NCBI GenBank assembly: GCA_963555755.3
Contig: OY820905.2
Coordinates: 3,552,001-3,616,000 of the forward strand
DNA: 64,000 nt
Reading direction: 5' to 3'
Origin: Nitrospirales bacterium
GTDB taxonomy: Bacteria > Nitrospirota > Nitrospiria > Nitrospirales > UBA8639
Positions 1 to 64,000 of the stretch are shown here, piece after piece; within the stretch, counting starts at the first letter, position 1, and every line of letters starts with the position of its first letter. Below the pieces are notes generated by a model. It was not told where the DNA came from. It saw only the letters and a list, made by a program, of their open reading frames with translations, and did not search any database. The position numbers were made by a program, and so were the translations under genes.

Positions 1-709
1 GGAGCGCAACTACTCTGGCGCATGCCGAAGAGCTTGATCCTTCCAGTTGACAAGCTGTTGGACGATGGCTCGTACCTGAGCCATCTGTATCCCAGTGAAC
101 GCGCCAGAAGAAAGCGAATTGATGGGATCGCCATCAGGGTGATTGAGTATGTCTTACCGCAGGGGCCCAATAGCGAACCGCTGTACCGTCTCGTCACCAC
201 GCTGCTGGATGACCAAGGCGCACCCGCCCAGGACCTGGCTCAACTGTATCACGAGCGCTGGGAGGTGGAATTGGTGTTTGATGAGCTGAAGACGCACCTG
301 AGGCAACGTCGTCGCGTCCTGCGCAGTAAAACGCCAGAGTTGGTGCGTCAAGAGTTCTACGGATGGGTGATGGCCCACTACGCCGTGCGCTGGTTGATGT
401 ATCAAGGGGCCACCCAGGCAGACATCCCTGACCGCACGGTATCTTTTACGGCCACGGTGCAGTTAGTGCGTCGAACCCTGCCCCAATCTGGGGCCCTTCC
501 CCCCTGAGCGCCAAAAAACATGGTATCGGCTGCTGTTTGAGGCGACGGCGAAACTGTTGTGTGAATCCAGTCGTGGAAAAATCAAGCCGAGGATGGTGAA
601 ACGCCGAAACTCTCCATACGCACCGTACAAACGTCCGAGACCGCCCGTTGCGCAAATTGACTGGACACCATCCATCAAACCACCGAAGATATCTAAGTGA
701 ACAGTATTG
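1..709 (+). mobile_element. IS4-family element, right part (truncated by window start)
   Basis: IS4-type transposase C-terminus (Y..RW.VE..F.ELK motif); ends in CTAAGTGAACAGTATTG (reverse complement CAATACTGTTCACTTAG, an IS4-like terminal IR). Confidence 0.8.
22..700 (+). CDS. IS4-family transposase, 5'-partial; ORF 22-507 plus a +1-frame tail 503-700
   Basis: ORF LYHERWEVELVFDELKTH stops at CCC-TGA (505-507); the +1 frame continues ERQKTW...KPRMVKRR...ISK* to 700. Confidence 0.75.
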
Positions 710-714
710 AGACC

Positions 715-750
715 TGACCCCCAACATGACCCCCAACATGACCCCCAACA
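715..750. repeat. 3x 12-bp tandem repeat TGACCCCCAACA
   Basis: Read directly, just outside the IS end. Confidence 0.85.
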
Positions 751-1302
751 CAGCGTCGTCCCCTATAAATCAACGGATTGTCTCGAGGCGAATTGTGTGT
801 TCAGGGTGGAGTTTCGTTAAGTTGACAATACCGACCATGTTATTTGGGTGCAGACCTCGTACAGTGGCGACAGAGGCTATTGATGATACCGTGGTAGAAT
901 GATACTACGTAAATATGCCTAGTATTCAGATTTTGAAAAAATTGCACGTATGCTACGAGGGGGCCGGTCTTTGAGCACCGAACGAAACAATTGTGGGATC
1001 GACTTTCTGCAGGAGCAAATTTCGGGGCTATTAAGCAGTTACCCTGGTCCCAGTTTTGCTCCCAGTTCACTCCCAGTTTTGCTCCCAGTTCGGGATCTAT
1101 CGCGATCGCACTTAATCGTACCTTAAAGACGCGATTCCCTTTTATTGACGAGGGGATTGTCGCACTGTATCTTACGCAATCATTCTGAGTCTTCAATGGC
1201 CTTCCTAGGACTTCTTTGCTGATTCTCTACCCAGGGTTGCAGGAGCACAGAAGGTCCCCTATAATTTCTATCCGTAGGACCTTTCAGGAAGGATTGATCC
1301 CC

Positions 1303-1617
1303 ATGAGTACGCTGCCTTTATCATTTCGGCTGAGAAATGCCGTGGTCGAGAGACATCAATTGGAAGGGATGGACCCGAGTGCGCGGTATTTCAATCGAAC
1401 CATTTCCGTGAAACGGGTCGATCGCGGGTATTCCGGCAAAGTGATGTATGAAGCCTTAGAACGCGAAAGCGGCGTGTTCCCCACGGTCTCCGAGGCGCTG
1501 ACCGAAGTTGTCAAGATGTTTCACGACTTGGGATTCATTGAAATGCGTACTCGGTTGAATTTTAAAGGCCAGAAATATTTGGCGGAAAAAGAATCATGGG
1601 TGGAATACTCAAACTGA
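1303..1617 (+). CDS. hypothetical protein (~104 aa)
   Basis: ATG at 1303 after an AAGGA RBS; protein-like sequence MSTLPLSFRLRNAVVERHQLEG. Confidence 0.7.
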   Translation: MSTLPLSFRLRNAVVERHQLEGMDPSARYFNRTISVKRVDRGYSGKVMYEALERESGVFPTVSEALTEVVKMFHDLGFIEMRTRLNFKGQKYLAEKESWVEYSN

Positions 1618-1680
1618 CCCTCACACGAACTCTTCTTTTCAATCCTCTCGTATTGTCACACCATTGCGGCTCAGGTATTT

Positions 1681-1802
1681 AGGCTGAAGACTGAAGGCTA
1701 TCTCATAATGCCCGAAGTGTTGAATGCTCACGCCTGACTGGCCCCTATAGTCTTCAGCCTTCAGCCTTCAGCCTTCAGTCTTCGGCCTTCAGCCTTCGGC
1801 CT
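1681..1802. repeat. heptamer (TTCAGCC/TTCAGTC) tandem array with inverted GGCTGAA copies upstream
   Basis: AGGCTGAAGACTGAAGGCT ... CTTCAGCCTTCAGCCTTCAGCCTTCAGTC between convergent genes. Confidence 0.8.
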
Positions 1803-1834
1803 TGAGTCTGTCCACCTGAGTAAAGACGTGCCCC

Positions 1835-2962
1835 TTAATTTCCACTTCCAAATTCTTCGCCCACCAGGTCGTGTAGTTTGGGACGAAAGTCTTTGATCTG
1901 TTTATTCGCTCGCGTGGGATGGACTCGGTTCGATAACAGAATGACTTCCAATTCCCGGACAGGATCAATCCACAAGGACGTTCCGGCATAACCCAGATGC
2001 CCAAACGATTCTGGCGAAAAGTGGCGGCCGGATGAAGACGGCCGCGACGGCGTATCCCATCCCAACGCCCAACTCGAGGTGCCAGAGGAATCCTGGCGCC
2101 GGACAAACTGTTGAGCCAGATCAGGGGGAAGCCGCGAGGAACGCCCTAACACCGCCTGTAGCCACGCTCCAGAAACTTGGCTCACACTCAACGCCGTACC
2201 AAATAATCCTGCATGCCCTGCTATGCCGCCCAAGGCATAGGCGTTTTCATCATGCACATCCGCCTGCACAAGCCGACCTCGCCATGGATCGTGTTCAGTC
2301 GGCGCGACATGGGTAAGGTCGCCATCCCCGCCTGCGGGATGTCCTTCAGTATCGATAAAAAACAACGGATTGCTGTTGAGCGTTTCATAGATCCGATTGC
2401 GACAATACGCAGCCAGCGAAGATCCAACACATCGTTCGATCACGACACCCAACACGATGAATCCCAGATCGCTGTACACACTGTGATTGTCAGGCTCATA
2501 CTCCAGTGCCTCCCCCGCAATGGTTCGCACAAGGCCTTGTATTCTTTCTTGTCGTTCGTTCCCATTTTTGGGGGACAACCCCGCCGGAGACAATGTCTTG
2601 TAATACGGTCGCCAAGCAGGGAGCCCTGAACTGTGATGAAGGAGTTGCCGAATGGTGGTGGCCTGATACGAAGTGGATTCCCACTCGCTGATCCATTCCT
2701 GAACCGGTTGGTCAAGATCCAGTTGCCCATCTTGCAGAAGACACAAGATGGCTGTGGTTGTCGCCAAAGGTTTGGTGAGGGAGGCTAGATCGTAAATGGT
2801 TTCAGTCAGAACCGGACAATCATACGGTGGATGTCCCATGTGCCCGACGGCGTGATGATACACGACCTCGCTATGGGAACGGACAAAGAGCACGGCTCCG
2901 GGGAACACCCCCTCGCGAACCGCTTCCTGAAGAAATGGGGTAATGGAATCAGCCCGACTCAT
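1835..2962 (-). CDS. serine hydrolase, beta-lactamase class C/PBP-like family
   Basis: ASLTK (SxxK), YSD, LLHHSSGL, VHDENA, FGHLGYAG motifs. Confidence 0.9.
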   Translation of the reverse strand: MSRADSITPFLQEAVREGVFPGAVLFVRSHSEVVYHHAVGHMGHPPYDCPVLTETIYDLASLTKPLATTTAILCLLQDGQLDLDQPVQEWISEWESTSYQATTIRQLLHHSSGLPAWRPYYKTLSPAGLSPKNGNERQERIQGLVRTIAGEALEYEPDNHSVYSDLGFIVLGVVIERCVGSSLAAYCRNRIYETLNSNPLFFIDTEGHPAGGDGDLTHVAPTEHDPWRGRLVQADVHDENAYALGGIAGHAGLFGTALSVSQVSGAWLQAVLGRSSRLPPDLAQQFVRRQDSSGTSSWALGWDTPSRPSSSGRHFSPESFGHLGYAGTSLWIDPVRELEVILLSNRVHPTRANKQIKDFRPKLHDLVGEEFGSGN

Positions 2963-2995
2963 TCGCGCAGAGCCATAACAAAGCATTCAACGAAG

Positions 2996-3161
2996 CAGGA
3001 TGTTGAAAAAGGTCCATTGTCTGACCCACCCAACCCAGGCGCGCCAAGACGCGCCCTTCCACGGGCAAGGCCGCAGGCCATTTGGCGCGCGGAGCGTACT
3101 CATAGTACGTGAGCACGACAAAGGGCCGAGAACGCCGCTGGCGGCCTTTTGCAACATCCTG
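2996..3161. mobile_element. MITE family A (TIR (C/A)TGTTGAAAAA)
   Basis: CAGGATGTTGAAAAAGG...CCTTTTGCAACATCCTG; internal CGTACTCATAGTACG hairpin; about 12 related copies in the window. Confidence 0.8.
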
Positions 3162-3166
3162 CCAGG

Positions 3167-3463
3167 TTAGTTCAATCGCATGCCAATATCCCGTATGGTC
3201 TCGACCACGGCATATTGTAGAAATATGATGAGGAGAATCGCCAGAATGGGTGAGACATCCATCCCTCCGATGATACCCACCCGTCGCCGTATCGTGTACA
3301 GCACAGGATCTGTGGCGCGTCCTAAAAATTGGATAATTGGATTATACGGATCCGGGTTCACCCAGGAAATAACTGCTCGAATAATGATCAACCACATGTA
3401 CAGAAACAATACGGTATCTAAGACATACGCAACACCCTGCAAAATGTTTCCAATCGCAAACAT
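3167..3463 (-). CDS. yggT: YggT family membrane protein
   Basis: YMWLIIIRAVISWVNPDPYNP...TDPVL...GGMDVSP; GAGGAG RBS. Confidence 0.93.
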   Translation of the reverse strand: MFAIGNILQGVAYVLDTVLFLYMWLIIIRAVISWVNPDPYNPIIQFLGRATDPVLYTIRRRVGIIGGMDVSPILAILLIIFLQYAVVETIRDIGMRLN

Positions 3464-3579
3464 AGGCTCCTCTAGTTCATTTCCGGTCAATCCACTCAGG
3501 TTAGTGAGAGCATTGGACAGCGTCTCTTGACGTTCCTCTGCTTATCGGCAGGTTTTGGCCCAATCTTTCGTCTTTTTTG

Positions 3580-3775
3580 GGGACTGTTGAAAAAAGCCGC
3601 CAGCTGCGTTTTCATTGCTCGAAGGGCTCAACGTACGCAGCGTACGCCTCGCCCTCCTCGCTGCTTGCGGCCTTGCTGGACGGCCTTTTTGAACAGTCCC
3701 GATTCCTATTGTCGTTATAGGTGGTATATCAAAACCAATGGTCAATCGAGGATCTTTCAATTATTCAACAGACCC
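3580..3775. mobile_element. MITE family A, long form (core plus tail ending TTATTCAACAG)
   Basis: Near-identical to 18121-18316. Confidence 0.8.
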
Positions 3776-3795
3776 TTTTTGGCCGAGCTTCCTTA

Positions 3796-4512
3796 TTATG
3801 GCCGGGCTCCGAATAAGGCAGCGCCGACTCGAACAAGAGTTGCCCCTTCCTGAATGGCGATGGGGTAATCATTCGACATGCCCATCGACAATTCCTTCAT
3901 ATCAACGCCAGGAAGGTGAAGAGCGTCAATCTCTTCAGCTAGAATTTTGACCTTTCGGAAATACGGTCGCATGGCTTCTGGGTCTTCCTCCCTGGGAGGG
4001 ATTGCCATCAGTCCATCAACCTTCACATGGCCAAACCTGGCAATTCCGGGTATGGCCTTGAGTAAGTCTGAGGCTGAAAACCCACCTTTCGTGGACTCAT
4101 TCCCTATGTTCACTTGCAACAAGATAGACTGCTGGAGTTGGCGTTCTTCTGCCCGGCGATGGAGCTCTTCGATATGTTCCAGTGACTCAATTGAATGGAT
4201 GACGGAAAATCGCCCAACCATCGATTTCAATTTTCTTCGCTGCACACGGCCAATGAAATGCCAGGTCAACCCCGGTGACGCTCCGATGGCCTCCATTTTG
4301 GCTTGCGCTTCTTGGAGACGATTTTCTCCGCAAATCGTGATGCCAGCGGCAATGGCCTGACGAACACGTTCGGCCTCAACGTACTTTGTCACTGCCACTA
4401 ACTGCACGGTGTGAGGTTCACGTCCGGCTTGCACCATGGCAGCATGAATGCTCTTCAACACAGACTGGACGTTGGCGGCAATATCGGGCATGAGAAGATC
4501 GTGATCCGTCAT
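3796..4512 (-). CDS. yggS: PLP homeostasis protein YggS
   Basis: LVAVTK, GENRLQEA, WHFIG, ELSMGMSNDY, GATLVRVG motifs. Confidence 0.95.
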   Translation of the reverse strand: MTDHDLLMPDIAANVQSVLKSIHAAMVQAGREPHTVQLVAVTKYVEAERVRQAIAAGITICGENRLQEAQAKMEAIGASPGLTWHFIGRVQRRKLKSMVGRFSVIHSIESLEHIEELHRRAEERQLQQSILLQVNIGNESTKGGFSASDLLKAIPGIARFGHVKVDGLMAIPPREEDPEAMRPYFRKVKILAEEIDALHLPGVDMKELSMGMSNDYPIAIQEGATLVRVGAALFGARP

Positions 4513-4595
4513 GCGTGATGCGTGACGCGAAAATAGAACGGATTCTCGTTTTACGCTTCACGGATCACCCCTCACAAGTTTCGCCATTCAGCGAA

Positions 4596-4716
4596 GGGGC
4601 TGTTGAAAAAGGTTGTCCAGCAAGGCCGCAGGCGTTTTGGCGCACGGAGCGTACTCATAGTACGTGAGCACGGCAAAGGGCCGAGAACGCCGCTGGCGGC
4701 CTTTTGCAACAGCCCC
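4596..4716. mobile_element. MITE family A
   Basis: GGGGCTGTTGAAAAAGG...CCTTTTGCAACAGCCCC. Confidence 0.8.
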
Positions 4717-4718
4717 GG

Positions 4719-5480
4719 CTAATTCAGCATGATCCCGCTGACCATCGTCCCATGCACCGTGCCTTCACGCCGATAGGAAAAGAATTGTTCCGGGCGACAG
4801 ATCGTGCACAGATTGAGTGTTTGAATCTGTTCTCGTACGACGCCCGTTTCCAAAGCTTGTCGGCACAACAATTCTTTCAGATCAAATTTCCCAACATGTG
4901 CGCCCTGCATGGTCAACACGGACGCCCAATCAGAGAAGTGCGACTGAAGCGATTCAATCACCGGGCCATCCACTTCATAACAACACGGACCGGCTGATGG
5001 ACCAATCGCCATCTGGATCGATTCAACTGCACACCCAAAGTGCTCAGCCATTCGCTGCAAGGTCTTGGGAACGATGCCATGCACCGCTCCGCGCCATCCT
5101 GCATGGACCATGCCGACAATGCGCTGCTTGGGATCAGCCAGCAACACCGGAACACAATCAGCGGTTCGCACCGTCACCAACAAGTTGGGTTGATTGGTGA
5201 GAATGGCATCCCACCCCTCCGTGAACTTTTCACCAACCTGCACGGGTCGATCCAGGATCAAGACGTCGGTACCGTGAACTTGTTTTACCGAGACGACCTC
5301 TGGAAAGTCCGGTTCCGCGGCCTTCACCGTCCCCAGTTCGCCACTGGATCCACCATAGTCAGGACCACGACGTGTTCCAAAAAAGTGTGTGATCGATCGG
5401 GTCTGTTCTCGAAACCGTGATAACGTGAGATGCGGGACCATCTTCAATTCAGGACCGTGTCGTTCAGCCAAGAGAACCAT
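4719..5480 (-). CDS. pgeF: peptidoglycan editing factor PgeF (YfiH); start 5480 or 5441
   Basis: QVHG, TADCVPVLL, HAGWRG, IGPSAGPCCYEV, FFSYRR. Confidence 0.93.
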   Translation of the reverse strand: MVLLAERHGPELKMVPHLTLSRFREQTRSITHFFGTRRGPDYGGSSGELGTVKAAEPDFPEVVSVKQVHGTDVLILDRPVQVGEKFTEGWDAILTNQPNLLVTVRTADCVPVLLADPKQRIVGMVHAGWRGAVHGIVPKTLQRMAEHFGCAVESIQMAIGPSAGPCCYEVDGPVIESLQSHFSDWASVLTMQGAHVGKFDLKELLCRQALETGVVREQIQTLNLCTICRPEQFFSYRREGTVHGTMVSGIMLN

Positions 5481-5561
5481 CCCTCGTTCCCTCCTTTTCT
5501 CATGGATTCCGCTCGAACATACGTTGAACGGATTTGTGGGTTTTTGTCTGCCCTCCATTTT

Positions 5562-5758
5562 AAATACGAATATCGAAATCCGAAACACATCCGAAATGTC
5601 AAACTCGAATGGTTTAAACGGATCATTCCGAACACATGCTCGCATACCACGGGCACATTCATTCTTCGAAGTTGTACTGACCGTTTCCAGGCATGTGTGT
5701 TATCTCCCATTTTGGCATTTGAATGTGTTTCGGATTTCGACATTCGTCTTTCGGATTT
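5562..5758. repeat. imperfect ~50-bp inverted repeat built of heptamer-like units
   Basis: ACGAATATCGAAATCCGAAACACAT pairs with ATGTGTTTCGGATTTCGACATTCGT. Confidence 0.75.
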
Positions 5759-5783
5759 ATTCCACGGACTTCTACCGGGAACC

Positions 5784-6992
5784 TTAATTTCCCCGTCGTC
5801 GTATGAACGTGGGCACATCCCAGTCTTCATCAACGAGCAAATTCCCTTGATTGGGGATATGGCGACTGGATTCCATTCGACGCATGAACGTTGGCCGATC
5901 CAGATCCGATTCATCGCCTGTCATGGTTGCCGATCGAACAGCAGCCAAGGCCGGTTGTGGTGTCGGCGGCACATACATCGTCGTACGCTCCTGCATGGCT
6001 GGACTGATGACCGGTTGCGGCTTAGCTTTGGGTTCTGGCTGTTCAAATCCCGTCGCGATGACCGTGACCACCACTTCTTCTTCCATGTCAGGATCAATGA
6101 CTTGCCCCACAATAATATTGGCTTGGGGATCCGCGGCTTCTTTGGCGATCTGCGACGCTTCATCCACTTCGTGCAAAGACAAATTGAGGCCACCGGTGAT
6201 GTTCAGCAGCATGCCCTTGGCCCCTTCAACACTACCATCCTCAAGCAACGGACTGGAAATGGCTTGTTTCGCAGCCTCCAACGCCCGATTCGTACCCTTG
6301 GCCACACCCATGCCCATTACGGCTCGACCGGAATATCCCATGATGGTTTGGACATCGGCAAAGTCCACATTGACGAGACCCGGCATGGTAATCACATCAG
6401 TGATTCCCTTGATAGCTTGGCGCAACACATCATCCGCGACTTTATACGCTTCGAGAAGCGGCATGCTTTTGTCCACCAAAGTCAGCAATTTCTGATTGGG
6501 GATGATCAGTAGCGAATCCACGTGACGTCTCAATTCGCGAAGCCCTTCTTCAGCATACCCCATTCGTCGATGTCCTTCATACTGAAACGGTTTCGTCACG
6601 ACCCCGACGGTCAAAATTCCCAATTCCCGGGCAATGCCAGCAACCACCGGTGCACCACCTGTCCCAGTGCCTCCGCCCATGCCCGCCGTGACGAACACCA
6701 TGTCTGCTCCATCCAGCGCTTCCCGAATTTGCGCTTCGCTTTCGATCGCGGCGTCTTTTCCGATTTCGGGTTTGGCCCCCGCGCCCAACCCTCTGGTTCG
6801 TTCCGGACCCAATTGGATTTTGAACGGAGCCGAGGATTGACCCAATGACTGCAGATCGGTATTGGCAATAATAAATTCGACCCTTGTCAATCCGGCTGAC
6901 ATCATCGAATTTACGGCATTGCAACCTGCGCCTCCCATGCCGATCACTTTGATTCGAATGGGAGAAAATTCTTGTTCCTGAAATGAAAACAT
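5784..6992 (-). CDS. ftsZ: cell division protein FtsZ
   Basis: [17 protein letters not shown]-terminal DVPTFIRR. Confidence 0.99.
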
Positions 6993-7160
6993 CGGACGCC
7001 TCCTTTCCCTAAATTCTTGAAGTACAACCTTGCCGTTCTTGTATTCGTTCGATCATCTCTCGTTCGCTTGTCACTACTCCGGTGGAGAGACTGAAGGCCG
7101 AAGGCTTTTAGGGGGCCATCATGCGTGATCATAAAAAACGTCGGGCATTATGAGTAATAA

Positions 7161-7289
7161 CCTTCAGCCTTCAGTCTTTAACCTTCAGCCTTTAACCTTC
7201 AGTCTTCAGTCTTTAACCTTCAGTCTTCAGTCTTTAACCTTCAGTCTTTAACCTTCAGTCTTTAGCCTTCAGCCTTCAGCCTTCAGCCT
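7161..7289. repeat. heptamer tandem array (TTCAGTC/TTTAACC/TTCAGCC) between ftsA and ftsZ
   Basis: About 18 degenerate 7-mers; inverted GACTGAAGGCCGAAGGCT near 7089. Confidence 0.85.
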
Positions 7290-7314
7290 AAATACCTAAG
7301 TAGTTCCGTTCCTC

Positions 7315-8562
7315 TCAAAAAAAGTTCAACACCCACCCTTTCATGCGATCCACCACACTCCCGAATCCGGGGCTACCTTTTCTGCCGCCCGGTTTCCCAA
7401 TTAATTCAAAATCTTGATCCATGCGATTCGCATGCAAAATGAGCCCGACCCCAGTCGAAAACATGGGGTTATTGACGATGTCACGCAAGCCTCCCACGCC
7501 GAAAGGAATGCCTCGCCGCCCGGGAAGATCCAACACACGTTCGGCCGCGTCAGGCATGCCTTGCAGTAACGAGGTGCCACCGGTAATGACCACGCCAGCA
7601 GCCAATTTGCCCTCATATCCGGAACGACGAATCTCTCGAAGGACCAATTCAAAAATCTCCTCGACACGCGGTTCAATGATTTCTGCCACCTCGCGTTTAC
7701 AGAGATCCCGCGAAGGCCGTCCGCCCACACTGGGGACTTCCACCATTTCCGTATCCTTGACCATGCTGGCCAACGCCGAACCGTGGCGGACTTTGATCTT
7801 CTCTGCATCGGCCAATGATGTTCGTAATCCGATTTGTAAATCCCTGGTGAGGTGTTGCCCGCCAACCGGGAGCACCGCTGAATGGCTAATCGTTCCCTCC
7901 GAAAAAATAGCAACATCAGACGTGCCCCCACCGAGATCGACCATGGCGATGCCCAGCTCTTTTTCCTCCTCGGTCAACACCGCTTCACTCGATGCCAGAG
8001 GCTGCAACACGATATCGATCACATCCAGTCCGGCCCGATTGACGCACTTGACCAAATTCTGCGCCGAGGTCACTGCCCCAGTGACAATGTGCACATCGAC
8101 TTCCAAACGCGACCCGGAAATGCCAACCGGCACACGAATGCCTTCTTGATCATCGACGATAAATTCCCGTGGCAGGACGTGGAGAATGCGACGGTCTGAG
8201 GGCACCACCGCCGCGGCACGAGCCGTTTCAATAGCACGCTGAACATCGGCTCGCATCACTTCATGCCGTTTGAGTGCCACCACGCCATTCGCGGTTTCAC
8301 TCGCAATGTGCCCCCCGGCAATGCCAATGTACACGGAATTGATTTGCACGGCAGCCATCAACTCCGCTTCTTCCACGGCTTTTTTGATGGACTCCACCGT
8401 ACTTTCAATATTCACCACTACACCCTTGCGTAACCCTCTGGAGAGACTGGACCCCACCCCAATTATGTTGATCCCTCGGTCATCCGTCACTTCGGCGACG
8501 ATGGCACAGATCTTGGTGGTGCCGATATCCAATCCAACCACAATGTGTTCCTTTTTGGCCAT
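7315..8562 (-). CDS. ftsA: cell division protein FtsA
   Basis: GLDIGTTKI, DLGGGTSD, VVITGG, C-terminal amphipathic helix. Confidence 0.98.
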   Translation of the reverse strand: MAKKEHIVVGLDIGTTKICAIVAEVTDDRGINIIGVGSSLSRGLRKGVVVNIESTVESIKKAVEEAELMAAVQINSVYIGIAGGHIASETANGVVALKRHEVMRADVQRAIETARAAAVVPSDRRILHVLPREFIVDDQEGIRVPVGISGSRLEVDVHIVTGAVTSAQNLVKCVNRAGLDVIDIVLQPLASSEAVLTEEEKELGIAMVDLGGGTSDVAIFSEGTISHSAVLPVGGQHLTRDLQIGLRTSLADAEKIKVRHGSALASMVKDTEMVEVPSVGGRPSRDLCKREVAEIIEPRVEEIFELVLREIRRSGYEGKLAAGVVITGGTSLLQGMPDAAERVLDLPGRRGIPFGVGGLRDIVNNPMFSTGVGLILHANRMDQDFELIGKPGGRKGSPGFGSVVDRMKGWVLNFF

Positions 8563-8582
8563 GATGCTTGGTTACCCCCTCT

Positions 8583-8760
8583 GGACCTGAGAGAAAATAC
8601 CTTGGACATCTCGCATCCAATCTTCGGGCCATCTTTGAACGGACCTCAACCGAAACACTCTCAACATAGCTGTGCTATGCCTCGGGTTTCCCCAATCGTT
8701 CCATCCAAATCTGACCCAAATCTTGGCGCGATATTGTCCAAGTTGTTTTCTCTCAGGTCC
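8583..8760. mobile_element. MITE family E (TIR GGACCTGAGAGAAAA...CTTGGACA)
   Basis: ~27-bp TIRs; homologous to 52367-52713 and 55658-56003; overlaps the ftsQ stop. Confidence 0.8.
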
Positions 8761-9523
8761 TTTGCCGAACAATTACTCGGTCTGAATATCGTAAATCGAT
8801 TTCATACGGTTCCGTTAGTAACCCCGCCTGGATCGTTGACTCCAACGCCAGATACTGTGGCCATGCCTGTTGAATGTCTTGATTGACTCGAAACGTCACG
8901 TCCTCGGTCGCAGCCACGATTTCATTCGGATCACGAAGATCAATATGTAATGGCCCGAGAAATCGTTCCGCAATGAGCCTGGCTACCGTCACCCCCAATC
9001 GAGCCCGATCTCGCGTCGTCGGTTCCCCTTCCAACAATCGAATGGCGGAAAGGCCAGAGAACATCGGCAATCCTGAGATGCCATCATCAGGTGCAATCGA
9101 CAAGACCACGCCATCCTGATCCACAAACAATTGGCCACCCGCATGCTGAAATGCAGCAGCAGGTTCCCGTTCATGGATCACCACCGCTAAGGTATGAGGA
9201 AGCGCCCGTCCCACTGATACCGAGGCAATCCGCGGATGGGCTACAAGGCGTTGTTGCAACGCGATTGGATCAATCGTCCACAGGCTGCTCTCCGGAGGAA
9301 GGGCTAAGAGCGAAAGAATTTCTCCGCGCTTCATAAACTTCACACCGGAAATAGACACATGCTGAATCGAGGTCCATCCTGCAATGGCTTGCGGCACCAG
9401 ATGATAACTTGCAAGCCCCACCGACAGCATGACCCCAAACATAACCATGCGACGCCACCATGCTTTTCGATCCACCGCCGCGCGGCTGGATTGATTACTC
9501 TTGAGCGAATGACGTCGCCTCAT
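8753..9523 (-). CDS. ftsQ: cell division protein FtsQ/DivIB
   Basis: N-terminal TM, POTRA region, C-terminal IDLRYSDRVIV; between ddl and ftsA. Confidence 0.9.
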   Translation of the reverse strand: MRRRHSLKSNQSSRAAVDRKAWWRRMVMFGVMLSVGLASYHLVPQAIAGWTSIQHVSISGVKFMKRGEILSLLALPPESSLWTIDPIALQQRLVAHPRIASVSVGRALPHTLAVVIHEREPAAAFQHAGGQLFVDQDGVVLSIAPDDGISGLPMFSGLSAIRLLEGEPTTRDRARLGVTVARLIAERFLGPLHIDLRDPNEIVAATEDVTFRVNQDIQQAWPQYLALESTIQAGLLTEPYEIDLRYSDRVIVRQRT

Positions 9524-10485
9524 TTCCTCTTTCCTTTTGACTGGGACTTCTTGGCAATCTGCGTTCTCGTTGACTGTCGCTTGAGCGCGGATTGGAGAAT
9601 TCGCTCGGTCAATGATTCATAATTTATCCCGGCCTGAGCCGCGGCCATGGGCAACAGGCTGCGTGCTGTCATGCCGGGGATCGTATTGATTTCTAAAAAA
9701 AACGGCCGGCCTTTGGAATTGAGACGAAAATCAACACGGGCCGCGCCTTCACATCCCAAGACTTGGTAGGAACGTACGGCCAATTCCTTCACTTGATGAT
9801 CCTGTGTTTTCGTCAATGGTGCGGGACACAGATACCGTGTTTCCGATTTTTCATATTTCGCCGCGTAGTCATAAAAACCTCCTGGAGCCACAATTTCCAC
9901 GCTAGGCAAGGCCTTCCCATCTAACACGGACACCGCGATTTCTCGCCCATCAATAAACGTCTCCACGACAATGGCCGATCCTTGTCGCCAGGCACGCCGA
10001 AGGGCACTCTTCCACTGTGCCGGCGTATGAACGATAGAAACCCCGACCGTTGATCCCTGATCAACAGGTTTCACCACCAAAGGCCATTTCAATTTTTTGG
10101 GTGGCATGGCGCCTTGCCCTTTTCGAATGCACGTACCTGTGGCGACGGGCACACCTTCTCGTTCGACCAAAATTTTCGTCATCGACTTATCCATTCCAAC
10201 AGCGCTGGCTCGAACACCAGATCCCGTGTAGGGAATTCCGAGTACGTCCAACAAGCCTTGAACTGTTCCATCCTCACCACCAGGACCATGCAGAGCGAGA
10301 AACGCAACATCGATCTTCTTATTTCTGAGCACCCAGGGTAGGGACGCGTCAACATCAATCATGGTGGCTCGATACCCGCGCTGCACCAGCGCCGCATAAA
10401 TGGCCTTGCCGGTTTTGAGGGAAATCTCACGTTCAGCGGAAGCTCCACCCATGAGGACTCCAATGTGGGCGTTCGTTAATGGCAT
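9520..10485 (-). CDS. ddl: D-alanine--D-alanine ligase
   Basis: GGASAEREIS, LHGPGGEDG, FYDYAAKY, EINTIPG. Confidence 0.97.
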   Translation of the reverse strand: MPLTNAHIGVLMGGASAEREISLKTGKAIYAALVQRGYRATMIDVDASLPWVLRNKKIDVAFLALHGPGGEDGTVQGLLDVLGIPYTGSGVRASAVGMDKSMTKILVEREGVPVATGTCIRKGQGAMPPKKLKWPLVVKPVDQGSTVGVSIVHTPAQWKSALRRAWRQGSAIVVETFIDGREIAVSVLDGKALPSVEIVAPGGFYDYAAKYEKSETRYLCPAPLTKTQDHQVKELAVRSYQVLGCEGAARVDFRLNSKGRPFFLEINTIPGMTARSLLPMAAAQAGINYESLTERILQSALKRQSTRTQIAKKSQSKGKRK

Positions 10486-10498
10486 ATCTTCTTCATTT

Positions 10499-10590
10499 CG
10501 TGATGCGTAATCCGTGATGCGTGATGCGTGATGCGTAAAAAAAGAAGTTTTCTTGTCCTACGCTTCACGCATCACGCATTACGCTTCACG
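10499..10590. repeat. heptamer-based hairpin (TGCGTGA)n...(TCACGCA)n
   Basis: Related hairpins at ~4500-4570 and ~57715-57870. Confidence 0.8.
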
Positions 10591-10591
10591 T

Positions 10592-11584
10592 TTATCCTTC
10601 CCCCACAATTTTCCACTCGACCTCAAGCATGGTCCCTGTCCGATGAAACACATCCTGCTGAATCTTTTTAATGAGCAGAATGGCATCCGTGGCTCGGGCA
10701 TTCCCGAGATTAATAATAAAATTTGCATGCTTGGACGAGATTTGCGCATCCCCAATCCGCAATCCCTTCAATCCCGCTTCTTCAATCAACTGGCCTGCCG
10801 AGGTCTTGGGAGGATTTTTAAACACCGACCCGGCATTTGGTTGTGACAAGGGTTGTGTATTTTTGCGGTATTGGAGATACGATTTCGTCGTCGATTCAAC
10901 CTTGGCTTTTGCTGAACGAGTGAGTTGCAACCACCCGCCCACCACAATTCCTTCCGGCACGTTGGCATGCCGATAGGAAAACGCTAACGTGGAGGCTGGA
11001 TACACCACCACACGACCTTCAGGACTCACGAGTTGAATCGCCTGCAGACAATCTTTCATTTCACCAAGATGCGTTCCGGCATTCATGACTACCGCCCCGC
11101 CAACCGTCCCTGGAATTCCAGCCGCCCATTCCAACCCGGTCAGGGATTGACTCCCGACATATCCAAGCAATGTCGGCATACGCACTCCCGCACCCGCGCG
11201 CACCACCGTGGTCTGATCTTCCTCGACTTCCATGGTCGCAAGCTTGGACAAACTCACCACGATCCCGCGAATCCCGCCATCTTGAATGAGCAGATTCGTT
11301 CCGCCTAACACAAACAACGGAACCTGAGCGATAGAGGCTTGCGCCACGAGTCGAGAGACATCCTCGATATCCTCGGGCACCACCAGCGCATCCGCCGGCC
11401 CACCAATCCGAAGAGTCGTCAGGTCACGGAGGGGAGCATCAAAGGTGACTGTCCCTCGAATTCCGTGCACTGCCACTATCAAGTCTTGATGTTTGGTCAT
11501 ACTCGGCTTCGCCTGCTGGTTGATCATATTCGGATTTGATGGGGATCCAGCATTCCTCAGTGGATAGGTCGCAAGAATGTTCAC
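10592..11584 (-). CDS. murB: UDP-N-acetylenolpyruvoylglucosamine reductase (start may be later)
   Basis: IGGPA, GTNLL, GIPGTVGGAVVMNAG, AGSVFKNP, SKHANF. Confidence 0.96.
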   Translation of the reverse strand: MNILATYPLRNAGSPSNPNMINQQAKPSMTKHQDLIVAVHGIRGTVTFDAPLRDLTTLRIGGPADALVVPEDIEDVSRLVAQASIAQVPLFVLGGTNLLIQDGGIRGIVVSLSKLATMEVEEDQTTVVRAGAGVRMPTLLGYVGSQSLTGLEWAAGIPGTVGGAVVMNAGTHLGEMKDCLQAIQLVSPEGRVVVYPASTLAFSYRHANVPEGIVVGGWLQLTRSAKAKVESTTKSYLQYRKNTQPLSQPNAGSVFKNPPKTSAGQLIEEAGLKGLRIGDAQISSKHANFIINLGNARATDAILLIKKIQQDVFHRTGTMLEVEWKIVGEG

Positions 11585-12960
11585 AGGTACTCCAATATTT
11601 CACTGCCCACTTTCCAAATATCTCCAGCCCCCAGTGTCAACACCACATCTCCAGAACCAAGCGTGGGTGGCACCTGCTTCACTAACTCGCTTTTCTTCTC
11701 AATCCAGGTGACTGATGGATGCCCGGCTGCCTGAATTCGCTGCGCCAACCAATCTCCTGAGACACCAGGGATCGGGGTTTCACCGGCAGCGTAAATATCG
11801 GTGACATAGACGACATCGGCTTGTTCAAACGCCTCGGAAAATTCCTGAGCCAGGTCTTTGGTTCGAGAATACCGATGCGGTTGAAACAACACGATAAGGC
11901 GACCCGGCCACGCGGTTTTTGCCGCAGCAATGGTACAGCGAATTTCTGTGGGGTGATGCCCATAATCGTCGACCACCACAATGCCGTTTTTTTCTCCCCG
12001 AATATGAAACCGTCGCTCCACCCCGGAAAACGAAGCCAAGCCCTTGCGAATCAGATCGACCGGCACATCCAATTCCAACGCAACCGCCACAGCCGCTAGC
12101 GCATTCGAGACGTTGTGAAGGCCAGGAAGATTCAACCGAAACGGTCCCAATTTTTTCCCACGGAAATGCCCTCGGAAATTGCTCACTCGGCCAGTGATTG
12201 ACACTTCCGTGGCCATGACATCTGGGTGAACCCCATCGGCCAATTCATTCAGCCCATAGGTAAGATATCGCTTGACCATCTTGGGGACAAACGTGCGCAA
12301 GCATGGATCGTCGCTGCACAGAATGGCGACACCATAGAAAGGTACCTTATTGGCAAATTCCAAAAATGCTACCTCCAACTGTTCCATGGTGCCATAGTGA
12401 TCCAGATGCTCCCGATCAATATTGGTCACGACCGCAATGGACGGCGACAGCCGAAGAAAGGACCCATCGCTTTCGTCGGCTTCGGCGATCAACAAATCAC
12501 CTCGCCCCAATCGAGCATGCGTGCCCATGGCATTGACTTTCCCTCCCACCACAAACGTGGGATCAAGACCGGCGTACGCCAATATTGAAGCCACCATTGA
12601 GGTCGTCGTGGTTTTGCCATGAGCCCCGGCGATGGCCACCCCAAATTTCAATCGCATGAGCTCGGCCAACATTTCTGCCCGAGGGATGACCGTGATGACG
12701 CGGGCCCGAGCTGCCAGGACTTCAGGATTCGTGGATTGGACTGCGGAGGAGATGACCACCACTTGTGCCCCCTCGATATGAGACGCGTCATGGCCAATAA
12801 AGATTCGACCACCTAAGGTCTCCAAGCGACGTGTGGTGTCCGAATGAGCAAGGTCCGATCCGGTCACTTTATAGCCCAGCGTCAACAAGACTTCGGCAAT
12901 CCCGCTCATGCCACTGCCTCCAATGCCGACCAGATGAATATGTTGAATTTTTCTAAACAT
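11581..12960 (-). CDS. murC: UDP-N-acetylmuramate--L-alanine ligase
   Basis: GIGGSGMS, GAHGKTTTT, EADESD, DDYGHHPTE, FQPHRYSR. Confidence 0.98.
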   Translation of the reverse strand: MFRKIQHIHLVGIGGSGMSGIAEVLLTLGYKVTGSDLAHSDTTRRLETLGGRIFIGHDASHIEGAQVVVISSAVQSTNPEVLAARARVITVIPRAEMLAELMRLKFGVAIAGAHGKTTTTSMVASILAYAGLDPTFVVGGKVNAMGTHARLGRGDLLIAEADESDGSFLRLSPSIAVVTNIDREHLDHYGTMEQLEVAFLEFANKVPFYGVAILCSDDPCLRTFVPKMVKRYLTYGLNELADGVHPDVMATEVSITGRVSNFRGHFRGKKLGPFRLNLPGLHNVSNALAAVAVALELDVPVDLIRKGLASFSGVERRFHIRGEKNGIVVVDDYGHHPTEIRCTIAAAKTAWPGRLIVLFQPHRYSRTKDLAQEFSEAFEQADVVYVTDIYAAGETPIPGVSGDWLAQRIQAAGHPSVTWIEKKSELVKQVPPTLGSGDVVLTLGAGDIWKVGSEILEYL

Positions 12961-13008
12961 AACTCTTCCGTTGCTCGTCTCGTCAGAATCCTTACATCCT
13001 CTTTTTTT

Positions 13009-14088
13009 CTAGCGACTCGCGATCAATTCCTCACATTCCAGAACCATGACCTCTGCTGCATCGGTCTTGCGTAGCCCCAAACTTCTCTCGGCCATGGACC
13101 GAACTTGCTGTTGATTGTTGGCTAAGGATTCAATAACCTGCGCTAATCGCGAGCCGGTTAAATCCGATTGCATCAACACCACACCAGCTCCGGCTTGTTC
13201 GATGACCCGTGCGTTGTGTTCTTGGTGTTGATGCGTTGCTGATGGCAGTGGGATCAACACAGTCGGTTTCCCACAAGCCGCGATTTCGGCCAAGGTCAAG
13301 GCTCCGCATCGAGAAATCACGAGGTCGGCCGCACGCAACACGTTGGCCATATCCTTCACAAATGGAACGACTTCAACCCGAACATCCATCTCGGCATAGG
13401 CTTGCTGAACTCGCTCAAGATCAGCCGTGCCGGTTTGGTGAATCAGTTTTAATTCCCTGCGAATACGATCGGATTCCTTCACCGCTTCAATCATGGCCGT
13501 ATTAATGGCCTTGGCGCCTTGACTTCCACCACACACCAAAAGCGTCTTCACTTCACCCGAATGAACGACTTGCGGTGGATCGACAAACGCCTTTCGAATC
13601 GGAGCACCCACGACTGTGACTTTTGCCGGATTAAAATAGGACGTGGCCTGTTCAAATGAGACAAACACTCGATGCGCCAAAGGACCCAATACACGATTCG
13701 CCAGACCGGGTATCGCATTGGGCTCCAAGAGCACGCGCTTGATACCCAACCACCACGCGGCAATAACCACAGGTGGGCTGGTATAGCCGCCAGTGCCAAT
13801 CACCAGATCTGCCCGAGTCGAGCGCAAGAGTTGTATGGCTTTCCACATGGCCCCCGGAACCAGCAACAGCGCTCCTAACGACGCCAATAGCCCTCGCCCA
13901 ACCACGCCACGAACTTGAAGCGGCTCAATCTTGATGTCTGTTTCGGCAACCATCATGTGCTCCAAGGCTCGCCCCGTTCCGATCACTGTCACCGACGTGT
14001 GGGCATCTCGTCGGCGAAATTCTTCCGCCAACGCCATCGCCGGATAAAAATGTCCACCCGTCCCACCTGCTGCAATGACCACGTTCAT
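13009..14088 (-). CDS. murG: MurG glycosyltransferase
   Basis: GGTGGH, TGGY, EPNAIPGLAN, GGSQGA, HQEHNA. Confidence 0.97.
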   Translation of the reverse strand: MNVVIAAGGTGGHFYPAMALAEEFRRRDAHTSVTVIGTGRALEHMMVAETDIKIEPLQVRGVVGRGLLASLGALLLVPGAMWKAIQLLRSTRADLVIGTGGYTSPPVVIAAWWLGIKRVLLEPNAIPGLANRVLGPLAHRVFVSFEQATSYFNPAKVTVVGAPIRKAFVDPPQVVHSGEVKTLLVCGGSQGAKAINTAMIEAVKESDRIRRELKLIHQTGTADLERVQQAYAEMDVRVEVVPFVKDMANVLRAADLVISRCGALTLAEIAACGKPTVLIPLPSATHQHQEHNARVIEQAGAGVVLMQSDLTGSRLAQVIESLANNQQQVRSMAERSLGLRKTDAAEVMVLECEELIASR

Positions 14089-14104
14089 TCCACCCGTGTC
14101 ACTA

Positions 14105-14228
14105 GGTCACTTCCCTTTTGCCCCATGGCGGCGTTGCTCGAATCCTCACGTATGTCCACATACGCTCCGGTTCTGCGCTCCTCGCGCCTTGCCCTGGGTC
14201 AAAATTGAAGCAACCTGAGTAGTGACCC
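14105..14228. mobile_element. MITE-like element family C
   Basis: GGTCACT...AGTGACC ends; core GGCGGCGTTGCTCG..CGTATG..CATACG..CGCGCCTTGCC. Confidence 0.6.
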
Positions 14229-14233
14229 ATCGA

Positions 14234-15412
14234 TTATCGCGAGACAACCCGACTAACTGGGTCCTCGCGTGAAATACTCAGCAACATCCCAATGGCAATA
14301 AGGCTCACGATCAACGAGGAGCCTCCGTAACTGACCAATGGCAAGGTCAGGCCTTTCGTCGGCAGCAAACCCGAGACCACCCCAGCATTAATGAGCACCT
14401 GAATCCCGAGCAGGAGCGTCACCCCACTCGCTAAATGTCGGCCAAACGCATCAGGCGCTCGTCCCGCAATCTGAAATCCTTTGACGAGCAGAATCGCAAA
14501 CAAGACCATCAGCAATCCCGTTCCGAGAAATCCGAGTTCTTCTCCCACCAACGCCAACACAAAATCCGCATGGGCTTCCGGCAGGAAAAAAAGTTTCTGC
14601 CGGCCTTCGCCTAGGCCCACCCCCGCAAAACCGCCATTGCCCAATGCCACGAAAGATTGCGTGAGCTGAAATCCTGCATCATGGGGGTCTTGCCAGGGAT
14701 CCAGAAAACTCATGAGCCGCCGCCGCCGGTAATCCGATTCCATGACCAGAAGGTACCCCAAAGGCAACACACTCAACACGAGACCAGCCAAATGCGTGAG
14801 GCGAGCTCCGCCAAGAAAGAGAAGACCCAACAACACTGAAAACAAGACCACGGCGGTTCCCATATCGGGTTCGAGGAGTGCAAGTCCTGCCAGTGCCCCG
14901 ACCACAATCACTGGGGCCAACACGCCTTTCTTAAAACTCGTAATATCCTCTTCTCTTCGCACAAGAAACGAGGCGAGGTACAAGACCGTAGTCAACTTGG
15001 CCAACTCACCAGGCTGAAAGGACAACCCCGCGATTCGAAACCACCGCCGAGCTCCATTCACCTGGGAACCCACCATGGGGAAAAGCACCAACACGAGACA
15101 CCCAATGGTCAGACACAACACAATTGGCATCATCGATTTCCAAAGATCGTAGTCTTGTCGTGACACCCAATGCAGTGCCAAGAGGCCAATGACAATCCAC
15201 ACAGCCTGACGCTTCAAAAAAAACATAGAATCGCCATACCGCGTCTCCGCCATCACCCCACTCGCGCTAAATACCATTATGAGTCCGATCAGCAGCAACA
15301 GATACGTGGTCATCAATACCGTGCGATCGACAGGAGCCAACGACTCTCTTCCAGCCGAACTCGACTTCCACCCCAACGACAATTGCAATGCATTTTTCCG
15401 ACCACGTCTCAT
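14234..15412 (-). CDS. ftsW: SEDS peptidoglycan polymerase FtsW
   Basis: GARRW, FQPGELAK, EPDMGT, LPEAHADF, PLVSYGGSS. Confidence 0.97.
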   Translation of the reverse strand: MRRGRKNALQLSLGWKSSSAGRESLAPVDRTVLMTTYLLLLIGLIMVFSASGVMAETRYGDSMFFLKRQAVWIVIGLLALHWVSRQDYDLWKSMMPIVLCLTIGCLVLVLFPMVGSQVNGARRWFRIAGLSFQPGELAKLTTVLYLASFLVRREEDITSFKKGVLAPVIVVGALAGLALLEPDMGTAVVLFSVLLGLLFLGGARLTHLAGLVLSVLPLGYLLVMESDYRRRRLMSFLDPWQDPHDAGFQLTQSFVALGNGGFAGVGLGEGRQKLFFLPEAHADFVLALVGEELGFLGTGLLMVLFAILLVKGFQIAGRAPDAFGRHLASGVTLLLGIQVLINAGVVSGLLPTKGLTLPLVSYGGSSLIVSLIAIGMLLSISREDPVSRVVSR

Positions 15413-15431
15413 GAGTTAATCGTTCCTTCAT

Positions 15432-15553
15432 GGGGATATTCAAAAAGGTGCGCTCAGCAAGGCCGCAGGCCCTTTGACGCGCGGAGCGTACTCATAGTAC
15501 GTGAGCACGACAAAGGGCCGAGAACGCCGCTGACGCCCTTTTTCAACATCCCC
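15432..15553. mobile_element. MITE family A
   Basis: GGGGATATTCAAAAAGG...CTTTTTCAACATCCCC. Confidence 0.8.
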
Positions 15554-15555
15554 AT

Positions 15556-16977
15556 TCATTCAGGCAAAGCATTCACAAGATCTCGAAATTGTTGCCCACG
15601 GTCGAGGTAATCCAGAAACATGTCGAAGCTCGCACAAGCTGGCGAAAGCAGCACGACATCACCGGAAACCGCCAGGCGCTCAGCCAATTCAACGGCTTGC
15701 GCCAGCGACCTGGCTTGATGAATATCTCCAAATCCAGCAATGGCGTTTGCAATAGATTTCGTGGCTTCCCCAATGAGGACGATAGATTTGGCGTGTTGTT
15801 TCAATGCTTCACCAAGCCGAGAGAAGTCACCGCCCTTATCTTTTCCACCAAGAATGATCACCACTGGCTGGGAAAAACTTTCTAGAGCCTTGATCGTGGC
15901 GTCGACATTGGTTCCTTTGGAATCATTCACGAACACCACGTCCCGCCGATGTCGCACGACTTCCAGCGCATGCTCCCGCCCTCGATACGACCCGACCGCC
16001 TGACGAATGTCTGCAATCGGGCACTCACACAACACACCCACGGCGACGGCTGCCAACACATTGGCCACATTGTGTGCCCCAAGCAATTGGATTTCCTCGA
16101 TGGGCATGACCTCATACGTTTGCCCGCCAATCGAAGCCATGATCATCGGACCGTCAAGAAAGACTCCGTTATGCAACCGTTCTTTCATACTGAATCCAAC
16201 GAGGAGACCACGGAGCGAGTCGTGCCACGGAATGAGCTGCCTATCATCCACATTCAAAACCGCAAAATCATCAGCGATTTGATTCTCAAAGATGCGACCT
16301 TTGGCCGCGACATAGTCGGCAAATGTCGCATGTCGATCCAAATGATCCGCCGTAATGTTGAGGATCACGGCGATAAACGGATGAAAGCGATCAATCGTTT
16401 CTAATTGAAAGCTTGACACTTCGACCACGGCGATATCATAAGGAGGATTTCCCTCGGGATCGTGCTGAGCACTGTTATACACGGCTAAGGCCGCCTCGCT
16501 CAGCGGTGTGCCCAAGTTTCCTCCGACAAACACGGAGCGGCTACTCTGCTCAAAGATTCGCCCCATAAGCGAGACGGCCGTACTTTTCCCATTTGTTCCG
16601 GTGACAGCTACAAGAGGCATCGGCAAAAACCACGATGCCAACTCCACTTCACCGATTACCGGCACGCCTTTTTTCCTGACTTCGTCGATCGCGTCGAGGG
16701 AAGGAGGAACGCCGGGACTGAGAACCACGAGCTCCGATCTGCTGACGCCTTCTGCAAAACGGTCTCCTCCAAACATCTCCACATCGGCGTGGTGAAAATG
16801 GTCTGAAAGGTTCGCAAGTTCCGATTCGGGCTTCTGATCCACTAACCGCAGGCGTGCGCCAACCGCTTCAAGGAGCTGTGCCGCGGCTAGACCACTCTTG
16901 CCAAGGCCAACGACTGCGACCACTTTCCCGCGGAGGCCGTCAATCAATGTGTGATGGCGATCAGGCTCTGCGACCAT
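15556..16977 (-). CDS. murD: UDP-MurNAc-L-Ala--D-Glu ligase
   Basis: GLGKSG, TGTNGKST, EVSSFQL, NDSKGTN, LSPACASFD; AGGAGG RBS. Confidence 0.97.
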   Translation of the reverse strand: MVAEPDRHHTLIDGLRGKVVAVVGLGKSGLAAAQLLEAVGARLRLVDQKPESELANLSDHFHHADVEMFGGDRFAEGVSRSELVVLSPGVPPSLDAIDEVRKKGVPVIGEVELASWFLPMPLVAVTGTNGKSTAVSLMGRIFEQSSRSVFVGGNLGTPLSEAALAVYNSAQHDPEGNPPYDIAVVEVSSFQLETIDRFHPFIAVILNITADHLDRHATFADYVAAKGRIFENQIADDFAVLNVDDRQLIPWHDSLRGLLVGFSMKERLHNGVFLDGPMIMASIGGQTYEVMPIEEIQLLGAHNVANVLAAVAVGVLCECPIADIRQAVGSYRGREHALEVVRHRRDVVFVNDSKGTNVDATIKALESFSQPVVIILGGKDKGGDFSRLGEALKQHAKSIVLIGEATKSIANAIAGFGDIHQARSLAQAVELAERLAVSGDVVLLSPACASFDMFLDYLDRGQQFRDLVNALPE

Positions 16978-17032
16978 CGCGAAAGAGTCCTCCTGAGTTG
17001 GGTCGAACCGAATCGATGACAATGGCATACAA

Positions 17033-18109
17033 TTAACGAAGCTTTAAGGTGCTGAGACTCAACAGGGTCAAGATAATTGCGACAATCCATAGACGCACCA
17101 CGATCTTTGGCTCCTCCCAACCCTTCATTTCAAAGTGATGGTGCAAGGGAGCCATGAGAAAAATCCGCTTCCCCCGTGACTTAAACGATGCGACTTGAAA
17201 AATAACGGACACCGCTTCCATGACGAACACGCCGCCAACAAGAATTAACAGGAGCTCATGCTTGCTCACGACAGCCACCGTGCCCAACGCCGCTCCCAAC
17301 GGCAACGATCCGACATCCCCCATAAAAACTGACGCCGGGTAGGTATTGAACCAGAGAAACCCCAAACTGGAGCCAAAGATCGCTGCCATAAGAACAGACA
17401 ATTCCCCAGCCCCTTCGATGTAGGGTATGAGAAGATACTCGGAGACCACTCGATTACCCGCGGCATACGCGACGACCAAATACGCAACCGATGCCACAAT
17501 CACCGGGCCCACTGCTAGCCCATCCAGCCCATCCGTTAAATTCACGGCATTCGAACATCCAACGATGACCAAAATGGCAAACGGAATATACAGCAGGCCT
17601 AAATCCGGCGTAAACGATTTGAAAAAGGGCACGCTTAGTTCCGTGGAATACCCAGGGGAGGAATAAAAGAACAGTCCAATCCCCAGTGCCACGCCAACTT
17701 GCGCAAGAAGTTTTTGCCAGGCCCTCAGGCCCATGGATCGGCCCCGTAGAATCTTAATGTAATCATCCACGAAACCCACCAAACCAAATCCCACAATGGA
17801 GAGCATCACGAGCCAGACGTACAAATTTGTCACATCCGCCCACAATAACGTTGAGAGGAGCACCGCGAAAATAATGAGCACGCCTCCCATCGTGGGCGTA
17901 CCGGTTTTGATCAGATGACTACTCGGCCCTTCTTCCCGGATTTCCTGCCCCAATCCTAGCTCTTTCAGTTTTCGGATCATGAGTGGCGCCAACACAAATG
18001 CGATAATGAACGCCGTCACCGCCGCATAAATAATGCGAAAGCTGAGGTAGCGAAAGACATTAAAAATTGCGAACTCAGTGTGAAGCGGATATAGCCAAAG
18101 ATAGAGCAT
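17033..18109 (-). CDS. mraY: phospho-MurNAc-pentapeptide transferase
   Basis: TPTMGG, NAVNLTDGLDGL, FMGDVGS, MAPLHHHFE. Confidence 0.99.
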   Translation of the reverse strand: MLYLWLYPLHTEFAIFNVFRYLSFRIIYAAVTAFIIAFVLAPLMIRKLKELGLGQEIREEGPSSHLIKTGTPTMGGVLIIFAVLLSTLLWADVTNLYVWLVMLSIVGFGLVGFVDDYIKILRGRSMGLRAWQKLLAQVGVALGIGLFFYSSPGYSTELSVPFFKSFTPDLGLLYIPFAILVIVGCSNAVNLTDGLDGLAVGPVIVASVAYLVVAYAAGNRVVSEYLLIPYIEGAGELSVLMAAIFGSSLGFLWFNTYPASVFMGDVGSLPLGAALGTVAVVSKHELLLILVGGVFVMEAVSVIFQVASFKSRGKRIFLMAPLHHHFEMKGWEEPKIVVRLWIVAIILTLLSLSTLKLR

Positions 18110-18120
18110 GTGTGTTAACG

Positions 18121-18316
18121 GGACTGTTGAAAAAAGCCATCAGCTGCGTTCTCATTGCTCGAAGGGCTCAACGTACGCAGCGTACGCCTCGCCCTCCTCA
18201 CTGCTTGCGGCCTTGCTGGACGGCATTTTTGAACAGTCCCTGTTCCTTTTTCCATTGTAGGTGACGGATCAAGACCAATTGTCAATCGGGGTTTTTTCAA
18301 TTATTCAACAGGCCCT
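18121..18316. mobile_element. MITE family A, long form
   Basis: GGGACTGTTGAAAAAAG...TTATTCAACAGGCCC. Confidence 0.8.
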
Positions 18317-18388
18317 TAATAGTGTTTTCATAATTAAATATGTGCTGATCGATTTTCAACAATATGAATCGATTCCTCGTGATGCCTT

Positions 18389-19834
18389 TCACTCAGAGTT
18401 TAGCCGGTTATTCTTTTTCATGGAAAACCCATCGAGGACGGTTTCCAGCTGCATACTTCTGGAGGCTTTCAGCAAGACCACATCGCCTGGTTTGGCAACA
18501 CCCTGCAAGAAACCCGTTGCCTCTTTTGGCGTGGCTGCTTGAAAAATAGATGAGGCAACCATGCCCCGATTCTTGGCACCCCAGGCGATTTCTTTTCCAA
18601 GATTTCCACAGACAATCAGGGACGAAACCGCATGGTCGGCAATATAGGCTCCCACATCCCGATGCATCGCCCGCGTGTTCTTTCCTAGCTCTAACATGTC
18701 ACCAACCACGGCTATGGTCTGCTTGCCTTGCCCCAACTCTTTGAGCATGGTGACCGCCGCTTTCATGGAAGCAGGATTGGCGTTGTAGCAATCTTCAAGG
18801 ATCGTCAGGCCTTCAATCGATTTGATTTGAGAACGCATCGCGACCGGACGAAACTTCGCCAGGCCTATGGTAATTTTCTGCATCGACATCCCAAACACCT
18901 GCCCAACGGCCACTGCTGCCAGCGCATTGGCCACATTGTGATGACCATGCACATTCAGGGCTACACGATACGACTGTTTCCGGCCACGAAGATGAAGATG
19001 AAAAACTGTACGCGCGCCTTGACGTTGTCTGTCACTGGCTCGAACATGACATCGCACGTTCACCCCAAACGACATTTCCCGACAGCGGGTCTGGCGTTTC
19101 AAAAATCCATAAAAGTGGTCATCGGCATTTAAGACAACCGTGCCTTCGCTGGGCAGACAGGCGAGCAGTTCGGTCTTGGCTCGCGCCGAGCCTTCCAGGC
19201 TCCCAAAGAACTCCAGGTGATCGGGGCCGATGTTGGTGATCACGCCAAGTGTGGGCTTAGCAATCTCGCACAGCCTCGTCGTTTGGCCTTCCGCATCCAC
19301 TCCCATTTCCACAACCGCTACTTGATGACGTTTCGTCAAACGAAGGAGTGTATGGGGGACTCCCAATCGATTATTGAAATTTCCTTCGGTCTTCAACACC
19401 ACCCACCGTTCTCGAAGAGTACTGGCGACCATTTCTTTCGTCGTGGTTTTCCCATTACTGCCGGTGATGGCCACGACGGGGATTTGAAATCGTTGCCTAT
19501 GGAATGCCGCAATGTCTTGATAGGCCCGAGTGGTATCGTCCACGCCAATAATAAATGGACCGGCTCCTGATCGAGGTTGTGGCATTTTTTTTATAGCCGA
19601 CAGCGCCTTCTGACTCATGGATTCCGCAACCACCACGCCGTGTACTCCCAAGCCCAACACATCCTTAACAAATTGATGACCATCGAAGGTTTCACCCTGT
19701 AACGCGATGAACAGATCGCCCTCACGTGCCATCCGGGAATCCGTACAGATTCGGCGCACTCGAGTTCGTAACGATCCGATTAACAACTCTCCCCCCGTGG
19801 CCACGATAATTTCTTCTCCGGAAAAAGAAGCCAC
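18389..19834 (-). CDS. murF: UDP-MurNAc-tripeptide--D-Ala-D-Ala ligase
   Basis: ITGSNGKTTTKE, GNFNN, DCYNANPAS, GDMLELG, LKASR. Confidence 0.97.
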   Translation of the reverse strand: MASFSGEEIIVATGGELLIGSLRTRVRRICTDSRMAREGDLFIALQGETFDGHQFVKDVLGLGVHGVVVAESMSQKALSAIKKMPQPRSGAGPFIIGVDDTTRAYQDIAAFHRQRFQIPVVAITGSNGKTTTKEMVASTLRERWVVLKTEGNFNNRLGVPHTLLRLTKRHQVAVVEMGVDAEGQTTRLCEIAKPTLGVITNIGPDHLEFFGSLEGSARAKTELLACLPSEGTVVLNADDHFYGFLKRQTRCREMSFGVNVRCHVRASDRQRQGARTVFHLHLRGRKQSYRVALNVHGHHNVANALAAVAVGQVFGMSMQKITIGLAKFRPVAMRSQIKSIEGLTILEDCYNANPASMKAAVTMLKELGQGKQTIAVVGDMLELGKNTRAMHRDVGAYIADHAVSSLIVCGNLGKEIAWGAKNRGMVASSIFQAATPKEATGFLQGVAKPGDVVLLKASRSMQLETVLDGFSMKKNNRLNSE

Positions 19835-19864
19835 GACTATTCGGCTGGCCTCTCTCCGGCCTTA

Positions 19865-20061
19865 GGGGCTGTTGAAAAAGGCCGCCAGCAGCGTTCTCGG
19901 CCCGTTGTCGTGCTCACGTACTTCATGTACGCTCCGTGCGCCAACGGGCCTGCGGCCTTGCTGGACGGACCTTTTTGAACAGCCCCTTTCGCTCTTGAAT
20001 AGTCCATGGAATGAGTCAGATGGTTGTAGCCCTTGGAAATTTAGAATTATTCAACAGTCTC
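19865..20061. mobile_element. MITE family A, long form; overlaps the murE 3' end
   Basis: GGGGCTGTTGAAAAAGG...TTATTCAACAGTCTC. Confidence 0.8.
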
Positions 20062-21568
20062 TCAATCGAACGACTAATGCGTCTCGGGCCACCTCACGAT
20101 CATCAAAGTGAAGTCGCTCGGTCCCAATGATTTGATAGTCCTCATGTCCCTTGCCAGCGATGAGGACCATGTCCTGCGAATCTGCCTCTTGAATCGCCGC
20201 ATAAATAGCCTCTCGCCGATCAGGAATCAGCCGGTATGATGTTCGCTCCGACTCCGAAAGGGCCAAAATGCCCTGTTCAATGTCATGTATGATGGCCGAC
20301 GAATCTTCGGTTCGCGGATTGTCGGACGTCACAAAAACGAGGTCACTGTTTTGTACAGCGACTTGTCCCATCTTTGGACGCTTGCCTCGATCACGATCCC
20401 CGCCACAGCCAAACACGGTGATGATCCGTCCTTTCTTGAGTATATGCGCGGCTGCCAATAAGCGGGCCAAGGCATCCTCGGTGTGGGCATAGTCCACGAC
20501 CACGGCAAAGTCTTGTCCTTCGTGTATGAGTTCAAATCGACCAGGCACAGCCCGAAAGGCACTGATGCCTCGTTGAATAATTTCCGGGGACAGCCCGCAC
20601 TCCACGCCAATACCCATTGCCGCTAATAGATTGGACACATTATGCTCACCAACCAATGGACTGTTGATGGTCATCGGCCCGATTGGTGTCACCGCGGTAA
20701 AAGTTGTCCCATCGATTGATAAGGATAGGTCTGTCGCACAAAGATCGGCTGGGCCACGGGTCGAATAGCTCCACGCCGGAACCGCACATTGCTGGAGGAT
20801 CCGCTTGCCCCACTCATCATCGATATTCACGATTGCCCGCTTCGGGGATGTTTTGCTTTTCGGTGCCACGTATTCCCGAAAGAGCCGCAATTTCGCCTGG
20901 AAGTAATCATCCATGTCCTGGTGGAAATCTAAATGGTCCTGCGTCAAATTGGTAAAGACCACGATGTCGAACTCGCACCCTGCGACACGGTCCAGTGCCA
21001 ACGCATGTGAGGACACTTCGAGAATAGCGGAATCTGCTTCGGCGTTGACCATCTTGTGCAAGAACGTTTGCAGGGCCACGGAATCCGGGGTGGTATGGCT
21101 AGCGGCAAAGTGTTCGGATCCGACGAAATAGCCAATGGTGCCCAGCAGCCCGACCTTTCGACCCGACACTTCCAGAACCCCTTTGGCAAGGTGGGTGACC
21201 GTGGTTTTCCCATTCGTCCCAGTGACGCCAATCATGGTTAAGGAACGGGACGGCTCTTTCCAAAAATGCGAGGCGACCTGCCCCAATGCCGTTCGCGTAT
21301 TTTTGACCTCGACAAGGGCCGGTGCTGACTGTGTAAAAGGAGGAAGCGATGTTCGTCGAAACGGCGCCTCGACCAAAATACCAGCCGCTCCCTGCTCGCA
21401 GGCTTGGCCTATGAAATCATGGCCATCAACCTGGGCTCCTTTGACCGCAACGAAAAATGTTCCGGATGTCACTTGACGGGAATCATCCGTAATATCACCC
21501 ACCTCTACATTCAGATCGCCCGTTTGGTTGACAACGTCGAGTGCCATAATCAACTCAGCGATAGTCAT
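20051..21568 (-). CDS. murE: UDP-MurNAc-dipeptide--meso-DAP ligase
   Basis: GVTGTNGKTT, EVSSH, DYAHT, DNPR (DAP-type), GKGHE. Confidence 0.98.
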   Translation of the reverse strand: MTIAELIMALDVVNQTGDLNVEVGDITDDSRQVTSGTFFVAVKGAQVDGHDFIGQACEQGAAGILVEAPFRRTSLPPFTQSAPALVEVKNTRTALGQVASHFWKEPSRSLTMIGVTGTNGKTTVTHLAKGVLEVSGRKVGLLGTIGYFVGSEHFAASHTTPDSVALQTFLHKMVNAEADSAILEVSSHALALDRVAGCEFDIVVFTNLTQDHLDFHQDMDDYFQAKLRLFREYVAPKSKTSPKRAIVNIDDEWGKRILQQCAVPAWSYSTRGPADLCATDLSLSIDGTTFTAVTPIGPMTINSPLVGEHNVSNLLAAMGIGVECGLSPEIIQRGISAFRAVPGRFELIHEGQDFAVVVDYAHTEDALARLLAAAHILKKGRIITVFGCGGDRDRGKRPKMGQVAVQNSDLVFVTSDNPRTEDSSAIIHDIEQGILALSESERTSYRLIPDRREAIYAAIQEADSQDMVLIAGKGHEDYQIIGTERLHFDDREVARDALVVRLRDC

Positions 21569-23346
21569 TCCGAGGTTTTAGCCGCTCCGACCAGTTGACG
21601 TCCCATAATTCCAACCGCAGCCACTTGCACATCCCTGCCACGTTGGGGAGGAATTTTTAAATGACGAAGTACTTGTTCTCCAACTTCACGGAACACCGGA
21701 GCAGCAACCGTGGCACCCCATGCCGGCCCTTTTGGCTCGTCAATAACCACCAACATGACGAACCGAGGATCCTCGACTGGAGCAAACCCAACAAATGACC
21801 CAATGAATTTAGTCGATGAATAGGTTCCCGTTTCGGGATCGAACTTCTGCGCCGTTCCGGTTTTCCCGGCGACACGATATCCACGAATTGCCCCCTGCCT
21901 TCCCGTCCCACGCTCCACAACATTTTCTAGCAGAGCGGTCAGCGTTTGGGCCGTTCGATGACGAATGGGGTAACGACGAATCTCCGGGTCCCGATTCCAC
22001 ACCTGATCTCCTTGCATGGTATGAATCTGCTCAACGATGAATGGTTTCATCAGCGCCCCGCCATTCGCGATCGCCGAAACAGCCGTCACCAACTGGAGCG
22101 GCGTCACGGCAATTTCTTGCCCCATCGCGACAGACGGCAATGTCCGCGTACCCCATTTCGAAGGTTTCTTTAAAATCCCGACCGATTCACCAGGCAGATC
22201 GATTCCCGTCTTTTCTCCAAATCCAAACTTACGCAAATACCGGTACATGCGATCCTTCCCCAACCCTATGGCAGTCTTGGCTACAGCCACATTACTCGAC
22301 TGCTGAATGGCTTCTCGAAACGTGAGCCAGCCAGCTTTTTCATGATCGTGAATCACCGTCCCGCTAATCGGCAATTCGCCATCCCCAGCGTAAATAAGCG
22401 TGTCAGGCTCGACATGCCCTTCTTCCAACGCCGCAGCAGCCAGAATAATTTTCATGGTGGATCCGGGTTCATAGGGATCGGTCACGGCTCGATTCCGCCA
22501 CCGTTCAGGAGCAAACCCCATGGCATGATTAGGATCGAAGGTGGGACGGAGCGTCCAGGCCAAAATCCCTCCTGTCTGAGGATCCATGACAATGATCGAC
22601 CCCCCTTTCGCATGGGTTCGCTCCACAACTGACTCCAGCGCATGCTCAGCCATATATTGAATCACTTCGTCAATCGTGAGACGAATGGTGTGCCCTGACA
22701 GAGTGTCTGCCTCCTGCTGGTTTTCGGGAAAGATCACACGGCCAAGGGCATCTCGATGCAACATCACCTTTCGTGTTTGACCTTGAAGATACCGCTCATA
22801 TCTGACTTCCAGGCCTTCAAGCCCCTGGCTATCGATTCCCGCAAAACCCAACACATGTGCTAAGAGCGTGCCCTTGGGATAGAACCGTTGCTGTTCCTGC
22901 ACCAGCGCAATGCCCGGAAGGGACAATGCTTCCACTTGCGTGGCATACTGAGCATTAATCTTTCGTTTGATCCACACGAACTCACGCTTGCCCCGAAGGC
23001 GTTGCTCCAATATTGAACGTGGCATCTCCAAGACTTTAGACAAACGCTTCGCGGCCATCCACGAGTTTTTCACCGACACGGGGGAGGCATACACCGAAGG
23101 CACATCCACATTGAGTGCCAAGGCTCGACCGTGACGATCGACAATCACCCCACGGTTCGAATCGAGAGTAATCATTTTATGATGTTGGCGCTGAGCCTTC
23201 TTGGTCATCGTCTCCGCTTGAAGAATGTGCAGGTCAAAGAGACGGAGTAAGACCACGAGAAATCCCAGGAGAAAGATCACGCACATCACCGCTCGTCTCC
23301 CAGAATGGGCCTGTTCATCCTGTTCCCGACGATCAAACATCATCAA
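21565..23346 (-). CDS. ftsI: septal class B PBP (PBP3)
   Basis: EPGSTMK, SSN and KTG motifs; N-terminal TM. Confidence 0.95.
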   Translation of the reverse strand: MMMFDRREQDEQAHSGRRAVMCVIFLLGFLVVLLRLFDLHILQAETMTKKAQRQHHKMITLDSNRGVIVDRHGRALALNVDVPSVYASPVSVKNSWMAAKRLSKVLEMPRSILEQRLRGKREFVWIKRKINAQYATQVEALSLPGIALVQEQQRFYPKGTLLAHVLGFAGIDSQGLEGLEVRYERYLQGQTRKVMLHRDALGRVIFPENQQEADTLSGHTIRLTIDEVIQYMAEHALESVVERTHAKGGSIIVMDPQTGGILAWTLRPTFDPNHAMGFAPERWRNRAVTDPYEPGSTMKIILAAAALEEGHVEPDTLIYAGDGELPISGTVIHDHEKAGWLTFREAIQQSSNVAVAKTAIGLGKDRMYRYLRKFGFGEKTGIDLPGESVGILKKPSKWGTRTLPSVAMGQEIAVTPLQLVTAVSAIANGGALMKPFIVEQIHTMQGDQVWNRDPEIRRYPIRHRTAQTLTALLENVVERGTGRQGAIRGYRVAGKTGTAQKFDPETGTYSSTKFIGSFVGFAPVEDPRFVMLVVIDEPKGPAWGATVAAPVFREVGEQVLRHLKIPPQRGRDVQVAAVGIMGRQLVGAAKTSE

Positions 23347-23687
23347 CGTGTCCTCACCGAAACATCTCGTTGAGCCACACGAAGCGGCTCAAAATTGTTG
23401 TGTTGTTTTTCTTTGTGTTGACCATCATCAGATACGAGAATTACCTGACCAGGGTTCGGAGGTCTCATGTTCAACTTGCCCGAAGCCTCGCGAGCAATTC
23501 TGTCCGGAGCCGTCAATTGTGAATAGGTCAGTTGAAGACGGTCATGTTTCTGCTCCAACGCAATTTTTCTCTGCGACAGTTGGTCCAGTTCATACCCCAC
23601 TCGCACGACATCCATTTTCCCCCACACGTAAAAAATGAATGTCGAACCTAAGCCCATAATCAAGAGAACAGAGAGTACAATCTTCAT
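23343..23687 (-). CDS. ftsL: cell division protein FtsL
   Basis: TM plus coiled coil plus L..PDRI...A...L.M; between rsmH and ftsI. Confidence 0.85.
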   Translation of the reverse strand: MKIVLSVLLIMGLGSTFIFYVWGKMDVVRVGYELDQLSQRKIALEQKHDRLQLTYSQLTAPDRIAREASGKLNMRPPNPGQVILVSDDGQHKEKQHNNFEPLRVAQRDVSVRTR

Positions 23688-23692
23688 CGCAA

Positions 23693-24640
23693 CTAGCCTT
23701 TTACCTGCATGTCAGAAGTTTCTTGAGTTTTTTCTAAGACTCGTAATTTTGCGCTCCGGGCACGGGGATTCCGTTTCCGTTCTTCTACCGACGCCACGCA
23801 GGGTTTTTTCGTTAGAACAGTCACACGTTGGTCAGTCTGTTGTGAAAGCGCTCGAAACGTGTACTTCACGAGGCGATCTTCCAATGAATGAAATGAAATC
23901 ACACACATTCGACCTCCTGGTGCCAATCGATCGACCGCATCCTGCAACGCTGGAGTGATCACCGCTAATTCGTTGTTCACCGCAATGCGTAACGCTTGAA
24001 AAGTGCGCGTGGCCGGATGCAACCGCCCGTACCGATACGCGGGTGGAACCGATTGCTGAACCACCGATGCCAATTCGGAGGTGGTACGAAGTGGGGACGA
24101 TGTCCGCTGCCTGACAATCCCTCTGGCAATTCGCCGGGACAGTCGTTCTTCACCGAATTCGAAAATAACATTGGCCAATTCAGTTTCGGGCAAGGTATTC
24201 ACGAGTTCTCCGGCTGTCATAGAGAGGGAAGGGTTCATCCGCATATCTAAAGGTCCATCCTGCTGGAAACTAAAACCCCGGTCCGCATCGGCTAATTGCA
24301 CGGACGAAATACCCAGATCAAAAAGAATTCCGTCGACTTGGCCAACCCCTTCCGAATCCAGGATCGACCGGAGGTCTCGAAAGTTTCCACAATGAAACGA
24401 GACGTTGGAGATATATGGCTTGAGCGTTTTACGGGCCAATTCAAGCGCATCAGGATCTTGGTCAATGGCGATCAGTCGTCCATCTTTTCCGCAAGTCTGA
24501 AGGATTCTGGATGAAGTCCCTCCTGGACCGATAGTGCAATCCACATAACAACCATGAGGCTTCGGCCGTAACCAGAAGACAATTTCATCGACTAAAACCG
24601 GTACATGGCCCTTGTTTTCCTGCTCATTCCCGCCACTCAT
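23693..24640 (-). CDS. rsmH: 16S rRNA C1402 N4-methyltransferase
   Basis: HVPVL, DLGISS.Q, PLDMRM, FQALRIAVN, SFHSLEDR, NPRARSAKLR. Confidence 0.98.
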   Translation of the reverse strand: MSGGNEQENKGHVPVLVDEIVFWLRPKPHGCYVDCTIGPGGTSSRILQTCGKDGRLIAIDQDPDALELARKTLKPYISNVSFHCGNFRDLRSILDSEGVGQVDGILFDLGISSVQLADADRGFSFQQDGPLDMRMNPSLSMTAGELVNTLPETELANVIFEFGEERLSRRIARGIVRQRTSSPLRTTSELASVVQQSVPPAYRYGRLHPATRTFQALRIAVNNELAVITPALQDAVDRLAPGGRMCVISFHSLEDRLVKYTFRALSQQTDQRVTVLTKKPCVASVEERKRNPRARSAKLRVLEKTQETSDMQVKG

Positions 24641-24701
24641 CCATTTCTTCCCACTTCTACCCACTTAGTAGGCAGTATAGCGCTATTCCTTCTCTTGTCA
24701 A
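24641..24701 (-). promoter_or_regulatory. dcw promoter (TTGACA-N16-TATACT) followed by MraZ-box-like 10-bp-periodic GTGG repeats
   Basis: -35 at 24696-24701, -10 at 24674-24679; then AAGTGGGTAG-AAGTGGGAAG-AAATGG on the - strand. Confidence 0.7.
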
Positions 24702-24800
24702 GGAAAATCAATGACTTAGCGATGTCAAAATATGGCCGGATAGCCGCTAAAAACTACAACATGTGGTGGGTAACCAAAAGCAGAAAAAAAGGAATGAGAA

Positions 24801-25198
24801 AACTCCTAATCGCACATCTGGAACAGGCTTCAAACCTTGCAAATCCTCTCCTGTTGTCATGTCGCCTCTCCTCTGTTGTCATGTCGCCCCTTCTTTGTTG
24901 TCATTTCGACCCTTGGGAGAAATCTCGCCGGTCCTGCCACGCGTGGCCAGGCGTTCCACCCCCACAAAGAGATTTCTCCTTCCACTCGAAATGACAAGAG
25001 GAACTCCTAATCGCACATCTGGAACAGGCTTCAAACCTTGCCAATCCTCTCCTGTTGTCATGTCGCCCCTCCTCTGTTGTCATGTCGCCCCTTCTTTGTT
25101 GTCATTTCGACCCTTGGGAGAAATCTCGCCGGTCCTGCCACGCGTGGCCAGGCGTTCCACCCCCACAAAGAGATTTCTCCTTCCACTCGAAATGACAG
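24801..25198. repeat. tandem duplication (~201-bp unit) of a palindromic GTCATTTCGA...AGAAATCT/AGATTTCT...TCGAAATGAC element
   Basis: Units start at 24801 and 25002; related copies at ~41250-41460, 47035-47125 and 61740-62065. Confidence 0.9.
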
Positions 25199-25277
25199 AA
25201 TGGGATTCCTGCTTGGTCAGCTCGAACAGGCTTGTAACCTTGAACCTCCCCTCCGTTGGTCATACTAGGCCCTTCAA

Positions 25278-25440
25278 CCTAGAAACAGCAATTGGATCAC
25301 AAAAGTCCGCGCAAGCTCTTGGCGCACCTGATAAAATACAAAAATGTCTTATCACCACCGAGGTGACTACGACTTTTTGTATTTCACCATGCACACCAAT
25401 ATCTTACACGGCTTTTTTGCGCCCAACTGCCGTTTCTAGG
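25278..25440. mobile_element. MITE family D (TIR CCTAGAAAC), 163 bp, TSD TTCAA
   Basis: TTCAA-CCTAGAAAC...GTTTCTAGG-TTCAA; full copies at 52449-52611 and 55715-55877, fragments at ~39525, 41100, 46950, 49020, 49290. Confidence 0.85.
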
Positions 25441-25501
25441 TTCAATCGACTCAGGACGCGAGCCCTTTGAGGAAGATAAAACTTTCGAGAGGAAAAACGA
25501 A

Positions 25502-26797
25502 TCAGGGGTAAAGACGGGACAGCATTCTGGGGAATGGAATAGTTTCTCGGACATGATCGAGTCCACAGATCCACGCCACCGCTCGTTCAATGCCCATCCC
25601 AAACCCGGCATGTGGGACAGACCCATAACGGCGTAGGTCAAGATACCATCGGAAGGCATCCTCGGAGAGATCATGTTCCTGTAGACGAGAGAGGAGAGTC
25701 TGATAGTCATGAATCCGCTGCCCACCGCCAATAATTTCACCGTACCCCTCTGGCGCCAACACATCCATGCACATCGCAAGATCAGGCTGTTGTGGATCGG
25801 ACTGCATGTAAAACGCTTTGATCGCCGCAGGATATCGATGCACGATCAAGGGTTTGTGATATTCGTGGGACAACAGCGTCTCGTCTTCGGCCCCAAAGTC
25901 ATCACCAGATTGAATAGCGGATCCGCCCTTGTGTAAACAGTCAACAGCCTCTCGGTACGTAACCCGTGGAAACGGCGGGGTGATCGCTTCCAGCTTGGAC
26001 ACGTCGCGCCCTAACACTTTTAATTCTTCTTGCCGTTTCTCTAACACACGCTGAACGATCATCACCAAAAATGCCTCGGCCAATTCCATGACATCGGCTA
26101 ATTCCGCAAAAGCGACTTCGGGTTCGACCATCCAAAATTCCATCAGGTGACGACGCGTTTTGGATTTTTCAGCTCGAAAAGTCGGACCGAAGCAATACAC
26201 CTTGCCAAACGCCGCTGCCGCAGCTTCTCCATACAACTGTCCACTCTGCGCTAAATAGGCCGTCTCCTCAAAATATTGCGTCTGAAACAGGGTCGTCGTT
26301 CCTTCACAGGCATTGGGTGTGAATATGGGCGTATCCACCAACACAAAATCACGATCATCAAAAAAGTCTCGGCAGGCCTTCACGATTTCATGACGAATCT
26401 TCAGGATCGCATGCTGCCGACTAGACCGCAGCCACAGATGCCGGTGGTCCATCAAAAACCCGACACTATGCTCTTTGGGTTGAATAGGAAAAGGCTCAGC
26501 GAGGTGTAGGATGTGAATATGGGAAACATCCAATTCATACCCGCCAGGGGCACGGTCATCGGCTCGGATTCGCCCTGTCACTTCAATGGAAGATTCCTGA
26601 GTAAGATGAGAGGCAGCCTTAAACTGTTCCTCATCCATTGTTGCCTTACTCAAAATGGCTTGTAATTCTCCCGTGCCATCACGAATGGTAAGAAATTGGA
26701 CTTTGCCTTTTGAACGGTGACGTCGCACCCAACCGCGAATTTGAACTTCTTTCTCGTTAAACTGTTCAATCTGTGATAGGGAAATTGGAGATAGCAT
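25502..26797 (-). CDS. asnS: asparagine--tRNA ligase
   Basis: OB-fold N-terminus, [42 protein letters not shown]. Confidence 0.95.
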
Positions 26798-26979
26798 GGT
26801 TGTAAATGAAATTAACGAATAAAAAAAACTCGGTCCTTTTACCTGGGAAAACCTACGCTACGAAACCTTTCATGAGAATGCAAGAGGACATGACCATGAA
26901 AAGCGTCGTTGGATAATGCCAAGCTTCCTCGATAGCTGGCTATTTCTGACATATCGTTAAAAGAGAAGATGAAGCACCA

Positions 26980-27101
26980 GGGACTGTTCAAAATGGCTGT
27001 CCAGCAAGGCCGCAAGCAGTGAGGAGGGCGAGGCGTACGCTGCGTACGTTGAGCCCTCCGAGCAATGAGAACGCCGCTGGCGGCCATTTTGAACAGTCCC
27101 T
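26980..27101. mobile_element. MITE family A (reverse orientation)
   Basis: GGGACTGTTCAAAATGG...CCATTTTGAACAGTCCC. Confidence 0.8.
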
Positions 27102-27160
27102 GAATTGACACGAAAGGAAGGGCACGACTATCATGAGCTCTTCACAAGGAGGATATCATT

Positions 27161-27484
27161 ATGAGTTATGCGATTACGGTTCGCGATCTGAAGGATCGCT
27201 TGGATAAAGGTGATACGATTTTTTTATTGGATGTCCGGGAGCCTCACGAGTACTCCATGGCAAAGATTGAAGGATCGGTTCTGATTCCCCTTGGGGAATT
27301 ACCCACGTCGCTGGACAAATTAAACTCCAACGACGAAATTGTCGCATTGTGCCATCGAGGCATGCGAAGTGCTGATGCCGTTGGCTTTCTCATGCAACAA
27401 GGCTTCAGTAACGTCAAAAATCTCATCGGAGGCATTGACGCCTGGTCCATAGAAGTTGACCCAGAAGTTCCACGATATCGATAG
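27161..27484 (+). CDS. rhodanese-domain protein
   Basis: LLDVREPHE, CHRGMRS, GGIDAWS..VDP.VPRY; AGGAGG RBS. Confidence 0.92.
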   Translation: MSYAITVRDLKDRLDKGDTIFLLDVREPHEYSMAKIEGSVLIPLGELPTSLDKLNSNDEIVALCHRGMRSADAVGFLMQQGFSNVKNLIGGIDAWSIEVDPEVPRYR

Positions 27485-27529
27485 ATACATGCCGATCATG
27501 TTGTCTCGCTTGCTGAGAAGATGAGGAAG

Positions 27530-28450
27530 TTATTTTTTTTGTTGAAAAAACTCCACCGTTTCGGCAAACCCTTCAGCTAGGGACACGATGGGCTCCCAAC
27601 CAGTTTCCTCAGTGAGTTTTGAACAATCCAACACACTACGCAACTGCTCCCCCTTTTTCTCGGGACCATGCAGTTCCTTACATTCCACTTGGGTGAGGGT
27701 CTTTAATCGGGTGAAGATATTGTTCACTGTCGTTTCTTCACCCGTCCCCACATTATATATACCATTTACGTGCTGATCAGAGGCCGTCATGACCGCCTCC
27801 ACCACATCTCGAACATACACATAATCACGAGTTTGCAACCCATTTCCATTGATCAGGATTTGCTGCCCTTTTAACAATTGTTGCGAAAATATCGCAATCA
27901 CTCCGGCTTCCCCTTCCGGATTCTGCCGGGGACCATACACATTGCCAAACCGTAGTGCGGCATAGTGAAGTCCGGCCACATAACGATAGTATTCAAGATA
28001 ATATTCACAGGATAACTTACTGATTCCATAGGGGGATAGGGGAGAAGTTGGGTGAGTTTCCGGGGCAGGAAATTGATTTTGCTCTCCATAGACCGCTCCT
28101 CCGGAGGAAGCAAACACGATTTTCCTGACTCCATATTTTACCGACAATTGCAACAGGTTAATCGTGCCAAGGATGTTGACATTGGCATCGAACATCGGAT
28201 CTTCCGTTGACCGCCGAACGTTCATCTGCGCGGCCAAATGCACGATCACCACAGGGCGTTCACGTTTAAATATTCTATCTAAACGCGAACTGCGGATATT
28301 CGTTTTATATAACACGGCCTCTCGATTGACATTCTTGCGTTTCCCAGTCGATAAATTATCGATCACCGAAACTTGATGCCCTTCCTGAACAAACCGATCG
28401 ACCACATGCGAACCAATAAAACCTGCACCGCCTGTCACTAATACATTCAT
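27530..28450 (-). CDS. NAD-dependent epimerase/dehydratase (UDP-glucose 4-epimerase-like)
   Basis: TGGAGFIG, HLAAQ, YGISK, NVYGPRQ. Confidence 0.93.
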   Translation of the reverse strand: MNVLVTGGAGFIGSHVVDRFVQEGHQVSVIDNLSTGKRKNVNREAVLYKTNIRSSRLDRIFKRERPVVIVHLAAQMNVRRSTEDPMFDANVNILGTINLLQLSVKYGVRKIVFASSGGAVYGEQNQFPAPETHPTSPLSPYGISKLSCEYYLEYYRYVAGLHYAALRFGNVYGPRQNPEGEAGVIAIFSQQLLKGQQILINGNGLQTRDYVYVRDVVEAVMTASDQHVNGIYNVGTGEETTVNNIFTRLKTLTQVECKELHGPEKKGEQLRSVLDCSKLTEETGWEPIVSLAEGFAETVEFFQQKK

Positions 28451-28567
28451 GAACGTCCTTTCAACTGATCCCGCTCTGCGATCAGGATACACCAAGATGG
28501 GAAGATGGGTTCTAAAAAGAAGAGCGTCAAGAGCATATCAGTCACCCCAAGCCATCGACGGCCATCC

Positions 28568-29326
28568 TTACCTAGGTGACCACCGCAACCCCAACAACAT
28601 CTCCCGATTCCCCCTTTTCCCCATCACAGGAGAATCGAGATGGCCGAGACATGCAAAGCCCAGATTTTTCGCAATTCCCTCTACCTTGTCAATCACGGCT
28701 GCACGAACCGCCTCATCACGAACGATGCCTCCACGGCCAACCTGTTTAATCCCGGCTTCGAATTGAGGCTTGACCAAGGCAATCACCCAAGCCTGCGCCG
28801 CCAAAAATTTTATGACACATGGCAGAACAAGTTTTAAGGATATAAACGACACGTCAATCACTCCGAGCGCAATGGGTTCGGGAATCGTCTCGGCATCGAG
28901 ATGACGAATATTACATCGCTCCATGACCACGACTCTGGGGTCATTGCGAAGCCGCCAATCCAATTGCCCATATCCTACATCGATCGCATACACGCGCTCC
29001 GCGCCTCGTTGCAACAGACAATCGGTAAAGCCACCGGTTGAGGCACCGATATCCATAGCCGTCAATCCCTGACAGGAAAGGTGAAACGCATCCAATGCCG
29101 CCACCAGTTTATCACCGGCCCGACTGACATAGGCCGGGGCTAAGGGTGTTACTTCAATCGTGGCTGTTTCATCCACCAGCTTGGCACGTTTATCAACCAC
29201 AATCCCGTTCACTTGAACTGACCCGGCCAATATGATACGTCCTGCTTGTTCACGACTGGGCACCAGTCCACGATCGACGAGAACGCCGTCGAGACGCTGT
29301 TTAGGAACATTCTTCTGACGAGTCAT
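28568..29326 (-). CDS. tlyA: TlyA family rRNA methyltransferase
   Basis: S4 domain, YVSRAG.KL, GASTGGFTD, DVSFISL, KPQFE. Confidence 0.96.
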   Translation of the reverse strand: MTRQKNVPKQRLDGVLVDRGLVPSREQAGRIILAGSVQVNGIVVDKRAKLVDETATIEVTPLAPAYVSRAGDKLVAALDAFHLSCQGLTAMDIGASTGGFTDCLLQRGAERVYAIDVGYGQLDWRLRNDPRVVVMERCNIRHLDAETIPEPIALGVIDVSFISLKLVLPCVIKFLAAQAWVIALVKPQFEAGIKQVGRGGIVRDEAVRAAVIDKVEGIAKNLGFACLGHLDSPVMGKRGNREMLLGLRWSPR

Positions 29327-29408
29327 ACATTACTGGAGTGAAATCGCGAGCGGATGTTCTTGGAAAGACGTACGCCGAGGCAGGTCATTCCCCGCCCCCG
29401 GACAAGGA

Positions 29409-29648
29409 TTACATAGCTTCTTCTTTGTCAACGCTAAACGCTTGAAGTCGCTTTTTCCCGCCGGTGTCTTGAACCATGATTTCCACTTTTCGTTCGGCAT
29501 CGTCAAGCATTTTCAAGCACGTCTTGGACAGTTTAATACCTTCTTCAAATATTTGCAGCGAGTTATTCAACGAAAGATCACCCTTCTCCAATTCGTTGAC
29601 AATCGTTTCCAGCCTTGCCAAGGCATCTTCAAATTTTATGGCTGCCAT
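29409..29648 (-). CDS. xseB: exodeoxyribonuclease VII small subunit
   Basis: FEDALARLETIV..LEKGDLSL...FEEG. Confidence 0.95.
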   Translation of the reverse strand: MAAIKFEDALARLETIVNELEKGDLSLNNSLQIFEEGIKLSKTCLKMLDDAERKVEIMVQDTGGKKRLQAFSVDKEEAM

Positions 29649-29781
29649 ATCTTCTCCCTATTCCTTTGGTATGCCCGACACCACACAATCCCGGCATGTG
29701 CACCATGGGCCAGGTGAATCGGTGTCTTTACATTTGTACTCGGCTACGGCCCTTTCTGCAATACGGAATTCAAGCGGCCCC

Positions 29782-29809
29782 ATTATACGCTGCTCCATTC
29801 AGAGGTCAA
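29782..29809 (-). promoter_or_regulatory. sigma70-like promoter for xseB-tlyA (TTGACC-N16-TATAAT)
   Basis: - strand reads CTTGACCTCTGAATGGAGCAGCGTATAATG. Confidence 0.6.
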
Positions 29810-30020
29810 GGATTGGCAGAGGTCAAGGATTGGCAGAGGTCAAGGATTGGCAGAGGTCAAGGATTGGCAGAGGTCAAGGATTGGCAGAGGTCAAGGATTG
29901 GCAGAGGTCAAGGATTGGCAGAGGTCAAGGATTGGCAGAGGTCAAGGATTGGCAGAGGTCAAGGATTGGCAGAGGTCAAGGATTGGCAGAGGTCAAGGAT
30001 TGGCAGAGGTCAAGGATTGG
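29800..30020. repeat. perfect VNTR, 13 x 17 bp CAGAGGTCAAGGATTGG
   Basis: 221 bp equals 13 identical units. Confidence 0.97.
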
Positions 30021-31353
30021 CCAGCGGATCAACCCGTTCAATAAGACAGGACAACGATCCATCGGCAAGAAGCGCGCGAACCCGTTCTCCCGCTTGGACT
30101 TGAGTATGGCTTTTCACGATGTCCCCATTTGATTCTCGCTCGAGTACACTATACCCACGGGAGAGAATGGCGAGTGGGTTTAAGGTCTGCAGGGACATGG
30201 CAACAGTGCGAAACTGATGCCGTTTCGAACTCACCACCACCGGCATCGCCCTCTTCACTTGCGTGGAATATTGATGAACGAGCATCGATGCTCGTTTAAT
30301 GGTCTGATGAGGACTCCGCAGCATTAAAGCAGATGACAGGGCCATCAGGATCGGACGACGTTCCAGCTGTACACTTTTCATGGCACGTGTGAGGCGATGA
30401 TTCAAATCATCAATCCTCTGGACCTGCATCTGAAGAATATGCTGCGGATCAGGGAGCGCGCGATACGCCGCTCTGAACTGATGCCGAATCTTCACCAGTT
30501 GATTATGCATTCCCTGAAATACGCGCTCCCCATACACTTGTATTCCTCTGATTAACTCATCCAGGACTGGCGAGACTGCCTCCGCCGCCGCCGAGGGGGT
30601 CGGTGCACGATAGTCCGCCGCAAAATCAGCTAACGTCACGTCGATTTCATGACCAACGGCTGACACGACCGGGGTACGACAATCCGCGATAGCACGAACG
30701 ACTACCTCTTCATTAAAGCACCACAAATCTTCCCATGACCCACCACCTCGACCCACGATCATGACATCCACGTCGCCTTGATGATCACACCGCCTGATAG
30801 CCTCCGCAATTTGCTCTGCAGCCCCATCGCCTTGAACCAACACGGGATACAGCAGCACGCTGATTATGGGGCACCGACGGTGAAGAACCGTCAGAATATC
30901 GCGTAGCGCAGCACCGGTTTGTGAGGTGATGACACCGATTTTCCCTGGCAAAAACGGCAGCGATTGCTTGCGTGATGATTCAAATAATCCTTCTTTTTCG
31001 AGTTTCTCTTTGAGCTGTTCATACGCAAGCTGCAAGGCTCCCACGCCCTGAGGGTCAATGGAATCCACCAGCACTTGGTAGTCGCCTCGCGGTTCATACA
31101 CTGTCACTCTCCCGCGCACCACCACTTGGAGACCATTCTCCAAGGCAAATCTCAGCAGCACAGCGGTCCGACGAAACACCACCGCTCGAATTTGGCTCTT
31201 GTCGTCTTTCAGGGTGAAATACATGTGACCAGAGTTCGGCATGGCCAGATTCGACACTTCTCCTTGAACCCAAATACTGGAGAACGTGCGTTCGAGGGAC
31301 ATACGAATGTTGGTGGTAAGTTCAGTGACCGTAAGGGCAGTAGGTGTAGTCAC
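30010..31353 (-). CDS. xseA: exodeoxyribonuclease VII large subunit
   Basis: GEVSN...SGHMYFTLKD, GRGGGSWEDL, SAVGHEID, RAPTPSAAAE; likely GTG start at 31353. Confidence 0.97.
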   Translation of the reverse strand: MTTPTALTVTELTTNIRMSLERTFSSIWVQGEVSNLAMPNSGHMYFTLKDDKSQIRAVVFRRTAVLLRFALENGLQVVVRGRVTVYEPRGDYQVLVDSIDPQGVGALQLAYEQLKEKLEKEGLFESSRKQSLPFLPGKIGVITSQTGAALRDILTVLHRRCPIISVLLYPVLVQGDGAAEQIAEAIRRCDHQGDVDVMIVGRGGGSWEDLWCFNEEVVVRAIADCRTPVVSAVGHEIDVTLADFAADYRAPTPSAAAEAVSPVLDELIRGIQVYGERVFQGMHNQLVKIRHQFRAAYRALPDPQHILQMQVQRIDDLNHRLTRAMKSVQLERRPILMALSSALMLRSPHQTIKRASMLVHQYSTQVKRAMPVVVSSKRHQFRTVAMSLQTLNPLAILSRGYSVLERESNGDIVKSHTQVQAGERVRALLADGSLSCLIERVDPLANP

Positions 31354-31373
31354 GGGCAGCAGGGATGCGATTA

Positions 31374-31530
31374 GGGTTCGCGAAAGAATAACTTCCCCTG
31401 TTTGGGTGTTGAGGCGCCTGTCTGGCAAGGCGCGAGGACTGCGCATACTCCTCGTATGGAAAGGACGAGCAACGCCGCCAGACGGGATGGATCGACGCCC
31501 AAACAGGGGAAGTTATTCTTTCGCGAACCC
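31374..31530. mobile_element. MITE family B (TIR GGGTTCGCG..AGAATAACTTCCCCTGTTTGGG), TSD TTA
   Basis: ~33-bp TIRs flanked by TTA; copies at 51990-52147 and 61164-61320. Confidence 0.88.
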
Positions 31531-32310
31531 TTAGTCAAACTCTCTCACGCGTTGAATGCCCACGGCCTTGCCGGTATTGGGATCACACTCAATCAGCGCG
31601 GCGCTAAGCACGGCGGGTCCGGTGGCGACTTCAAACCGGCGAGGCATCTGCGTGAGAAATTTTTCAATGACAAGATCTTTCTTGAATCCAATGATGGAAT
31701 GGACCGGCCCAGTCATGCCGATATCAGTCAGATAGGCCGTCCCTTTGGGCAGGATCTGTTCATCAGCTGTTTGAACATGGGTATGGGTGCCAACCACCGC
31801 GGTCACTTGACCATCCAAAAAATGACCCATGGCCATTTTCTCTGATGTAGTTTCGGCATGCATATCGACGATGATCGTCTTGGTTCGTTCTCGAAGTTTG
31901 CCCACCTCCCGTCTTGCAACTTGGAACGGACAATCCAGTGCCGGCATGAAGGCTCGCCCCATCACTTGAAGAATGCCAACGGTCTCACCACTCGGCAAAT
32001 CAAGGACCAAAGTTCCCTGCCCAGGCGCCCCTTCGGGATAATTGGCCGGGCGCAATAGGCGAGGCTCTTTTTTATAAAACCCCATCGTTTCTTTTTTGTC
32101 CCAGGCGTGATTCCCCGTGGTGATGACCGACAGGCCTAAATCAAAAAGATCACCGGCTATTTCGGGGGTAATGCCAAATCCTCCGGCGGCATTTTCCCCA
32201 TTACCAAAAATCAAATCAACTCGATGGGTATCGACCACCTTGTGCAGTGTGCTGGTAATGACCCGGCGACCAGGCTCACCAACAATATCACCAATAAACA
32301 GAATAACCAC
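31531..32310 (-). CDS. ymdB: YmdB-like metallophosphoesterase
   Basis: GDIVG, NGENAAGG, GNHAWD, DMHAE.TSEK, GTHTH, TD.GMTG; follows rny. Confidence 0.93.
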   Translation of the reverse strand: MVILFIGDIVGEPGRRVITSTLHKVVDTHRVDLIFGNGENAAGGFGITPEIAGDLFDLGLSVITTGNHAWDKKETMGFYKKEPRLLRPANYPEGAPGQGTLVLDLPSGETVGILQVMGRAFMPALDCPFQVARREVGKLRERTKTIIVDMHAETTSEKMAMGHFLDGQVTAVVGTHTHVQTADEQILPKGTAYLTDIGMTGPVHSIIGFKKDLVIEKFLTQMPRRFEVATGPAVLSAALIECDPNTGKAVGIQRVREFD

Positions 32311-32343
32311 GATAGTTTCCTTTGATGCGGTTTACCACTCTTA

Positions 32344-33912
32344 TCACTTCGCAAACTCGACGTAACGGCTTTCCCGAATGACGGTGACCTTGATTTGTCC
32401 TGGATAGGTCATCTCCTGTTCAATTTTCTTGGATAACTCCCGTGACAATCGGAAGGATTCGCTATCAGAGAGTTCTCCTTGGCGAACAATCACGCGAACT
32501 TCGCGCCCCGCTTGGATGGCATACGCTTTGTCCACGCCTCCGAAACCCACGGCGAGGGCTTCCAGCTTCTGTAACCGCTTTACGTAGGCTTCCAGCGTCT
32601 CTCGTCGAGCGCCAGGCCGTGCAGCGGACAACGCCTCGGCCGCGGCCACGAGTACGGATTCAGGACAGATCGGCTCCACTTGTTCATGATGAGCCGCAAT
32701 CGCATTGACGATCTTCTCGGACTCGCCATATTTTTGGGCCAACTCGGCTCCTAACATGGCATGCGTGCCTTCTTCCTCATGACTCACGACCTTACCAATG
32801 TCATGGAGCAAGGCGCCACGTTTGGCCAGTTTGATATCTAAACCAAGCTCCGCAGCCATAATCCCACAAATATAGGAGGCTTCACGCGCATGATAGAGGT
32901 TGTTCTGTCCATAACTGAGTCGAAATCGCAGCCGGCCTAACAATTTCACAATTTCCGGATGAAAGTCTGAAAGGCCCACTTCGAAGATGACCTTCTCGGC
33001 TTCCTCTCGCATGAGTTTATCCAGGTCGCTTTTAACCTTTTCTACGACTTCTTCAATACGGGTCGGATGAATCCGACCATCCTGCATCAGTCGTTCAAGA
33101 GCGACCTTCGCCACTTCACGACGAAGCGGGTCAAACCCCGACACAATCACGGCTTCGGGCGTCTCATCCACAATCAAATCGACGCCTGTGGCAGCTTCCA
33201 ACGCACGAATGTTTCGGCCTTCCCGTCCGATAATCCGACCTTTCATGCCATCATTGGCCAACTGAACAACCGAAATCGTGGCCTCATTCAAATAATCCCG
33301 AGTAATACGCTGAATCGAATTGGTCACAATTTCGCGCGCTTCCCGATCAGCGGTTTCCCGCGCTTCCTCCAGAATGCGTTTGGTAAACCCCGTGGCTTCA
33401 AGCCTGACCTCACTTTCAATCTCAGTCAGCTGTTGCCGCTTGGCCTCCTCCATGGTCAGGCTGGCCACCCGCTCCAGGGCCTCACGATGTTCTCGAACGG
33501 TTTGCTCACACACCCGTTCACTTTTCTTCAGTGATTCTTCGCGTTGATCTACAGCACGTTCGCGTTTGCGATTCTCCTCTTCTTTTCGATCACTCGTGGC
33601 AACTTTACGGTCAAGACTTTCTTCGCGTTGGGTTATGCGTTTTTCCAATGAATTCAATTCGCCACGCTTGTCTTTTTCCTTTTTTCCAAGCTCAGCTTTG
33701 GCTTGAAACAGAAGATCCTTCGCTTCAATTTTAGCTTCCTTGGTGAGATTCTCTGCCTCCCGTGCAGCAGAGGCCTTGAGCTGTTTGTTCTGCTCTTCGG
33801 CATCACGACGTTGGGTTCCCAGTCGATTTCGCTGGACCACGGCATTCAGGACAAACCCCAACACCAACCCAAGGACACCCACAGCGATTGATATGGTTAA
33901 TGTGGTTGTCAT
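32344..33912 (-). CDS. rny: ribonuclease Y
   Basis: TM, coiled coil, KH (KGRIIGREGRNIR), HD (LLHDIGK), YPGQIKVTVIRE. Confidence 0.97.
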   Translation of the reverse strand: MTTTLTISIAVGVLGLVLGFVLNAVVQRNRLGTQRRDAEEQNKQLKASAAREAENLTKEAKIEAKDLLFQAKAELGKKEKDKRGELNSLEKRITQREESLDRKVATSDRKEEENRKRERAVDQREESLKKSERVCEQTVREHREALERVASLTMEEAKRQQLTEIESEVRLEATGFTKRILEEARETADREAREIVTNSIQRITRDYLNEATISVVQLANDGMKGRIIGREGRNIRALEAATGVDLIVDETPEAVIVSGFDPLRREVAKVALERLMQDGRIHPTRIEEVVEKVKSDLDKLMREEAEKVIFEVGLSDFHPEIVKLLGRLRFRLSYGQNNLYHAREASYICGIMAAELGLDIKLAKRGALLHDIGKVVSHEEEGTHAMLGAELAQKYGESEKIVNAIAAHHEQVEPICPESVLVAAAEALSAARPGARRETLEAYVKRLQKLEALAVGFGGVDKAYAIQAGREVRVIVRQGELSDSESFRLSRELSKKIEQEMTYPGQIKVTVIRESRYVEFAK

Positions 33913-34495
33913 GGCAGTCACCCCCTTCCTGGGCACTTCCTATGCCGACCCGGTTGCCCATAGATCGATAGAACAAGGGCAAATAGGCCTTCGTACACTT
34001 CCATCAATTTTTTTAGGGGATGTAGAAAAAAAACCCGGAGGAAAGCGGAGGAGTGAAAACGAGGCTAGAACAGATTCGCTACATTAAGAGTGGGACTGAA
34101 GTGTGAAAAACTGGATAATTTATGGTGAGTAATTGCCCATTCTATTGATTATTATCCAATGCTTCTCAACTTCATTCGTGACCAGCATGTATTGACTTCA
34201 CAGGTAGAGAGGTCAAAAACTGCTTCCTCTGTAGAAACAGCTCTCTCTTGGGCCATTTTGCTTGTAAGACGACACCTATCTCTCTCACTGTTCGACGATC
34301 TTGAACATCGAGTTTGCTCGATCACGCCCTCTTGTGTTTCAAAAATCCCACATTAACATTCCTCAAAAAATCCGTGCATACATTCCACATCCACTACAAA
34401 AACGTCATGTCCCTCTCAAATCGATAGAATTACTTTTTCTTCTCTCAAACGTTACCATGCCACCCTGCCTCTGGCAAGTAAGTAACCCTAAAGAG

Positions 34496-36399
34496 CAGGG
34501 CCATTTCATTCTTTTTATAAGCAAGGGATTCCATGAGGTTTTTTGTGCGCTCTTTTTCAGGGCAGGGCCATGCGGATGGCTAAATGGGGCTTGCCCCAGA
34601 GCAGTCTACACGCCTGCGCGATATTGGTGTAGCCTTTCAGGCGTAAGAGACTGATGGCATAGCGTCTCAGACAGGTCATGACCATTGGGCCATTGAGACT
34701 TCGTATCTGACTCCTGTCTTCATCAAAGGTGACGTCCAACACATAATGCTGCTTATTCTCCACACTCCAATGCTTTCGGTTTTGCGAGAGGATGGTCTTC
34801 GGCCCCGCCTTGTCTTTGGACTGACTCGTGACACCGCAGACCGCTTCGACGGTCGTGAGGCCCTGCTTGAGATGCGTCACTTCCCTCTCAATGCAGAAGA
34901 CTTGCTGGACATGAGGAAAGTTGACATAGGCATTCAGGGAGTCATCGCACCAGATCCTGCGGGTCGTGATCTGCCCATGGCCTTTCTCGGTGGTGGCATA
35001 ATCGCACCGGCGTGCTCGCAACGCTAAGGCCTCAATGTCGTGCTTCAAGGTGGGCTGGTTTCCCTTGACGGTGAAGACGAAGTCGGCGCCGCGTTCGTGC
35101 ACCAGGTACTCGGCAATCTCTTTCTGGGTGAGGAGCGCATCCGCCGTGATCACCTTCCCTGCGATCTCGAGCGCATCTAACAGGGGCCGCACGCAGGGGA
35201 TCTCATTGGTCTTGGAGTGAACTTTTTTTGGGTGAGGTGGCGCCCGGCTTGATGGGTGACGGCGCTGAGGACGTGGGTCTGTTCGCTTGGGACCTTCGAC
35301 GTCCCCCGCATGGTCTTCCCATCAATGGCAATGCCCTGATCCTCCCCGCCGAAGGTGTCCAGCCACCGGCCGAGCAGGGTATCGACTTCACAGGGGTCGA
35401 CGGCCGTGATAAAGCGGTAAAGAGTGCTGCGGCTCGGGACGAGGTAGCGCCCCCCTCGCTGAGTACAGCCTAGCCGCTTGCGCATCGGCTGCGATAACTG
35501 CTGGGCCCAGTCCGAGATCGCTTCATAGCCGCGCGCGCCGCACAAGGTGGCACAGAACATGATCGCCGTGAGGGCGCGTCGGGTGTGCCGTTGCCCTTGC
35601 AAATGGCGGGGATCGGTCAGCTGCACCACATACGTAAAGAGGGAGTCCGTCTGTTTTGTATTCAATCTCATCTGAGGCGCTTCTCCTTTCTGATAGGGCT
35701 GATCAAGCATCGGGCGTGCAAGGATCTCTCGGGCTTGGGGATGCAGCCGCACGACTAGGATGCGCTTCGGTCTCTCATGCTGAACATAACACGTGTTCGA
35801 CTTGCGAAACCCTCGTGTCAGACCGAGCTCGTGCCACCCGGCGGCCCGATAGCAGGTCCCGGTGAAGCGGGCAGGATCGACGAAGGTCTCTAAGAGGAGC
35901 AAGGGGTAGCCGTGGTACAGTTGCCAATCGGCCGAGATCCGTTTCGCGCAGAGCGACAGGACTTTCGAGGCGAGGTTCTTTTGCGAACAGCCCGGCAGCA
36001 TGAGAAACCGGGTGTTGTTGGCCAGTAAATGGAGTCGTTGCCATTGAAAACAGGGGGGCCAGCCGATCCAGTGGTCTCGCGGTCTCGATTTGAGGGCCGC
36101 CGCCGCAAACACCAGCAAGGCCAGCCAGCGATCCTGCACACAGGCGAGATATTGTATCGATTGGCCAATCAGCGGGGCATGACCGAGGTAGTGGTGTCTG
36201 TCGAGAAGGGTCTTGAAGGCGTCCTTTTCGTCTCGGACAATTGGGCGAACCACGACTTGCCTCAGATCAATGTCCGGCTGTCCGCTTGGCGATTCGTCTG
36301 GCATGCAAAAGAGTATGCCGTAAACGAAAAGAAAAAGCCAGCCTAAATCGATTATTCCTTATTATCTATAAAGTTACACTTTAATATGAAATAGCCCTG
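34496..36399 (-). mobile_element. ISAs1-family element encoding a DUF4338-fused transposase
   Basis: TIRs CAGGGC(C/T)ATTTCAT; 10-bp TSD CCCTAAAGAG (34486-34495 and 36400-36409). Confidence 0.92.
34557..36304 (-). CDS. DUF4338-ISAs1 transposase with a -1 frameshift at A-AAA-AAG (35222-35229)
   Basis: ORF 35177-36304 (HHYLG..RDHWIGW..GTCYRAAGW, then DPR and AIDGKT) joins the -1 frame K.NEI..ITADAL..VKGNQP..HWSVEN..LDVTFDED. Confidence 0.85.
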
Positions 36400-36401
36400 C
36401 C

Positions 36402-36698
36402 CTAAAGAGCAGAGTTACCGCCAATTTCGGCGTCAATACACCTTAAGAGCCCTGTCGCTCGCCGTTCAATTTCGGCCTCACCGGCCTGACGGCGACTTTC
36501 CTGCTGAAAGAGTTGGTCAGCAATGTTAATCGCCGCCAAAATCGCAACTTTGGTTGGGGTCGAGGTGGTCAAATTTTTGGCAATAGATTTCATCTGTCCC
36601 TCGACATACAACGCCAATTCATGCGCATAGTGCTCATCGCCATCGCCCTGAAGGGCTAACCGTTGACCAAAGACGTCCACCTCAACTGCGTTCGTCAC
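36402..36698 (-). CDS. zapA: cell division protein ZapA
   Basis: VEVDVFGQ...LA.YV...KVAILAAINIADQL. Confidence 0.92.
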   Translation of the reverse strand: MTNAVEVDVFGQRLALQGDGDEHYAHELALYVEGQMKSIAKNLTTSTPTKVAILAAINIADQLFQQESRRQAGEAEIERRATGLLRCIDAEIGGNSAL

Positions 36699-36948
36699 AG
36701 GCTACCTCTGGCAGTTCATTGTCCTGAGTTTCTAGAAAGTGCAGGTCATCCAAGACTTTTTCAATTCTGGTCCGAATGTGCGCACGTTCTTCTTCCCAAT
36801 CCTGAGAAAGCCCTTCCTGCTGATCAAGGTTTTGACGAGCTTGAGCTAATTCCTGTTGAAGCACACCATTGGCCTGTTTTAAATCTTGAACCATGTCAAC
36901 CAGTCGTTTGACTCGAACCTCCAGAGCTTCCAATTTTTCCAAGTCCAC
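36682..36948 (-). CDS. zapB: ZapB-like coiled-coil protein
   Basis: LEALEVRVKRLV...ER..IR.RIEKVL; directly upstream of zapA. Confidence 0.75.
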   Translation of the reverse strand: MDLEKLEALEVRVKRLVDMVQDLKQANGVLQQELAQARQNLDQQEGLSQDWEEERAHIRTRIEKVLDDLHFLETQDNELPEVACDERS

Positions 36949-36982
36949 AAGTATTACACCTTAGTTAATATACGCTTGTGAG

Positions 36983-37011
36983 ACTATAGAAGCTTCAACA
37001 ACCCTTGTCAA
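36983..37011 (-). promoter_or_regulatory. sigma70-like promoter for zapB-zapA (TTGACA-N17-TATAGT)
   Basis: Read on the - strand, overlapping the slt 3' end. Confidence 0.6.
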
Positions 37012-39238
37012 GAGAAGAACCACTACATCTAGTAGAATAGAGGTCTCGATACACATGATAGCTGGTCAATACACGCTTCACATACCTCCTCGTTTCTTTA
37101 TAGGAAATGAGTTCCACAAATTCATCAGCTTCCCGGTGGCCATTCTTATTCACCCAACGCTTGACAGCATTCGGCCCGGCATTATAGGCCGCAATCACTC
37201 GAATCACTTTTCCATCATTTTCCCCGAGCAATTGTCTCACATACTGAACACCCAATTGAATGTTGATTTTGCCAGAAAATAAATCTTCTCGCTCGATGGA
37301 CGATAGACCAATCCGATTCGCGACTCGCTGTGCGGTGGCCGGCATGAGTTGCATCAGGCCAATGGCACCCACCGGTGAAAGAGCTTGGGGATTATACAAA
37401 CTTTCCTCGCGAATAATCCCGGCAATGAGATACGGATCAACCTGGGAGTCGGCATAATGTTGAATGGTGGGAAGGTACCCATTGGGATAGGCCATAGACC
37501 ATAAGGCCGAAGTACGGGGTACACGGTGGCGTTCAACAGCGTCTCGAAAATGCCGCCTGGCAATCAGAAGCGCCTGGTCGTAGGCTTTGACCTCTCCTAA
37601 TTGAACAGCAATTTTGAACAACACACCCTGTGTTGATCGAAACGTTTTGCTCACACGCAACAGTTCACCAGTCGCCTCCTCCATCAAGCCAAGAATGGCC
37701 AGTTCCTGGGCCTTCTGGTAGTGGCGATCGTGTTCCAAAAGAGTACGAGTGCTGGAAGACATATCAGGTTCTTGAAGGAACACCTGTCCTGTCCCCCGTG
37801 AATCAATCGGCCGGGAAACAAGCCGAGTTTGCGCGAGTTGCCCATAATAGGTCATGGGAAATTCTTGGAATACTCGCCGATAGTGTTCTTGCGCCTTCTC
37901 ATGTAACCCAAGGTTCGCCAATGAACGGCCAGCCCAATATTGGGCTTGGGCTTCCCTACGCCAGCCTTTGGCCTGTTTGAGTATACGTGCGAATACCTGG
38001 TGAGCCTTCTGAAAATCCTCTTGTTGATAGTACAACCATCCCTGACGCCACATGGCATCGAAACGTGCTCGGGAAGACCCAGCAAGGTCAGCTGCCCGTT
38101 GATAGGCCTTTACGGCTTTTTGAAATGCGCCCTGATCTTCGTACCAAATCCCGCACATCCATTGGATCTGAGAACGTTCACTGGATTTCACCCCGGAAAG
38201 ACGCGATTGACTCAGCCCAATTAACTGGGCACCTTGCCCTTGCCGAAGGTACACTCGAGCCAGCCATTCGGTGGCTTGCCCACGGTAAGACGTTCGTCCT
38301 TGCGACAACCTGAGAAAGAGTTGCTGTGCCTGAGGATATTGCTTGAGACGCACATGGGCCATGGCTAATTTAAATTGTCCCTTCTCAAGACTCGGACTGG
38401 CAGGACGCCCCTTCAAAAATCGTTTCAGATCGGCAATCGCCGATTCAAAATGCGCCTGATCATAATAGGCTTTGGCACGACGGAAATAATCTCCTAAGGA
38501 GGGCTTCCAGAAACCTTGGATCACGTGGCCTTTTTTAACATCCTCATGAACGGTCTTGGCTTCAGGGGAAAGGGGATACCGCCACCACAATTTACGCAAG
38601 GTATCGATGGCCAATTGGGGTTGATCCAGCACTCTGGCGCAATCAGCAATGACCTGCAACGCACCAGGGGCATCATCCGAATCAGGGTCGAGTGCCAGGG
38701 CTTTCTGAAGATGGTGAATCGCATGATGACATTGCCCCGCTTCGTGCCAAGCAAAACCTCCACCAAAATGTATCTCCTTCTTCAGGATTGATTGCGGTTC
38801 CTGCTCCAAAATCGACTCAAAGGTGGCAGCGGCCTGTTGACTCAAATCCGCATCACGCAACGCCTGCGCAATCCACACCCGAATATAATCCCGGAGAAGA
38901 GGAAAGTTTTTTTCTGCGTCTTGCAGATACGGTAAGGCTTGGGATGGTTGAGTCTCGAGCAGGATATGTCCCAATCGGAGGCCCGCACGGTTACCCCATT
39001 CCGATTCAGGATATTGCTTCTGGATTTCTTCCAAATGTGAAAGGCGTGTGTCGATGTCCTGGGAATGGCGTTCCGCGATGTCGAGGGCACGATAGAAACA
39101 TTCCTTCGCGGTTTGACAACGCACGTCTGGAACGTCAGGTTCGGGCAAGGTTTGTGCCCCAGTGAAAAAGAAAATCAGCAGGACACCGCTCAGTCCCCCA
39201 AAGATCGGTAGCTGAAACCTGTGACGAAAGCTCTTCAT
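36995..39238 (-). CDS. slt: soluble lytic transglycosylase with TPR repeats
   Basis: IREES, GAIGLMQLMP.TA, AAYNAG, ETRRYVKRV; N-terminal signal/TM and TPRs. Confidence 0.9.
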   Translation of the reverse strand: MKSFRHRFQLPIFGGLSGVLLIFFFTGAQTLPEPDVPDVRCQTAKECFYRALDIAERHSQDIDTRLSHLEEIQKQYPESEWGNRAGLRLGHILLETQPSQALPYLQDAEKNFPLLRDYIRVWIAQALRDADLSQQAAATFESILEQEPQSILKKEIHFGGGFAWHEAGQCHHAIHHLQKALALDPDSDDAPGALQVIADCARVLDQPQLAIDTLRKLWWRYPLSPEAKTVHEDVKKGHVIQGFWKPSLGDYFRRAKAYYDQAHFESAIADLKRFLKGRPASPSLEKGQFKLAMAHVRLKQYPQAQQLFLRLSQGRTSYRGQATEWLARVYLRQGQGAQLIGLSQSRLSGVKSSERSQIQWMCGIWYEDQGAFQKAVKAYQRAADLAGSSRARFDAMWRQGWLYYQQEDFQKAHQVFARILKQAKGWRREAQAQYWAGRSLANLGLHEKAQEHYRRVFQEFPMTYYGQLAQTRLVSRPIDSRGTGQVFLQEPDMSSSTRTLLEHDRHYQKAQELAILGLMEEATGELLRVSKTFRSTQGVLFKIAVQLGEVKAYDQALLIARRHFRDAVERHRVPRTSALWSMAYPNGYLPTIQHYADSQVDPYLIAGIIREESLYNPQALSPVGAIGLMQLMPATAQRVANRIGLSSIEREDLFSGKINIQLGVQYVRQLLGENDGKVIRVIAAYNAGPNAVKRWVNKNGHREADEFVELISYKETRRYVKRVLTSYHVYRDLYSTRCSGSSLDKGC

Positions 39239-39625
39239 TCCCTTACGAGGCTCCTACGGAATTGCGACACTCACGTATACACTATTGATCTTCGCCATTA
39301 TTGGTGGACCATTCAAAAAGATCAACGCACATTTTTTTCGCAAAATCAATAACAGACTACCTGTTAGTCTTGTCTCCCCTCAATCATCTGTTGTCCAAGG
39401 AGAGCAAAATCGAAGGGCAGGAAAAGATCGATCCGTTATGTTCGGTTTCTGTTCAACTCTTAACAATATCGGTAAACGAGTGAGGTGTGTTAAGATTTTT
39501 CCCTCTGGGCACAGGATCATTCAACCTAGAAACGGCAGTTGGATCACAAAAGTCTGCGCAAGCTCTTGTTGGATCATACGGAATGGATGGTTCCAGATAT
39601 AGGGGCTGTTGAATATATCGCGTCA

Positions 39626-40637
39626 TATGCCTTCCCATTTAACTAAGGTTGCTTCAGTTTATTGAATCCCAAGGGTTTTGAGCTGCTGGTCAGGATTTTC
39701 AACAAACTCTGGAAGGTACTCATTGGAGTCTCACGGCGGTTATAGCGAAAGACAAACTCATCAAGATAGTGTTGCAGGTATTTTGAATCCACTCCATGGT
39801 GAATCCCGTTCAGCCAGGTCTGCAGATTGCCGAACGCTCTATGGATGTGTGGAGCGTGCTTCCCAGCACTTGCTGGGTCACCCTGGGTCCGTCTCAGGTG
39901 TTCGTATCCTGCCAAGGCTTTTGCCGAGTATCCCTTCCAACCATCGGACTTGATCTTACTGCCCTCAGCGACATGGCTATTGAGGAATGCTTTGATCTCG
40001 TTCTCTCCAGCGTCTTGAAGAATCGCTAATCGTAAACGCCCTGCTTTCTCTCGAAAGTGATCCCCTTGTGTGTACGTGACAATTTCTACGGCTCCGGCTA
40101 TTAACGTCTTGGTTTTCGCTTTCGCGACGCCACGGCCCGTTTTGCCTTTTACCGGTCCACCGATATGGGTTTCATCGGCTTCAACTGTTCCTGCGAGCCG
40201 TTCACGGTTCTGTCGTACCATTCCTCGTCGCAATCTGTGGAGCAAATACCAGGCGCTATCCACCTTCTTGATACTGAGTTGACGCTGCAATTGCACAGCA
40301 CTGATGCCAGGTGTGTGCGTGGAGACGAAATAGGCAGCCCAAAACCAAAGCCGTAGCGGCAAGTGCGATCTATGCATCACTGTGCCGCTTAGCGGTGATG
40401 TCTGTCTATGACACGACGAACACTCAAACCGGAAATATTTTTTGAGCCACCAACCACCGCGATGACCGCAAGCTGGACACATAAACCCGTCTGGCCACCG
40501 AATCGCCCGCAAGTACTCGAAGCACGCTTCTTCGGTGTGGAACCTAACAGAAAAATCCAAGATATCAGCAGCATACCCTGTGTCCATAGTCCAGCAGACT
40601 AGTCTAGGGACTAACCTTAGTCAAATGGGAAGGCATA
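39626..40637 (-). mobile_element. IS1595-family element inserted in a family A MITE tail
   Basis: TIRs TATGCCTTCCCATTT(A/G)ACTAAGG; 8-bp TSD TCGCGTCA. Confidence 0.92.
39643..40587 (-). CDS. IS1595-family transposase
   Basis: Zn ribbon CPAC..CSSC, VEADET, SDGWKGY, YLDEFVFRYNRR. Confidence 0.95.
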   Translation of the reverse strand: MDTGYAADILDFSVRFHTEEACFEYLRAIRWPDGFMCPACGHRGGWWLKKYFRFECSSCHRQTSPLSGTVMHRSHLPLRLWFWAAYFVSTHTPGISAVQLQRQLSIKKVDSAWYLLHRLRRGMVRQNRERLAGTVEADETHIGGPVKGKTGRGVAKAKTKTLIAGAVEIVTYTQGDHFREKAGRLRLAILQDAGENEIKAFLNSHVAEGSKIKSDGWKGYSAKALAGYEHLRRTQGDPASAGKHAPHIHRAFGNLQTWLNGIHHGVDSKYLQHYLDEFVFRYNRRETPMSTFQSLLKILTSSSKPLGFNKLKQP

Positions 40638-40688
40638 TCGCGTCATTTGCAAATAAATGCCCTAGAGGAGCCAAGCATTGTCAAGGGG

Positions 40689-40811
40689 AGGGAATGTTCA
40701 AAAAAGATCGTCCAGCAAGGCCGCAGCCGTTTTGACGCGCGGAGCGTACTCATAGTACGTGAGCACGGCAAAAGGGCGAGAACGCCGCTGGCGGCTTTTT
40801 TCAACATTCCC
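40689..40811. mobile_element. MITE family A core
   Basis: GGGAATGTTCAAAAAAG...CTTTTTTCAACATTCCC; its tail extends to 39602 across the IS1595. Confidence 0.8.
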
Positions 40812-40823
40812 ATATATGAATTG

Positions 40824-40845
40824 GTAGGGTGGGCATCGCCCACCA
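40824..40845. repeat. GTAG-class REP-like palindrome GTAGGGTGGGCATCGCCCACC
   Basis: Inverted copy at ~49107-49128. Confidence 0.7.
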
Positions 40846-41676
40846 ATAACCACGTACCAAAGATAGCGGAGCAGTCTGCGACCCCCAGACCCACATGAAG
40901 CGCTGTTGGCAACCCATCCGCGTTCTATTTGGTGGCTAGTGGATACCCTCTTTCTCTTGTGTCGCTGCACGATCTCATCGTGCAGCGACACAAGAAAGAA
41001 TGCTCATACGAAGGAGAGGCAGGGGCAAAAAGTTCCCTGTATTCAGATTGAGATGGTGGTAGGGGTAGAACCATGAATTCTGTATGATCCCTTTTTTTGC
41101 GCACAACTGCCGTTTCTAGGATTATGAAATCCAACTTCGATATCACGGACCAGTTGCAAATTTGGTGGAATTGGGACCTATTCCATGGCCCGCCGGAGGT
41201 CATGGGGATCGTGTTGGGGGGGCACAGCCTGCTCAGGCGTGGCGGGAATGGCGAGATTTCTCCCATCCTCCTTCGCCAGAGCTTCGGCGGACAAGGGGGT
41301 CGAAATGACAAGAGGGGGAAGGGGTAAGAAGCAAGTCTGGTTGGAGGAACAACCTAGAAGGCTCCCTTCTGTCATTTCGAGTGCAAGGAGAAATCTCTTG
41401 GCCCGAAAGAACGTGACCCGGGCGGGCATGGGGGAGAGTTCCTCGAAGGGTCGAAATGACAACGGACGACGTGTGATACGGGCGAAGCGTAATAGAGTTT
41501 AGCCTACCTCCACCAAAATTGAGATTGATCCGATATCACTCAGCTCTCCAAAGAAGAAAAACTGGATCAATCGCAATTTTGGTGGAGGTAGGTGAAACCC
41601 TCGTTGATTAATCCCGTGAAGGGTCTGTCCCAAACCATAGCGCTATTCCAAACGTCCTGAGTCAACAAAACATTGA

Positions 41677-42005
41677 GGGCCTGTTGAATATCTCACACCA
41701 ATAGCCCATAAAAGCTTCAGATGAGCCCGGCATTTTCAAGGGGAGGGAATGTTCAAAAAAGCATGCCCTGAGTCTTTCCGAAGGGTCTATCCAGTCCTGT
41801 CCTGAGCAGAGTCGAAGGAAAGGCCGCAGCCATTTTCACGCGCGGAGCGTACTCTCAGTACGTGAGCACGGCAAAAGGGCGACCTGCCTACGCGAAGCCG
41901 CTTCGGCAGGCATGGAACCGCTGGCTTGTCAGCCGTAGCTTTAGCGCTCGTCCGCCGAAGCTTTTTGCGAAGGCGGGAAGGCTGGCGGCTTTTTTCAACA
42001 TTCCC
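41677..42005. mobile_element. MITE family A long form with nested palindromes
   Basis: GGGCCTGTTGAATA...GGGAATGTTCAAAAAAG...TTTTTCAACATTCCC with inserted CCTGAG..CGAAGG and GCCGAAGC..GCGAAGGC hairpins. Confidence 0.7.
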
Positions 42006-42410
42006 AATATCTAAAGCGCAAACTCCAACGCCAACCGTCCTGCGGCTTGGGTTTCATCCCCACTCATCGCGGTATAGTCCATGCCAAGCAGCAGGTGCGT
42101 ACGGTCATGTATCTCCAGGCGGAGGGACGCGCCAAGGCTGCCACCATAGACGCTGTCATCACTGGCTGAGGTAAAGCGAAAGTCACTGCCGGAGAGGGTG
42201 GCGTGGATGTCGTCGTCATAGGTGTGTCGGGCGAGTACGCCGGCCCGGAGTTCGAGATGGCTGGTGTCGAGGGTGTAGCGGGCGGCCAGTTGGAGACGGC
42301 TCTGCAGGGCGTGGACGGTGCGGTTGTCGATGCTGAGGTTGGAGCGGGTGGTGCCGGTTTCCCGGTAGGCGTCATACCAGGCGATGCTGTAGGCGAGGGT
42401 GGCTTGGGGG

Positions 42411-44988
42411 CAATGGCATTCGTTTAAGGAATGGGCGGCATTCGTTTAAGGATTTGGCTCATTCGTTTAAGAAACGGATTCCATGTGCTTAAGGGACTTT
42501 CAGATAGAGGCCATCGACCCTGTGGGGTTCTTGGACTGGCTGTTCTTTTTGGGTGGATGCCACGTGGACTCCGGTTTCATGGATGTTCGAGGATAGGATC
42601 GGCCCGGCCTCACCCGTTGGTAGTGACTCACAATGGACTCGAAGGCCCGTTGGACGGCGGTCTGCATCCGAGCATGGAGCACGAGCAGATCTTCGAAGCT
42701 TCGCGCAAACACGTGAAGGCAATGTTTGAAGTTGGTCTTGAATGTCCGCCTCGCCCCGGTGCCGGTTCCAACTATGGACGATCCGGGAGGGGCCATGGGC
42801 TCAGCTGCGGGGGCTTCGGGATTGAGTGCGTGGTCCGCCCGATTGGCGAACAGCCGGTTCATGGTGATCAGGACGAAATGCGCGAAGAGCTCTTGTTTGA
42901 CGCCGCGCTCGGTTTTGGCATGAAACTCCTCGATGAGGAACAGGCGCTTGCTCACCTTGTAGAGTTCCTCGATGCCCCAACGGGCATGGTAGAGATCCAT
43001 GAACTCCTGGAGCGGATACCGCTGCTGGGGGCCGACCAGGGTGGTGCCCAAGCAAAATCGGCTGCCGGCCATCTCATATTTCAGAAGCCGCAGGCTCAAC
43101 GGGATGATGGCGAGATCAGGATAGACCGCCCGGATGTCTCGTTGCGTGCGTGCGGCGGGGAAGAGGGTGACCGTGGTGTCGGTGTCCGGGCCGGCAAAAA
43201 ACTCTTGAATCTCCTTGAACCCGCTGTCTTGGAGACGAAACACGGCGTGGATCCCGGCGGTCCAGTGCTGATGCAGCAGGACGTAGGAGAAATAGCCTCG
43301 ATCGTACACCACGACATCGTTGGGCTTCAGCACAGCCAGGTGCCGCAGGGCGCACCGTCGCTCGTTGCCATGCGCGACGAGGTCGAAATCCCAGGGCACT
43401 TGCGACGTGAGGTGGTAGAGGCAACTCAGCAACCCTTGAGGATAGTGTGCATTGTCAGAGGGCAAGGGGTAGCCACACGCCCGCAACGCGCGGGGCAGTG
43501 TAAGCTTGGAGCCATCGACGGCAAACACCCGATGGCCCAACCAGGTGTCGTTGGAGTCGTGTGGGGCATAGGCGTCCAGAATGTTCCGGTTGACGGACTG
43601 GAAAATGGCTTCGTCCAGTTTGCGACGTGCGACACAAAAGGACGCCGGCGCGATGCTGTGGGGTTGCGGGAGCGCGAGCGCCAGGTTGTCGCAACTGTCC
43701 CACAAGTCATCAATGGTGGTGCCGTAACTTTGGGAGTTGGTTGACGACACCAACCGAAAGATCAACAGCATCAGGATCAGGGAATCGATCACCCGTTTCC
43801 GGACGCGCCACTGGTCATCGTACTGGGCCGCCACGTCGTGGAGGATGTGGACCACCTGTTTCCACCAGGCGACAAACCCTTCCCCGACGGACCGTGTGCG
43901 ACTGGCTCGCACGTCGTTGCGATAGCGTGTCTTCACCGTGACGGCTCGATGCCCGGCAGTCAGGCACGCGCGCCAGTCGGGTTGGAGCGGATAGAGAAAA
44001 ATCTCTTTTGTCGTGGGTGGACGGTCCGACGTTGAGCCAAACCGCCCGCGCCCCTCGGTGTAGCCCACGAAGTGCCAATTGGCCGCTCGATAACAGGTCC
44101 CGGCAAACCGGGAGGGATCGATGAACGTTTCAATCAGCACCGGGCGATAACCGTAGACTTCAACCCAGTCGTCCCCGATCTGCTTGGTGGCCCGCGCCAG
44201 CACATGGCTGGCGAGATTCGGCACGTCAATCCACGGAAAGATCAAAAACCGATCATTGCGCAACACCAATGGCAGGAGCTTCCTCCGGTGCGTCACGTCC
44301 CAGCCAATCCAGTGATCTCTGGGGGCCAGCGCCCAGGCGGCCGAGGCCGAAAACAGCAGACAGCCCAGCGGGTACGGCTGGGCGGCCGATCTCACCAGAT
44401 AGCCCAGCTGGGCCCCGATCGGGTGTTTATAGCCCAAATAATGATAGGTCTGCAGGTAGGCTTTCCAGCTCTCGCGTTCCTCTTTCGAGACCACCCGGTG
44501 CAGGGTAATTGGGGCCACGGCGGCGAGGGTGTCGGTGAGTGGCTCGGTGGGGGGCGGCTCGTGAAACGCAGGGATGGGGTGTCCCGGCGCGCGCTTGTGG
44601 CGCGTGGCCGGCAGAGTCACGATCCCGTGCGCTTCCAGCTCGGTCAGCAAGGTCAAACAGGAATGAATCTTGTTGTGGCCCGTCGGCGTGGTCCAGCTGA
44701 GATGCTCACAGACGGTGAGGGCCAATTCCTTCCGACTCAGGTGGGGGAACAGCTGGACGGTTTCTTGGACCTGCGCCAACTGCTTGCGGGTGAACCGCCG
44801 CCCGCTAAAGGTCGTCTTGGGTAAGGTGTCCACAGTCTTCATCGAGGATAGTCTCTCAGAAGACGGAAAAGAAGTCAAGCGAAAAAGGACACCAGGGCGA
44901 CTTCGGTTCAGAAGCCCTGATCAATCAACCAGTTCCGCTGATAACAGAGAAGGCAGATTGTTCGTTCGAACCAAACCGAATGCCATTG
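42411..44988 (-). mobile_element. IS4-family element encoding a DUF4338-fused transposase
   Basis: TIRs CAATGGCATTCG(T/G)TT; 10-bp TSD GGCTTGGGGG (42401-42410 and 44989-44998). Confidence 0.93.
42500..44842 (-). CDS. DUF4338 plus IS4 DDE transposase fusion (~780 aa)
   Basis: YHYLGY..RDHWIGW..NLAS..ETFIDP..GTCYRAANW, then FAVDGS, YDRGYFS, YHARWGIEELYK, RPGRSYPR. Confidence 0.9.
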   Translation of the reverse strand: MKTVDTLPKTTFSGRRFTRKQLAQVQETVQLFPHLSRKELALTVCEHLSWTTPTGHNKIHSCLTLLTELEAHGIVTLPATRHKRAPGHPIPAFHEPPPTEPLTDTLAAVAPITLHRVVSKEERESWKAYLQTYHYLGYKHPIGAQLGYLVRSAAQPYPLGCLLFSASAAWALAPRDHWIGWDVTHRRKLLPLVLRNDRFLIFPWIDVPNLASHVLARATKQIGDDWVEVYGYRPVLIETFIDPSRFAGTCYRAANWHFVGYTEGRGRFGSTSDRPPTTKEIFLYPLQPDWRACLTAGHRAVTVKTRYRNDVRASRTRSVGEGFVAWWKQVVHILHDVAAQYDDQWRVRKRVIDSLILMLLIFRLVSSTNSQSYGTTIDDLWDSCDNLALALPQPHSIAPASFCVARRKLDEAIFQSVNRNILDAYAPHDSNDTWLGHRVFAVDGSKLTLPRALRACGYPLPSDNAHYPQGLLSCLYHLTSQVPWDFDLVAHGNERRCALRHLAVLKPNDVVVYDRGYFSYVLLHQHWTAGIHAVFRLQDSGFKEIQEFFAGPDTDTTVTLFPAARTQRDIRAVYPDLAIIPLSLRLLKYEMAGSRFCLGTTLVGPQQRYPLQEFMDLYHARWGIEELYKVSKRLFLIEEFHAKTERGVKQELFAHFVLITMNRLFANRADHALNPEAPAAEPMAPPGSSIVGTGTGARRTFKTNFKHCLHVFARSFEDLLVLHARMQTAVQRAFESIVSHYQRVRPGRSYPRTSMKPESTWHPPKKNSQSKNPTGSMASI

Positions 44989-45889
44989 GGCTTGGGGGTG
45001 GAGTGTCAGTCCTTGATCGAGGGTGTAGGCGGTGGTGAGGCTGAGCGCGGGGCTGAGGAAGCCGCTGTCAAAATCGGTGCGGGCTATTTCTATGCCGGCG
45101 AGGTTGTCGATGACCCGGCGGTGGTTGTCATGTTGTTCATAGCCGCCGAGTAGCGAGGCGGTGAGGGCTAAGGGGCCGAGGTGAATCTGCGCATAGCCAC
45201 CGACAAAGAGGCTGTCGGTATCGGTGCTAATGGATTGCCGTTCGGTGTCGATGTCAGACTGGGCAGCCCCGCCAAAGACACCGAGACGGGTGTGTTGGAC
45301 GTTGGTGTCGTAGCCGCCCATGAGGCCGGCGTAGTCGTGGTCGTAGGCGAGGGCCTGGCCTTCGGCGCCTCGATGGCGGTGGGCGCCGAAGAGTTGGCCC
45401 CATGCTTGCGAGGGGCGCGGCTGAACCAGGAGGCCGGGCGTGAGTCGGATCGTGGCAAGTTGTATCTTGGCGGGGGCCGGTTGGGTCAGGCGGTGTTGGA
45501 TTTGTTCATGGAGGCCACCAGTGAAGGTCGCGAGGACGGCACTGTGAACGGATTGTCCTGTGGGGTCGACGAGGGTGGCGACGGTGCCGTTGTGTATCCC
45601 GGCAACGCCATTGAGGAGGTTGATGGTCTCGGCATTGTCCAAGGTCAGTGTGGCGGAGGGGTTGGCGCCGTAGATGTTGACGGTGTCGTTGCCACCAGCT
45701 AAATCTATACGGCCGATGATGTGCGAGCCGCGATAGAGATTGAGCGTTTCGGCACCGGTTCCCCCCAGGATAGCGGTGGTGGCGTTGCCGGTGGCTGAGA
45801 TGAGGCCGTGGTTGTAGATGGTGGTGGTGTTTCCGGCCCCGTCGGCAGAAATCCCCACCGCATCGGGGCCGGTGACGTTAATGCTGCCG

Positions 45890-46510
45890 CTGTTCGTTAT
45901 CGTGGCGTTGTCGCCTATTGACCGGATGCCGTGAGCACCCTCACCAATCGTCGAGATGGTCCCGCTGGTCGTTATCGTGGCGTTGTCGGCTTCTGACTGA
46001 ATGCCGCTAGCATTGTTACCCGTCGTCGAGATGGTCCCGCTGGTCGTTATCGTGGCGTTGACGCGTTCTGACTGGATGCCGCTAGCATTGTTACCCGTCG
46101 TCGAGATGGTCCCGCTGGTCGTTATTGTGGCGTTGTCGCCGAATGACTGGATGCCGCTAGCATTGAAACCCGTCGTCGAGATGGTCCCGCTGGTCGTTAT
46201 CGTGGCGTCGTCGCCTCCTGACTGGATGCCGTTAGCACCGTCACGCGTCGTCGAGATGGTCCCGCTGGTCGTTATCGTGGCGTCGTCGCCTTCTGACTGG
46301 ATGCCGCTAGCATTGGTACCCGCCGTGGAGATGGTCCCGCTGGTCGTTATCGTGGCGTTGTCGCGGACTGACTGGATGCCGTGAGCCCCGGTACCCGCCG
46401 TGGAGATGGTCCCGCTGGTCGTTATCGTGGCGTCGTCGCCGAGTGACTGGATGCCGTGAGCATTGCCACCCGTCGTCGAGATGGTCCCGCTGGTCGTTAT
46501 TGTGACGTTG
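45890..46510 (-). repeat. 8 x 75-bp (25-aa) coding tandem repeat TITTSGTISTxGxxAxGIQSxxDxA
   Basis: GAGATGGTCCCGCTGGTCGTTAT recurs every 75 bp from 45953 to 46478. Confidence 0.93.
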
Positions 46511-47349
46511 TCGGCGGTTGACGCGATGCCGAAACCGCCTGCCACATTAAGCTGCCCCCCAGCCTCGATCACCCCGGTTTCATTGTCGTTGTCGAGCGTC
46601 TGCGTCGTGGTCTCCACCTGCCCCTCGCTAATCGTAAACGAATCTGCCTGGACACGGGCTGTAGCACCCCCTATCACGATTATCAGACAGACACTCAACG
46701 CGGCCTGTGTATATTTCATATTGGGACCTGGCCTCCACTATATCCATTTTATGGATGTTCATTGGACCTATGATGACAATCTACTCCATGTCAAATAAAT
46801 ATATATGAACCGAAATAATAAGGCAATCAATCATTGCTTATAACCATTTTTGCCACCACAATAGGTATTTTTACACTATGGTCGGTCTGCAGGAGTCGCT
46901 CATCGGGCTGAAACCAAAACGGTCCTTCTCAGCCCGCATCTTCATTGAAACTAGAAACGGCAGTTGGGCGCAAAAAAGACGTGGAAGCTATTGGCGTGCA
47001 TGGTGAAATACAAAAAGTCGTGGTCACCTTAGGTCTGTCATTTCGAGTGCAAGGAGAAATCTCTTGGCCCGAAAGAACGTGACCCGGGCGGGAATGGGGG
47101 AGAGTTCCTCGAAGGGTCGAAATGACAACGGACGACGTGTGATACGGGCGAAGCGTAATAGAGTTTAGCCTACCTCCACCAAAATTGAGATTGATCCGGA
47201 ATGTTCAAAAAGGCCGTCCAGTCCTGTCCTGAGCCATGTCGAAGGGAAGGCCGCAGGGCTTTTGGCGAGTGGAGTGTACACGGAGTACGTGAGCACGCCA
47301 AAAGCCCGACCTGCCTGCGCGAAGCCGCTTTCAGCCTTATATAATACTC

Positions 47350-47560
47350 TGGAGTTTTTGTGTTAGGGTTTTTCTTTTTATTCATTGTACCGGACTCCGG
47401 GAGCTTGCTGGGTCGAGGACCATTCCGGCCTGAGCCCTGATGAGGCTCATACGAAGACTGTCCCGCCCAGTCAAGGAACGGCGTGAGACGTTCCATAGGA
47501 AGTTGTCCCACTGAGGACCGATATAAGGCAAACGAGCCGTTCGCGCTTCTGGGAAGGGTC
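47350..47560 (+). ncRNA. predicted IS110 bridge RNA
   Basis: Target loop TTCCGGCCT / hairpin / TACGAAG and donor loop CCATAGGAAGT / hairpin / ATATAAG match the flanking target and the circle junction. Confidence 0.8.
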
Positions 47561-47577
47561 CAAGAAAGGAGAGACGG

Positions 47578-48801
47578 ATGCCACGGTATTACATGGGAGT
47601 GGATTGGGGCGATGAGCAGCATGGGGTCTGTGTGCGAGAGGAGGCGGGCTCCATTGTGTGGGAGGACCTGGTACCCCACACGCCGAAGGGTTTGCAGGAG
47701 TGGGGACGGCGTTTGGATACCTGGCGTGCTGCGGGGATCGAGCTGTGGGCGGCCATTGAGCGACCCGAGGGGCGGGTGGTGGAGTTCTTGTTGGATCATG
47801 GGGTGGTGGTGTATCCGATGAATCCGAAAGCGCTGGATCGGGCTCGGGATCGCTTCCGTATGAGTCCGTCGAACAGCGATGGCTTTGATGGGCGGGTGCT
47901 GGCCGAGGTGCTGCGAACCGATCATGCCCATCTCCGGCCGCTGCAGCCCAGTTCGGAGGCCGCGCAAGAATTGAAACTCCTCACCCGGGATCATAAGCGC
48001 TTGCAGCAACAACAAACCCGGGGCCTGAACCAACTCACGAGCACGCTGAAGGACTACTATCCCCGGGTGCTGGACCTGTTTGGCGACCTGACCACGCAGG
48101 TGGCCCTGGATTTTCTGCAAACCTATCCGACCCCGGCCGCGTTGACGACAGTGCGGCAGAGTCAGTGGCAGCGTTTTGCGCGTGCGCATCGGCTGGGGCC
48201 GGCGCGCACGGCGGAGTTGTGGGACGAGCTCAAGGCGCCCCAGATGCCCGTCCCCGCACATGTGGTGCGGACCAAGGCCCGGCTGATGGGCGTGCTGGTC
48301 GGCCAGGTTTTGCTCGCTCACCGAGCCGTGCGGGAGTATCACACGGAGATCGAACGTTTTTTCGCGACCCTCCCGGCGGCTGAGTGGATGCAGAGTCTGC
48401 CGGGAGGGAAAAGTGGGACCACGATTCCCAGTGTGTGGGCCGAACTGGGCGATGCTCCGGGCCGCTGGACCTCGTGGGCTCACCTGCAGGCGGAAGCGGG
48501 GACCGTGCCCGTCACGCGGCAGAGTGGCAAAAGTTGCGTGGTGCGGTTCCGCTTTGCGTGTAACAAGTCCCTGCGGCAGGCCATCTGGTGGGTGGCCTTT
48601 CAGTCGCTGACCCAGAGTGAGTGGGCCAAGAGTGACTATCAGCAGTGTCGGGCTCGCGGGCACCGGCATAATCAGGCGATGCGCGCCTTGGGGGCGAAAT
48701 GGCTGAAAATCATTTTTCGGATGTGGCAGCATCAGGTTCCCTATGATGAGCAATATCATGTAGCAAACATGACCAAGCAATACCTACGTGCAACTGCGTA
48801 A
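47578..48801 (+). CDS. IS110-family recombinase
   Basis: RuvC-like GVDWG, AIE, SDGFD; C-terminal VPVTRQSGKS catalytic-Ser motif; AGGAG RBS. Confidence 0.95.
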   Translation: MPRYYMGVDWGDEQHGVCVREEAGSIVWEDLVPHTPKGLQEWGRRLDTWRAAGIELWAAIERPEGRVVEFLLDHGVVVYPMNPKALDRARDRFRMSPSNSDGFDGRVLAEVLRTDHAHLRPLQPSSEAAQELKLLTRDHKRLQQQQTRGLNQLTSTLKDYYPRVLDLFGDLTTQVALDFLQTYPTPAALTTVRQSQWQRFARAHRLGPARTAELWDELKAPQMPVPAHVVRTKARLMGVLVGQVLLAHRAVREYHTEIERFFATLPAAEWMQSLPGGKSGTTIPSVWAELGDAPGRWTSWAHLQAEAGTVPVTRQSGKSCVVRFRFACNKSLRQAIWWVAFQSLTQSEWAKSDYQQCRARGHRHNQAMRALGAKWLKIIFRMWQHQVPYDEQYHVANMTKQYLRATA

Positions 48802-49610
48802 ACAAAAAGAACTTGACAACCCCATAGGAAGTCTTCGTAGCTCACTTCGGCGAAGTAGGCTCGGCAGGCAAGGAACGCGCTGGCTGGCCTGCCGAAGCCT
48901 TGGCGAAGGCTGGCGGCCCTTTTGAACATTCCCCGAAAAGGATCGGAAGATCTGGCCAATTCCAGCGCACCCGCAGTAGATCCGTCTCATCTTGGACAGG
49001 CTCCTACGTGCGTCAAGAGCTTGCGCGGACTTTTGTGATCCCACTGCGGTTTCTAAGTTGAACATGTCCGTGGACGAATCGGAGGTACGCTGACAGGGGA
49101 TTTATTGGTGGGCGATGCCCACCCTACCAATTCATATATGGGGAGGGCACGATAAGATCGTGCAGCGACACAAGAAAGAATGCTCATGCGAAGGAGAGGC
49201 AGGGGCAAGAAGTTCCCTGTATTCAGATTGAGATGGCGGTAGGGGTAGAACCATGAATTCTGTATGATCCCCTTTTTTGCGCCCACCTACCGTTTCTAGG
49301 TTCAACCTCATCCGCGCCGGCCAGAAGTCGCATCCTCCTATCGGAATAGGACAATACAGAAGCCTTAGACAGACCTTGCATGACAACGGGAAAGAATTGA
49401 AACGTTGCGGGGAAAGATTTGCGAGATCAGGTGCGGAAGATACGTGGGCGGAAAACGGTCAGTTTGAGGTAGAAGCAAATTTTGGGTCTTCTCCCAACCG
49501 AGTGGGTAGATTTGAGTGAGAAACTTTCTGAAAGGCTTGCCAAGGAAGAGGTTGGTGGGTTTTCTACCGGGAGAACAGTGGCCCAAATTTCTTGAAGCTT
49601 CACGCTGGTC

Positions 49611-49828
49611 CCTCCCCTTTGTAAGGGGAGGATAGGTGCTGGCGCGCCGAAGCGTTTTGGCGAAGGCGTGGGGTAGAGAGCCCGCGACAACGAGGGAGTC
49701 TAGGTATACTGAAAGCCCGGACCGGATTCCACAGCAGGCTGCTGACGTTATGCGGAATCAAGCTGCGGGCTCAAAGGCAACTGTCGCATCCCTCTACCTC
49801 CCCTACCCCTCCTTACAAAGGAGGGGAG
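49611..49828. repeat. inverted CCCC(T/C)TTGTAAGGGGAGG-type palindromic repeat pair
   Basis: CCTCCCCTTTGTAAGGGGAGG ... CCCCTCCTTACAAAGGAGGGG downstream of the HD-GYP gene. Confidence 0.65.
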
Positions 49829-49844
49829 TGAAAAACGGCAGAAG

Positions 49845-51935
49845 TTACCCACACGATTTGGAGAAGAGCCCAAATTTTTTTGTCATATCCCCAGCATAGT
49901 AATTGCCCATGTTACGAGGATTTAAATATTCCGCGGCCTCCCGGGGAACATCGCGTGGCCGAAGATTTTGGCAAATGGTGATATCCTCATCATTTTCAAG
50001 ATCAAGAATCTCCGCCTGATCGTTAGGCCCTTCTTCGTTAAACAGAAGAACCAACGGTCGAAGACGATTTTTGAGATTGATGTTGACGACCATCCCAATT
50101 GATTCATTGCTCAGCAACACAAGCGATCCAGGGGGATAGACACCCAACACCCGAACTAATGCCACAACTGCCTCAGACCAAAACACAGCTTTTTGTTTGA
50201 CAAACAAATGGGATAAGGCCTCGGACGGGGTGAGCCGCTTTTCGATATCGGGATCGTTGCATAAATCATCATACCGATCGACCACCATCACAATGCGTGA
50301 GAACACACTAATCGCCTCTTCCCCTTTGAGCCCCATGGGGTAACCCGAACCATCAAGACGCTCATGATGTTGGTAGATCACCGCTAAACCTTCTTTGGGA
50401 AAGCCCGAGAACTTTTGAACCGTGCCTTTTCCATATCGAGGATGTTGACGATACCTGTCACGCTCACCGGCCGTCAGGTTAGGACGTTTCAGAAGAATTT
50501 TTCCAGGGACATTGAGTTCGCCAATATCGTGAAGGACCGCCCCCAACGCCAACATGCGAAGCTCCTCTTCTGTCAGGGCAAACTCCTTTCCGACCATCAG
50601 GCAGAGAGTACAGACATTGAGGGCATGCATAAACATGCCCTCCCCCATCTCATTGGACCTCATCACATTCAGCATAGACGTGGGGGCATCGGGACTCTCT
50701 AATAATGAGCTGAGCGCACTCACCATATCCTTGGCCTTTTGAACGCCTTCGATGTTCCCGACACTCAGGTCATGCATGACCGCTTTACTTTGCTGATAGG
50801 ACTCCTGATAGGCGCGATCAGCTTTTTTAAATCCCTCACAGTATTGGCCAAACACCTCGGTTGGCAATAGCTTAGCCGGCGGACCTTCGGGGATAATATC
50901 TTCCTCACCCCCAGTTTTCGCTGAGGACATAGCTACGACGGCTTCTTCTGGTGTTTCCTGAACCGTCCCTCCTGGTGTTCCTCTTCTCCTCCACTCTCCG
51001 GATCGGACTGCTCGGGATCAAAAAGAATTTCGACCTTCTTCAACTTTTGAAGGGCCGTTAATTCTTTGGTCGTACAAATCTTAGGCTCTTCAGGAAAATT
51101 TGTGGGTCGAGCACCTAACGAATCCTTTCCAAGGCACTGAAAAACCAACGAATTTTCCCACCGGGGACCGGTTTTATTTCGATGCTCATATTCAATTGAC
51201 TCATGGGGAAGTTTCGGATCAGTTGCAATTTTGGTGGAGTCGAGGCCTATGGCGATGACGGACATACTATGCGAGGGGCTCCTGTTCTGACTTAGGCGTC
51301 CAATCCCGTTCCGTTCGTGGTGAGCTTGTCGAACCATGAATGGTACACATTGAAGTTTCTGACCCTTCGACAAGCTCAGGGCGAACGGATTCTGTCAAGG
51401 AAGGTCTGACTCAAGACGCGAGTCTCACTCCACCAAAATTGCGATTGATCCGAAGTTTCCCTCAGGGTCCACAAGCCGATTAAGCCTACGGTGCAGGGGC
51501 TATGGCATGTGGCTTTGTGGGAAACCTCCTGAGTAGCGCCCTTATGGGGCGCGGCCCACCCAGACGACGGAAAGTAACTTGTGAGGCAACTGAGGAGGCA
51601 CAGGAGAGAAGAAAGGCCGAGGTCTGGTGAACCTGAATCCGTCATCCCCGACGTTGGTTATCGGGGATCTATCTTAAGAACGAACCTGGATTCCCGATAA
51701 CAGACGTCGGGAATGACGCGGGGAGGTACCTAGCGCCCTTATGGCGCGCGGCGCACCCGGACGACGGAGGATAGCATGAAGTTACTTAGGAGTTACCTGA
51801 GAAGTACCCACAAATTCTTCGGAGGAGCCAAATCTTAAAGATATTCGTGGGAAACCGATGACTAAACCACGGTCCATTGAGCCTGACATACAGGCCTTTT
51901 CGCAGTGTATCGTGTTGAATAGGAAGGAATGCCAT
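49845..51935 (-). pseudogene. DUF3391/HD-GYP c-di-GMP phosphodiesterase, disrupted
   Basis: N-terminus MAFLPIQ..KGLYV.L..PW..HRF..NIFKI is split by a 746-bp element, plus a frameshift near 50960-50990; the C-terminal ORF 49845-50930 has LHDIG and HHERLDGSGYP. Confidence 0.82.
51084..51829. mobile_element. 746-bp non-autonomous composite element, copy 1
   Basis: TIRs GGCTC(T/C)TC..(G)AA.AATTTGTGGGT; 8-bp TSD AAATCTTA. Confidence 0.92.
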
Positions 51936-51989
51936 GGGTGCGTGAAGGTTGCCTACATGATGTTAGGGAAAACGAGCATCGGCTCCTTA

Positions 51990-52147
51990 GGGTTCGCGCA
52001 AGAATAACTTCCCCTGTTTGGGCGTCGATCCATCCCGTCTGGCGGCGTTGCTCGTCCTTTCCATACGAGGAGTATGCGCAGTCCTCGCGCCTTGCCAGAC
52101 AGGTGTCTCAGCACCCAAACAGGTGAAGTTATTCTTGCGCGAACCCT
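51990..52147. mobile_element. MITE family B (reverse orientation), TSD TTA
   Basis: TTA-GGGTTCGCGCAAGAATAAC...TTCTTGCGCGAACCC-TTA. Confidence 0.88.
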
Positions 52148-52366
52148 TAGCTGAGTACGATGAGCAAAATTATCCAGACGAGCCGTCACGTATACTTATT
52201 GTTATCGTATTCACGGAGAGCCAACTTAAGGATTGCAAAAATGAAAGAACCCAACCTGCACAACTATTTCTGAACGGTAGAACCGAAGCCTGGGGGTGAG
52301 AAAACTGAACAGGACCGGTGGGAACAGACATGGCTCAAAACTTGCCGCGAGCTCTTGCGAGAACAC

Positions 52367-52713
52367 GGCCCGTAAAGAAATAAGTAGTACATTTATCCAT
52401 CTCATCTTCAGGCCATCTTTGGCCGATCTTCAATCGAGAAACCTTCAACCTAGAAACCGCAGTTGGATCACAAAAGTCCGCGCAAGCTCTTGGCGCACCT
52501 GATAAAATACAAAAATGTCTCATCACCACCGAGGTGACCACGACTTTTTGTATTTCACCAGGCACCCTAATATCTTACACGTCTTTTTTGCGCCCAACTG
52601 CCGTTTCTAGGTTCAAAATAGCACAACTATTCCTCCGGTTTCTCTCATTCAGATCGACCAAATCTGGCCTAAATCTAAGCGTCTAAATGTACCACTTATT
52701 TCTTTACGGACCC
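52367..52713. mobile_element. MITE family E carrying a nested family D MITE (52449-52611)
   Basis: TIRs CCGTAAAGAAATAAGT.GTACATTTA; nested CCTAG element with TTCAA TSD. Confidence 0.78.
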
Positions 52714-53187
52714 TTAATTCCGACAAGGACCCTGGATCGCGGCGCCCTGCAGGTCAACGCCATCCAGAATGGCATCTTTGAAATTGGCACGAGTAAAGTT
52801 GGCATCGCGAAGATCGGCCGCCCGAAGGTTCGCGTGAGAAAAATTGGCATCTTGCAAATCCGCCATGATCAGCAGCGCCTTCTCTAAACAAGCACCACTC
52901 AGATTCGTGCCTCGAAGGTCTGCCGCCACCAAGTCTGCCTCTGGCATATTCGCCCCTTGAAAATTGGCTCGTTGAACATTCGCGCTGAACAAGTGGATTT
53001 CCGTGGCTTCAATTCCGGAAAAATTGGCCTCCTGCACATTCGCTCCGGTCAAGTTCGCTTCCGTCAAACAGTATCCTGATAAATCCGCTCGAGCTAAATC
53101 CGGGCGAATACCAGGATTTTCCTCTCGCCAATCATTCCAAACTTGAACCCCTTGATCCAAAATTGCGAGATGTTCTGGGTTTGCCAT
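52714..53187 (-). CDS. pentapeptide repeat protein
   Basis: MANPEHLAIL.QGV..WN.WR..NP...PDL, then A(D/N)LXX repeats. Confidence 0.92.
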   Translation of the reverse strand: MANPEHLAILDQGVQVWNDWREENPGIRPDLARADLSGYCLTEANLTGANVQEANFSGIEATEIHLFSANVQRANFQGANMPEADLVAADLRGTNLSGACLEKALLIMADLQDANFSHANLRAADLRDANFTRANFKDAILDGVDLQGAAIQGPCRN

Positions 53188-53461
53188 ACCGTCCTTCTTT
53201 TAACAATTCACGCTGTTCATGGGAGATGGAGTTTCTACGAAAACAATCGTTTCAGTTCGTGGGAATTTCGAAACCCTCTGTTTCGGGTCCCTCATGCTTA
53301 TCGGCAAGAAATCCAGAAGCTAAAGGGGAGAGACCCCACCTTCTTTACATGGGGAACAGCCAGTCGACTCATTGAAAATGTGGGGAAAAACGAGCGCCGG
53401 CAATCAAGGCCATCATCAGGAAGACACAGGATGTGAAACAATCAGATCGTGATCCTGCCCC

Positions 53462-54706
53462 TTACTCTTTCAAAAGCGGCATAAGACCACCCATCCAGGC
53501 CAGGGATTCAAAATAACTTTTTTGCAGCGTGGAGTGATCAAGGCCAAGATGTTGAACCCCCTCCCAGTCTCCCTGTTCATAGGCCAAAACACATTGGAGG
53601 ACCTCCCCCCGTTTTCCCTTTCGCTCAATCAAGGCCTCGTGAACGTATGAAGAAAGCTCGACCATACTCAACACTTCCGACATGGGCTTATCCAACAGCG
53701 CATCAAGGACAGAAAACAGACCCACGGTGAAATATTCTTCCACGTCACTTTCGTGTAACGCCGTGGCGACTTCTTCGCTCATCTTTGCCCGCACCAGAGC
53801 AATAAGCAGCAACTCCATGGGCTTGTCATCCATCCCAGCCATGCCCAATAAGGTGCCCCAGGTTTTGAGCTTGGCCAATCCCACTAAACACGCGGCTTGT
53901 CCAATAGAGTCGATTCTCTTGGGTCGGGAAAAAAAGGCGGAGTTCACAAACCGGAGCACTTTATAACTGAGCGAAACATCTTGCTTGATGATGGCTTCAA
54001 CTTCTCCCATTTCCGTTTCCGGATTTTGCAACTTGGCTAACAAGGACAAGATAGCGATTTGATTTGGAGGAATGCATGTTCCTTCAATAATTTTGGGTTT
54101 GCAGAAAAAATAACCTTGAAAGTAGTCAAACCCTAACTTTTTACACCATTCAAAGATTTCCTGCGATTCAATCTTTTCAGCCAAGAGTGTCACGGGCAAC
54201 TGTCTCAAAGTGGCCACATCCTCTGTAAGGCGTTTCGGTTCTAGCGCCATCACATCGAGCTTTACCATCTTCGCGCGCTCGACCATCGGTCGAAGCGCTT
54301 CGGTATATTCAAAGTCATCCAATGCCAGGGTATAGCCCTCCGCGGATAACCGTGTCATCGCTTGGATGACTTCATCATCCATGGGAATATTTTCCAATAT
54401 CTCCAACACCACACGATCTTTCGGCAAATCGCTACAGAGATTATCGCGCAAAAATCTGGTCGTGAGATTAATAAAGGCCAAATGTGGACCCACAATTTGA
54501 TCCAACCCGATTTCCAAAAACGTATTCAACATGACCCGAGCAGTCACGGCATCGCCATCGGAAAAGGTTGCCGCATTCATCTGGCCATCTCGATACAAGA
54601 GTTCATACCCCATGACCTGGAGATCACGATCGAAAATGGCCTGACGTCCGACCATTACCTGATTGGCAGTCTGATTGGGACCAACCGATGTGCTGGCACC
54701 TGACAT
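53462..54706 (-). CDS. EAL plus HDOD domain protein (YuxH-like)
   Basis: RQAI..GYELLYR, LEILE, LALDDF, LAEKIE, FQGYFF; HDOD D.SLSYKVLRFVNSA, F.VGLFS.LDA. Confidence 0.92.
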   Translation of the reverse strand: MSGASTSVGPNQTANQVMVGRQAIFDRDLQVMGYELLYRDGQMNAATFSDGDAVTARVMLNTFLEIGLDQIVGPHLAFINLTTRFLRDNLCSDLPKDRVVLEILENIPMDDEVIQAMTRLSAEGYTLALDDFEYTEALRPMVERAKMVKLDVMALEPKRLTEDVATLRQLPVTLLAEKIESQEIFEWCKKLGFDYFQGYFFCKPKIIEGTCIPPNQIAILSLLAKLQNPETEMGEVEAIIKQDVSLSYKVLRFVNSAFFSRPKRIDSIGQAACLVGLAKLKTWGTLLGMAGMDDKPMELLLIALVRAKMSEEVATALHESDVEEYFTVGLFSVLDALLDKPMSEVLSMVELSSYVHEALIERKGKRGEVLQCVLAYEQGDWEGVQHLGLDHSTLQKSYFESLAWMGGLMPLLKE

Positions 54707-54779
54707 GGAATTTCACCCCTTTGACATTGCCGAATAATGTGGATTCCTTGAGCTTTTTCGGATTGGGGAAACAAAAACT

Positions 54780-55525
54780 GGCTCTTCAGGAAAATTTGTG
54801 GGTCGAGCACCTAACGAATCCTTTCCGAGGCACTGAAAAACCAACGAATTTTCCCACCGGGGACCGGTTTTATTTCGATGCTCATATTCAATTGACTCAT
54901 GGGGAAGTTTCGGATCAGTTGCAATTTTGGTGGAGTCGAGGCCTATGGCGATGACGGACATACTATGCGAGGGGCTCCTGTTCTGATTTAGGCGTCCAAT
55001 CCCGTTCCGTTCGTGGTGAGCTTGTCGAACCATGAATGGTACACATTGAAGTTTCTGACCCTTCGACAAGCTCAGGGCGAACGGATTCTGTCAAGGAAGG
55101 TCTGACTCAAGACGCGAGTCTCACTCCACCAAAATTGCGATTGATCCGAAGTTTCCCTCAGGGTCCACAAGCCGATTAAGCCTACGGTGCAGGGGCTATG
55201 GCATGTGGCCTTGTGGGAAACCTCCTGAGTAGCGCCCTTATGGGGCGCGGCCCACCCAGACGACGGAAAGTAACTCGTGAGGCAACTGAGGAGGCACAGG
55301 AGAGAAGAAAGGCCGAGGTCTGGTGAACCTGAATCCGTCATCCCCGACGTTGGTTATCGGGGATCTATCTTAAGAACGAACCTGGATTCCCGATAACAGA
55401 CGTCGGGAATGACGCGGGGAGGTACCTAGCGCCCTTATGGCGCGCGGCGCACCCGGACGACGGAGGATAGCATGAAGTTACTTAGGAGTTACCTGAGAAG
55501 TACCCACAAATTCTTCGGAGGAGCC
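54780..55525. mobile_element. 746-bp non-autonomous composite element, copy 2
   Basis: Near-identical to 51084-51829; different 8-bp TSD CAAAAACT. Confidence 0.92.
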
Positions 55526-55599
55526 CAAAAACTCAACCATCTCGACGCAAACTCAGGCAAATCAGCAGGGTCAAACTGAACCTACGAGTTCTGGTGATA

Positions 55600-55652
55600 G
55601 GAGAGAGAGGTTGGGAGAGAGAGGTTGGGAGAGAGAGGTTGGGAGAAAGAGG
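55600..55652. repeat. 14-bp tandem repeat GGAGAGAGAGGTTG x ~3.5
   Basis: Read directly. Confidence 0.8.
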
Positions 55653-55657
55653 CGTTG

Positions 55658-56003
55658 GGGCCTGTGAAACAATAACTTGGACATCTCGCATCCCATCTTC
55701 GGGCCATCTTGGAACCTAGAAACAGCAGTCGGATCACAAAAGTCCGCGCAAGATCTTGGCGCACCTCGCAAAACAGAAAAATGTCTCATCACCACCAAGG
55801 TGACCACGACTTTTTCTGTTTCACGATGCACACCAATATTTTTCACGTCTTTTTTGCGCCCAACTGCCGTTTCTAGGTTGAACGCGCTTCAATCAAAACG
55901 CCTCTACATAGGCATGCTATGCCTCGGTGTTTTCTCAATCGTTACGTCCAAATCCGACCCAAACCTGGGCGCGATGTTGTCCAAGTTATTGTTTCACGGG
56001 CCC
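55658..56003. mobile_element. MITE family E carrying a nested family D MITE (55715-55877)
   Basis: TIRs GGGCC(T/C)GTGAAACAATAACTTGGACA; abuts the DsbA stop codon. Confidence 0.82.
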
Positions 56004-56825
56004 CTACGGCTTGGCGGCCGGAGATTTTCCGTCTTTCGCAGGCAGGGGTTTTTGTACAGCCTCGATCACTTGCTGAAACTTGGCGAAGGGTTGTGCGCCA
56101 CGAACGATGGTCCCAGTGATCGTATCACCGGCGCCGCTCTTTCCAATAATAAACGATGGGGTACCACGCACCCCGGCCTTGGCTCCATCCTGGATGTTTT
56201 GTTGAATGGCTGCGGCATGCTGCCCGCGTTCCAAGCATGATTCAAACGTAGCCACATCCAACCCAATGGCCTCGGCATTTCGTGAGAGGGCCGGAAGAGA
56301 AAGATCTTTCTGATTCTGAAACAAGACGTCATGCATATCCCAATACCGATCCTGCTCCCCAGCACAATGCGCACTCTCGTGCGCTTTAGCCGCTTGAGGA
56401 TGAATCTGCGTCAGGGGGAAATCGCGAAACACATAGCGGACCTTTCCTGTATCGATATAGTCGCGTTTCAGCTGCGGGAAAACTTGAAGAGTAAAACGTT
56501 TGCAATACGGACATTGATAATCAGAAAACTCGACAATCGTCACCGGCGCATCAGCCTGCCCTAACGTAGGGTAGCCTCCAAAGCCCACGGTCGCGCTGGT
56601 CTTTTCGGGAGGGGCCTCCTTGAACGCCCCTTGAAGGAGTTTTTTAATCTCTGCCACATCTTTCTTCATCTCCTGTAAGTCTTCGCGGAGCGTGCGGATT
56701 TCTTCTTCAACTCCCGCCAGGCTAACCCCAGGACCGGCCATCAAGCACACCACAAACAAGGACACCAACCCTATCGCCACTTGGCTGATTCGGTGACCAA
56801 CAGTCGATCGAGATAATTTCTTCAT
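56004..56825 (-). CDS. DsbA-family thiol oxidoreductase
   Basis: EFSDYQCPYC, RDFPL..IHP.A, GVRGTPSF; signal/TM plus coiled coil. Confidence 0.92.
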   Translation of the reverse strand: MKKLSRSTVGHRISQVAIGLVSLFVVCLMAGPGVSLAGVEEEIRTLREDLQEMKKDVAEIKKLLQGAFKEAPPEKTSATVGFGGYPTLGQADAPVTIVEFSDYQCPYCKRFTLQVFPQLKRDYIDTGKVRYVFRDFPLTQIHPQAAKAHESAHCAGEQDRYWDMHDVLFQNQKDLSLPALSRNAEAIGLDVATFESCLERGQHAAAIQQNIQDGAKAGVRGTPSFIIGKSGAGDTITGTIVRGAQPFAKFQQVIEAVQKPLPAKDGKSPAAKP

Positions 56826-57012
56826 GGATAAGGATCCCTTTCTTTAAAGCCTGGCTATTAAGGGTACAGGTCAAAGCTTCGACACCAATGACGTTCTCAC
56901 TATCTCAACACAGGGTAGCCCGGAATGCAATACGTAGGTTGTGACTTGGGTTGAACGAAGCAAATCGAGTATCGTGTATTCACGAGACTTTGACAACCAC
57001 TGATCACACTAT

Positions 57013-57225
57013 GGGAATGTTGAAAAAAGCCGCCAGCGGCGTTCTCGCCCTTTTGCCGTGCTCACGTACTATGAGTACGCTCCGCGCGTCAAAATGGCTG
57101 CGGCCTTGCTGGATAGACCCTTCGGAAAGACTCAGGGCATGCTTTTTTGAACATTCCCTCCCCTTGACAATGCTTGGCTCATCCAGAGCTTTTATTGGCA
57201 ATTGACGCGAAATATTCAACAGCCC
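57013..57225. mobile_element. MITE family A long form
   Basis: GGGAATGTTGAAAAAAG...AATATTCAACAGCCCC. Confidence 0.8.
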
Positions 57226-57957
57226 CACTATTTCGCCTCGAAGCCATGCGATGGAGCTTCGAAAGTTCCAATGCAGGAGCCTTCGCTGTTCCCCTAGCGG
57301 GGGCCGTGCTGCCGCCTGAATGGGTGAGGGCCCGGCAGTCCTGCCGGAGTCGAAGGAGCATGGGGAAAAGGGGACATTCTGATTTTTTTGCAGGGGACCG
57401 AAACGCGGGCATTCTGAGGCGCTGTCGTGCGCGTGCTGCACCATCGCGGGGTGGGAATTTCCAACATTCGATTTGAGCGCGAAGAAAAGGGACATTCCTC
57501 AAAAAGCCTCGCGCCTCCGGGTGTGGGGCTTTTGTCCAAATGGTCAAACATGCAGGATAGCCCTCTCAACGAGAATTCGCTATAAACTGGTGTGAAGGGC
57601 GAACACTTAGGGTGCCAATGCCCTTATTCACTCTTTACGAACCTGTCCACAAAACCGGGGCTAGACCGGTCCACCTGGAAATATAGTAAAGAGTGATGAG
57701 TCATGATAAAATCGTGATCAGTAATGCGTGAAGCGTGATGCCTAAAATGGGGAAACGTCTTTTTGTCTACGGATCATGCATGACGGTTTTCGGATTATGA
57801 CTTCTTCCCCATCGACCCATTACTTTTCTCCAATGCGCCTCACGTATTACGAGTTACGTCTTGTGAACGACGAACCTCGAACGACATCTTTGGTTCCGGG
57901 TCGTCCGGGTTAGGGCCTGTGAGTGAAGGTAGTGTCTGATCCTATGTATGCTGTGGT

Positions 57958-58488
57958 TTGGATGGATGGGAGGGCTGCTCCTTGGTACATCCCACTTCAA
58001 TGATGGTCATCGGGACATTCGTGGCGACGGTGAGTTTTCTCGCGATCACCACGAATGCCGCCGCCTCAACCCCACTCAGTCCCGTCCCGGATGCTACGTT
58101 TCAGAAATTAGATGGAACGCCCATTACGTTGTCTGACTTGAAGGGAGCCGTGGTGCTCATTAATTTCTGGGGCACCTGGTGTGGGCCTTGTCTTCAAGAG
58201 ATCCCGCACCTTGTGCGTCTATCACATCAGCTAAAAACCAAAGGGTTGGACGTGATAGGAATTGCCCTGGACTCTGGGGACCCCAAGGATATTCAAGCCT
58301 TCATGGCAGATCATGGAATGGACTATGTCGTTTGGATGGGTGACCTGGCTATGGTCAAAAAACGTTTCTATATAATGGGCTTTCCAACAAGTTTGCTGAT
58401 TGACCGCAAAGGGTTGATACTCAAACGGTACTTTGGCCCACAAACGGAAGAGGTGTTCAAACAGGATGTGGAATTGCTACTGGAATAA
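57958..58488 (+). CDS. TlpA-family disulfide reductase (start uncertain)
   Basis: INFWGTWCGPC..EIP, GFPTSLLIDR.G. Confidence 0.92.
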   Translation: MDGWEGCSLVHPTSMMVIGTFVATVSFLAITTNAAASTPLSPVPDATFQKLDGTPITLSDLKGAVVLINFWGTWCGPCLQEIPHLVRLSHQLKTKGLDVIGIALDSGDPKDIQAFMADHGMDYVVWMGDLAMVKKRFYIMGFPTSLLIDRKGLILKRYFGPQTEEVFKQDVELLLE

Positions 58489-58550
58489 ACAGGATTGACT
58501 ATATGAAAAGGTAGATTCCGTTGAGCGCTGATGTATAAGGTTGAACTTGC

Positions 58551-58667
58551 TATTCCCCGTAGCTTGCTACGGGGTTACCCCTTAGATTCCCCCTTTGGAA
58601 AAGGGGGTTAGGGGGATTTTCAAATCATTTTGTTCCTCTGAATACCCCGTCAGCTTGCTGCGGGGAT
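58551..58667. repeat. nested palindromes CCCCGTAGCTTGCTACGGGG / CCCCCTTTGGAAAAGGGGG / CCCCGTCAGCTTGCTGCGGGG
   Basis: Three hairpins between tlpA and the yyaL-like gene. Confidence 0.7.
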
Positions 58668-58680
58668 CTTTATTGAGTAA

Positions 58681-60951
58681 ATGATCATGAATCGACGTCG
58701 AAAGAGTCCGATTGCACAATTCTTGACGATAGCCGTGGGTATAAGCCTCTTGCTTGTGCCCATGAACACCGTTGCGACTGAACCCAGACACCTCACATCC
58801 CCGAACGTCACACCTGAATCAACGGGGAATCTGTTGGCTGGGGAGGCCAGCCCCTACTTAAGAGAAGCTTCACGGCAACCAGTACACTGGCGCCCCTGGA
58901 ATCAAGCGGCTTTTCAACAGGCGCAAGAAGAAGATAAACCCATCCTCCTGGATATTGGTGCTGTCTGGTGTCATTGGTGTCACGTGATGGACATGGAGTC
59001 GTATGAAAATCAGGAGATTGCTAATCTCATCAACCAAAATTTTGTCGCGATCAAAGTGGATATGGATGAGCGACCGGATATTGACCGTAGATACCAGGAA
59101 GCTGTTCGGGCTTTGACAGGCCAAGGTGGCTGGCCATTGACCGCGTTTCTTACATCGGAAGGCCAGGTATTTTTTGGTGGCACGTATTTCCCGCCGACCA
59201 CGCGTGGGAGACGAACAGGCCTGAAGCAGCTACTGCCTGAATTGGTGAGGGTGTACACAGTGGGCAAGGCTCAAGTGCAGGTCAGTGCAGCGCAACTGGC
59301 CAGGACCTTGGCCAGCTATGGCGCGCGCGCTAATCAGAAAGGTCCCCTCTTCGAGGGCCTCGTGCAGTCCGTGACCACGAGTATGGCCAAGGAGTTTGAT
59401 CCCGTGAACGGTGGCTTTGGCACTGGCGCGAAATTTCCCTCGGGGAGTGCGATGGATTTGGCGTTGGCCACGTACTTTGTCAATCAGGATCCGAAGATGC
59501 TGGAGATTGCCACCAAGACGTTGGATGCCATGGCCCATGGCGGGGTATACGATCACATCGGTGGAGGGTTTTTCCGATATGCCACTGATCCGCAGTGGAC
59601 CGTTCCCCATTTTGAAAAAATGAACTACGACAATGCAGAACTCTTAATGAATTATCTCCACGCTTACCAGGCCACAGGGAATGTGTTGTATCGGAAGATC
59701 GCCGAGGGTATCAGGATTTATGTCAATGGCGTGCTGTCGAATCAAGACACCGGCGGGTTTTATGCTCATCAGGATGCCGACATGACACGGGAAGACGATG
59801 GAGATTATTACACCTGGACGGTTCAAGACGTGCGGCAGGCCCTCCCCCAAGATGAAGAAGAGGTCATTCTCCGCTACTACGATATTCAAGCCCTGGGGGA
59901 GATGCGGGAGAATCCTGCCAAGAATGTCCCGTTGATTGCCACTACGTCAGAGGCCATTGCCCAAGAGCTAAAGGTACCGATAGACAAAGTCAGGGAGCTC
60001 ATCCGCCATGGCACACAACATTTGTATCAGGCACGTCTGACACGCAAAGCCCCACTGGTCGATCAGACTATGTATGCTGACCGTAATGGGATGTTGATCT
60101 CCGCGTACCTGGAAGCTTTTCAGGTTCTCGGAGATGAACACGCGAAGGCCTTTGCGCTCAAGACGCTTGATCTCTTGCTTCGAGCAGCCTATCGAGAAGG
60201 GCAAGGAATGTACCACGCGTATTTTGAAGGGCAGGCACGTGTCCCAGGATTGCTCAATGATCAGGTGCAGATGGCCAACGCTTCACTGGATGCGTTCGAA
60301 GTCACTGGGGAAACGCGGTATCTGGCCGTGGCCAAGGATCTCATGGATTATGCCATCGTCACATTGTGGGACTCACAAGCCGGCGGGTTTTTCGATCGCG
60401 CCCCTCAAGCAGATGCCCTCGCGGTGTTAGGGCGACCGGTCAAGGATATCAGTGATAACCCCACGGCTTCCCCCAATGGTGTCGCCGCCGCCGTCCTCGA
60501 TCGGCTGGCCTCGCTGACAAATCGCCAAGACTATGCACAGAAAGCCCGTGAAACGTTGGAGGCCTTCGCCGGCTCAGCGCAGCGGCGTGGGCGATTTATT
60601 GCCGCCTACGCCCTGGCCGTGTACCATCATTTCAATCGTCCAGCTCAGGCGGTGATCATCGGCAAGAAAAACGATCCCAAAACGCAGAGTCTCTGGAACG
60701 CCGCCCTGACTAGTTATCGTCCGGGGAAAATCGTCGCGGTGTATGATCCGACGGAAGTGAAACTAGACCATCTCCCGCCAGCCGTCGCCGGGGCCGTCAA
60801 AGTATTTGGTATCAAAGGAGAGCCTCGCGCGTATGTCTGTGCCGGCGTCACCTGCGCCCCACCCACCACGGACCCGAACGAAGTTGCGACTCTCGTGAAA
60901 ACCTACGGTGTGATCAACCCTCACCCGAAAGAAGTCATTCCACATTCATAA
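58681..60951 (+). CDS. YyaL/SSP411-like thioredoxin-domain protein with signal peptide
   Basis: LAGEASPYL, WCHWCHVM..ESY, ERPDID..Y, GGWPLT, PHFEKM.YDN, C-terminal CAGVTC..P. Confidence 0.92.
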   Translation: MIMNRRRKSPIAQFLTIAVGISLLLVPMNTVATEPRHLTSPNVTPESTGNLLAGEASPYLREASRQPVHWRPWNQAAFQQAQEEDKPILLDIGAVWCHWCHVMDMESYENQEIANLINQNFVAIKVDMDERPDIDRRYQEAVRALTGQGGWPLTAFLTSEGQVFFGGTYFPPTTRGRRTGLKQLLPELVRVYTVGKAQVQVSAAQLARTLASYGARANQKGPLFEGLVQSVTTSMAKEFDPVNGGFGTGAKFPSGSAMDLALATYFVNQDPKMLEIATKTLDAMAHGGVYDHIGGGFFRYATDPQWTVPHFEKMNYDNAELLMNYLHAYQATGNVLYRKIAEGIRIYVNGVLSNQDTGGFYAHQDADMTREDDGDYYTWTVQDVRQALPQDEEEVILRYYDIQALGEMRENPAKNVPLIATTSEAIAQELKVPIDKVRELIRHGTQHLYQARLTRKAPLVDQTMYADRNGMLISAYLEAFQVLGDEHAKAFALKTLDLLLRAAYREGQGMYHAYFEGQARVPGLLNDQVQMANASLDAFEVTGETRYLAVAKDLMDYAIVTLWDSQAGGFFDRAPQADALAVLGRPVKDISDNPTASPNGVAAAVLDRLASLTNRQDYAQKARETLEAFAGSAQRRGRFIAAYALAVYHHFNRPAQAVIIGKKNDPKTQSLWNAALTSYRPGKIVAVYDPTEVKLDHLPPAVAGAVKVFGIKGEPRAYVCAGVTCAPPTTDPNEVATLVKTYGVINPHPKEVIPHS

Positions 60952-61092
60952 GGGCACCTCTAAAAACCGTCCTTTTCTGTGATGGCGGCGTCAGCCGCGT
61001 GCTCACATCCTCATGTATTCGCCCATACATTCCGGTTTTCCGCGCGCGGTTTCCTTGCCCTCACATAAAATGCCTGGTTTGTAGAGGTGCTC
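60952..61092. mobile_element. MITE-like element (TIR G(G/A)GCACCTCTA)
   Basis: TAA-GGGCACCTCTAAAAAC...GTTTGTAGAGGTGCTC-ATAA, starting right after the yyaL stop. Confidence 0.7.
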
Positions 61093-61163
61093 ATAACTCT
61101 CCAGTGCTGAAACTCAACCAAAATTCACTGGGGAAAATGAGAATAGTACCGTTACTCAACTTA

Positions 61164-61320
61164 GGGCTCGCGCAAAAATAACTTCCCCTGTTTGGGTGAT
61201 GAGACACCTGTCTGGCAAGGCGCGAGGACTGCGCATACCCCTCGTATGGAAAGGACGAGCAACGCCGCCAGACGGGATGGATCGACGCTCAAACAGGGGA
61301 AGTTATTCTTGCGCGAGCCC
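61164..61320. mobile_element. MITE family B, TSD TTA
   Basis: TTA-GGGCTCGCGC...GCGCGAGCCC-TTA. Confidence 0.88.
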
Positions 61321-61391
61321 TTAACCAAGTCTGACACCGTTTCAATCAGGAAGTATCCCCCGTCAGCCGTGGCGGGAAAGGGCATACCCAA

Positions 61392-61582
61392 GGGAATGTT
61401 GAAAAAAGCCGCCAGCGGCGTTCTCGCACTTTTGCCGTGCTCACGTACTATGAGTACGCTCCGCGCGTCAAAAGTGCTGCAGCCTTGCTGGACGGACTTT
61501 TTTGAACATTCCCTCCTACTGACGATATCGGGCTCATCTGGAGTGTGTATTGGCTATTGACGTGAATTATTCAACAGCCCCC
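61392..61582. mobile_element. MITE family A long form
   Basis: Similar to 57013-57225. Confidence 0.8.
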
Positions 61583-61741
61583 CTATTAAAACAGGGAAGC
61601 CTGAAAGGCGCGGAAGCACTCCCATCGAACTACTAGTCCTCGATTCAGAGAACCCAAAAAATGGCAACTGAGGTCACGTATTCCCGCTCCTTCATTTTCT
61701 GCCACCCTTTTCTTTCTCTTTATCCTTTCGCTGTTCCCTTT

Positions 61742-62066
61742 TGTCATTTCGACCCCAAGGAGAAATCTCGTATTCTCTCACACCAGCCCCCGTGGCTTAA
61801 AAAAGTGGATGCTACCCTTTATAAGGGCACCAAGATTGATCGAACTGATGAACGGAAGGGGATGAGCAATCAGTCCCACTCTGTCATTTCGAGTGGAAGG
61901 AGAAATCTCTCTGTTGGGGTTGGACGGCCTGCCCATGCGTGGTGGGAGTGGCAAGATTTCTCCCCAGGGTCGACATGACAACAGGAGGGGAGTTGCAAGG
62001 TTAGAAGCCTATTCGAGATGAGCAATTAGGGGTTCTCCTTTGTCATTTCGAGTGGAAGGAGAAATC
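61742..62066. repeat. GTCATTTCGA/AGAAATCT palindromic repeat cluster
   Basis: Reverse-oriented relative of the 24801-25198 unit. Confidence 0.75.
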
Positions 62067-62222
62067 GGATCATGCAGAATTTAGGGTTCTGGCAGCACAA
62101 TACGATCAGGTGCAAATAAATTTATGGCACTCCTCGTGGGTTATGTTGCCTCTCCTTTTGAGCGAATTGCGTCGTCTTTTATTTTTAGGTAGCTGCAGCA
62201 TCTCATGCTGCCTCTTCCTGGC

Positions 62223-64000
62223 GTACGCCGGGCATGATCGAGTAATTGGAGGTGCCAGTGCAATGACATTGTAGTCCTCTGCGGGGCCTGCCGGAGGCAA
62301 CCGCGAGTCGCAGGGCAACTGCGTCGCCGTGAGGCGAGGTGGGATGGAAGCCTGAGACGAACCGCAGCACCGAACGAACAGTCAAGCGCCTATAGGCACG
62401 TCGGTCCGGGTGAGTGTGCGCCATAACACGACGCCCAATATTCGGTCGGGACCGACGGGTAAAGGCGACGGAGGCGGCGGGACATGACTCGATCTTATCC
62501 CGGGAGATCTCCATGTGTCCCCAGATGGGATAGGGCTGGAGGAGGAAACGACGACAGCCCGATGCGCGTGGAGAAGTCGGATCATTCCATCGTAGCGATG
62601 AAACCCTCGAAAGAGGATGGAGCCAAGGGAGTGACAGAGATGAAAAGAGCCGAAAGACGACAACTGAACTTCGCGTTCGCAGACCAGCCCGAAGAGGGAC
62701 GCGGACAGGCCAAGGCCCCGGGCGTCCCCGAGGTCAAAGCCTGGCTGCGGCAGATAGCGAAGAGCAAGGAGTCGAACCAATCGGCCGCCAGAGTAGATTC
62801 GCCGAAGGCGGGTTTACTCGAACAGGTAGCGTCCTCGCCGAATCTGGCGAAGGCGCTGTTGAACGTCGTAGGCAACAACGGTGCGGCAGGTGTGGACGGA
62901 AAGAGCGTGAAAGAAGTGCTTCAGAACGTTCGGGCCCTTCTCCCCAAGCTCCAACATGCGCTGCTGAAGGAGACCTATCGCCCCGGTGACATCCGGCGGG
63001 TTTGGTTACCTAAGCCCGGAGGAGGAGAGCGGGGGTTGGGGATACCCACCGTGATAGATCGATGGGTGCAAGAAGCGACCCGGCATGTGCTGGAACCGAT
63101 GTTCGAGCTCCATTTCCACCCCAGTAGTCATGGATTCCGTCCGAAACGAGGCGCACAGACCGCCATCGCGGAAGCAAAACGGCATATCGAAGAAGGGCGC
63201 GAAGTGGTTGTAGCTTGGGACCTATCCACATTCTTCGATCGCGTAAACCATCAGAGGCTTCTGAACCGTTTGGCTCAGAAAGCCGAAGATGGACGCGTCT
63301 TGAAACTGATACACCGGAGGCTCAAAGCGAAAGTGGTCATGCCCGACGGAGCGGTCATCACGGTCAAAGAAGGCACACCTCAAGGCGGCCCACTAAGCCC
63401 GTTGCTATCCAGCGGCGTACTCGACGAACTGGATTGGGAACTGGAACGACGTGGGCTGAGCTGTGTGCGCTACGCCGACGAGGCGAACATCTACGTGCAT
63501 AGCGAACGTGCTGGAGACCGGGTGATGGACTCAACTCGCCGCTTCATCGAAAAGCGTTTGCGTGTGAAGGTGAACGAAGAGAAGAGCTCGGTAACCAGCC
63601 CCGATAAAGTTCATTTCCTGGGGTTCTGCTTTCGCAGGAGTCGGGAAGGCACGCTGGAGGTGCATCTATCGGAGCGAAGCAACCGGCGCATAAGCGTCCG
63701 TATCCGGGAACTGACCCCGCGCAAGTGGGGCCAATCACTGGAGCGGTGCCTCTCCGAATTGAACACCTACCTGCGGGGTTGGGAAGCCTACTTCGGCGGG
63801 ATAGGCACTCGTGGTGGAGCCTATCGCTTCCATACTTTTGATGGGCATATACGCAGGCGACTGCGAGCGCTCATCATTCGTCAGAAGCGCCGACCCCGAC
63901 ACCTGCATCGACATCTCAAAGCGCGTGGCGTTCGCGGGGAAGTAGCGGCGCGCGCCGCGTTCGCGCAACGCGGCACAAGAGCTGTACTTGGGCTCTGCAT
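62223..64000 (+). mobile_element. group II intron, class IIC-like (3' end outside window)
   Basis: 5' end GTACGCCGGGCATG after the hairpin GCAGCAT-CTC-ATGCTGC; putative IBS1 TGGC / EBS1 GCCA (62420-62423); RT ORF follows. Confidence 0.8.
62640..64000 (+). CDS. ltrA: group II intron reverse transcriptase/maturase (3'-partial, YADE variant)
   Basis: GAAGVDG, R.LGIPT..DR, SHGFRPKR, FFDRVNH, GTPQGGPLSPLL, RYADE, FLGF, YLRGWEAYF; frame open to the window end. Confidence 0.9.
   Translation, partial: MKRAERRQLNFAFADQPEEGRGQAKAPGVPEVKAWLRQIAKSKESNQSAARVDSPKAGLLEQVASSPNLAKALLNVVGNNGAAGVDGKSVKEVLQNVRALLPKLQHALLKETYRPGDIRRVWLPKPGGGERGLGIPTVIDRWVQEATRHVLEPMFELHFHPSSHGFRPKRGAQTAIAEAKRHIEEGREVVVAWDLSTFFDRVNHQRLLNRLAQKAEDGRVLKLIHRRLKAKVVMPDGAVITVKEGTPQGGPLSPLLSSGVLDELDWELERRGLSCVRYADEANIYVHSERAGDRVMDSTRRFIEKRLRVKVNEEKSSVTSPDKVHFLGFCFRRSREGTLEVHLSERSNRRISVRIRELTPRKWGQSLERCLSELNTYLRGWEAYFGGIGTRGGAYRFHTFDGHIRRRLRALIIRQKRRPRHLHRHLKARGVRGEVAARAAFAQRGTRAVLGLC

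Follow-up and report, generated by a model that had tools for sequence, protein, structure and literature searches.

Two insertion sequences (IS) in the analyzed window, a stretch of 64,000 nucleotides from a Nitrospirales genome, carry homologous domains with a predicted GNAT fold whose nearest solved relative is the Mom protein of phage Mu (Table 1). Both elements are recently active insertion sequences, one of the ISAs1 and one of the IS4 family. The shared module is very probably catalytically active, and DNA is a somewhat probable target; anti-restriction as its purpose is possible rather than probable. To our knowledge, simple insertion sequences do not carry a DNA-hypermodifying enzyme of their own, and no paper describing a fusion of a transposase with a Mom-like GNAT was found in a search that covered the Mom-family literature in part. 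If active, the domain would represent a new strategy of transposon counter-defence or self-control; with its relatives it would form a large family of candidate enzymes for base modification, from which unfamiliar modified bases in environmental bacteria could stem.

Table 1. Features of the two GNAT-bearing insertion sequences and their surroundings (positions within the window)
Feature	Position	Strand	Remarks
ISAs1-family element carrying Mom-like GNAT (PF14236) domain	34496..36399	-	1904 bp; 39 full-length copies genome-wide
ISAs1 terminal inverted repeat (TIR)	34496..34509, partner 36386-36399	.	ends CAGGGCCATTTCAT / CAGGGCTATTTCAT; 13/14 matching
ISAs1 10-bp target duplication CCCTAAAGAG	34486..34495, second copy 36400-36409	.	
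ISAs1 ORF1, 375 aa	35177..36304	-	GNAT domain + DDE_Tnp_1_assoc (N-terminal transposase half including first D, DGK)
ISAs1 Mom-like GNAT domain, residues 14-197	35714..36265	-	bears H38, Y39, R99, S113, D143, R146, Y152
Slippery heptamer A AAA AAG, ISAs1	35222..35228	-	predicted: -1 shift joins ORF1 to remaining transposase, about 582 aa
ISAs1 -1 frame with C-terminal DDE part of transposase	34557..35228	-	profile matches
Host sigma70-like promoter outside ISAs1	34449..34477	-	consensus match only; -35 TTGCCA 34472-34477, 17-bp spacer, -10 TAACGT 34449-34454
IS4-family element	42411..44988	-	2578 bp; contig 1 has 11 full-length copies; disrupts autotransporter gene
IS4 terminal inverted repeat CAATGGCATTCG	42411..42422, partner 44977-44988	.	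12/12 matching
IS4 10-bp target duplication GGCTTGGGGG	42401..42410, second copy 44989-44998	.	
IS4 single ORF: helical module + GNAT + IS4 DDE transposase	42500..44878	-	792 aa from TTG
IS4-protein N-terminal helical module, residues 28-94	44597..44797	-	predicted structure vs 8B9X: Z 5.8, rmsd 2.1, 62 aa
IS4-protein Mom-like GNAT domain, residues 120-305	43964..44521	-	
IS4 DDE transposase core, NF033592, residues 388-676	42851..43717	-	

The ISAs1 family is defined by CAGGG-type TIRs and a target duplication of 8-10 bp. The first element belongs to it by its TIRs, its duplication (9-11 bp in 28 of the 39 copies) and its match to NF033564: the C-terminal frame scores 136 bits (cut-off 70) and the N-terminal frame 56 bits, the two being contiguous on the profile (positions 3-118 and 129-314). 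The second is an IS4-family element by its TIRs, a duplication of about 10 bp (present in 9/11 copies, 2 of these within poly-C) and a transposase scoring 153.8 bits against NF033592 (cut-off 115); from its homologues, the reading frame likely starts at ATG 44842 (780 aa). The boundaries, TIRs and 10-bp duplications that the sequence-only reading had given for both elements are exact. Its description of the two families as unrelated is overstated, as both transposases match PF01609. Known ISAs1 and IS4 elements likewise combine DDE transposases with short TIRs and 9-10 bp duplications; the window elements differ from them by the additional GNAT module.

Homology of the two domains is well founded. 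Pfam PF14236 (DUF4338) matches the ISAs1 protein at residues 14-167 (E 6e-27, 95 bits) and the IS4 protein at residues 110-281 (E 2e-36, 126 bits; cut-off 27 for both), the proteins align with each other (39% over 200 aa, E 2e-36), and every motif quoted earlier in favor of homology is present. The domain had been said to begin both proteins, which does not hold for the IS4 protein, where it follows a helical module of about 100 residues. This module, also present in IS66- and IS50-borne forms, is presumably a winged helix, given its match to 8B9X.

The proposed resemblance to Mom is borne out by structure searches with predicted models. The model of the ISAs1 domain (pLDDT 92.8, pTM 0.88) finds Mom (PDB 8BV8) as its best Foldseek match (E 9.1e-9, TM 0.60; next non-Mom match 4.9e-7) and as the first of 48,161 chains in VIA-align (Z 14.8, rmsd 3.7, 164 aligned; next 12.7). 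Mom is again on top for a weaker model of the IS4 domain (Z 7.6); an earlier fold of IS4 residues 1-320, based on a shallow alignment (pLDDT 70.6), had no Foldseek match at E 0.001. At the sequence level the relationship is distant: searches of the PDB with the domain return nothing, the Mom family PF25680 does not match the window proteins at E 5, and single-sequence hhalign to Mom is weak (probability 2%). Alignment of profiles from 266 IS domains and 113 Mom proteins gives E 1.6e-4 (probability 50.7%, identity 13-18%). Some relatives match PF25680 with up to 29.3 bits; one of them (L028) passes the cut-off of 27.1, and others reach 19-27 bits.

Mu Mom is a Gly-tRNA-dependent adenine N6 hypermodifier, crippled by mutation of H58, Y59, S124, D149, R151 or Y159 (PMC13219725). 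In the profile alignment these residues correspond to H38/Y39, S113, D143, R146 and Y152 of the IS domain; the histidine is found in 264 and the serine in 265 of the 266 domains, and the equivalent of R151 is variable in IS4 forms (R in 78, K in 19 and H in 16 of 121). R99 is invariant (266/266) and lies 14 residues ahead of S113, compared with 13 in Mom; by this spacing and its strand position it probably corresponds to Mom R111, a residue conserved in Mom and not across GNATs (PMC7261163), while hhalign pairs it with R104. The two proteins also differ. The HTH-like insert of Mom (residues ~175-209), deletion of which abolishes activity (PMC13219725), is missing from the IS domain, leaving a gap of about 20 columns and a short hairpin in the model. 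The IS domain has an RDxWIGW insert of its own and rides on insertion sequences, often fused to the transposase; its activity is a prediction. The acetyl-CoA-binding loop of GNATs bears the motif [QR]xxGx[GA], which is absent from all 256 IS domains with a locatable motif A.

With 75 loci for PF14236-type domains, in ISAs1, IS4, IS66 and IS50-type elements (a scan of its contigs with one protein gave only 3 loci), the genome is exceptionally well suited to tests of the module; IS701 and ISKra4 carriers occur in other genomes. The sequence-only reading had envisaged independent capture by two families. Several IS families indeed carry the domain, but its distribution is more aptly described as that of a single IS-borne lineage exchanged among at least six of them. 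In two phylum surveys, 18/30 and 16/23 of the examined loci lie inside or adjoin a transposase gene. Fusion is not needed, since separate-gene forms occur on either side of IS66 TnpC and upstream of ISKra4. In four genomes a transposase-free copy resides between the same two genes. A profile search of 50% representatives yields 37,550 matches at E 0.001, which is no count of domains because the profile includes transposase columns. Nor is the domain generally needed for transposition here, since GNAT-less IS4 elements of 1469 bp, with at least 12 near-identical copies in the genome, are equally active. Two RNA runs cover the element, in the form of contigs with possible DNA content.

Substitution patterns indicate that the GNAT domain is under purifying selection. 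Neutral decay across copies had been considered, whereas dN/dS is about 0.25: 0.24-0.28 for the GNAT domain and 0.13-0.26 for the transposase of ISAs1, 0.22 and 0.35, respectively, for IS4. The A AAA AAG junction that splits the ISAs1 transposase is kept in 39/39 full-length copies. Two distinct frameshift sites are conserved (A6G in 18/18, T/C runs in 18/20), and in-frame forms account for only 2 of 40 classifiable loci (of 82). Many ISAs1 forms of 535-560 aa have the helical module at their N-terminus but nevertheless end at the second shift site; they were rejected as in-frame fusions, the C-terminal motif being present in only 2/120. In GNAT-less ISAs1 (L118-L120) the transposase genes are single-frame, in contrast to the split genes of GNAT-bearing ISAs1. 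No strong stem-loop is found 3' of the slippery site (-10.3 kcal/mol, a value without shuffle control).

We tentatively propose that the shared GNAT is an active Mom-like DNA modifier protecting the element and its DNA from host nucleases. The enzyme would modify DNA bases by transfer of an acyl or aminoacyl group, with a charged tRNA, as in Mom, rather than acetyl-CoA as the presumed donor, and the DNA might be recruited via the helical module or the end-binding half of the transposase, which would replace the HTH-like insert of Mom. In ISAs1, the programmed shift would make a GNAT-plus-end-binding protein the major product and the full transposase a rare one. The modified element and surrounding DNA would be shielded from host nucleases on a change of host, the benefit being anti-restriction in horizontal transfer. 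Hitch-hiking on known vectors finds poor support in collections that under-sample the hosts (ISAs1-domain matches in 2/72,556 plasmids and 0/50,697 phages). The Mom paper itself holds that substrates are not predictable from structure (PMC13219725). A wider formulation, plausible if just short of probable, is that six or more IS families have in common an exchangeable tRNA-dependent DNA hypermodifier, a transposon counterpart of Mu Mom serving as restriction shield or jump control; DruA would have branched off from this IS-borne family with altered catalysis. Mom itself shields DNA against more than 20 restriction enzymes, and its overexpression is lethal (PMC7261163); therefore, 75 domain loci would need tight control.

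DNA modification may instead control transposition: marks on element ends or targets would set the timing of jumping, restrict it or confer target immunity. This role is unlikely. Dam methylation controls IS10/IS50 jumping, and such a role would be in line with the tie to transposase genes in most loci, with the tethering of the domain to the transposase's end-binding half and with its predicted excess via two frameshift sites. However, the end sequences of four families are unrelated, transposase-free copies persist in conserved synteny, and tandem ISAs1 insertions occur beside existing copies (e.g., C1:89417/91331 and 1120295/1122209), which argues against strong target immunity.

With a similarly low probability, the domain could be an active acyl- or aminoacyltransferase acting on RNA or protein, be it on tRNA, on a host factor or on the transposase, e.g., as a mild addiction toxin or regulator. 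GNATs of the same fold modify tRNA and proteins, and ordinary GNATs trail Mom by only about 2 in Z-score. The absence of Mom's DNA-binding insert would also agree with such a target, as would the view of Rakesh et al. that the DUF4338 of DndF is a protein-targeting co-effector (PMC10853773). Yet the residues held in common are those specific to Mom, among them the invariant arginine that likely matches R111, and no second small gene (antitoxin) is evident within the 1.9-2.6 kb elements.

A stand-alone defence role is a weaker option than one in transposition or anti-restriction, and it is quite improbable that the domain stems from Druantia DruA and travels as a mobile anti-phage cargo to the benefit of the host. 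DUF4338 had been equated with DruA of type I Druantia, with which the IS domain shares the Pfam family and an RD..IGW segment; it is nearer to DruA than to Mom by sequence (profile probability 95%), only DruA-labelled clusters are returned by the ESM Atlas, and one transposase-free copy is retained at its site in four genomes. Nevertheless, by profile scores and phylogeny the IS-borne domain is not Druantia DruA. Of the 297 positions in the profile, the window domains cover no more than about 36-224, and their proteins are not matched by the PADLOC DruA models at E 0.01; genuine DruA proteins score 276-599 bits with PDLC00002, related IS forms 16-18 bits or nothing. In the tree, the longest branch separates DruA from the IS-borne domains. 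At the Mom-type positions DruA shows W-S in place of H-Y and G in place of S, lacks the D and has the R in 2/4; since it has apparently lost residues still present in the IS form, parsimony (Mom being the outgroup) suggests that the IS form did not derive from DruA, and DruA may be read as a GNAT that lost Mom-type residues. The 75 loci track IS expansion rather than defence-island placement, and the single model run against the genome detected no Druantia system (top PDLC00002 match 19 bits). As stated earlier, other dru genes are lacking: between its TIRs each element contains GNAT and transposase frames only, and druB-E are absent from these frames and from the neighbours (rny, zapA, the autotransporter and other IS). 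An Rfam search of 33500-47500 returned nothing. Only 4/30 and 2/30 of the top 'DruA' loci in two phylum samples look full-length, so IS inflate Druantia counts that rest on Pfam.

A non-catalytic role in binding or targeting nucleic acids is very improbable, as is a domain that rides along neutrally: GNAT-less relatives transpose and catalysis is a prediction, but the low dN/dS (0.22-0.28), polar residues near-invariant across six IS families and promoter targeting without the domain speak against it.

Such targeting is seen in 14/69 ISAs1 flanks, where the insertion lies 17-19 bp upstream of a -35 box; in the window, the -35 box of the neighbouring promoter begins 18 bp from the ISAs1 end. 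GNAT-less ISAs1 likewise inserts upstream of -35 boxes, and IS4- and IS66-borne copies show no promoter targeting (0/22 and 0/28 flanks at score 1 or better), so the GNAT domain was rejected as its cause; the three multi-copy carriers have different targets, which argues that the domain does not set target choice. The Mutator-like elements TnGBS, ISLre2 and ISKra4 insert at a fixed distance upstream of housekeeping -35 boxes, in a paper whose consulted sections do not name ISAs1 (PMC3942029); their transposase is unrelated and their distance is 15-17 bp. Fixed-distance promoter targeting by ISAs1 constitutes a second testable lead.

The fusion of a Mom-like PF14236 (DUF4338) domain (GNAT) to insertion-sequence (IS) transposases is real, widespread and under selection, and its function is predicted. 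Both elements lie where the sequence-only reading had placed them (Table), and PF14236 scores above cut-off in both encoded proteins, joined to the transposase in each, so the shared domain proposed there stands (39% identity over 200 residues between the ISAs1-borne and IS4-borne forms). The statement that both proteins begin with this domain holds for the ISAs1 protein; in the IS4 protein, about 100 further residues precede it. The ISAs1 transposase is split over two frames; a predicted -1 shift at the junction would yield a protein of about 582 residues in which the conserved KTNEIP motif is whole again. Of the 82 related ISAs1 loci compared, the frame is left at the same A6G site in 18 (18/18) and at a second site in 20 (T/C run in 18 of these); two are in frame and 42 unclassed (32 incomplete, 6 lacking the motif, 4 others). 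We infer shifting at both sites, which would yield a combined GNAT-plus-end-binding protein more often than the whole transposase. Between the window ISAs1 copy and seven diverged copies, which are not independent, dN/dS is 0.24-0.28 for the GNAT and 0.13-0.26 for the transposase; for IS4, with one diverged copy, the values are 0.22 and 0.35. Neutral decay across copies, the case earlier named as counting against a role for the domain, is not seen at these GNAT values (0.22-0.28).

Features of the window and of contig 1 of the host genome (G000:C1)
Feature	Position	Strand	Remarks
ISAs1 element	34496-36399	-	14-bp ends (13 matching); target duplication CCCTAAAGAG
Frame junction	35222-35228		A AAA AAG
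Promoter and flank up to ISAs1	34449-34495		TTGCCA-17-TAACGT
Gap between promoter and rny	33936-34445		~500 bp without long ORF, downstream of zapA
IS4 element	42411-44988	-	12-bp perfect ends; target duplication GGCTTGGGGG
IS4 left end	42411-42470		CATTCGTTTAAG repeated three times; possible transposase-binding sites
Autotransporter gene	44908-46719 and left of 42411		75-bp tandem repeats; interrupted by IS4 copy; empty-site frame 706 aa
IS1595 transposase gene	39643-40587		Neighbouring
IS110 transposase gene	47578-48801		Neighbouring
17-bp tandem repeat	29766-30055		~12 registers, directly beyond xseA
IS66-type element (locus L001)	G000:C1:3889992-3892404		Consists of two genes: helical module + GNAT (stand-alone), followed by TnpC
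IS4-GNAT copies in one repeated GC-rich intergenic element	G000:C1 575944, 1962179, 3276805, 3296386, 3637257		5/11 copies
ISAs1 head-to-tail tandems	G000:C1 89417-93234, 987418-991234, 1120295-1124112		One target duplication between copies

GNAT-bearing elements are active in the host genome. The ISAs1 element has 39 full-length copies (32 of them >99%), the IS4 element 11 copies on contig 1, and a 2413-bp IS66-type element, whose domain is encoded by a gene of its own ahead of TnpC, 14 copies with 8-bp duplications; the front end of each of two IS50/Tn5-type fusions adjoins another repeated element. Altogether, the domain matches 75 loci (ISAs1 46, IS66 14, IS4 13, IS50 2). Sequencing depth of a GNAT-bearing element exceeds that of its flanks >30x in two unlabelled public runs, which fits the copy number. 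The genome is also rich in further multi-copy IS. No tnpA or tnpB was seen in the L001 copy of the IS66-type element, whose 8-bp targets are AT-rich. Two further IS4-GNAT copies lie inside poly-C runs, and the single target duplication between tandem ISAs1 copies means that the same site is used repeatedly.

The suggested likeness to Mom-like GNATs gains support from modelling. The model built from a 104-row alignment (pLDDT 92.8) has phage Mu Mom (PDB 8BV8) as its top Foldseek match (E 9.1e-9), and VIA-align also ranks Mom first (Z 14.8, rmsd 3.7, 164 residues; next GNAT 12.7). In a profile alignment with 113 Mom homologues (E 1.6e-4, probability 50.7%), H38/Y39, S113, D143, R146 and Y152 (ISAs1-protein numbering) line up with Mom H58/Y59, S124, D149, R151 and Y159. 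According to PMC13219725, mutating these residues or R111 cripples Mom; each of them, R111 included, is present in 110-113 of the 113 Mom rows. From its spacing, R99 is presumably the R111 equivalent, a pair that hhalign did not align. Against placing it in the Mom family, the IS-borne domain has no counterpart of Mom's essential HTH-like insert, and neither window protein matches PF25680; the domain thus likely works like Mom, though not filed as Mom.

Our tentative preference is for a Mom-like transferase acting on DNA bases, whose marks would help the element to survive nucleases upon entry into new hosts. Its donor would probably be a charged tRNA, because the CoA-loop motif is absent in 256/256 located regions. 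Against this reading stand the equal activity of GNAT-less IS4 elements in the same genome and the domain's rarity among sequenced plasmids and phages. Control of transposition through marking of the element ends is an unlikely alternative. Action on RNA or protein is given the same low likelihood. Defence cargo is a doubtful role: the PADLOC DruA model gives 276-599 bits for genuine DruA versus 18 bits or no match for IS-borne forms, with 19 bits as the best match in the whole genome. A non-catalytic role appears improbable in a domain retaining H38 in 264, R99 in 266 and S113 in 265 of 266 IS forms (the invariance of E139 and Y152 is circular, both having been used to cut out the domains).

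By these scores, and by its separate side of the tree, the domain is not Druantia DruA, with which it was earlier equated; at the Mom-type sites DruA has W-S and G, no D, and R in 2/4 sequences. The tree has 60 rows, 28 of them picked at random from the hit lists for ISAs1 and IS4 and the others from survey loci; in it, a 100/100 branch splits 56 IS-type domains from four DruA. A supported branch sets apart each of the ISAs1, IS4 and IS50 groups, and the IS66 domains need two changes, in a sampling by best hits that promotes family clustering. A single IS-borne lineage passed between families of transposase would agree with this tree better than two captures out of Druantia, against the independent capture by two families first supposed; with this sampling and a midpoint root, the tree points to no donor.

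Fixed-distance promoter targeting is a trait of ISAs1 and not the task of the GNAT, since GNAT-less ISAs1 also does so. A sigma70-type -35/-10 pair, with the -35 starting 17-19 bp from the ISAs1 end, occurs in 14/69 distinct flanks, the window copy among them, versus 0.57% of random sites; of the 26 such pairs located within 80 bp, 14 have one of these three offsets (binomial 7e-14), a peak found in no other repeat family of the host genome. In GNAT-bearing ISAs1 of other organisms, 5/40 candidate ends, some of them false, score at least 2. In the GNAT-less ISAs1 of genome G258 (L250-L262), TTG/TTT stands at offset 19 in 5/7 right ends (by eye) and 2/13 ends reach score 2; another GNAT-less locus, L157, has TTTACA-17-TATAAT at offset 19. 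Insertion upstream of the -35 occurs in both orientations in the host genome, while in G258 the right end faces the promoter. The gap beyond the window promoter has no Rfam match; 6S RNA is often located downstream of zapA. IS1548 reportedly favours sites near promoters or terminators. As precedent, promoter targeting has been described for TnGBS, ISLre2 and ISKra4 (PMC3942029); for IS1548, a single promoter-region insertion is on record (PMC5005324).

The literature searched, with the Mom-family surveys of Iyer et al. (2009, 2013) outside its scope, holds no published description of the transposase-domain fusion or of ISAs1 promoter targeting. Databases already label the DUF4338 + DDE architecture, and GNAT-bearing forms of known IS families are apparently unstudied. 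The Iyer surveys are said to cover Mom families and may mention transposase-linked members. DUF4338 is called a GNAT fused to DndF in an excerpt of PMC10853773, and the available part of the Mom paper (PMC13219725) mentions neither transposons nor DruA.

The proposed survey of carriers found IS66, IS50, IS701, ISAs1, IS4 and ISKra4 in two phylum samples. PF14236 is present in 30/201 genomes of the host phylum, 34/201 of the second and 0/14 control genomes. The top 30 host-phylum loci comprise four full-length DruA, 18 inside or next to a transposase gene (IS66 6, IS50 6, IS701 3, ISAs1 1, IS4 1, being this genome's own, and ISKra4-like 1, below cut-off), four transposase-free and four unresolved fragments. 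In the second phylum, 2/30 loci cover the full DruA profile; 23 of the remaining 28 were examined, of which 16 are IS-linked (IS66 5, one below cut-off; ISKra4 4; IS4 as two frames 2; IS701 2; IS50 1; ISAs1 1; weak IS1182/IS5-like 1), five have no transposase within 1.5 kb and two are unresolved. The ISAs1 domain has matches in just 2/72,556 plasmids and 0/50,697 phages. Four loci (L015, L016, L019 and L020) carry a transposase-free helical-module + GNAT gene with intact catalytic motifs, possibly a domesticated copy; in three loci it lies between genes for a pyridine-nucleotide oxidoreductase and DUF3443, and in L016 DUF3443 alone was seen.

Follow-up and report, generated by a model that had tools for sequence, protein, structure and literature searches.

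A Nitrospirales IS110-group element in a REP-like repeat and its predicted bridge RNA

The element, its ends and its recombinase

The window, that is the whole 64,000-nucleotide stretch of Nitrospirales DNA analysed, contains an IS110-group insertion sequence, copy A, at 47336..48834 (1499 bp, both CT cores counted; plus strand, as are all features below), delimited from its ends, by paralogue comparison and from an empty homologous site. It interrupts a composite intergenic repeat whose left part (47247..47335) was defined by alignment with the empty homologue and whose right part (48835..48935) has the hairpin ACTTC-GGC-GAAGT on the 3' side of the 14 bp that are recognised. On the left, host repeat DNA ends with the left target TTTCAGC (positions 1-7; 47329..47335), followed by the left CT core and right donor (47336..47342; TATAT is positions 10-14), and the junction reads TTTCAGC-CT-TATAT from 47329. 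On the other side, the left donor ATAGGAAGT and right CT core (48824..48834) abut the right target TCGTA of the repeat (48835..48839), giving AGGAAGT-CT-TCGTA from 48826. The empty homologue (G000:C1:1285212-1285019, same genome) aligns with the joined flanks at 173 of 195 positions (89%), ungapped at the junction, which shows insertion at the short CT core without other change of the target. Paralogues B and C part from copy A at CT on both sides, and the boundaries are thus supported independently of any guide. The non-coding ends of 242 bp (left) and 33 bp (right) follow the layout of the IS110 group as opposed to the IS1111 group. These ends have in common only CT and ATA/TAT, with no long terminal inverted repeats; the TAT at donor positions 12-14 (within 47336..47342) forms the short sub-terminal repeat that PMC11208160 describes for IS621. 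ATA/TAT is found in copy A and 25 of 74 loci, AGA/TAC in 49 of the 74. An X4 contig begins at 47337 and may represent a second left context.

Joining of the ends brings together a -35 box TTGACA from the right end (48813..48818) and a -10 box TATAAT (47340..47345). TTGACA-18-TATAAT arises only in this configuration, the linear locus having no sigma-70-type site, and the joined ends of relatives present TTGACA followed 17-18 bases on by a TAnnnT box in 78 of 81 cases (duplicates included). A promoter is accordingly predicted at the circle junction; this feature, like the handshake bases described below, was absent from the earlier sequence-only reading of the locus. No end-to-end joint was listed in the contigs of 7 runs, which is uninformative either way because contigs drop rare forms, and RNA run X19, whose cover was thin and patchy, was uninformative on expression.

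The recombinase gene (47578..48801), identified by Pfam, homologue alignment and fold match, encodes 407 aa. PF01548 scored 95.3 bits (cut-off 29) and PF02371 35 bits (cut-off 21.3), and NCBIfam NF033542, covered over 1-342 of its 343 positions, reached 132.2 bits against a cut-off of 140 (E 2.4e-38). The RuvC-like DEDD residues are D9, E61, D101 and D104, the Tnp domain contributes S316, the wedge comprises W337/W338/F341, and the coiled coil has a helical insert at about 161-226. D9, E61, D104 and S316 were found in 120/120 homologues and D101 in 119. In a fold search the top 10 matches were IS621 and ISCro4 complexes (E 2e-12 to 5e-11). Judged by its DEDD and Tnp serine domains and its IS621 fold match, copy A belongs to the IS110 family, of which it is probably an ordinary member. 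The recombinase, called divergent by the sequence-only reading, has 18-19% identity to IS621 in the fold alignment (407 versus 326 aa).

The same reading had called the enzyme intact. Its reading frame and catalytic residues agree with this description, but two private substitutions do not: residue 99, adjoining catalytic D101, is N in copy A and K in 119/120 homologues, and residue 353 is D in copy A, Y in 112/120 homologues and D in none. Copy A's own enzyme may be damaged, and there is a genuine possibility, which we hold at a little less than even, that copy A combines a disabled enzyme with a good guide, was placed earlier or in trans and is now mobile only via the paralogue C protein. 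Copy A is present once in the genome while 17 better sites are empty, paralogue B has a frameshift near codon 23 and just a remnant is left of D, all of which would fit such a history. Against it, copy A retains an open frame, DEDD, the serine, the wedge, both ends, the promoter boxes and all guides, and excision of IS621 is itself rare according to PMC13626964, so that an enzyme present in few copies may still be active. This alternative concerns copy A and not the family.

Architecture of the predicted bridge RNA

A bridge RNA of about 190 nt (47351..47545, start and end inferred) is predicted in the left end, where scaffold covariation and an RNA model place it. A weak 5' stem (47351-47357 with 47392-47398), drawn from the same two sources, precedes a target-binding module (47407..47471), closed by an outer stem (47407-47420 with 47460-47471) and containing the inner hairpin GAGCC/GGCTC (47432-47436 with 47444-47448), and a donor-binding module (47476..47542), closed by 47476-47482 with 47536-47542 and containing the inner stem CGTT/AACG (47489-47492 with 47531-47534) and the hairpin GTCC/GGAC (47505-47508 with 47515-47518). 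The inner hairpins and the CGTT/AACG stem are supported by covariation. Folded alone, the left end of copy A did no better than its shuffles (z -1.11 and -0.26 in two foldings), and the evidence for the two-loop structure comes instead from covariation across 43 related RNAs: paired cells made up 98.3% compared to 90.4% after shuffling, and both sides had changed in 11 of 27 pairs, a result reached in 0/500 shuffles (slid controls, 19-47%). The fold check proposed with the sequence-only reading thus gave no signal from the single sequence, whereas the IS621-type layout that it had recognised is upheld by covarying stems and by guides that track their flanks. Rfam returned nothing over 46800-49500 except a chance match (E 0.92). 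A search of the genome with RNA model R1, in which 150 of 1023 candidates were scored, recovered A, B, C and the remnant D and hence no stand-alone bridge RNA. Two end-like motifs (G000:C1:3919182 and 3919559) face outward and do not match R1; they were rejected as an element.

Four guide segments were read in the loops, and the strings quoted by the sequence-only reading were all in place (TTCCGGCCT at 47423-47431, TACGAAG at 47450-47456, CCATAGGAAGT at 47493-47503 and ATATAAG at 47521-47527). The left target guide TTCCGGCCT (47423..47431) covers positions 1-9, with a mismatch at 3 and a G:T wobble at 5 relative to the occupied site, and the right target guide TACGAAG (47450..47456) is complementary to CTTCGTA at 7/7 positions. 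In the donor loop, CCATAGGAAGT recurs at the right end (48822-48832) as had been noted; of its 11 bases only the last 9 are conserved matches, the base ahead of them matching in 5 of 74 loci. From the sequence and its relatives, the left donor guide is ATAGGAAGT (47495..47504), covering donor positions -1 to 7 and then a T at core position 8 (U:G wobble), so that TG rather than CT comes next; among 83 loci the base at position 8 is G in 44, T in 16, C in 15 and A in 8. The right donor guide ATATAAG (47521..47527) is complementary to CTTATAT at 7/7 positions without interruption. When the left end was shuffled 20000 times by dinucleotides, the three exact 7-mers never occurred together, and singly they occurred 378, 102 and 684 times. 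The 7/9 left-target match is weak when taken alone, being reached in 6350 of these 20000 shuffles.

Both loops also contain candidate handshake bases, as defined in PMC11208158. Those of the target loop, AC (47457..47458), are complementary to donor T7 and G6, and those of the donor loop, GC (47528..47529), to target C7 and G6. Over 85 loci the target-loop bases are AC in 71 and AG in 14. In 41 of 43 guide/target classes a donor-loop G coincides with C7 in the target, and the second base tracks target position 6 (31/8 versus 0/4, Fisher p 0.004). A third handshake pair at position 5 showed no pattern and was rejected.

Guides, flanks and target choice

We parsed 85 of 103 loci, those whose scaffold fitted the anchors; right guides were read relative to a scaffold anchor, and the distant relatives L021-L024 (33-38%), which misfit the anchors, were left out of the guide analysis. 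A DNA search of 401 genomes of the phylum gave one partial relative outside the genome of copy A (G000), and scanning 61 genomes with the RNA model added no locus to the set. The right target guide matched its own flank at 7/7 positions in 55 of 75 related loci and at 6/7 in 16, with 5/7 in two, 4/7 in one and 2/7 in one. For the 19 distinct right guides, positions 10-14 matched at 4.63 of 5 compared to 1.77 when shuffled (the highest of 3000 shuffles was 3.0), and the match ended after position 14. Among left guides in the register of copy A (12 loci, 11 guides), positions 1, 2, 4, 5 and 6 exceeded shuffles (p up to 0.015), while position 3 did not (0.27 versus 0.27), which fits the mismatch of copy A at 3. 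As the loci are related, these permutation tests overstate significance. In all 75 loci the left donor guide is identical to the right end; it comes in three variants, and its changes map to about 3 events on a quick tree.

That the guide matches are chance or passive end duplications, and that the protein reads the target, is very hard to credit. Shuffled versions fold as well as the single sequence and a 7/9 left match is common, yet 19 distinct right and 36 distinct left guides follow their own flanks, the right guides are reverse complements and not copies, and the stems covary; unless the parsing is wrong, the right-guide matches and the covariation already refute this explanation. We consider it highly probable that copy A is an IS110-group element inserted at CT in a REP-like repeat, whose predicted left-end bridge RNA is likely to guide the recombinase by base pairing.

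The sequence-only reading had described the guide as tuned to abundant GCCTTCG hairpin repeats. The target is a repeat, but GCCTTCG is not its enriched unit (1002 observed versus 964 expected) and was rejected as such; GCCTTCGTAGC is enriched instead (27 versus 1.7 expected), in a hairpin-bearing family of moderate size, with about 31 copies by pattern search. A Y1_Tnp match lies within 1 kb of 2 of 31 copies (17 Y1_Tnp matches; 0.9% expected) and no Y1_Tnp gene among the 17 has the repeat on both sides; the repeat is called REP-like only, without an established link to a flanked tyrosine transposase. The guide of copy A spells TTCCGGC-CT-TCGTA. Its best fits are 17 repeats with TCCCGGC-CT-TCGTA, at the cost of one U:G wobble, and all 17 are empty. 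The occupied TTTCAGC site fits less well than this subfamily and is read, from the sequence, as a tolerated near-match. The earlier reading withstands, for both the bridge layout and repeat targeting, the refuting conditions it had set itself. The flanks of the other copies, which it had proposed to check, correspond to the guides of each copy: paralogue B has guide CCCGAAG with flank CTTCGGG, and paralogue C guide AGGACAG with flank CTGTCCT, both with the donor of copy A. Relatives whose right guide is that of copy A are found in its repeat family. The guide of L030 (73% aa) matches TCCCGGC-CT-TCGTAGC perfectly and L030 is inserted in exactly that sequence, and a contig of run X9, with 4 differences in 148 bases, shows the left flank of the majority subfamily; two right-end contigs of the same run continue into other repeat copies.

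A, B and C each lie in a different repeat family, and the empty site folds (z -1.7), as do those of C (-3.0) and L030 (-2.1). It could be argued that the hairpin is needed as a second gate for target choice, as reported for ISPpu10 (10.64898/2026.03.19.712850). We find this improbable: z falls below -2 in only 4 of 37 rebuilt clade targets (mean -0.58), so that a hairpin target was rejected as a clade rule, and the hairpin of copy A lies 3' of the recognised site whereas that of ISPpu10 spans the left target.

The left guides of most relatives read one base further upstream than in IS621 and often skip the core, in two registers. The match at position 0 is 0.69 compared to 0.24 when shuffled (17 guide clusters; 0/5000 shuffles), and only 12 of 25 guides carry C at core position 8. 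On this basis we propose, tentatively and with some reserve, that left guides in the 407-aa clade may sit 1-2 bases further upstream than in IS621 and leave the bottom-strand core unpaired, in the donor loop of all parsed loci and in the target loop of 64 of 76, and that the target guide may slide by one base in a fixed 10-nt strand, with at least 3 register switches, in a system naturally 7-nt and handshake-complete. Against this, position -1 is not significant (p 0.065) and the target loop of copy A is in an IS621-like register; the additional matches may have persisted from the copying of a flank when a guide arose. If the shift were true, the site would extend to 15-16 bp with a freer core, and, if the pairing is real, the rules of design would change in the 407-aa branch, for the length of the site as well as for the choice of core.

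Relation to known elements and proposed mechanism

Copy A resembles IS621, as documented in PMC11208160, PMC11208158 and PMC13626964 (PDB 8wt6-8wt9), in its left-end RNA with the target loop before the donor loop, its CT core, ATA/TAT sub-terminal repeat, junction promoter and handshake bases, its DEDD and serine active site, its hydrophobic wedge and its repeat target. It differs in the right target guide, naturally 7 nt instead of 4 nt (orthologues with longer guides are on record), in a contiguous rather than discontinuous right donor guide, in a left donor guide that spans -1 to 7 without the whole core (1-8 in IS621), and in that all four handshake bases can pair after exchange, an engineered state in IS621. 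The helical insert between the coiled-coil helices is a further difference. Copy A thus appears to work like IS621 yet to lie outside the narrow IS621-like clade, given the core outside its left donor guide, its contiguous right donor guide and its 407 aa. ISCro4/IS622, which belongs to that clade (88% to IS621; 10.1101/2025.05.14.653916; PDB 9t56), recognises, like copy A, 14 bases of target and of donor that enclose a CT core and has handshake guides; its protein is a weak match (E 2.7e-8). Intergenic insertion in palindromic repeats recalls the REP-targeting ISPpu10, ISPpu9 and ISPa11 (PMC1525189 and 10.64898/2026.03.19.712850), with another repeat, another host and a target hairpin that is not clade-wide (4/37). 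Natural retargeting through guide changes between related elements is known from the seekRNA pair ISEc21/ISMch6 (PMC11187229); here, unlike that pair, one genome contains three paralogues with one donor and three targets, and the sampling covers 19 right guides. In length class, copy A resembles the IS110 transposases of about 390-400 aa from plasmids of Actinobacteria and Proteobacteria, with 95-99% of the protein aligned and 32-38% identity among the matches listed, none of the 25 bearing an element name. IS110, IS116 and IS900 belong to this length class. The literature matches listed do not mention Nitrospira. None of the three donor motifs turned up in the portion of the PMC11208160 supplements that was searched, where gapped alignments can hide motifs, and the 72 orthologues of 10.1101/2025.05.14.653916 may include a clade member.

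By analogy with IS621, rare read-through transcription would permit circle formation, and the joined ends would provide the consensus promoter TTGACA-18-TATAAT for transcription of bridge RNA and recombinase. A recombinase tetramer would hold the target and donor loops and cut the top strands after CT via S316. Strand exchange would be aided by the handshake pairs, A:donor T7 and G:target C7 setting the direction and position 6, G in both partners, being neutral, and the bottom strands would then resolve the exchange. The guiding could also operate as described while the circle is copied out as one strand, through donor-arm recognition only and without double-strand excision. Such a route is reported for IS621 in a cell-free system (10.64898/2026.08.31.748434) and is raised for CazIS110-1, and it would make the imperfect left-target match of copy A matter less; on the other side, post-excision junctions are reported at native IS621 loci (PMC13626964). 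We regard single-strand copy-out as rather unlikely, and the present data do not distinguish it from double-strand excision.

For guided insertion by copy A, the ends, common CT core, catalytic residues, four guide segments, handshake bases and guide-flank covariation are read directly, and the term programmable, used in the sequence-only reading, would extend this natural covariation by comparison with IS621. Bridge-RNA targeting of palindromic repeats being already established, copy A itself is unsurprising. What it offers is a decodable orthologue far from IS621 (about 19% identity), whose right guides naturally span 7 bases, whose donor guide is uninterrupted and whose set of handshake bases is complete, in a clade where 19 natural right guides and two left-guide registers are already decoded. 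Since A, B and C have one donor in common, they can likely move one another; if so, three co-resident paralogues would constitute a natural multi-address system. Paralogue C has an open frame and K at 99, and codon 99 is also K in the relatives from runs X9 and X15.

Copy A and its recombinase

The IS110-group element of the window (copy A) extends from the CT at 47336-47337 through the CT at 48833-48834. Its joined flanks match an empty homologous site at G000:C1:1285212-1285019 (173/195 bases) in an alignment that spans the junction, and all the strings quoted in the sequence-only reading were found at their positions. Among named records, the nearest relatives belong to Nitrospira and Nitrospiraceae (77-79%). 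The recombinase frame (47578-48801) encodes 407 aa; PF01548 and PF02371 both scored above cut-off, and NF033542 reached 132.2 vs a cut-off of 140. A sequence search of solved structures returned ISCro4 and IS621 as sole matches, and the ten best fold matches of the predicted model (pLDDT 82.7) were IS621 and ISCro4 chains, at 18-19% identity. In this model the extra length of the protein forms a group of short helices (about residues 161-226) between two long helices. D9, E61, D101, D104 and S316 are present in copy A and kept in 119-120 of the 120 homologues listed out of 1887 found. By sequence alignment, W337, W338 and F341 correspond to Y264, M265 and M268, which form the wedge of IS621 (PMC11208158 section 8). 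The recombinase had been described as intact: its frame is indeed whole, but the activity of copy A is in doubt because it carries N99, where 119/120 listed homologues and the relatives from sequencing runs X9 and X15 have K, and D353, where 112/120 have Y.

Copy A belongs to the IS110 group; it would work like IS621 and lies outside the narrow IS621-like clade. It very probably follows a bridge-RNA recombination cycle, whose steps, from transcription through strand exchange, would proceed as described for IS621 (PMC11208160, PMC11208158, PMC13626964). No circle joint was seen among the contigs listed from seven runs, which is uninformative either way, and excision of IS110 elements by cutting or by copying is debated (PMC13626964; 10.64898/2026.08.31.748434).

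Predicted bridge RNA and guide-flank covariation

Folded as a single sequence, the left end of copy A was no stabler than its shuffles. Alignment of 43 related RNAs gave two loops, each enclosed by a stem and holding an inner hairpin, as the sequence-only reading had proposed and as described for IS621 (PMC11208158 section 7; PMC11208160 section 6). Of all cells 98.3% were paired, a level reached by 0/500 shuffles (slid controls, 19-47%), and both sides changed in 11/27 pairs; the structure was derived from the same 43-RNA alignment and is thereby favoured over slid versions. The inner donor stem (CGTT/AACG in copy A) formed 4/4 pairs in 37/43 RNAs. Shuffling the left end of copy A never produced its three exact guide 7-mers together (0/20000), while the 7/9 left-target match alone arose in 6350/20000 shuffles.

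Related loci were drawn from genomes and from metagenomes; of the 327 relatives in the latter, the best 80 were used. A protein match was obtained for 111 of the 113 loci fetched; 8 were the same locus twice, leaving 103, and the target loop fitted the scaffold anchors in 85 of these, the others being fragments or distant relatives. The supposed covariation of guide and target among homologues was present: in 75 loci, the right target guide matched the flank at 7/7 positions in 55, 6/7 in 16, 5/7 in two, and 4/7 and 2/7 in one each. With one locus taken per distinct right guide (19 guides), positions 10-14, to the right of the core at 8-9, were matched at 4.63/5 vs 1.77 when shuffled (highest of 3000, 3.0); positions 15 and 16 were at chance. 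Over nine bases the left donor guide is identical to the right end in 75/75 loci, in three variants. The right donor guide tracks the left end in 85/87 loci, duplicates included, and pairs by G:U wobble at a CG core in the other two. The loci are kin: placed by eye on a quick 44-row tree, the donor changes amount to about three events. Natural non-CT cores were CG at both ends (locus L092) and CG left with CA right (L073), the right guides of both having changed to match; L029 has CT left and CG right. Runs X2 and X3 contain a short variant contig, corresponding to window 47440-47451, with the right target guide CCCGAAG of paralogue B and a hairpin loop unlike that of B, indicating that another guide allele is present in these samples.

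Guide registers, handshake bases and predicted junction promoter

All parsed loci have a 10-nt 5' strand in the target loop (a length set by the parser, and gap-free in the alignment), and the left guide in this strand aligns on the DNA in two ways. In register I (12 loci, copy A included) it spans positions 1-9, with CT as its last two bases; in register II (64 loci) it covers positions 0-7. Besides the Nitrospira group, L101 and L106 use register I, and the target-loop register switched at least three times on a quick tree. In every parsed locus the donor loop follows the register II pattern, whereas in the IS621 structure a GG linker precedes the left donor guide, which covers positions 1-8 (PMC11208158). 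Likewise, the IS621 core belongs to all four pairings (PMC11208160), whereas register II guides stop at position 7; their base at core position 8 is C in 12/25 guides. Upstream, register II guides matched position 0 at 0.69 vs 0.24 (17 guide clusters; 0/5000 shuffles) and position -1 at 0.38 vs 0.23 (p 0.065). Because these additional matches could have been left over from guides that arose by copying, we propose only tentatively that the shifted register may be a real pairing rule of this clade. No shifted register was found in literature searches that included supplements of PMC11208160; the 72 orthologues of 10.1101/2025.05.14.653916 may hold a clade member.

Two features had been missed in the sequence-only reading. 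The first is the handshake guides, the two bases following each right guide (PMC11208158 section 11). In copy A, AC in the target loop is complementary to donor T7 and G6, as is GC in the donor loop to target C7 and G6. C7 lies opposite the donor-loop G in 41/43 guide/target classes; the target has G6 in 31/39 when the second donor-loop base is C and in 0/4 when it is G (p 0.004). Since both partners have G at position 6, position 7 alone would give direction in copy A. The two exceptions at position 7 (L009, L046), and also one X9 flank, carry the donor's T7, a weak hint, from three cases, of the outcome that a repaired heteroduplex would leave. The second feature is a promoter motif: joined ends of copy A give TTGACA-18-TATAAT, and its linear locus contains no consensus promoter site. 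In 78/81 joined ends, duplicates included, TTGACA is followed 17-18 bases downstream by a TAnnnT box.

Target repeats and other elements of the genome

In this genome the bridge-RNA search model R1 found the RNAs of copy A, its paralogues B and C and remnant D, and none further among the 150 of 1023 candidates scored. B (83% DNA identity to copy A) has a frameshift near codon 23, C (78%) has an open frame, and D is a left-end remnant of the same family. The donor ATAGGAAGT-CT-TATAT is common to A, B and C, which are inserted in three different repeat families, one each. Their right target guides (TACGAAG, CCCGAAG and AGGACAG, respectively) are each the exact complement of their own flank, so the flanks of the other copies agree with their guides; the left target guides match 7, 8 and 7 of 9.

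GCCTTCG, previously taken for an abundant repeat, occurs at chance level (1002 vs 964 expected); GCCTTCGTAGC is enriched (27 vs 1.7). Pattern search gave 31 copies of the target repeat, copy A's included; 2/31 lie within 1 kb of a tyrosine transposase, which does not establish a link between the two. A 14-mer perfectly matching copy A's guide is absent; the 17 sites TCCCGGCCTTCGTA, one U:G wobble from this guide, are all empty, as are six further copies of the subfamily occupied by copy A. Position 3, mismatched in copy A, is the sole left position without covariation in register I. In L030 the guide is perfect for the majority site and the element is inserted there; L093 (89%) has the same guides in a record without flanks. 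X9 contigs show a close relative inserted in majority-type repeat copies. In X15 the element is one 1519-base contig stopping at its ends, as we would infer for a multi-copy element. IS110-family targeting of such palindromic repeats is already known (PMC1525189). A hairpin target as a clade rule was rejected, the folding z being below -2 in 4/37 rebuilt targets (copy A, -1.7).

The left flank of L030 carries the two repeat subfamilies in tandem, TTTCAGCCTTCGTAGC then TCCCGGCCTTCGTAGC, with the insertion at the perfectly guide-matched one. G000:C1 contains many composite intergenic repeats made of CTTCG/CGAAG hairpin modules, and 17 Y1_Tnp (PF01797) matches genome-wide. Remnant D (L126:439-690; G000:C1:3130938 onwards) retains the left end and first codons; its left target guide and half the hairpin are deleted, and it is cut off by a repeat resembling B's target. 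Adjoining it in a composite repeat is a group II intron (Rfam RF00029, RF01998, RF02001; L126:842-1510, minus strand), which at about 670 bases is too short for the usual intron protein. PF01548 matches in G000:C1 number 21; the other IS110-family elements (loci L136-L147 and L149-L153) include a 343-aa type in 12 near-identical copies and a 391-aa type in three, without R1 match. Within the window, a 792-aa frame (42500-44878, minus strand) combines a DDE transposase of the IS4 family with a DruA domain (PF14236). The adjacent 603-aa autotransporter-like frame (44908-46719, minus strand) has about eight 26-aa repeats and may have been cut by the DruA-DDE element, because its beta-domain match ends at profile position 146/255, just short of that frame.
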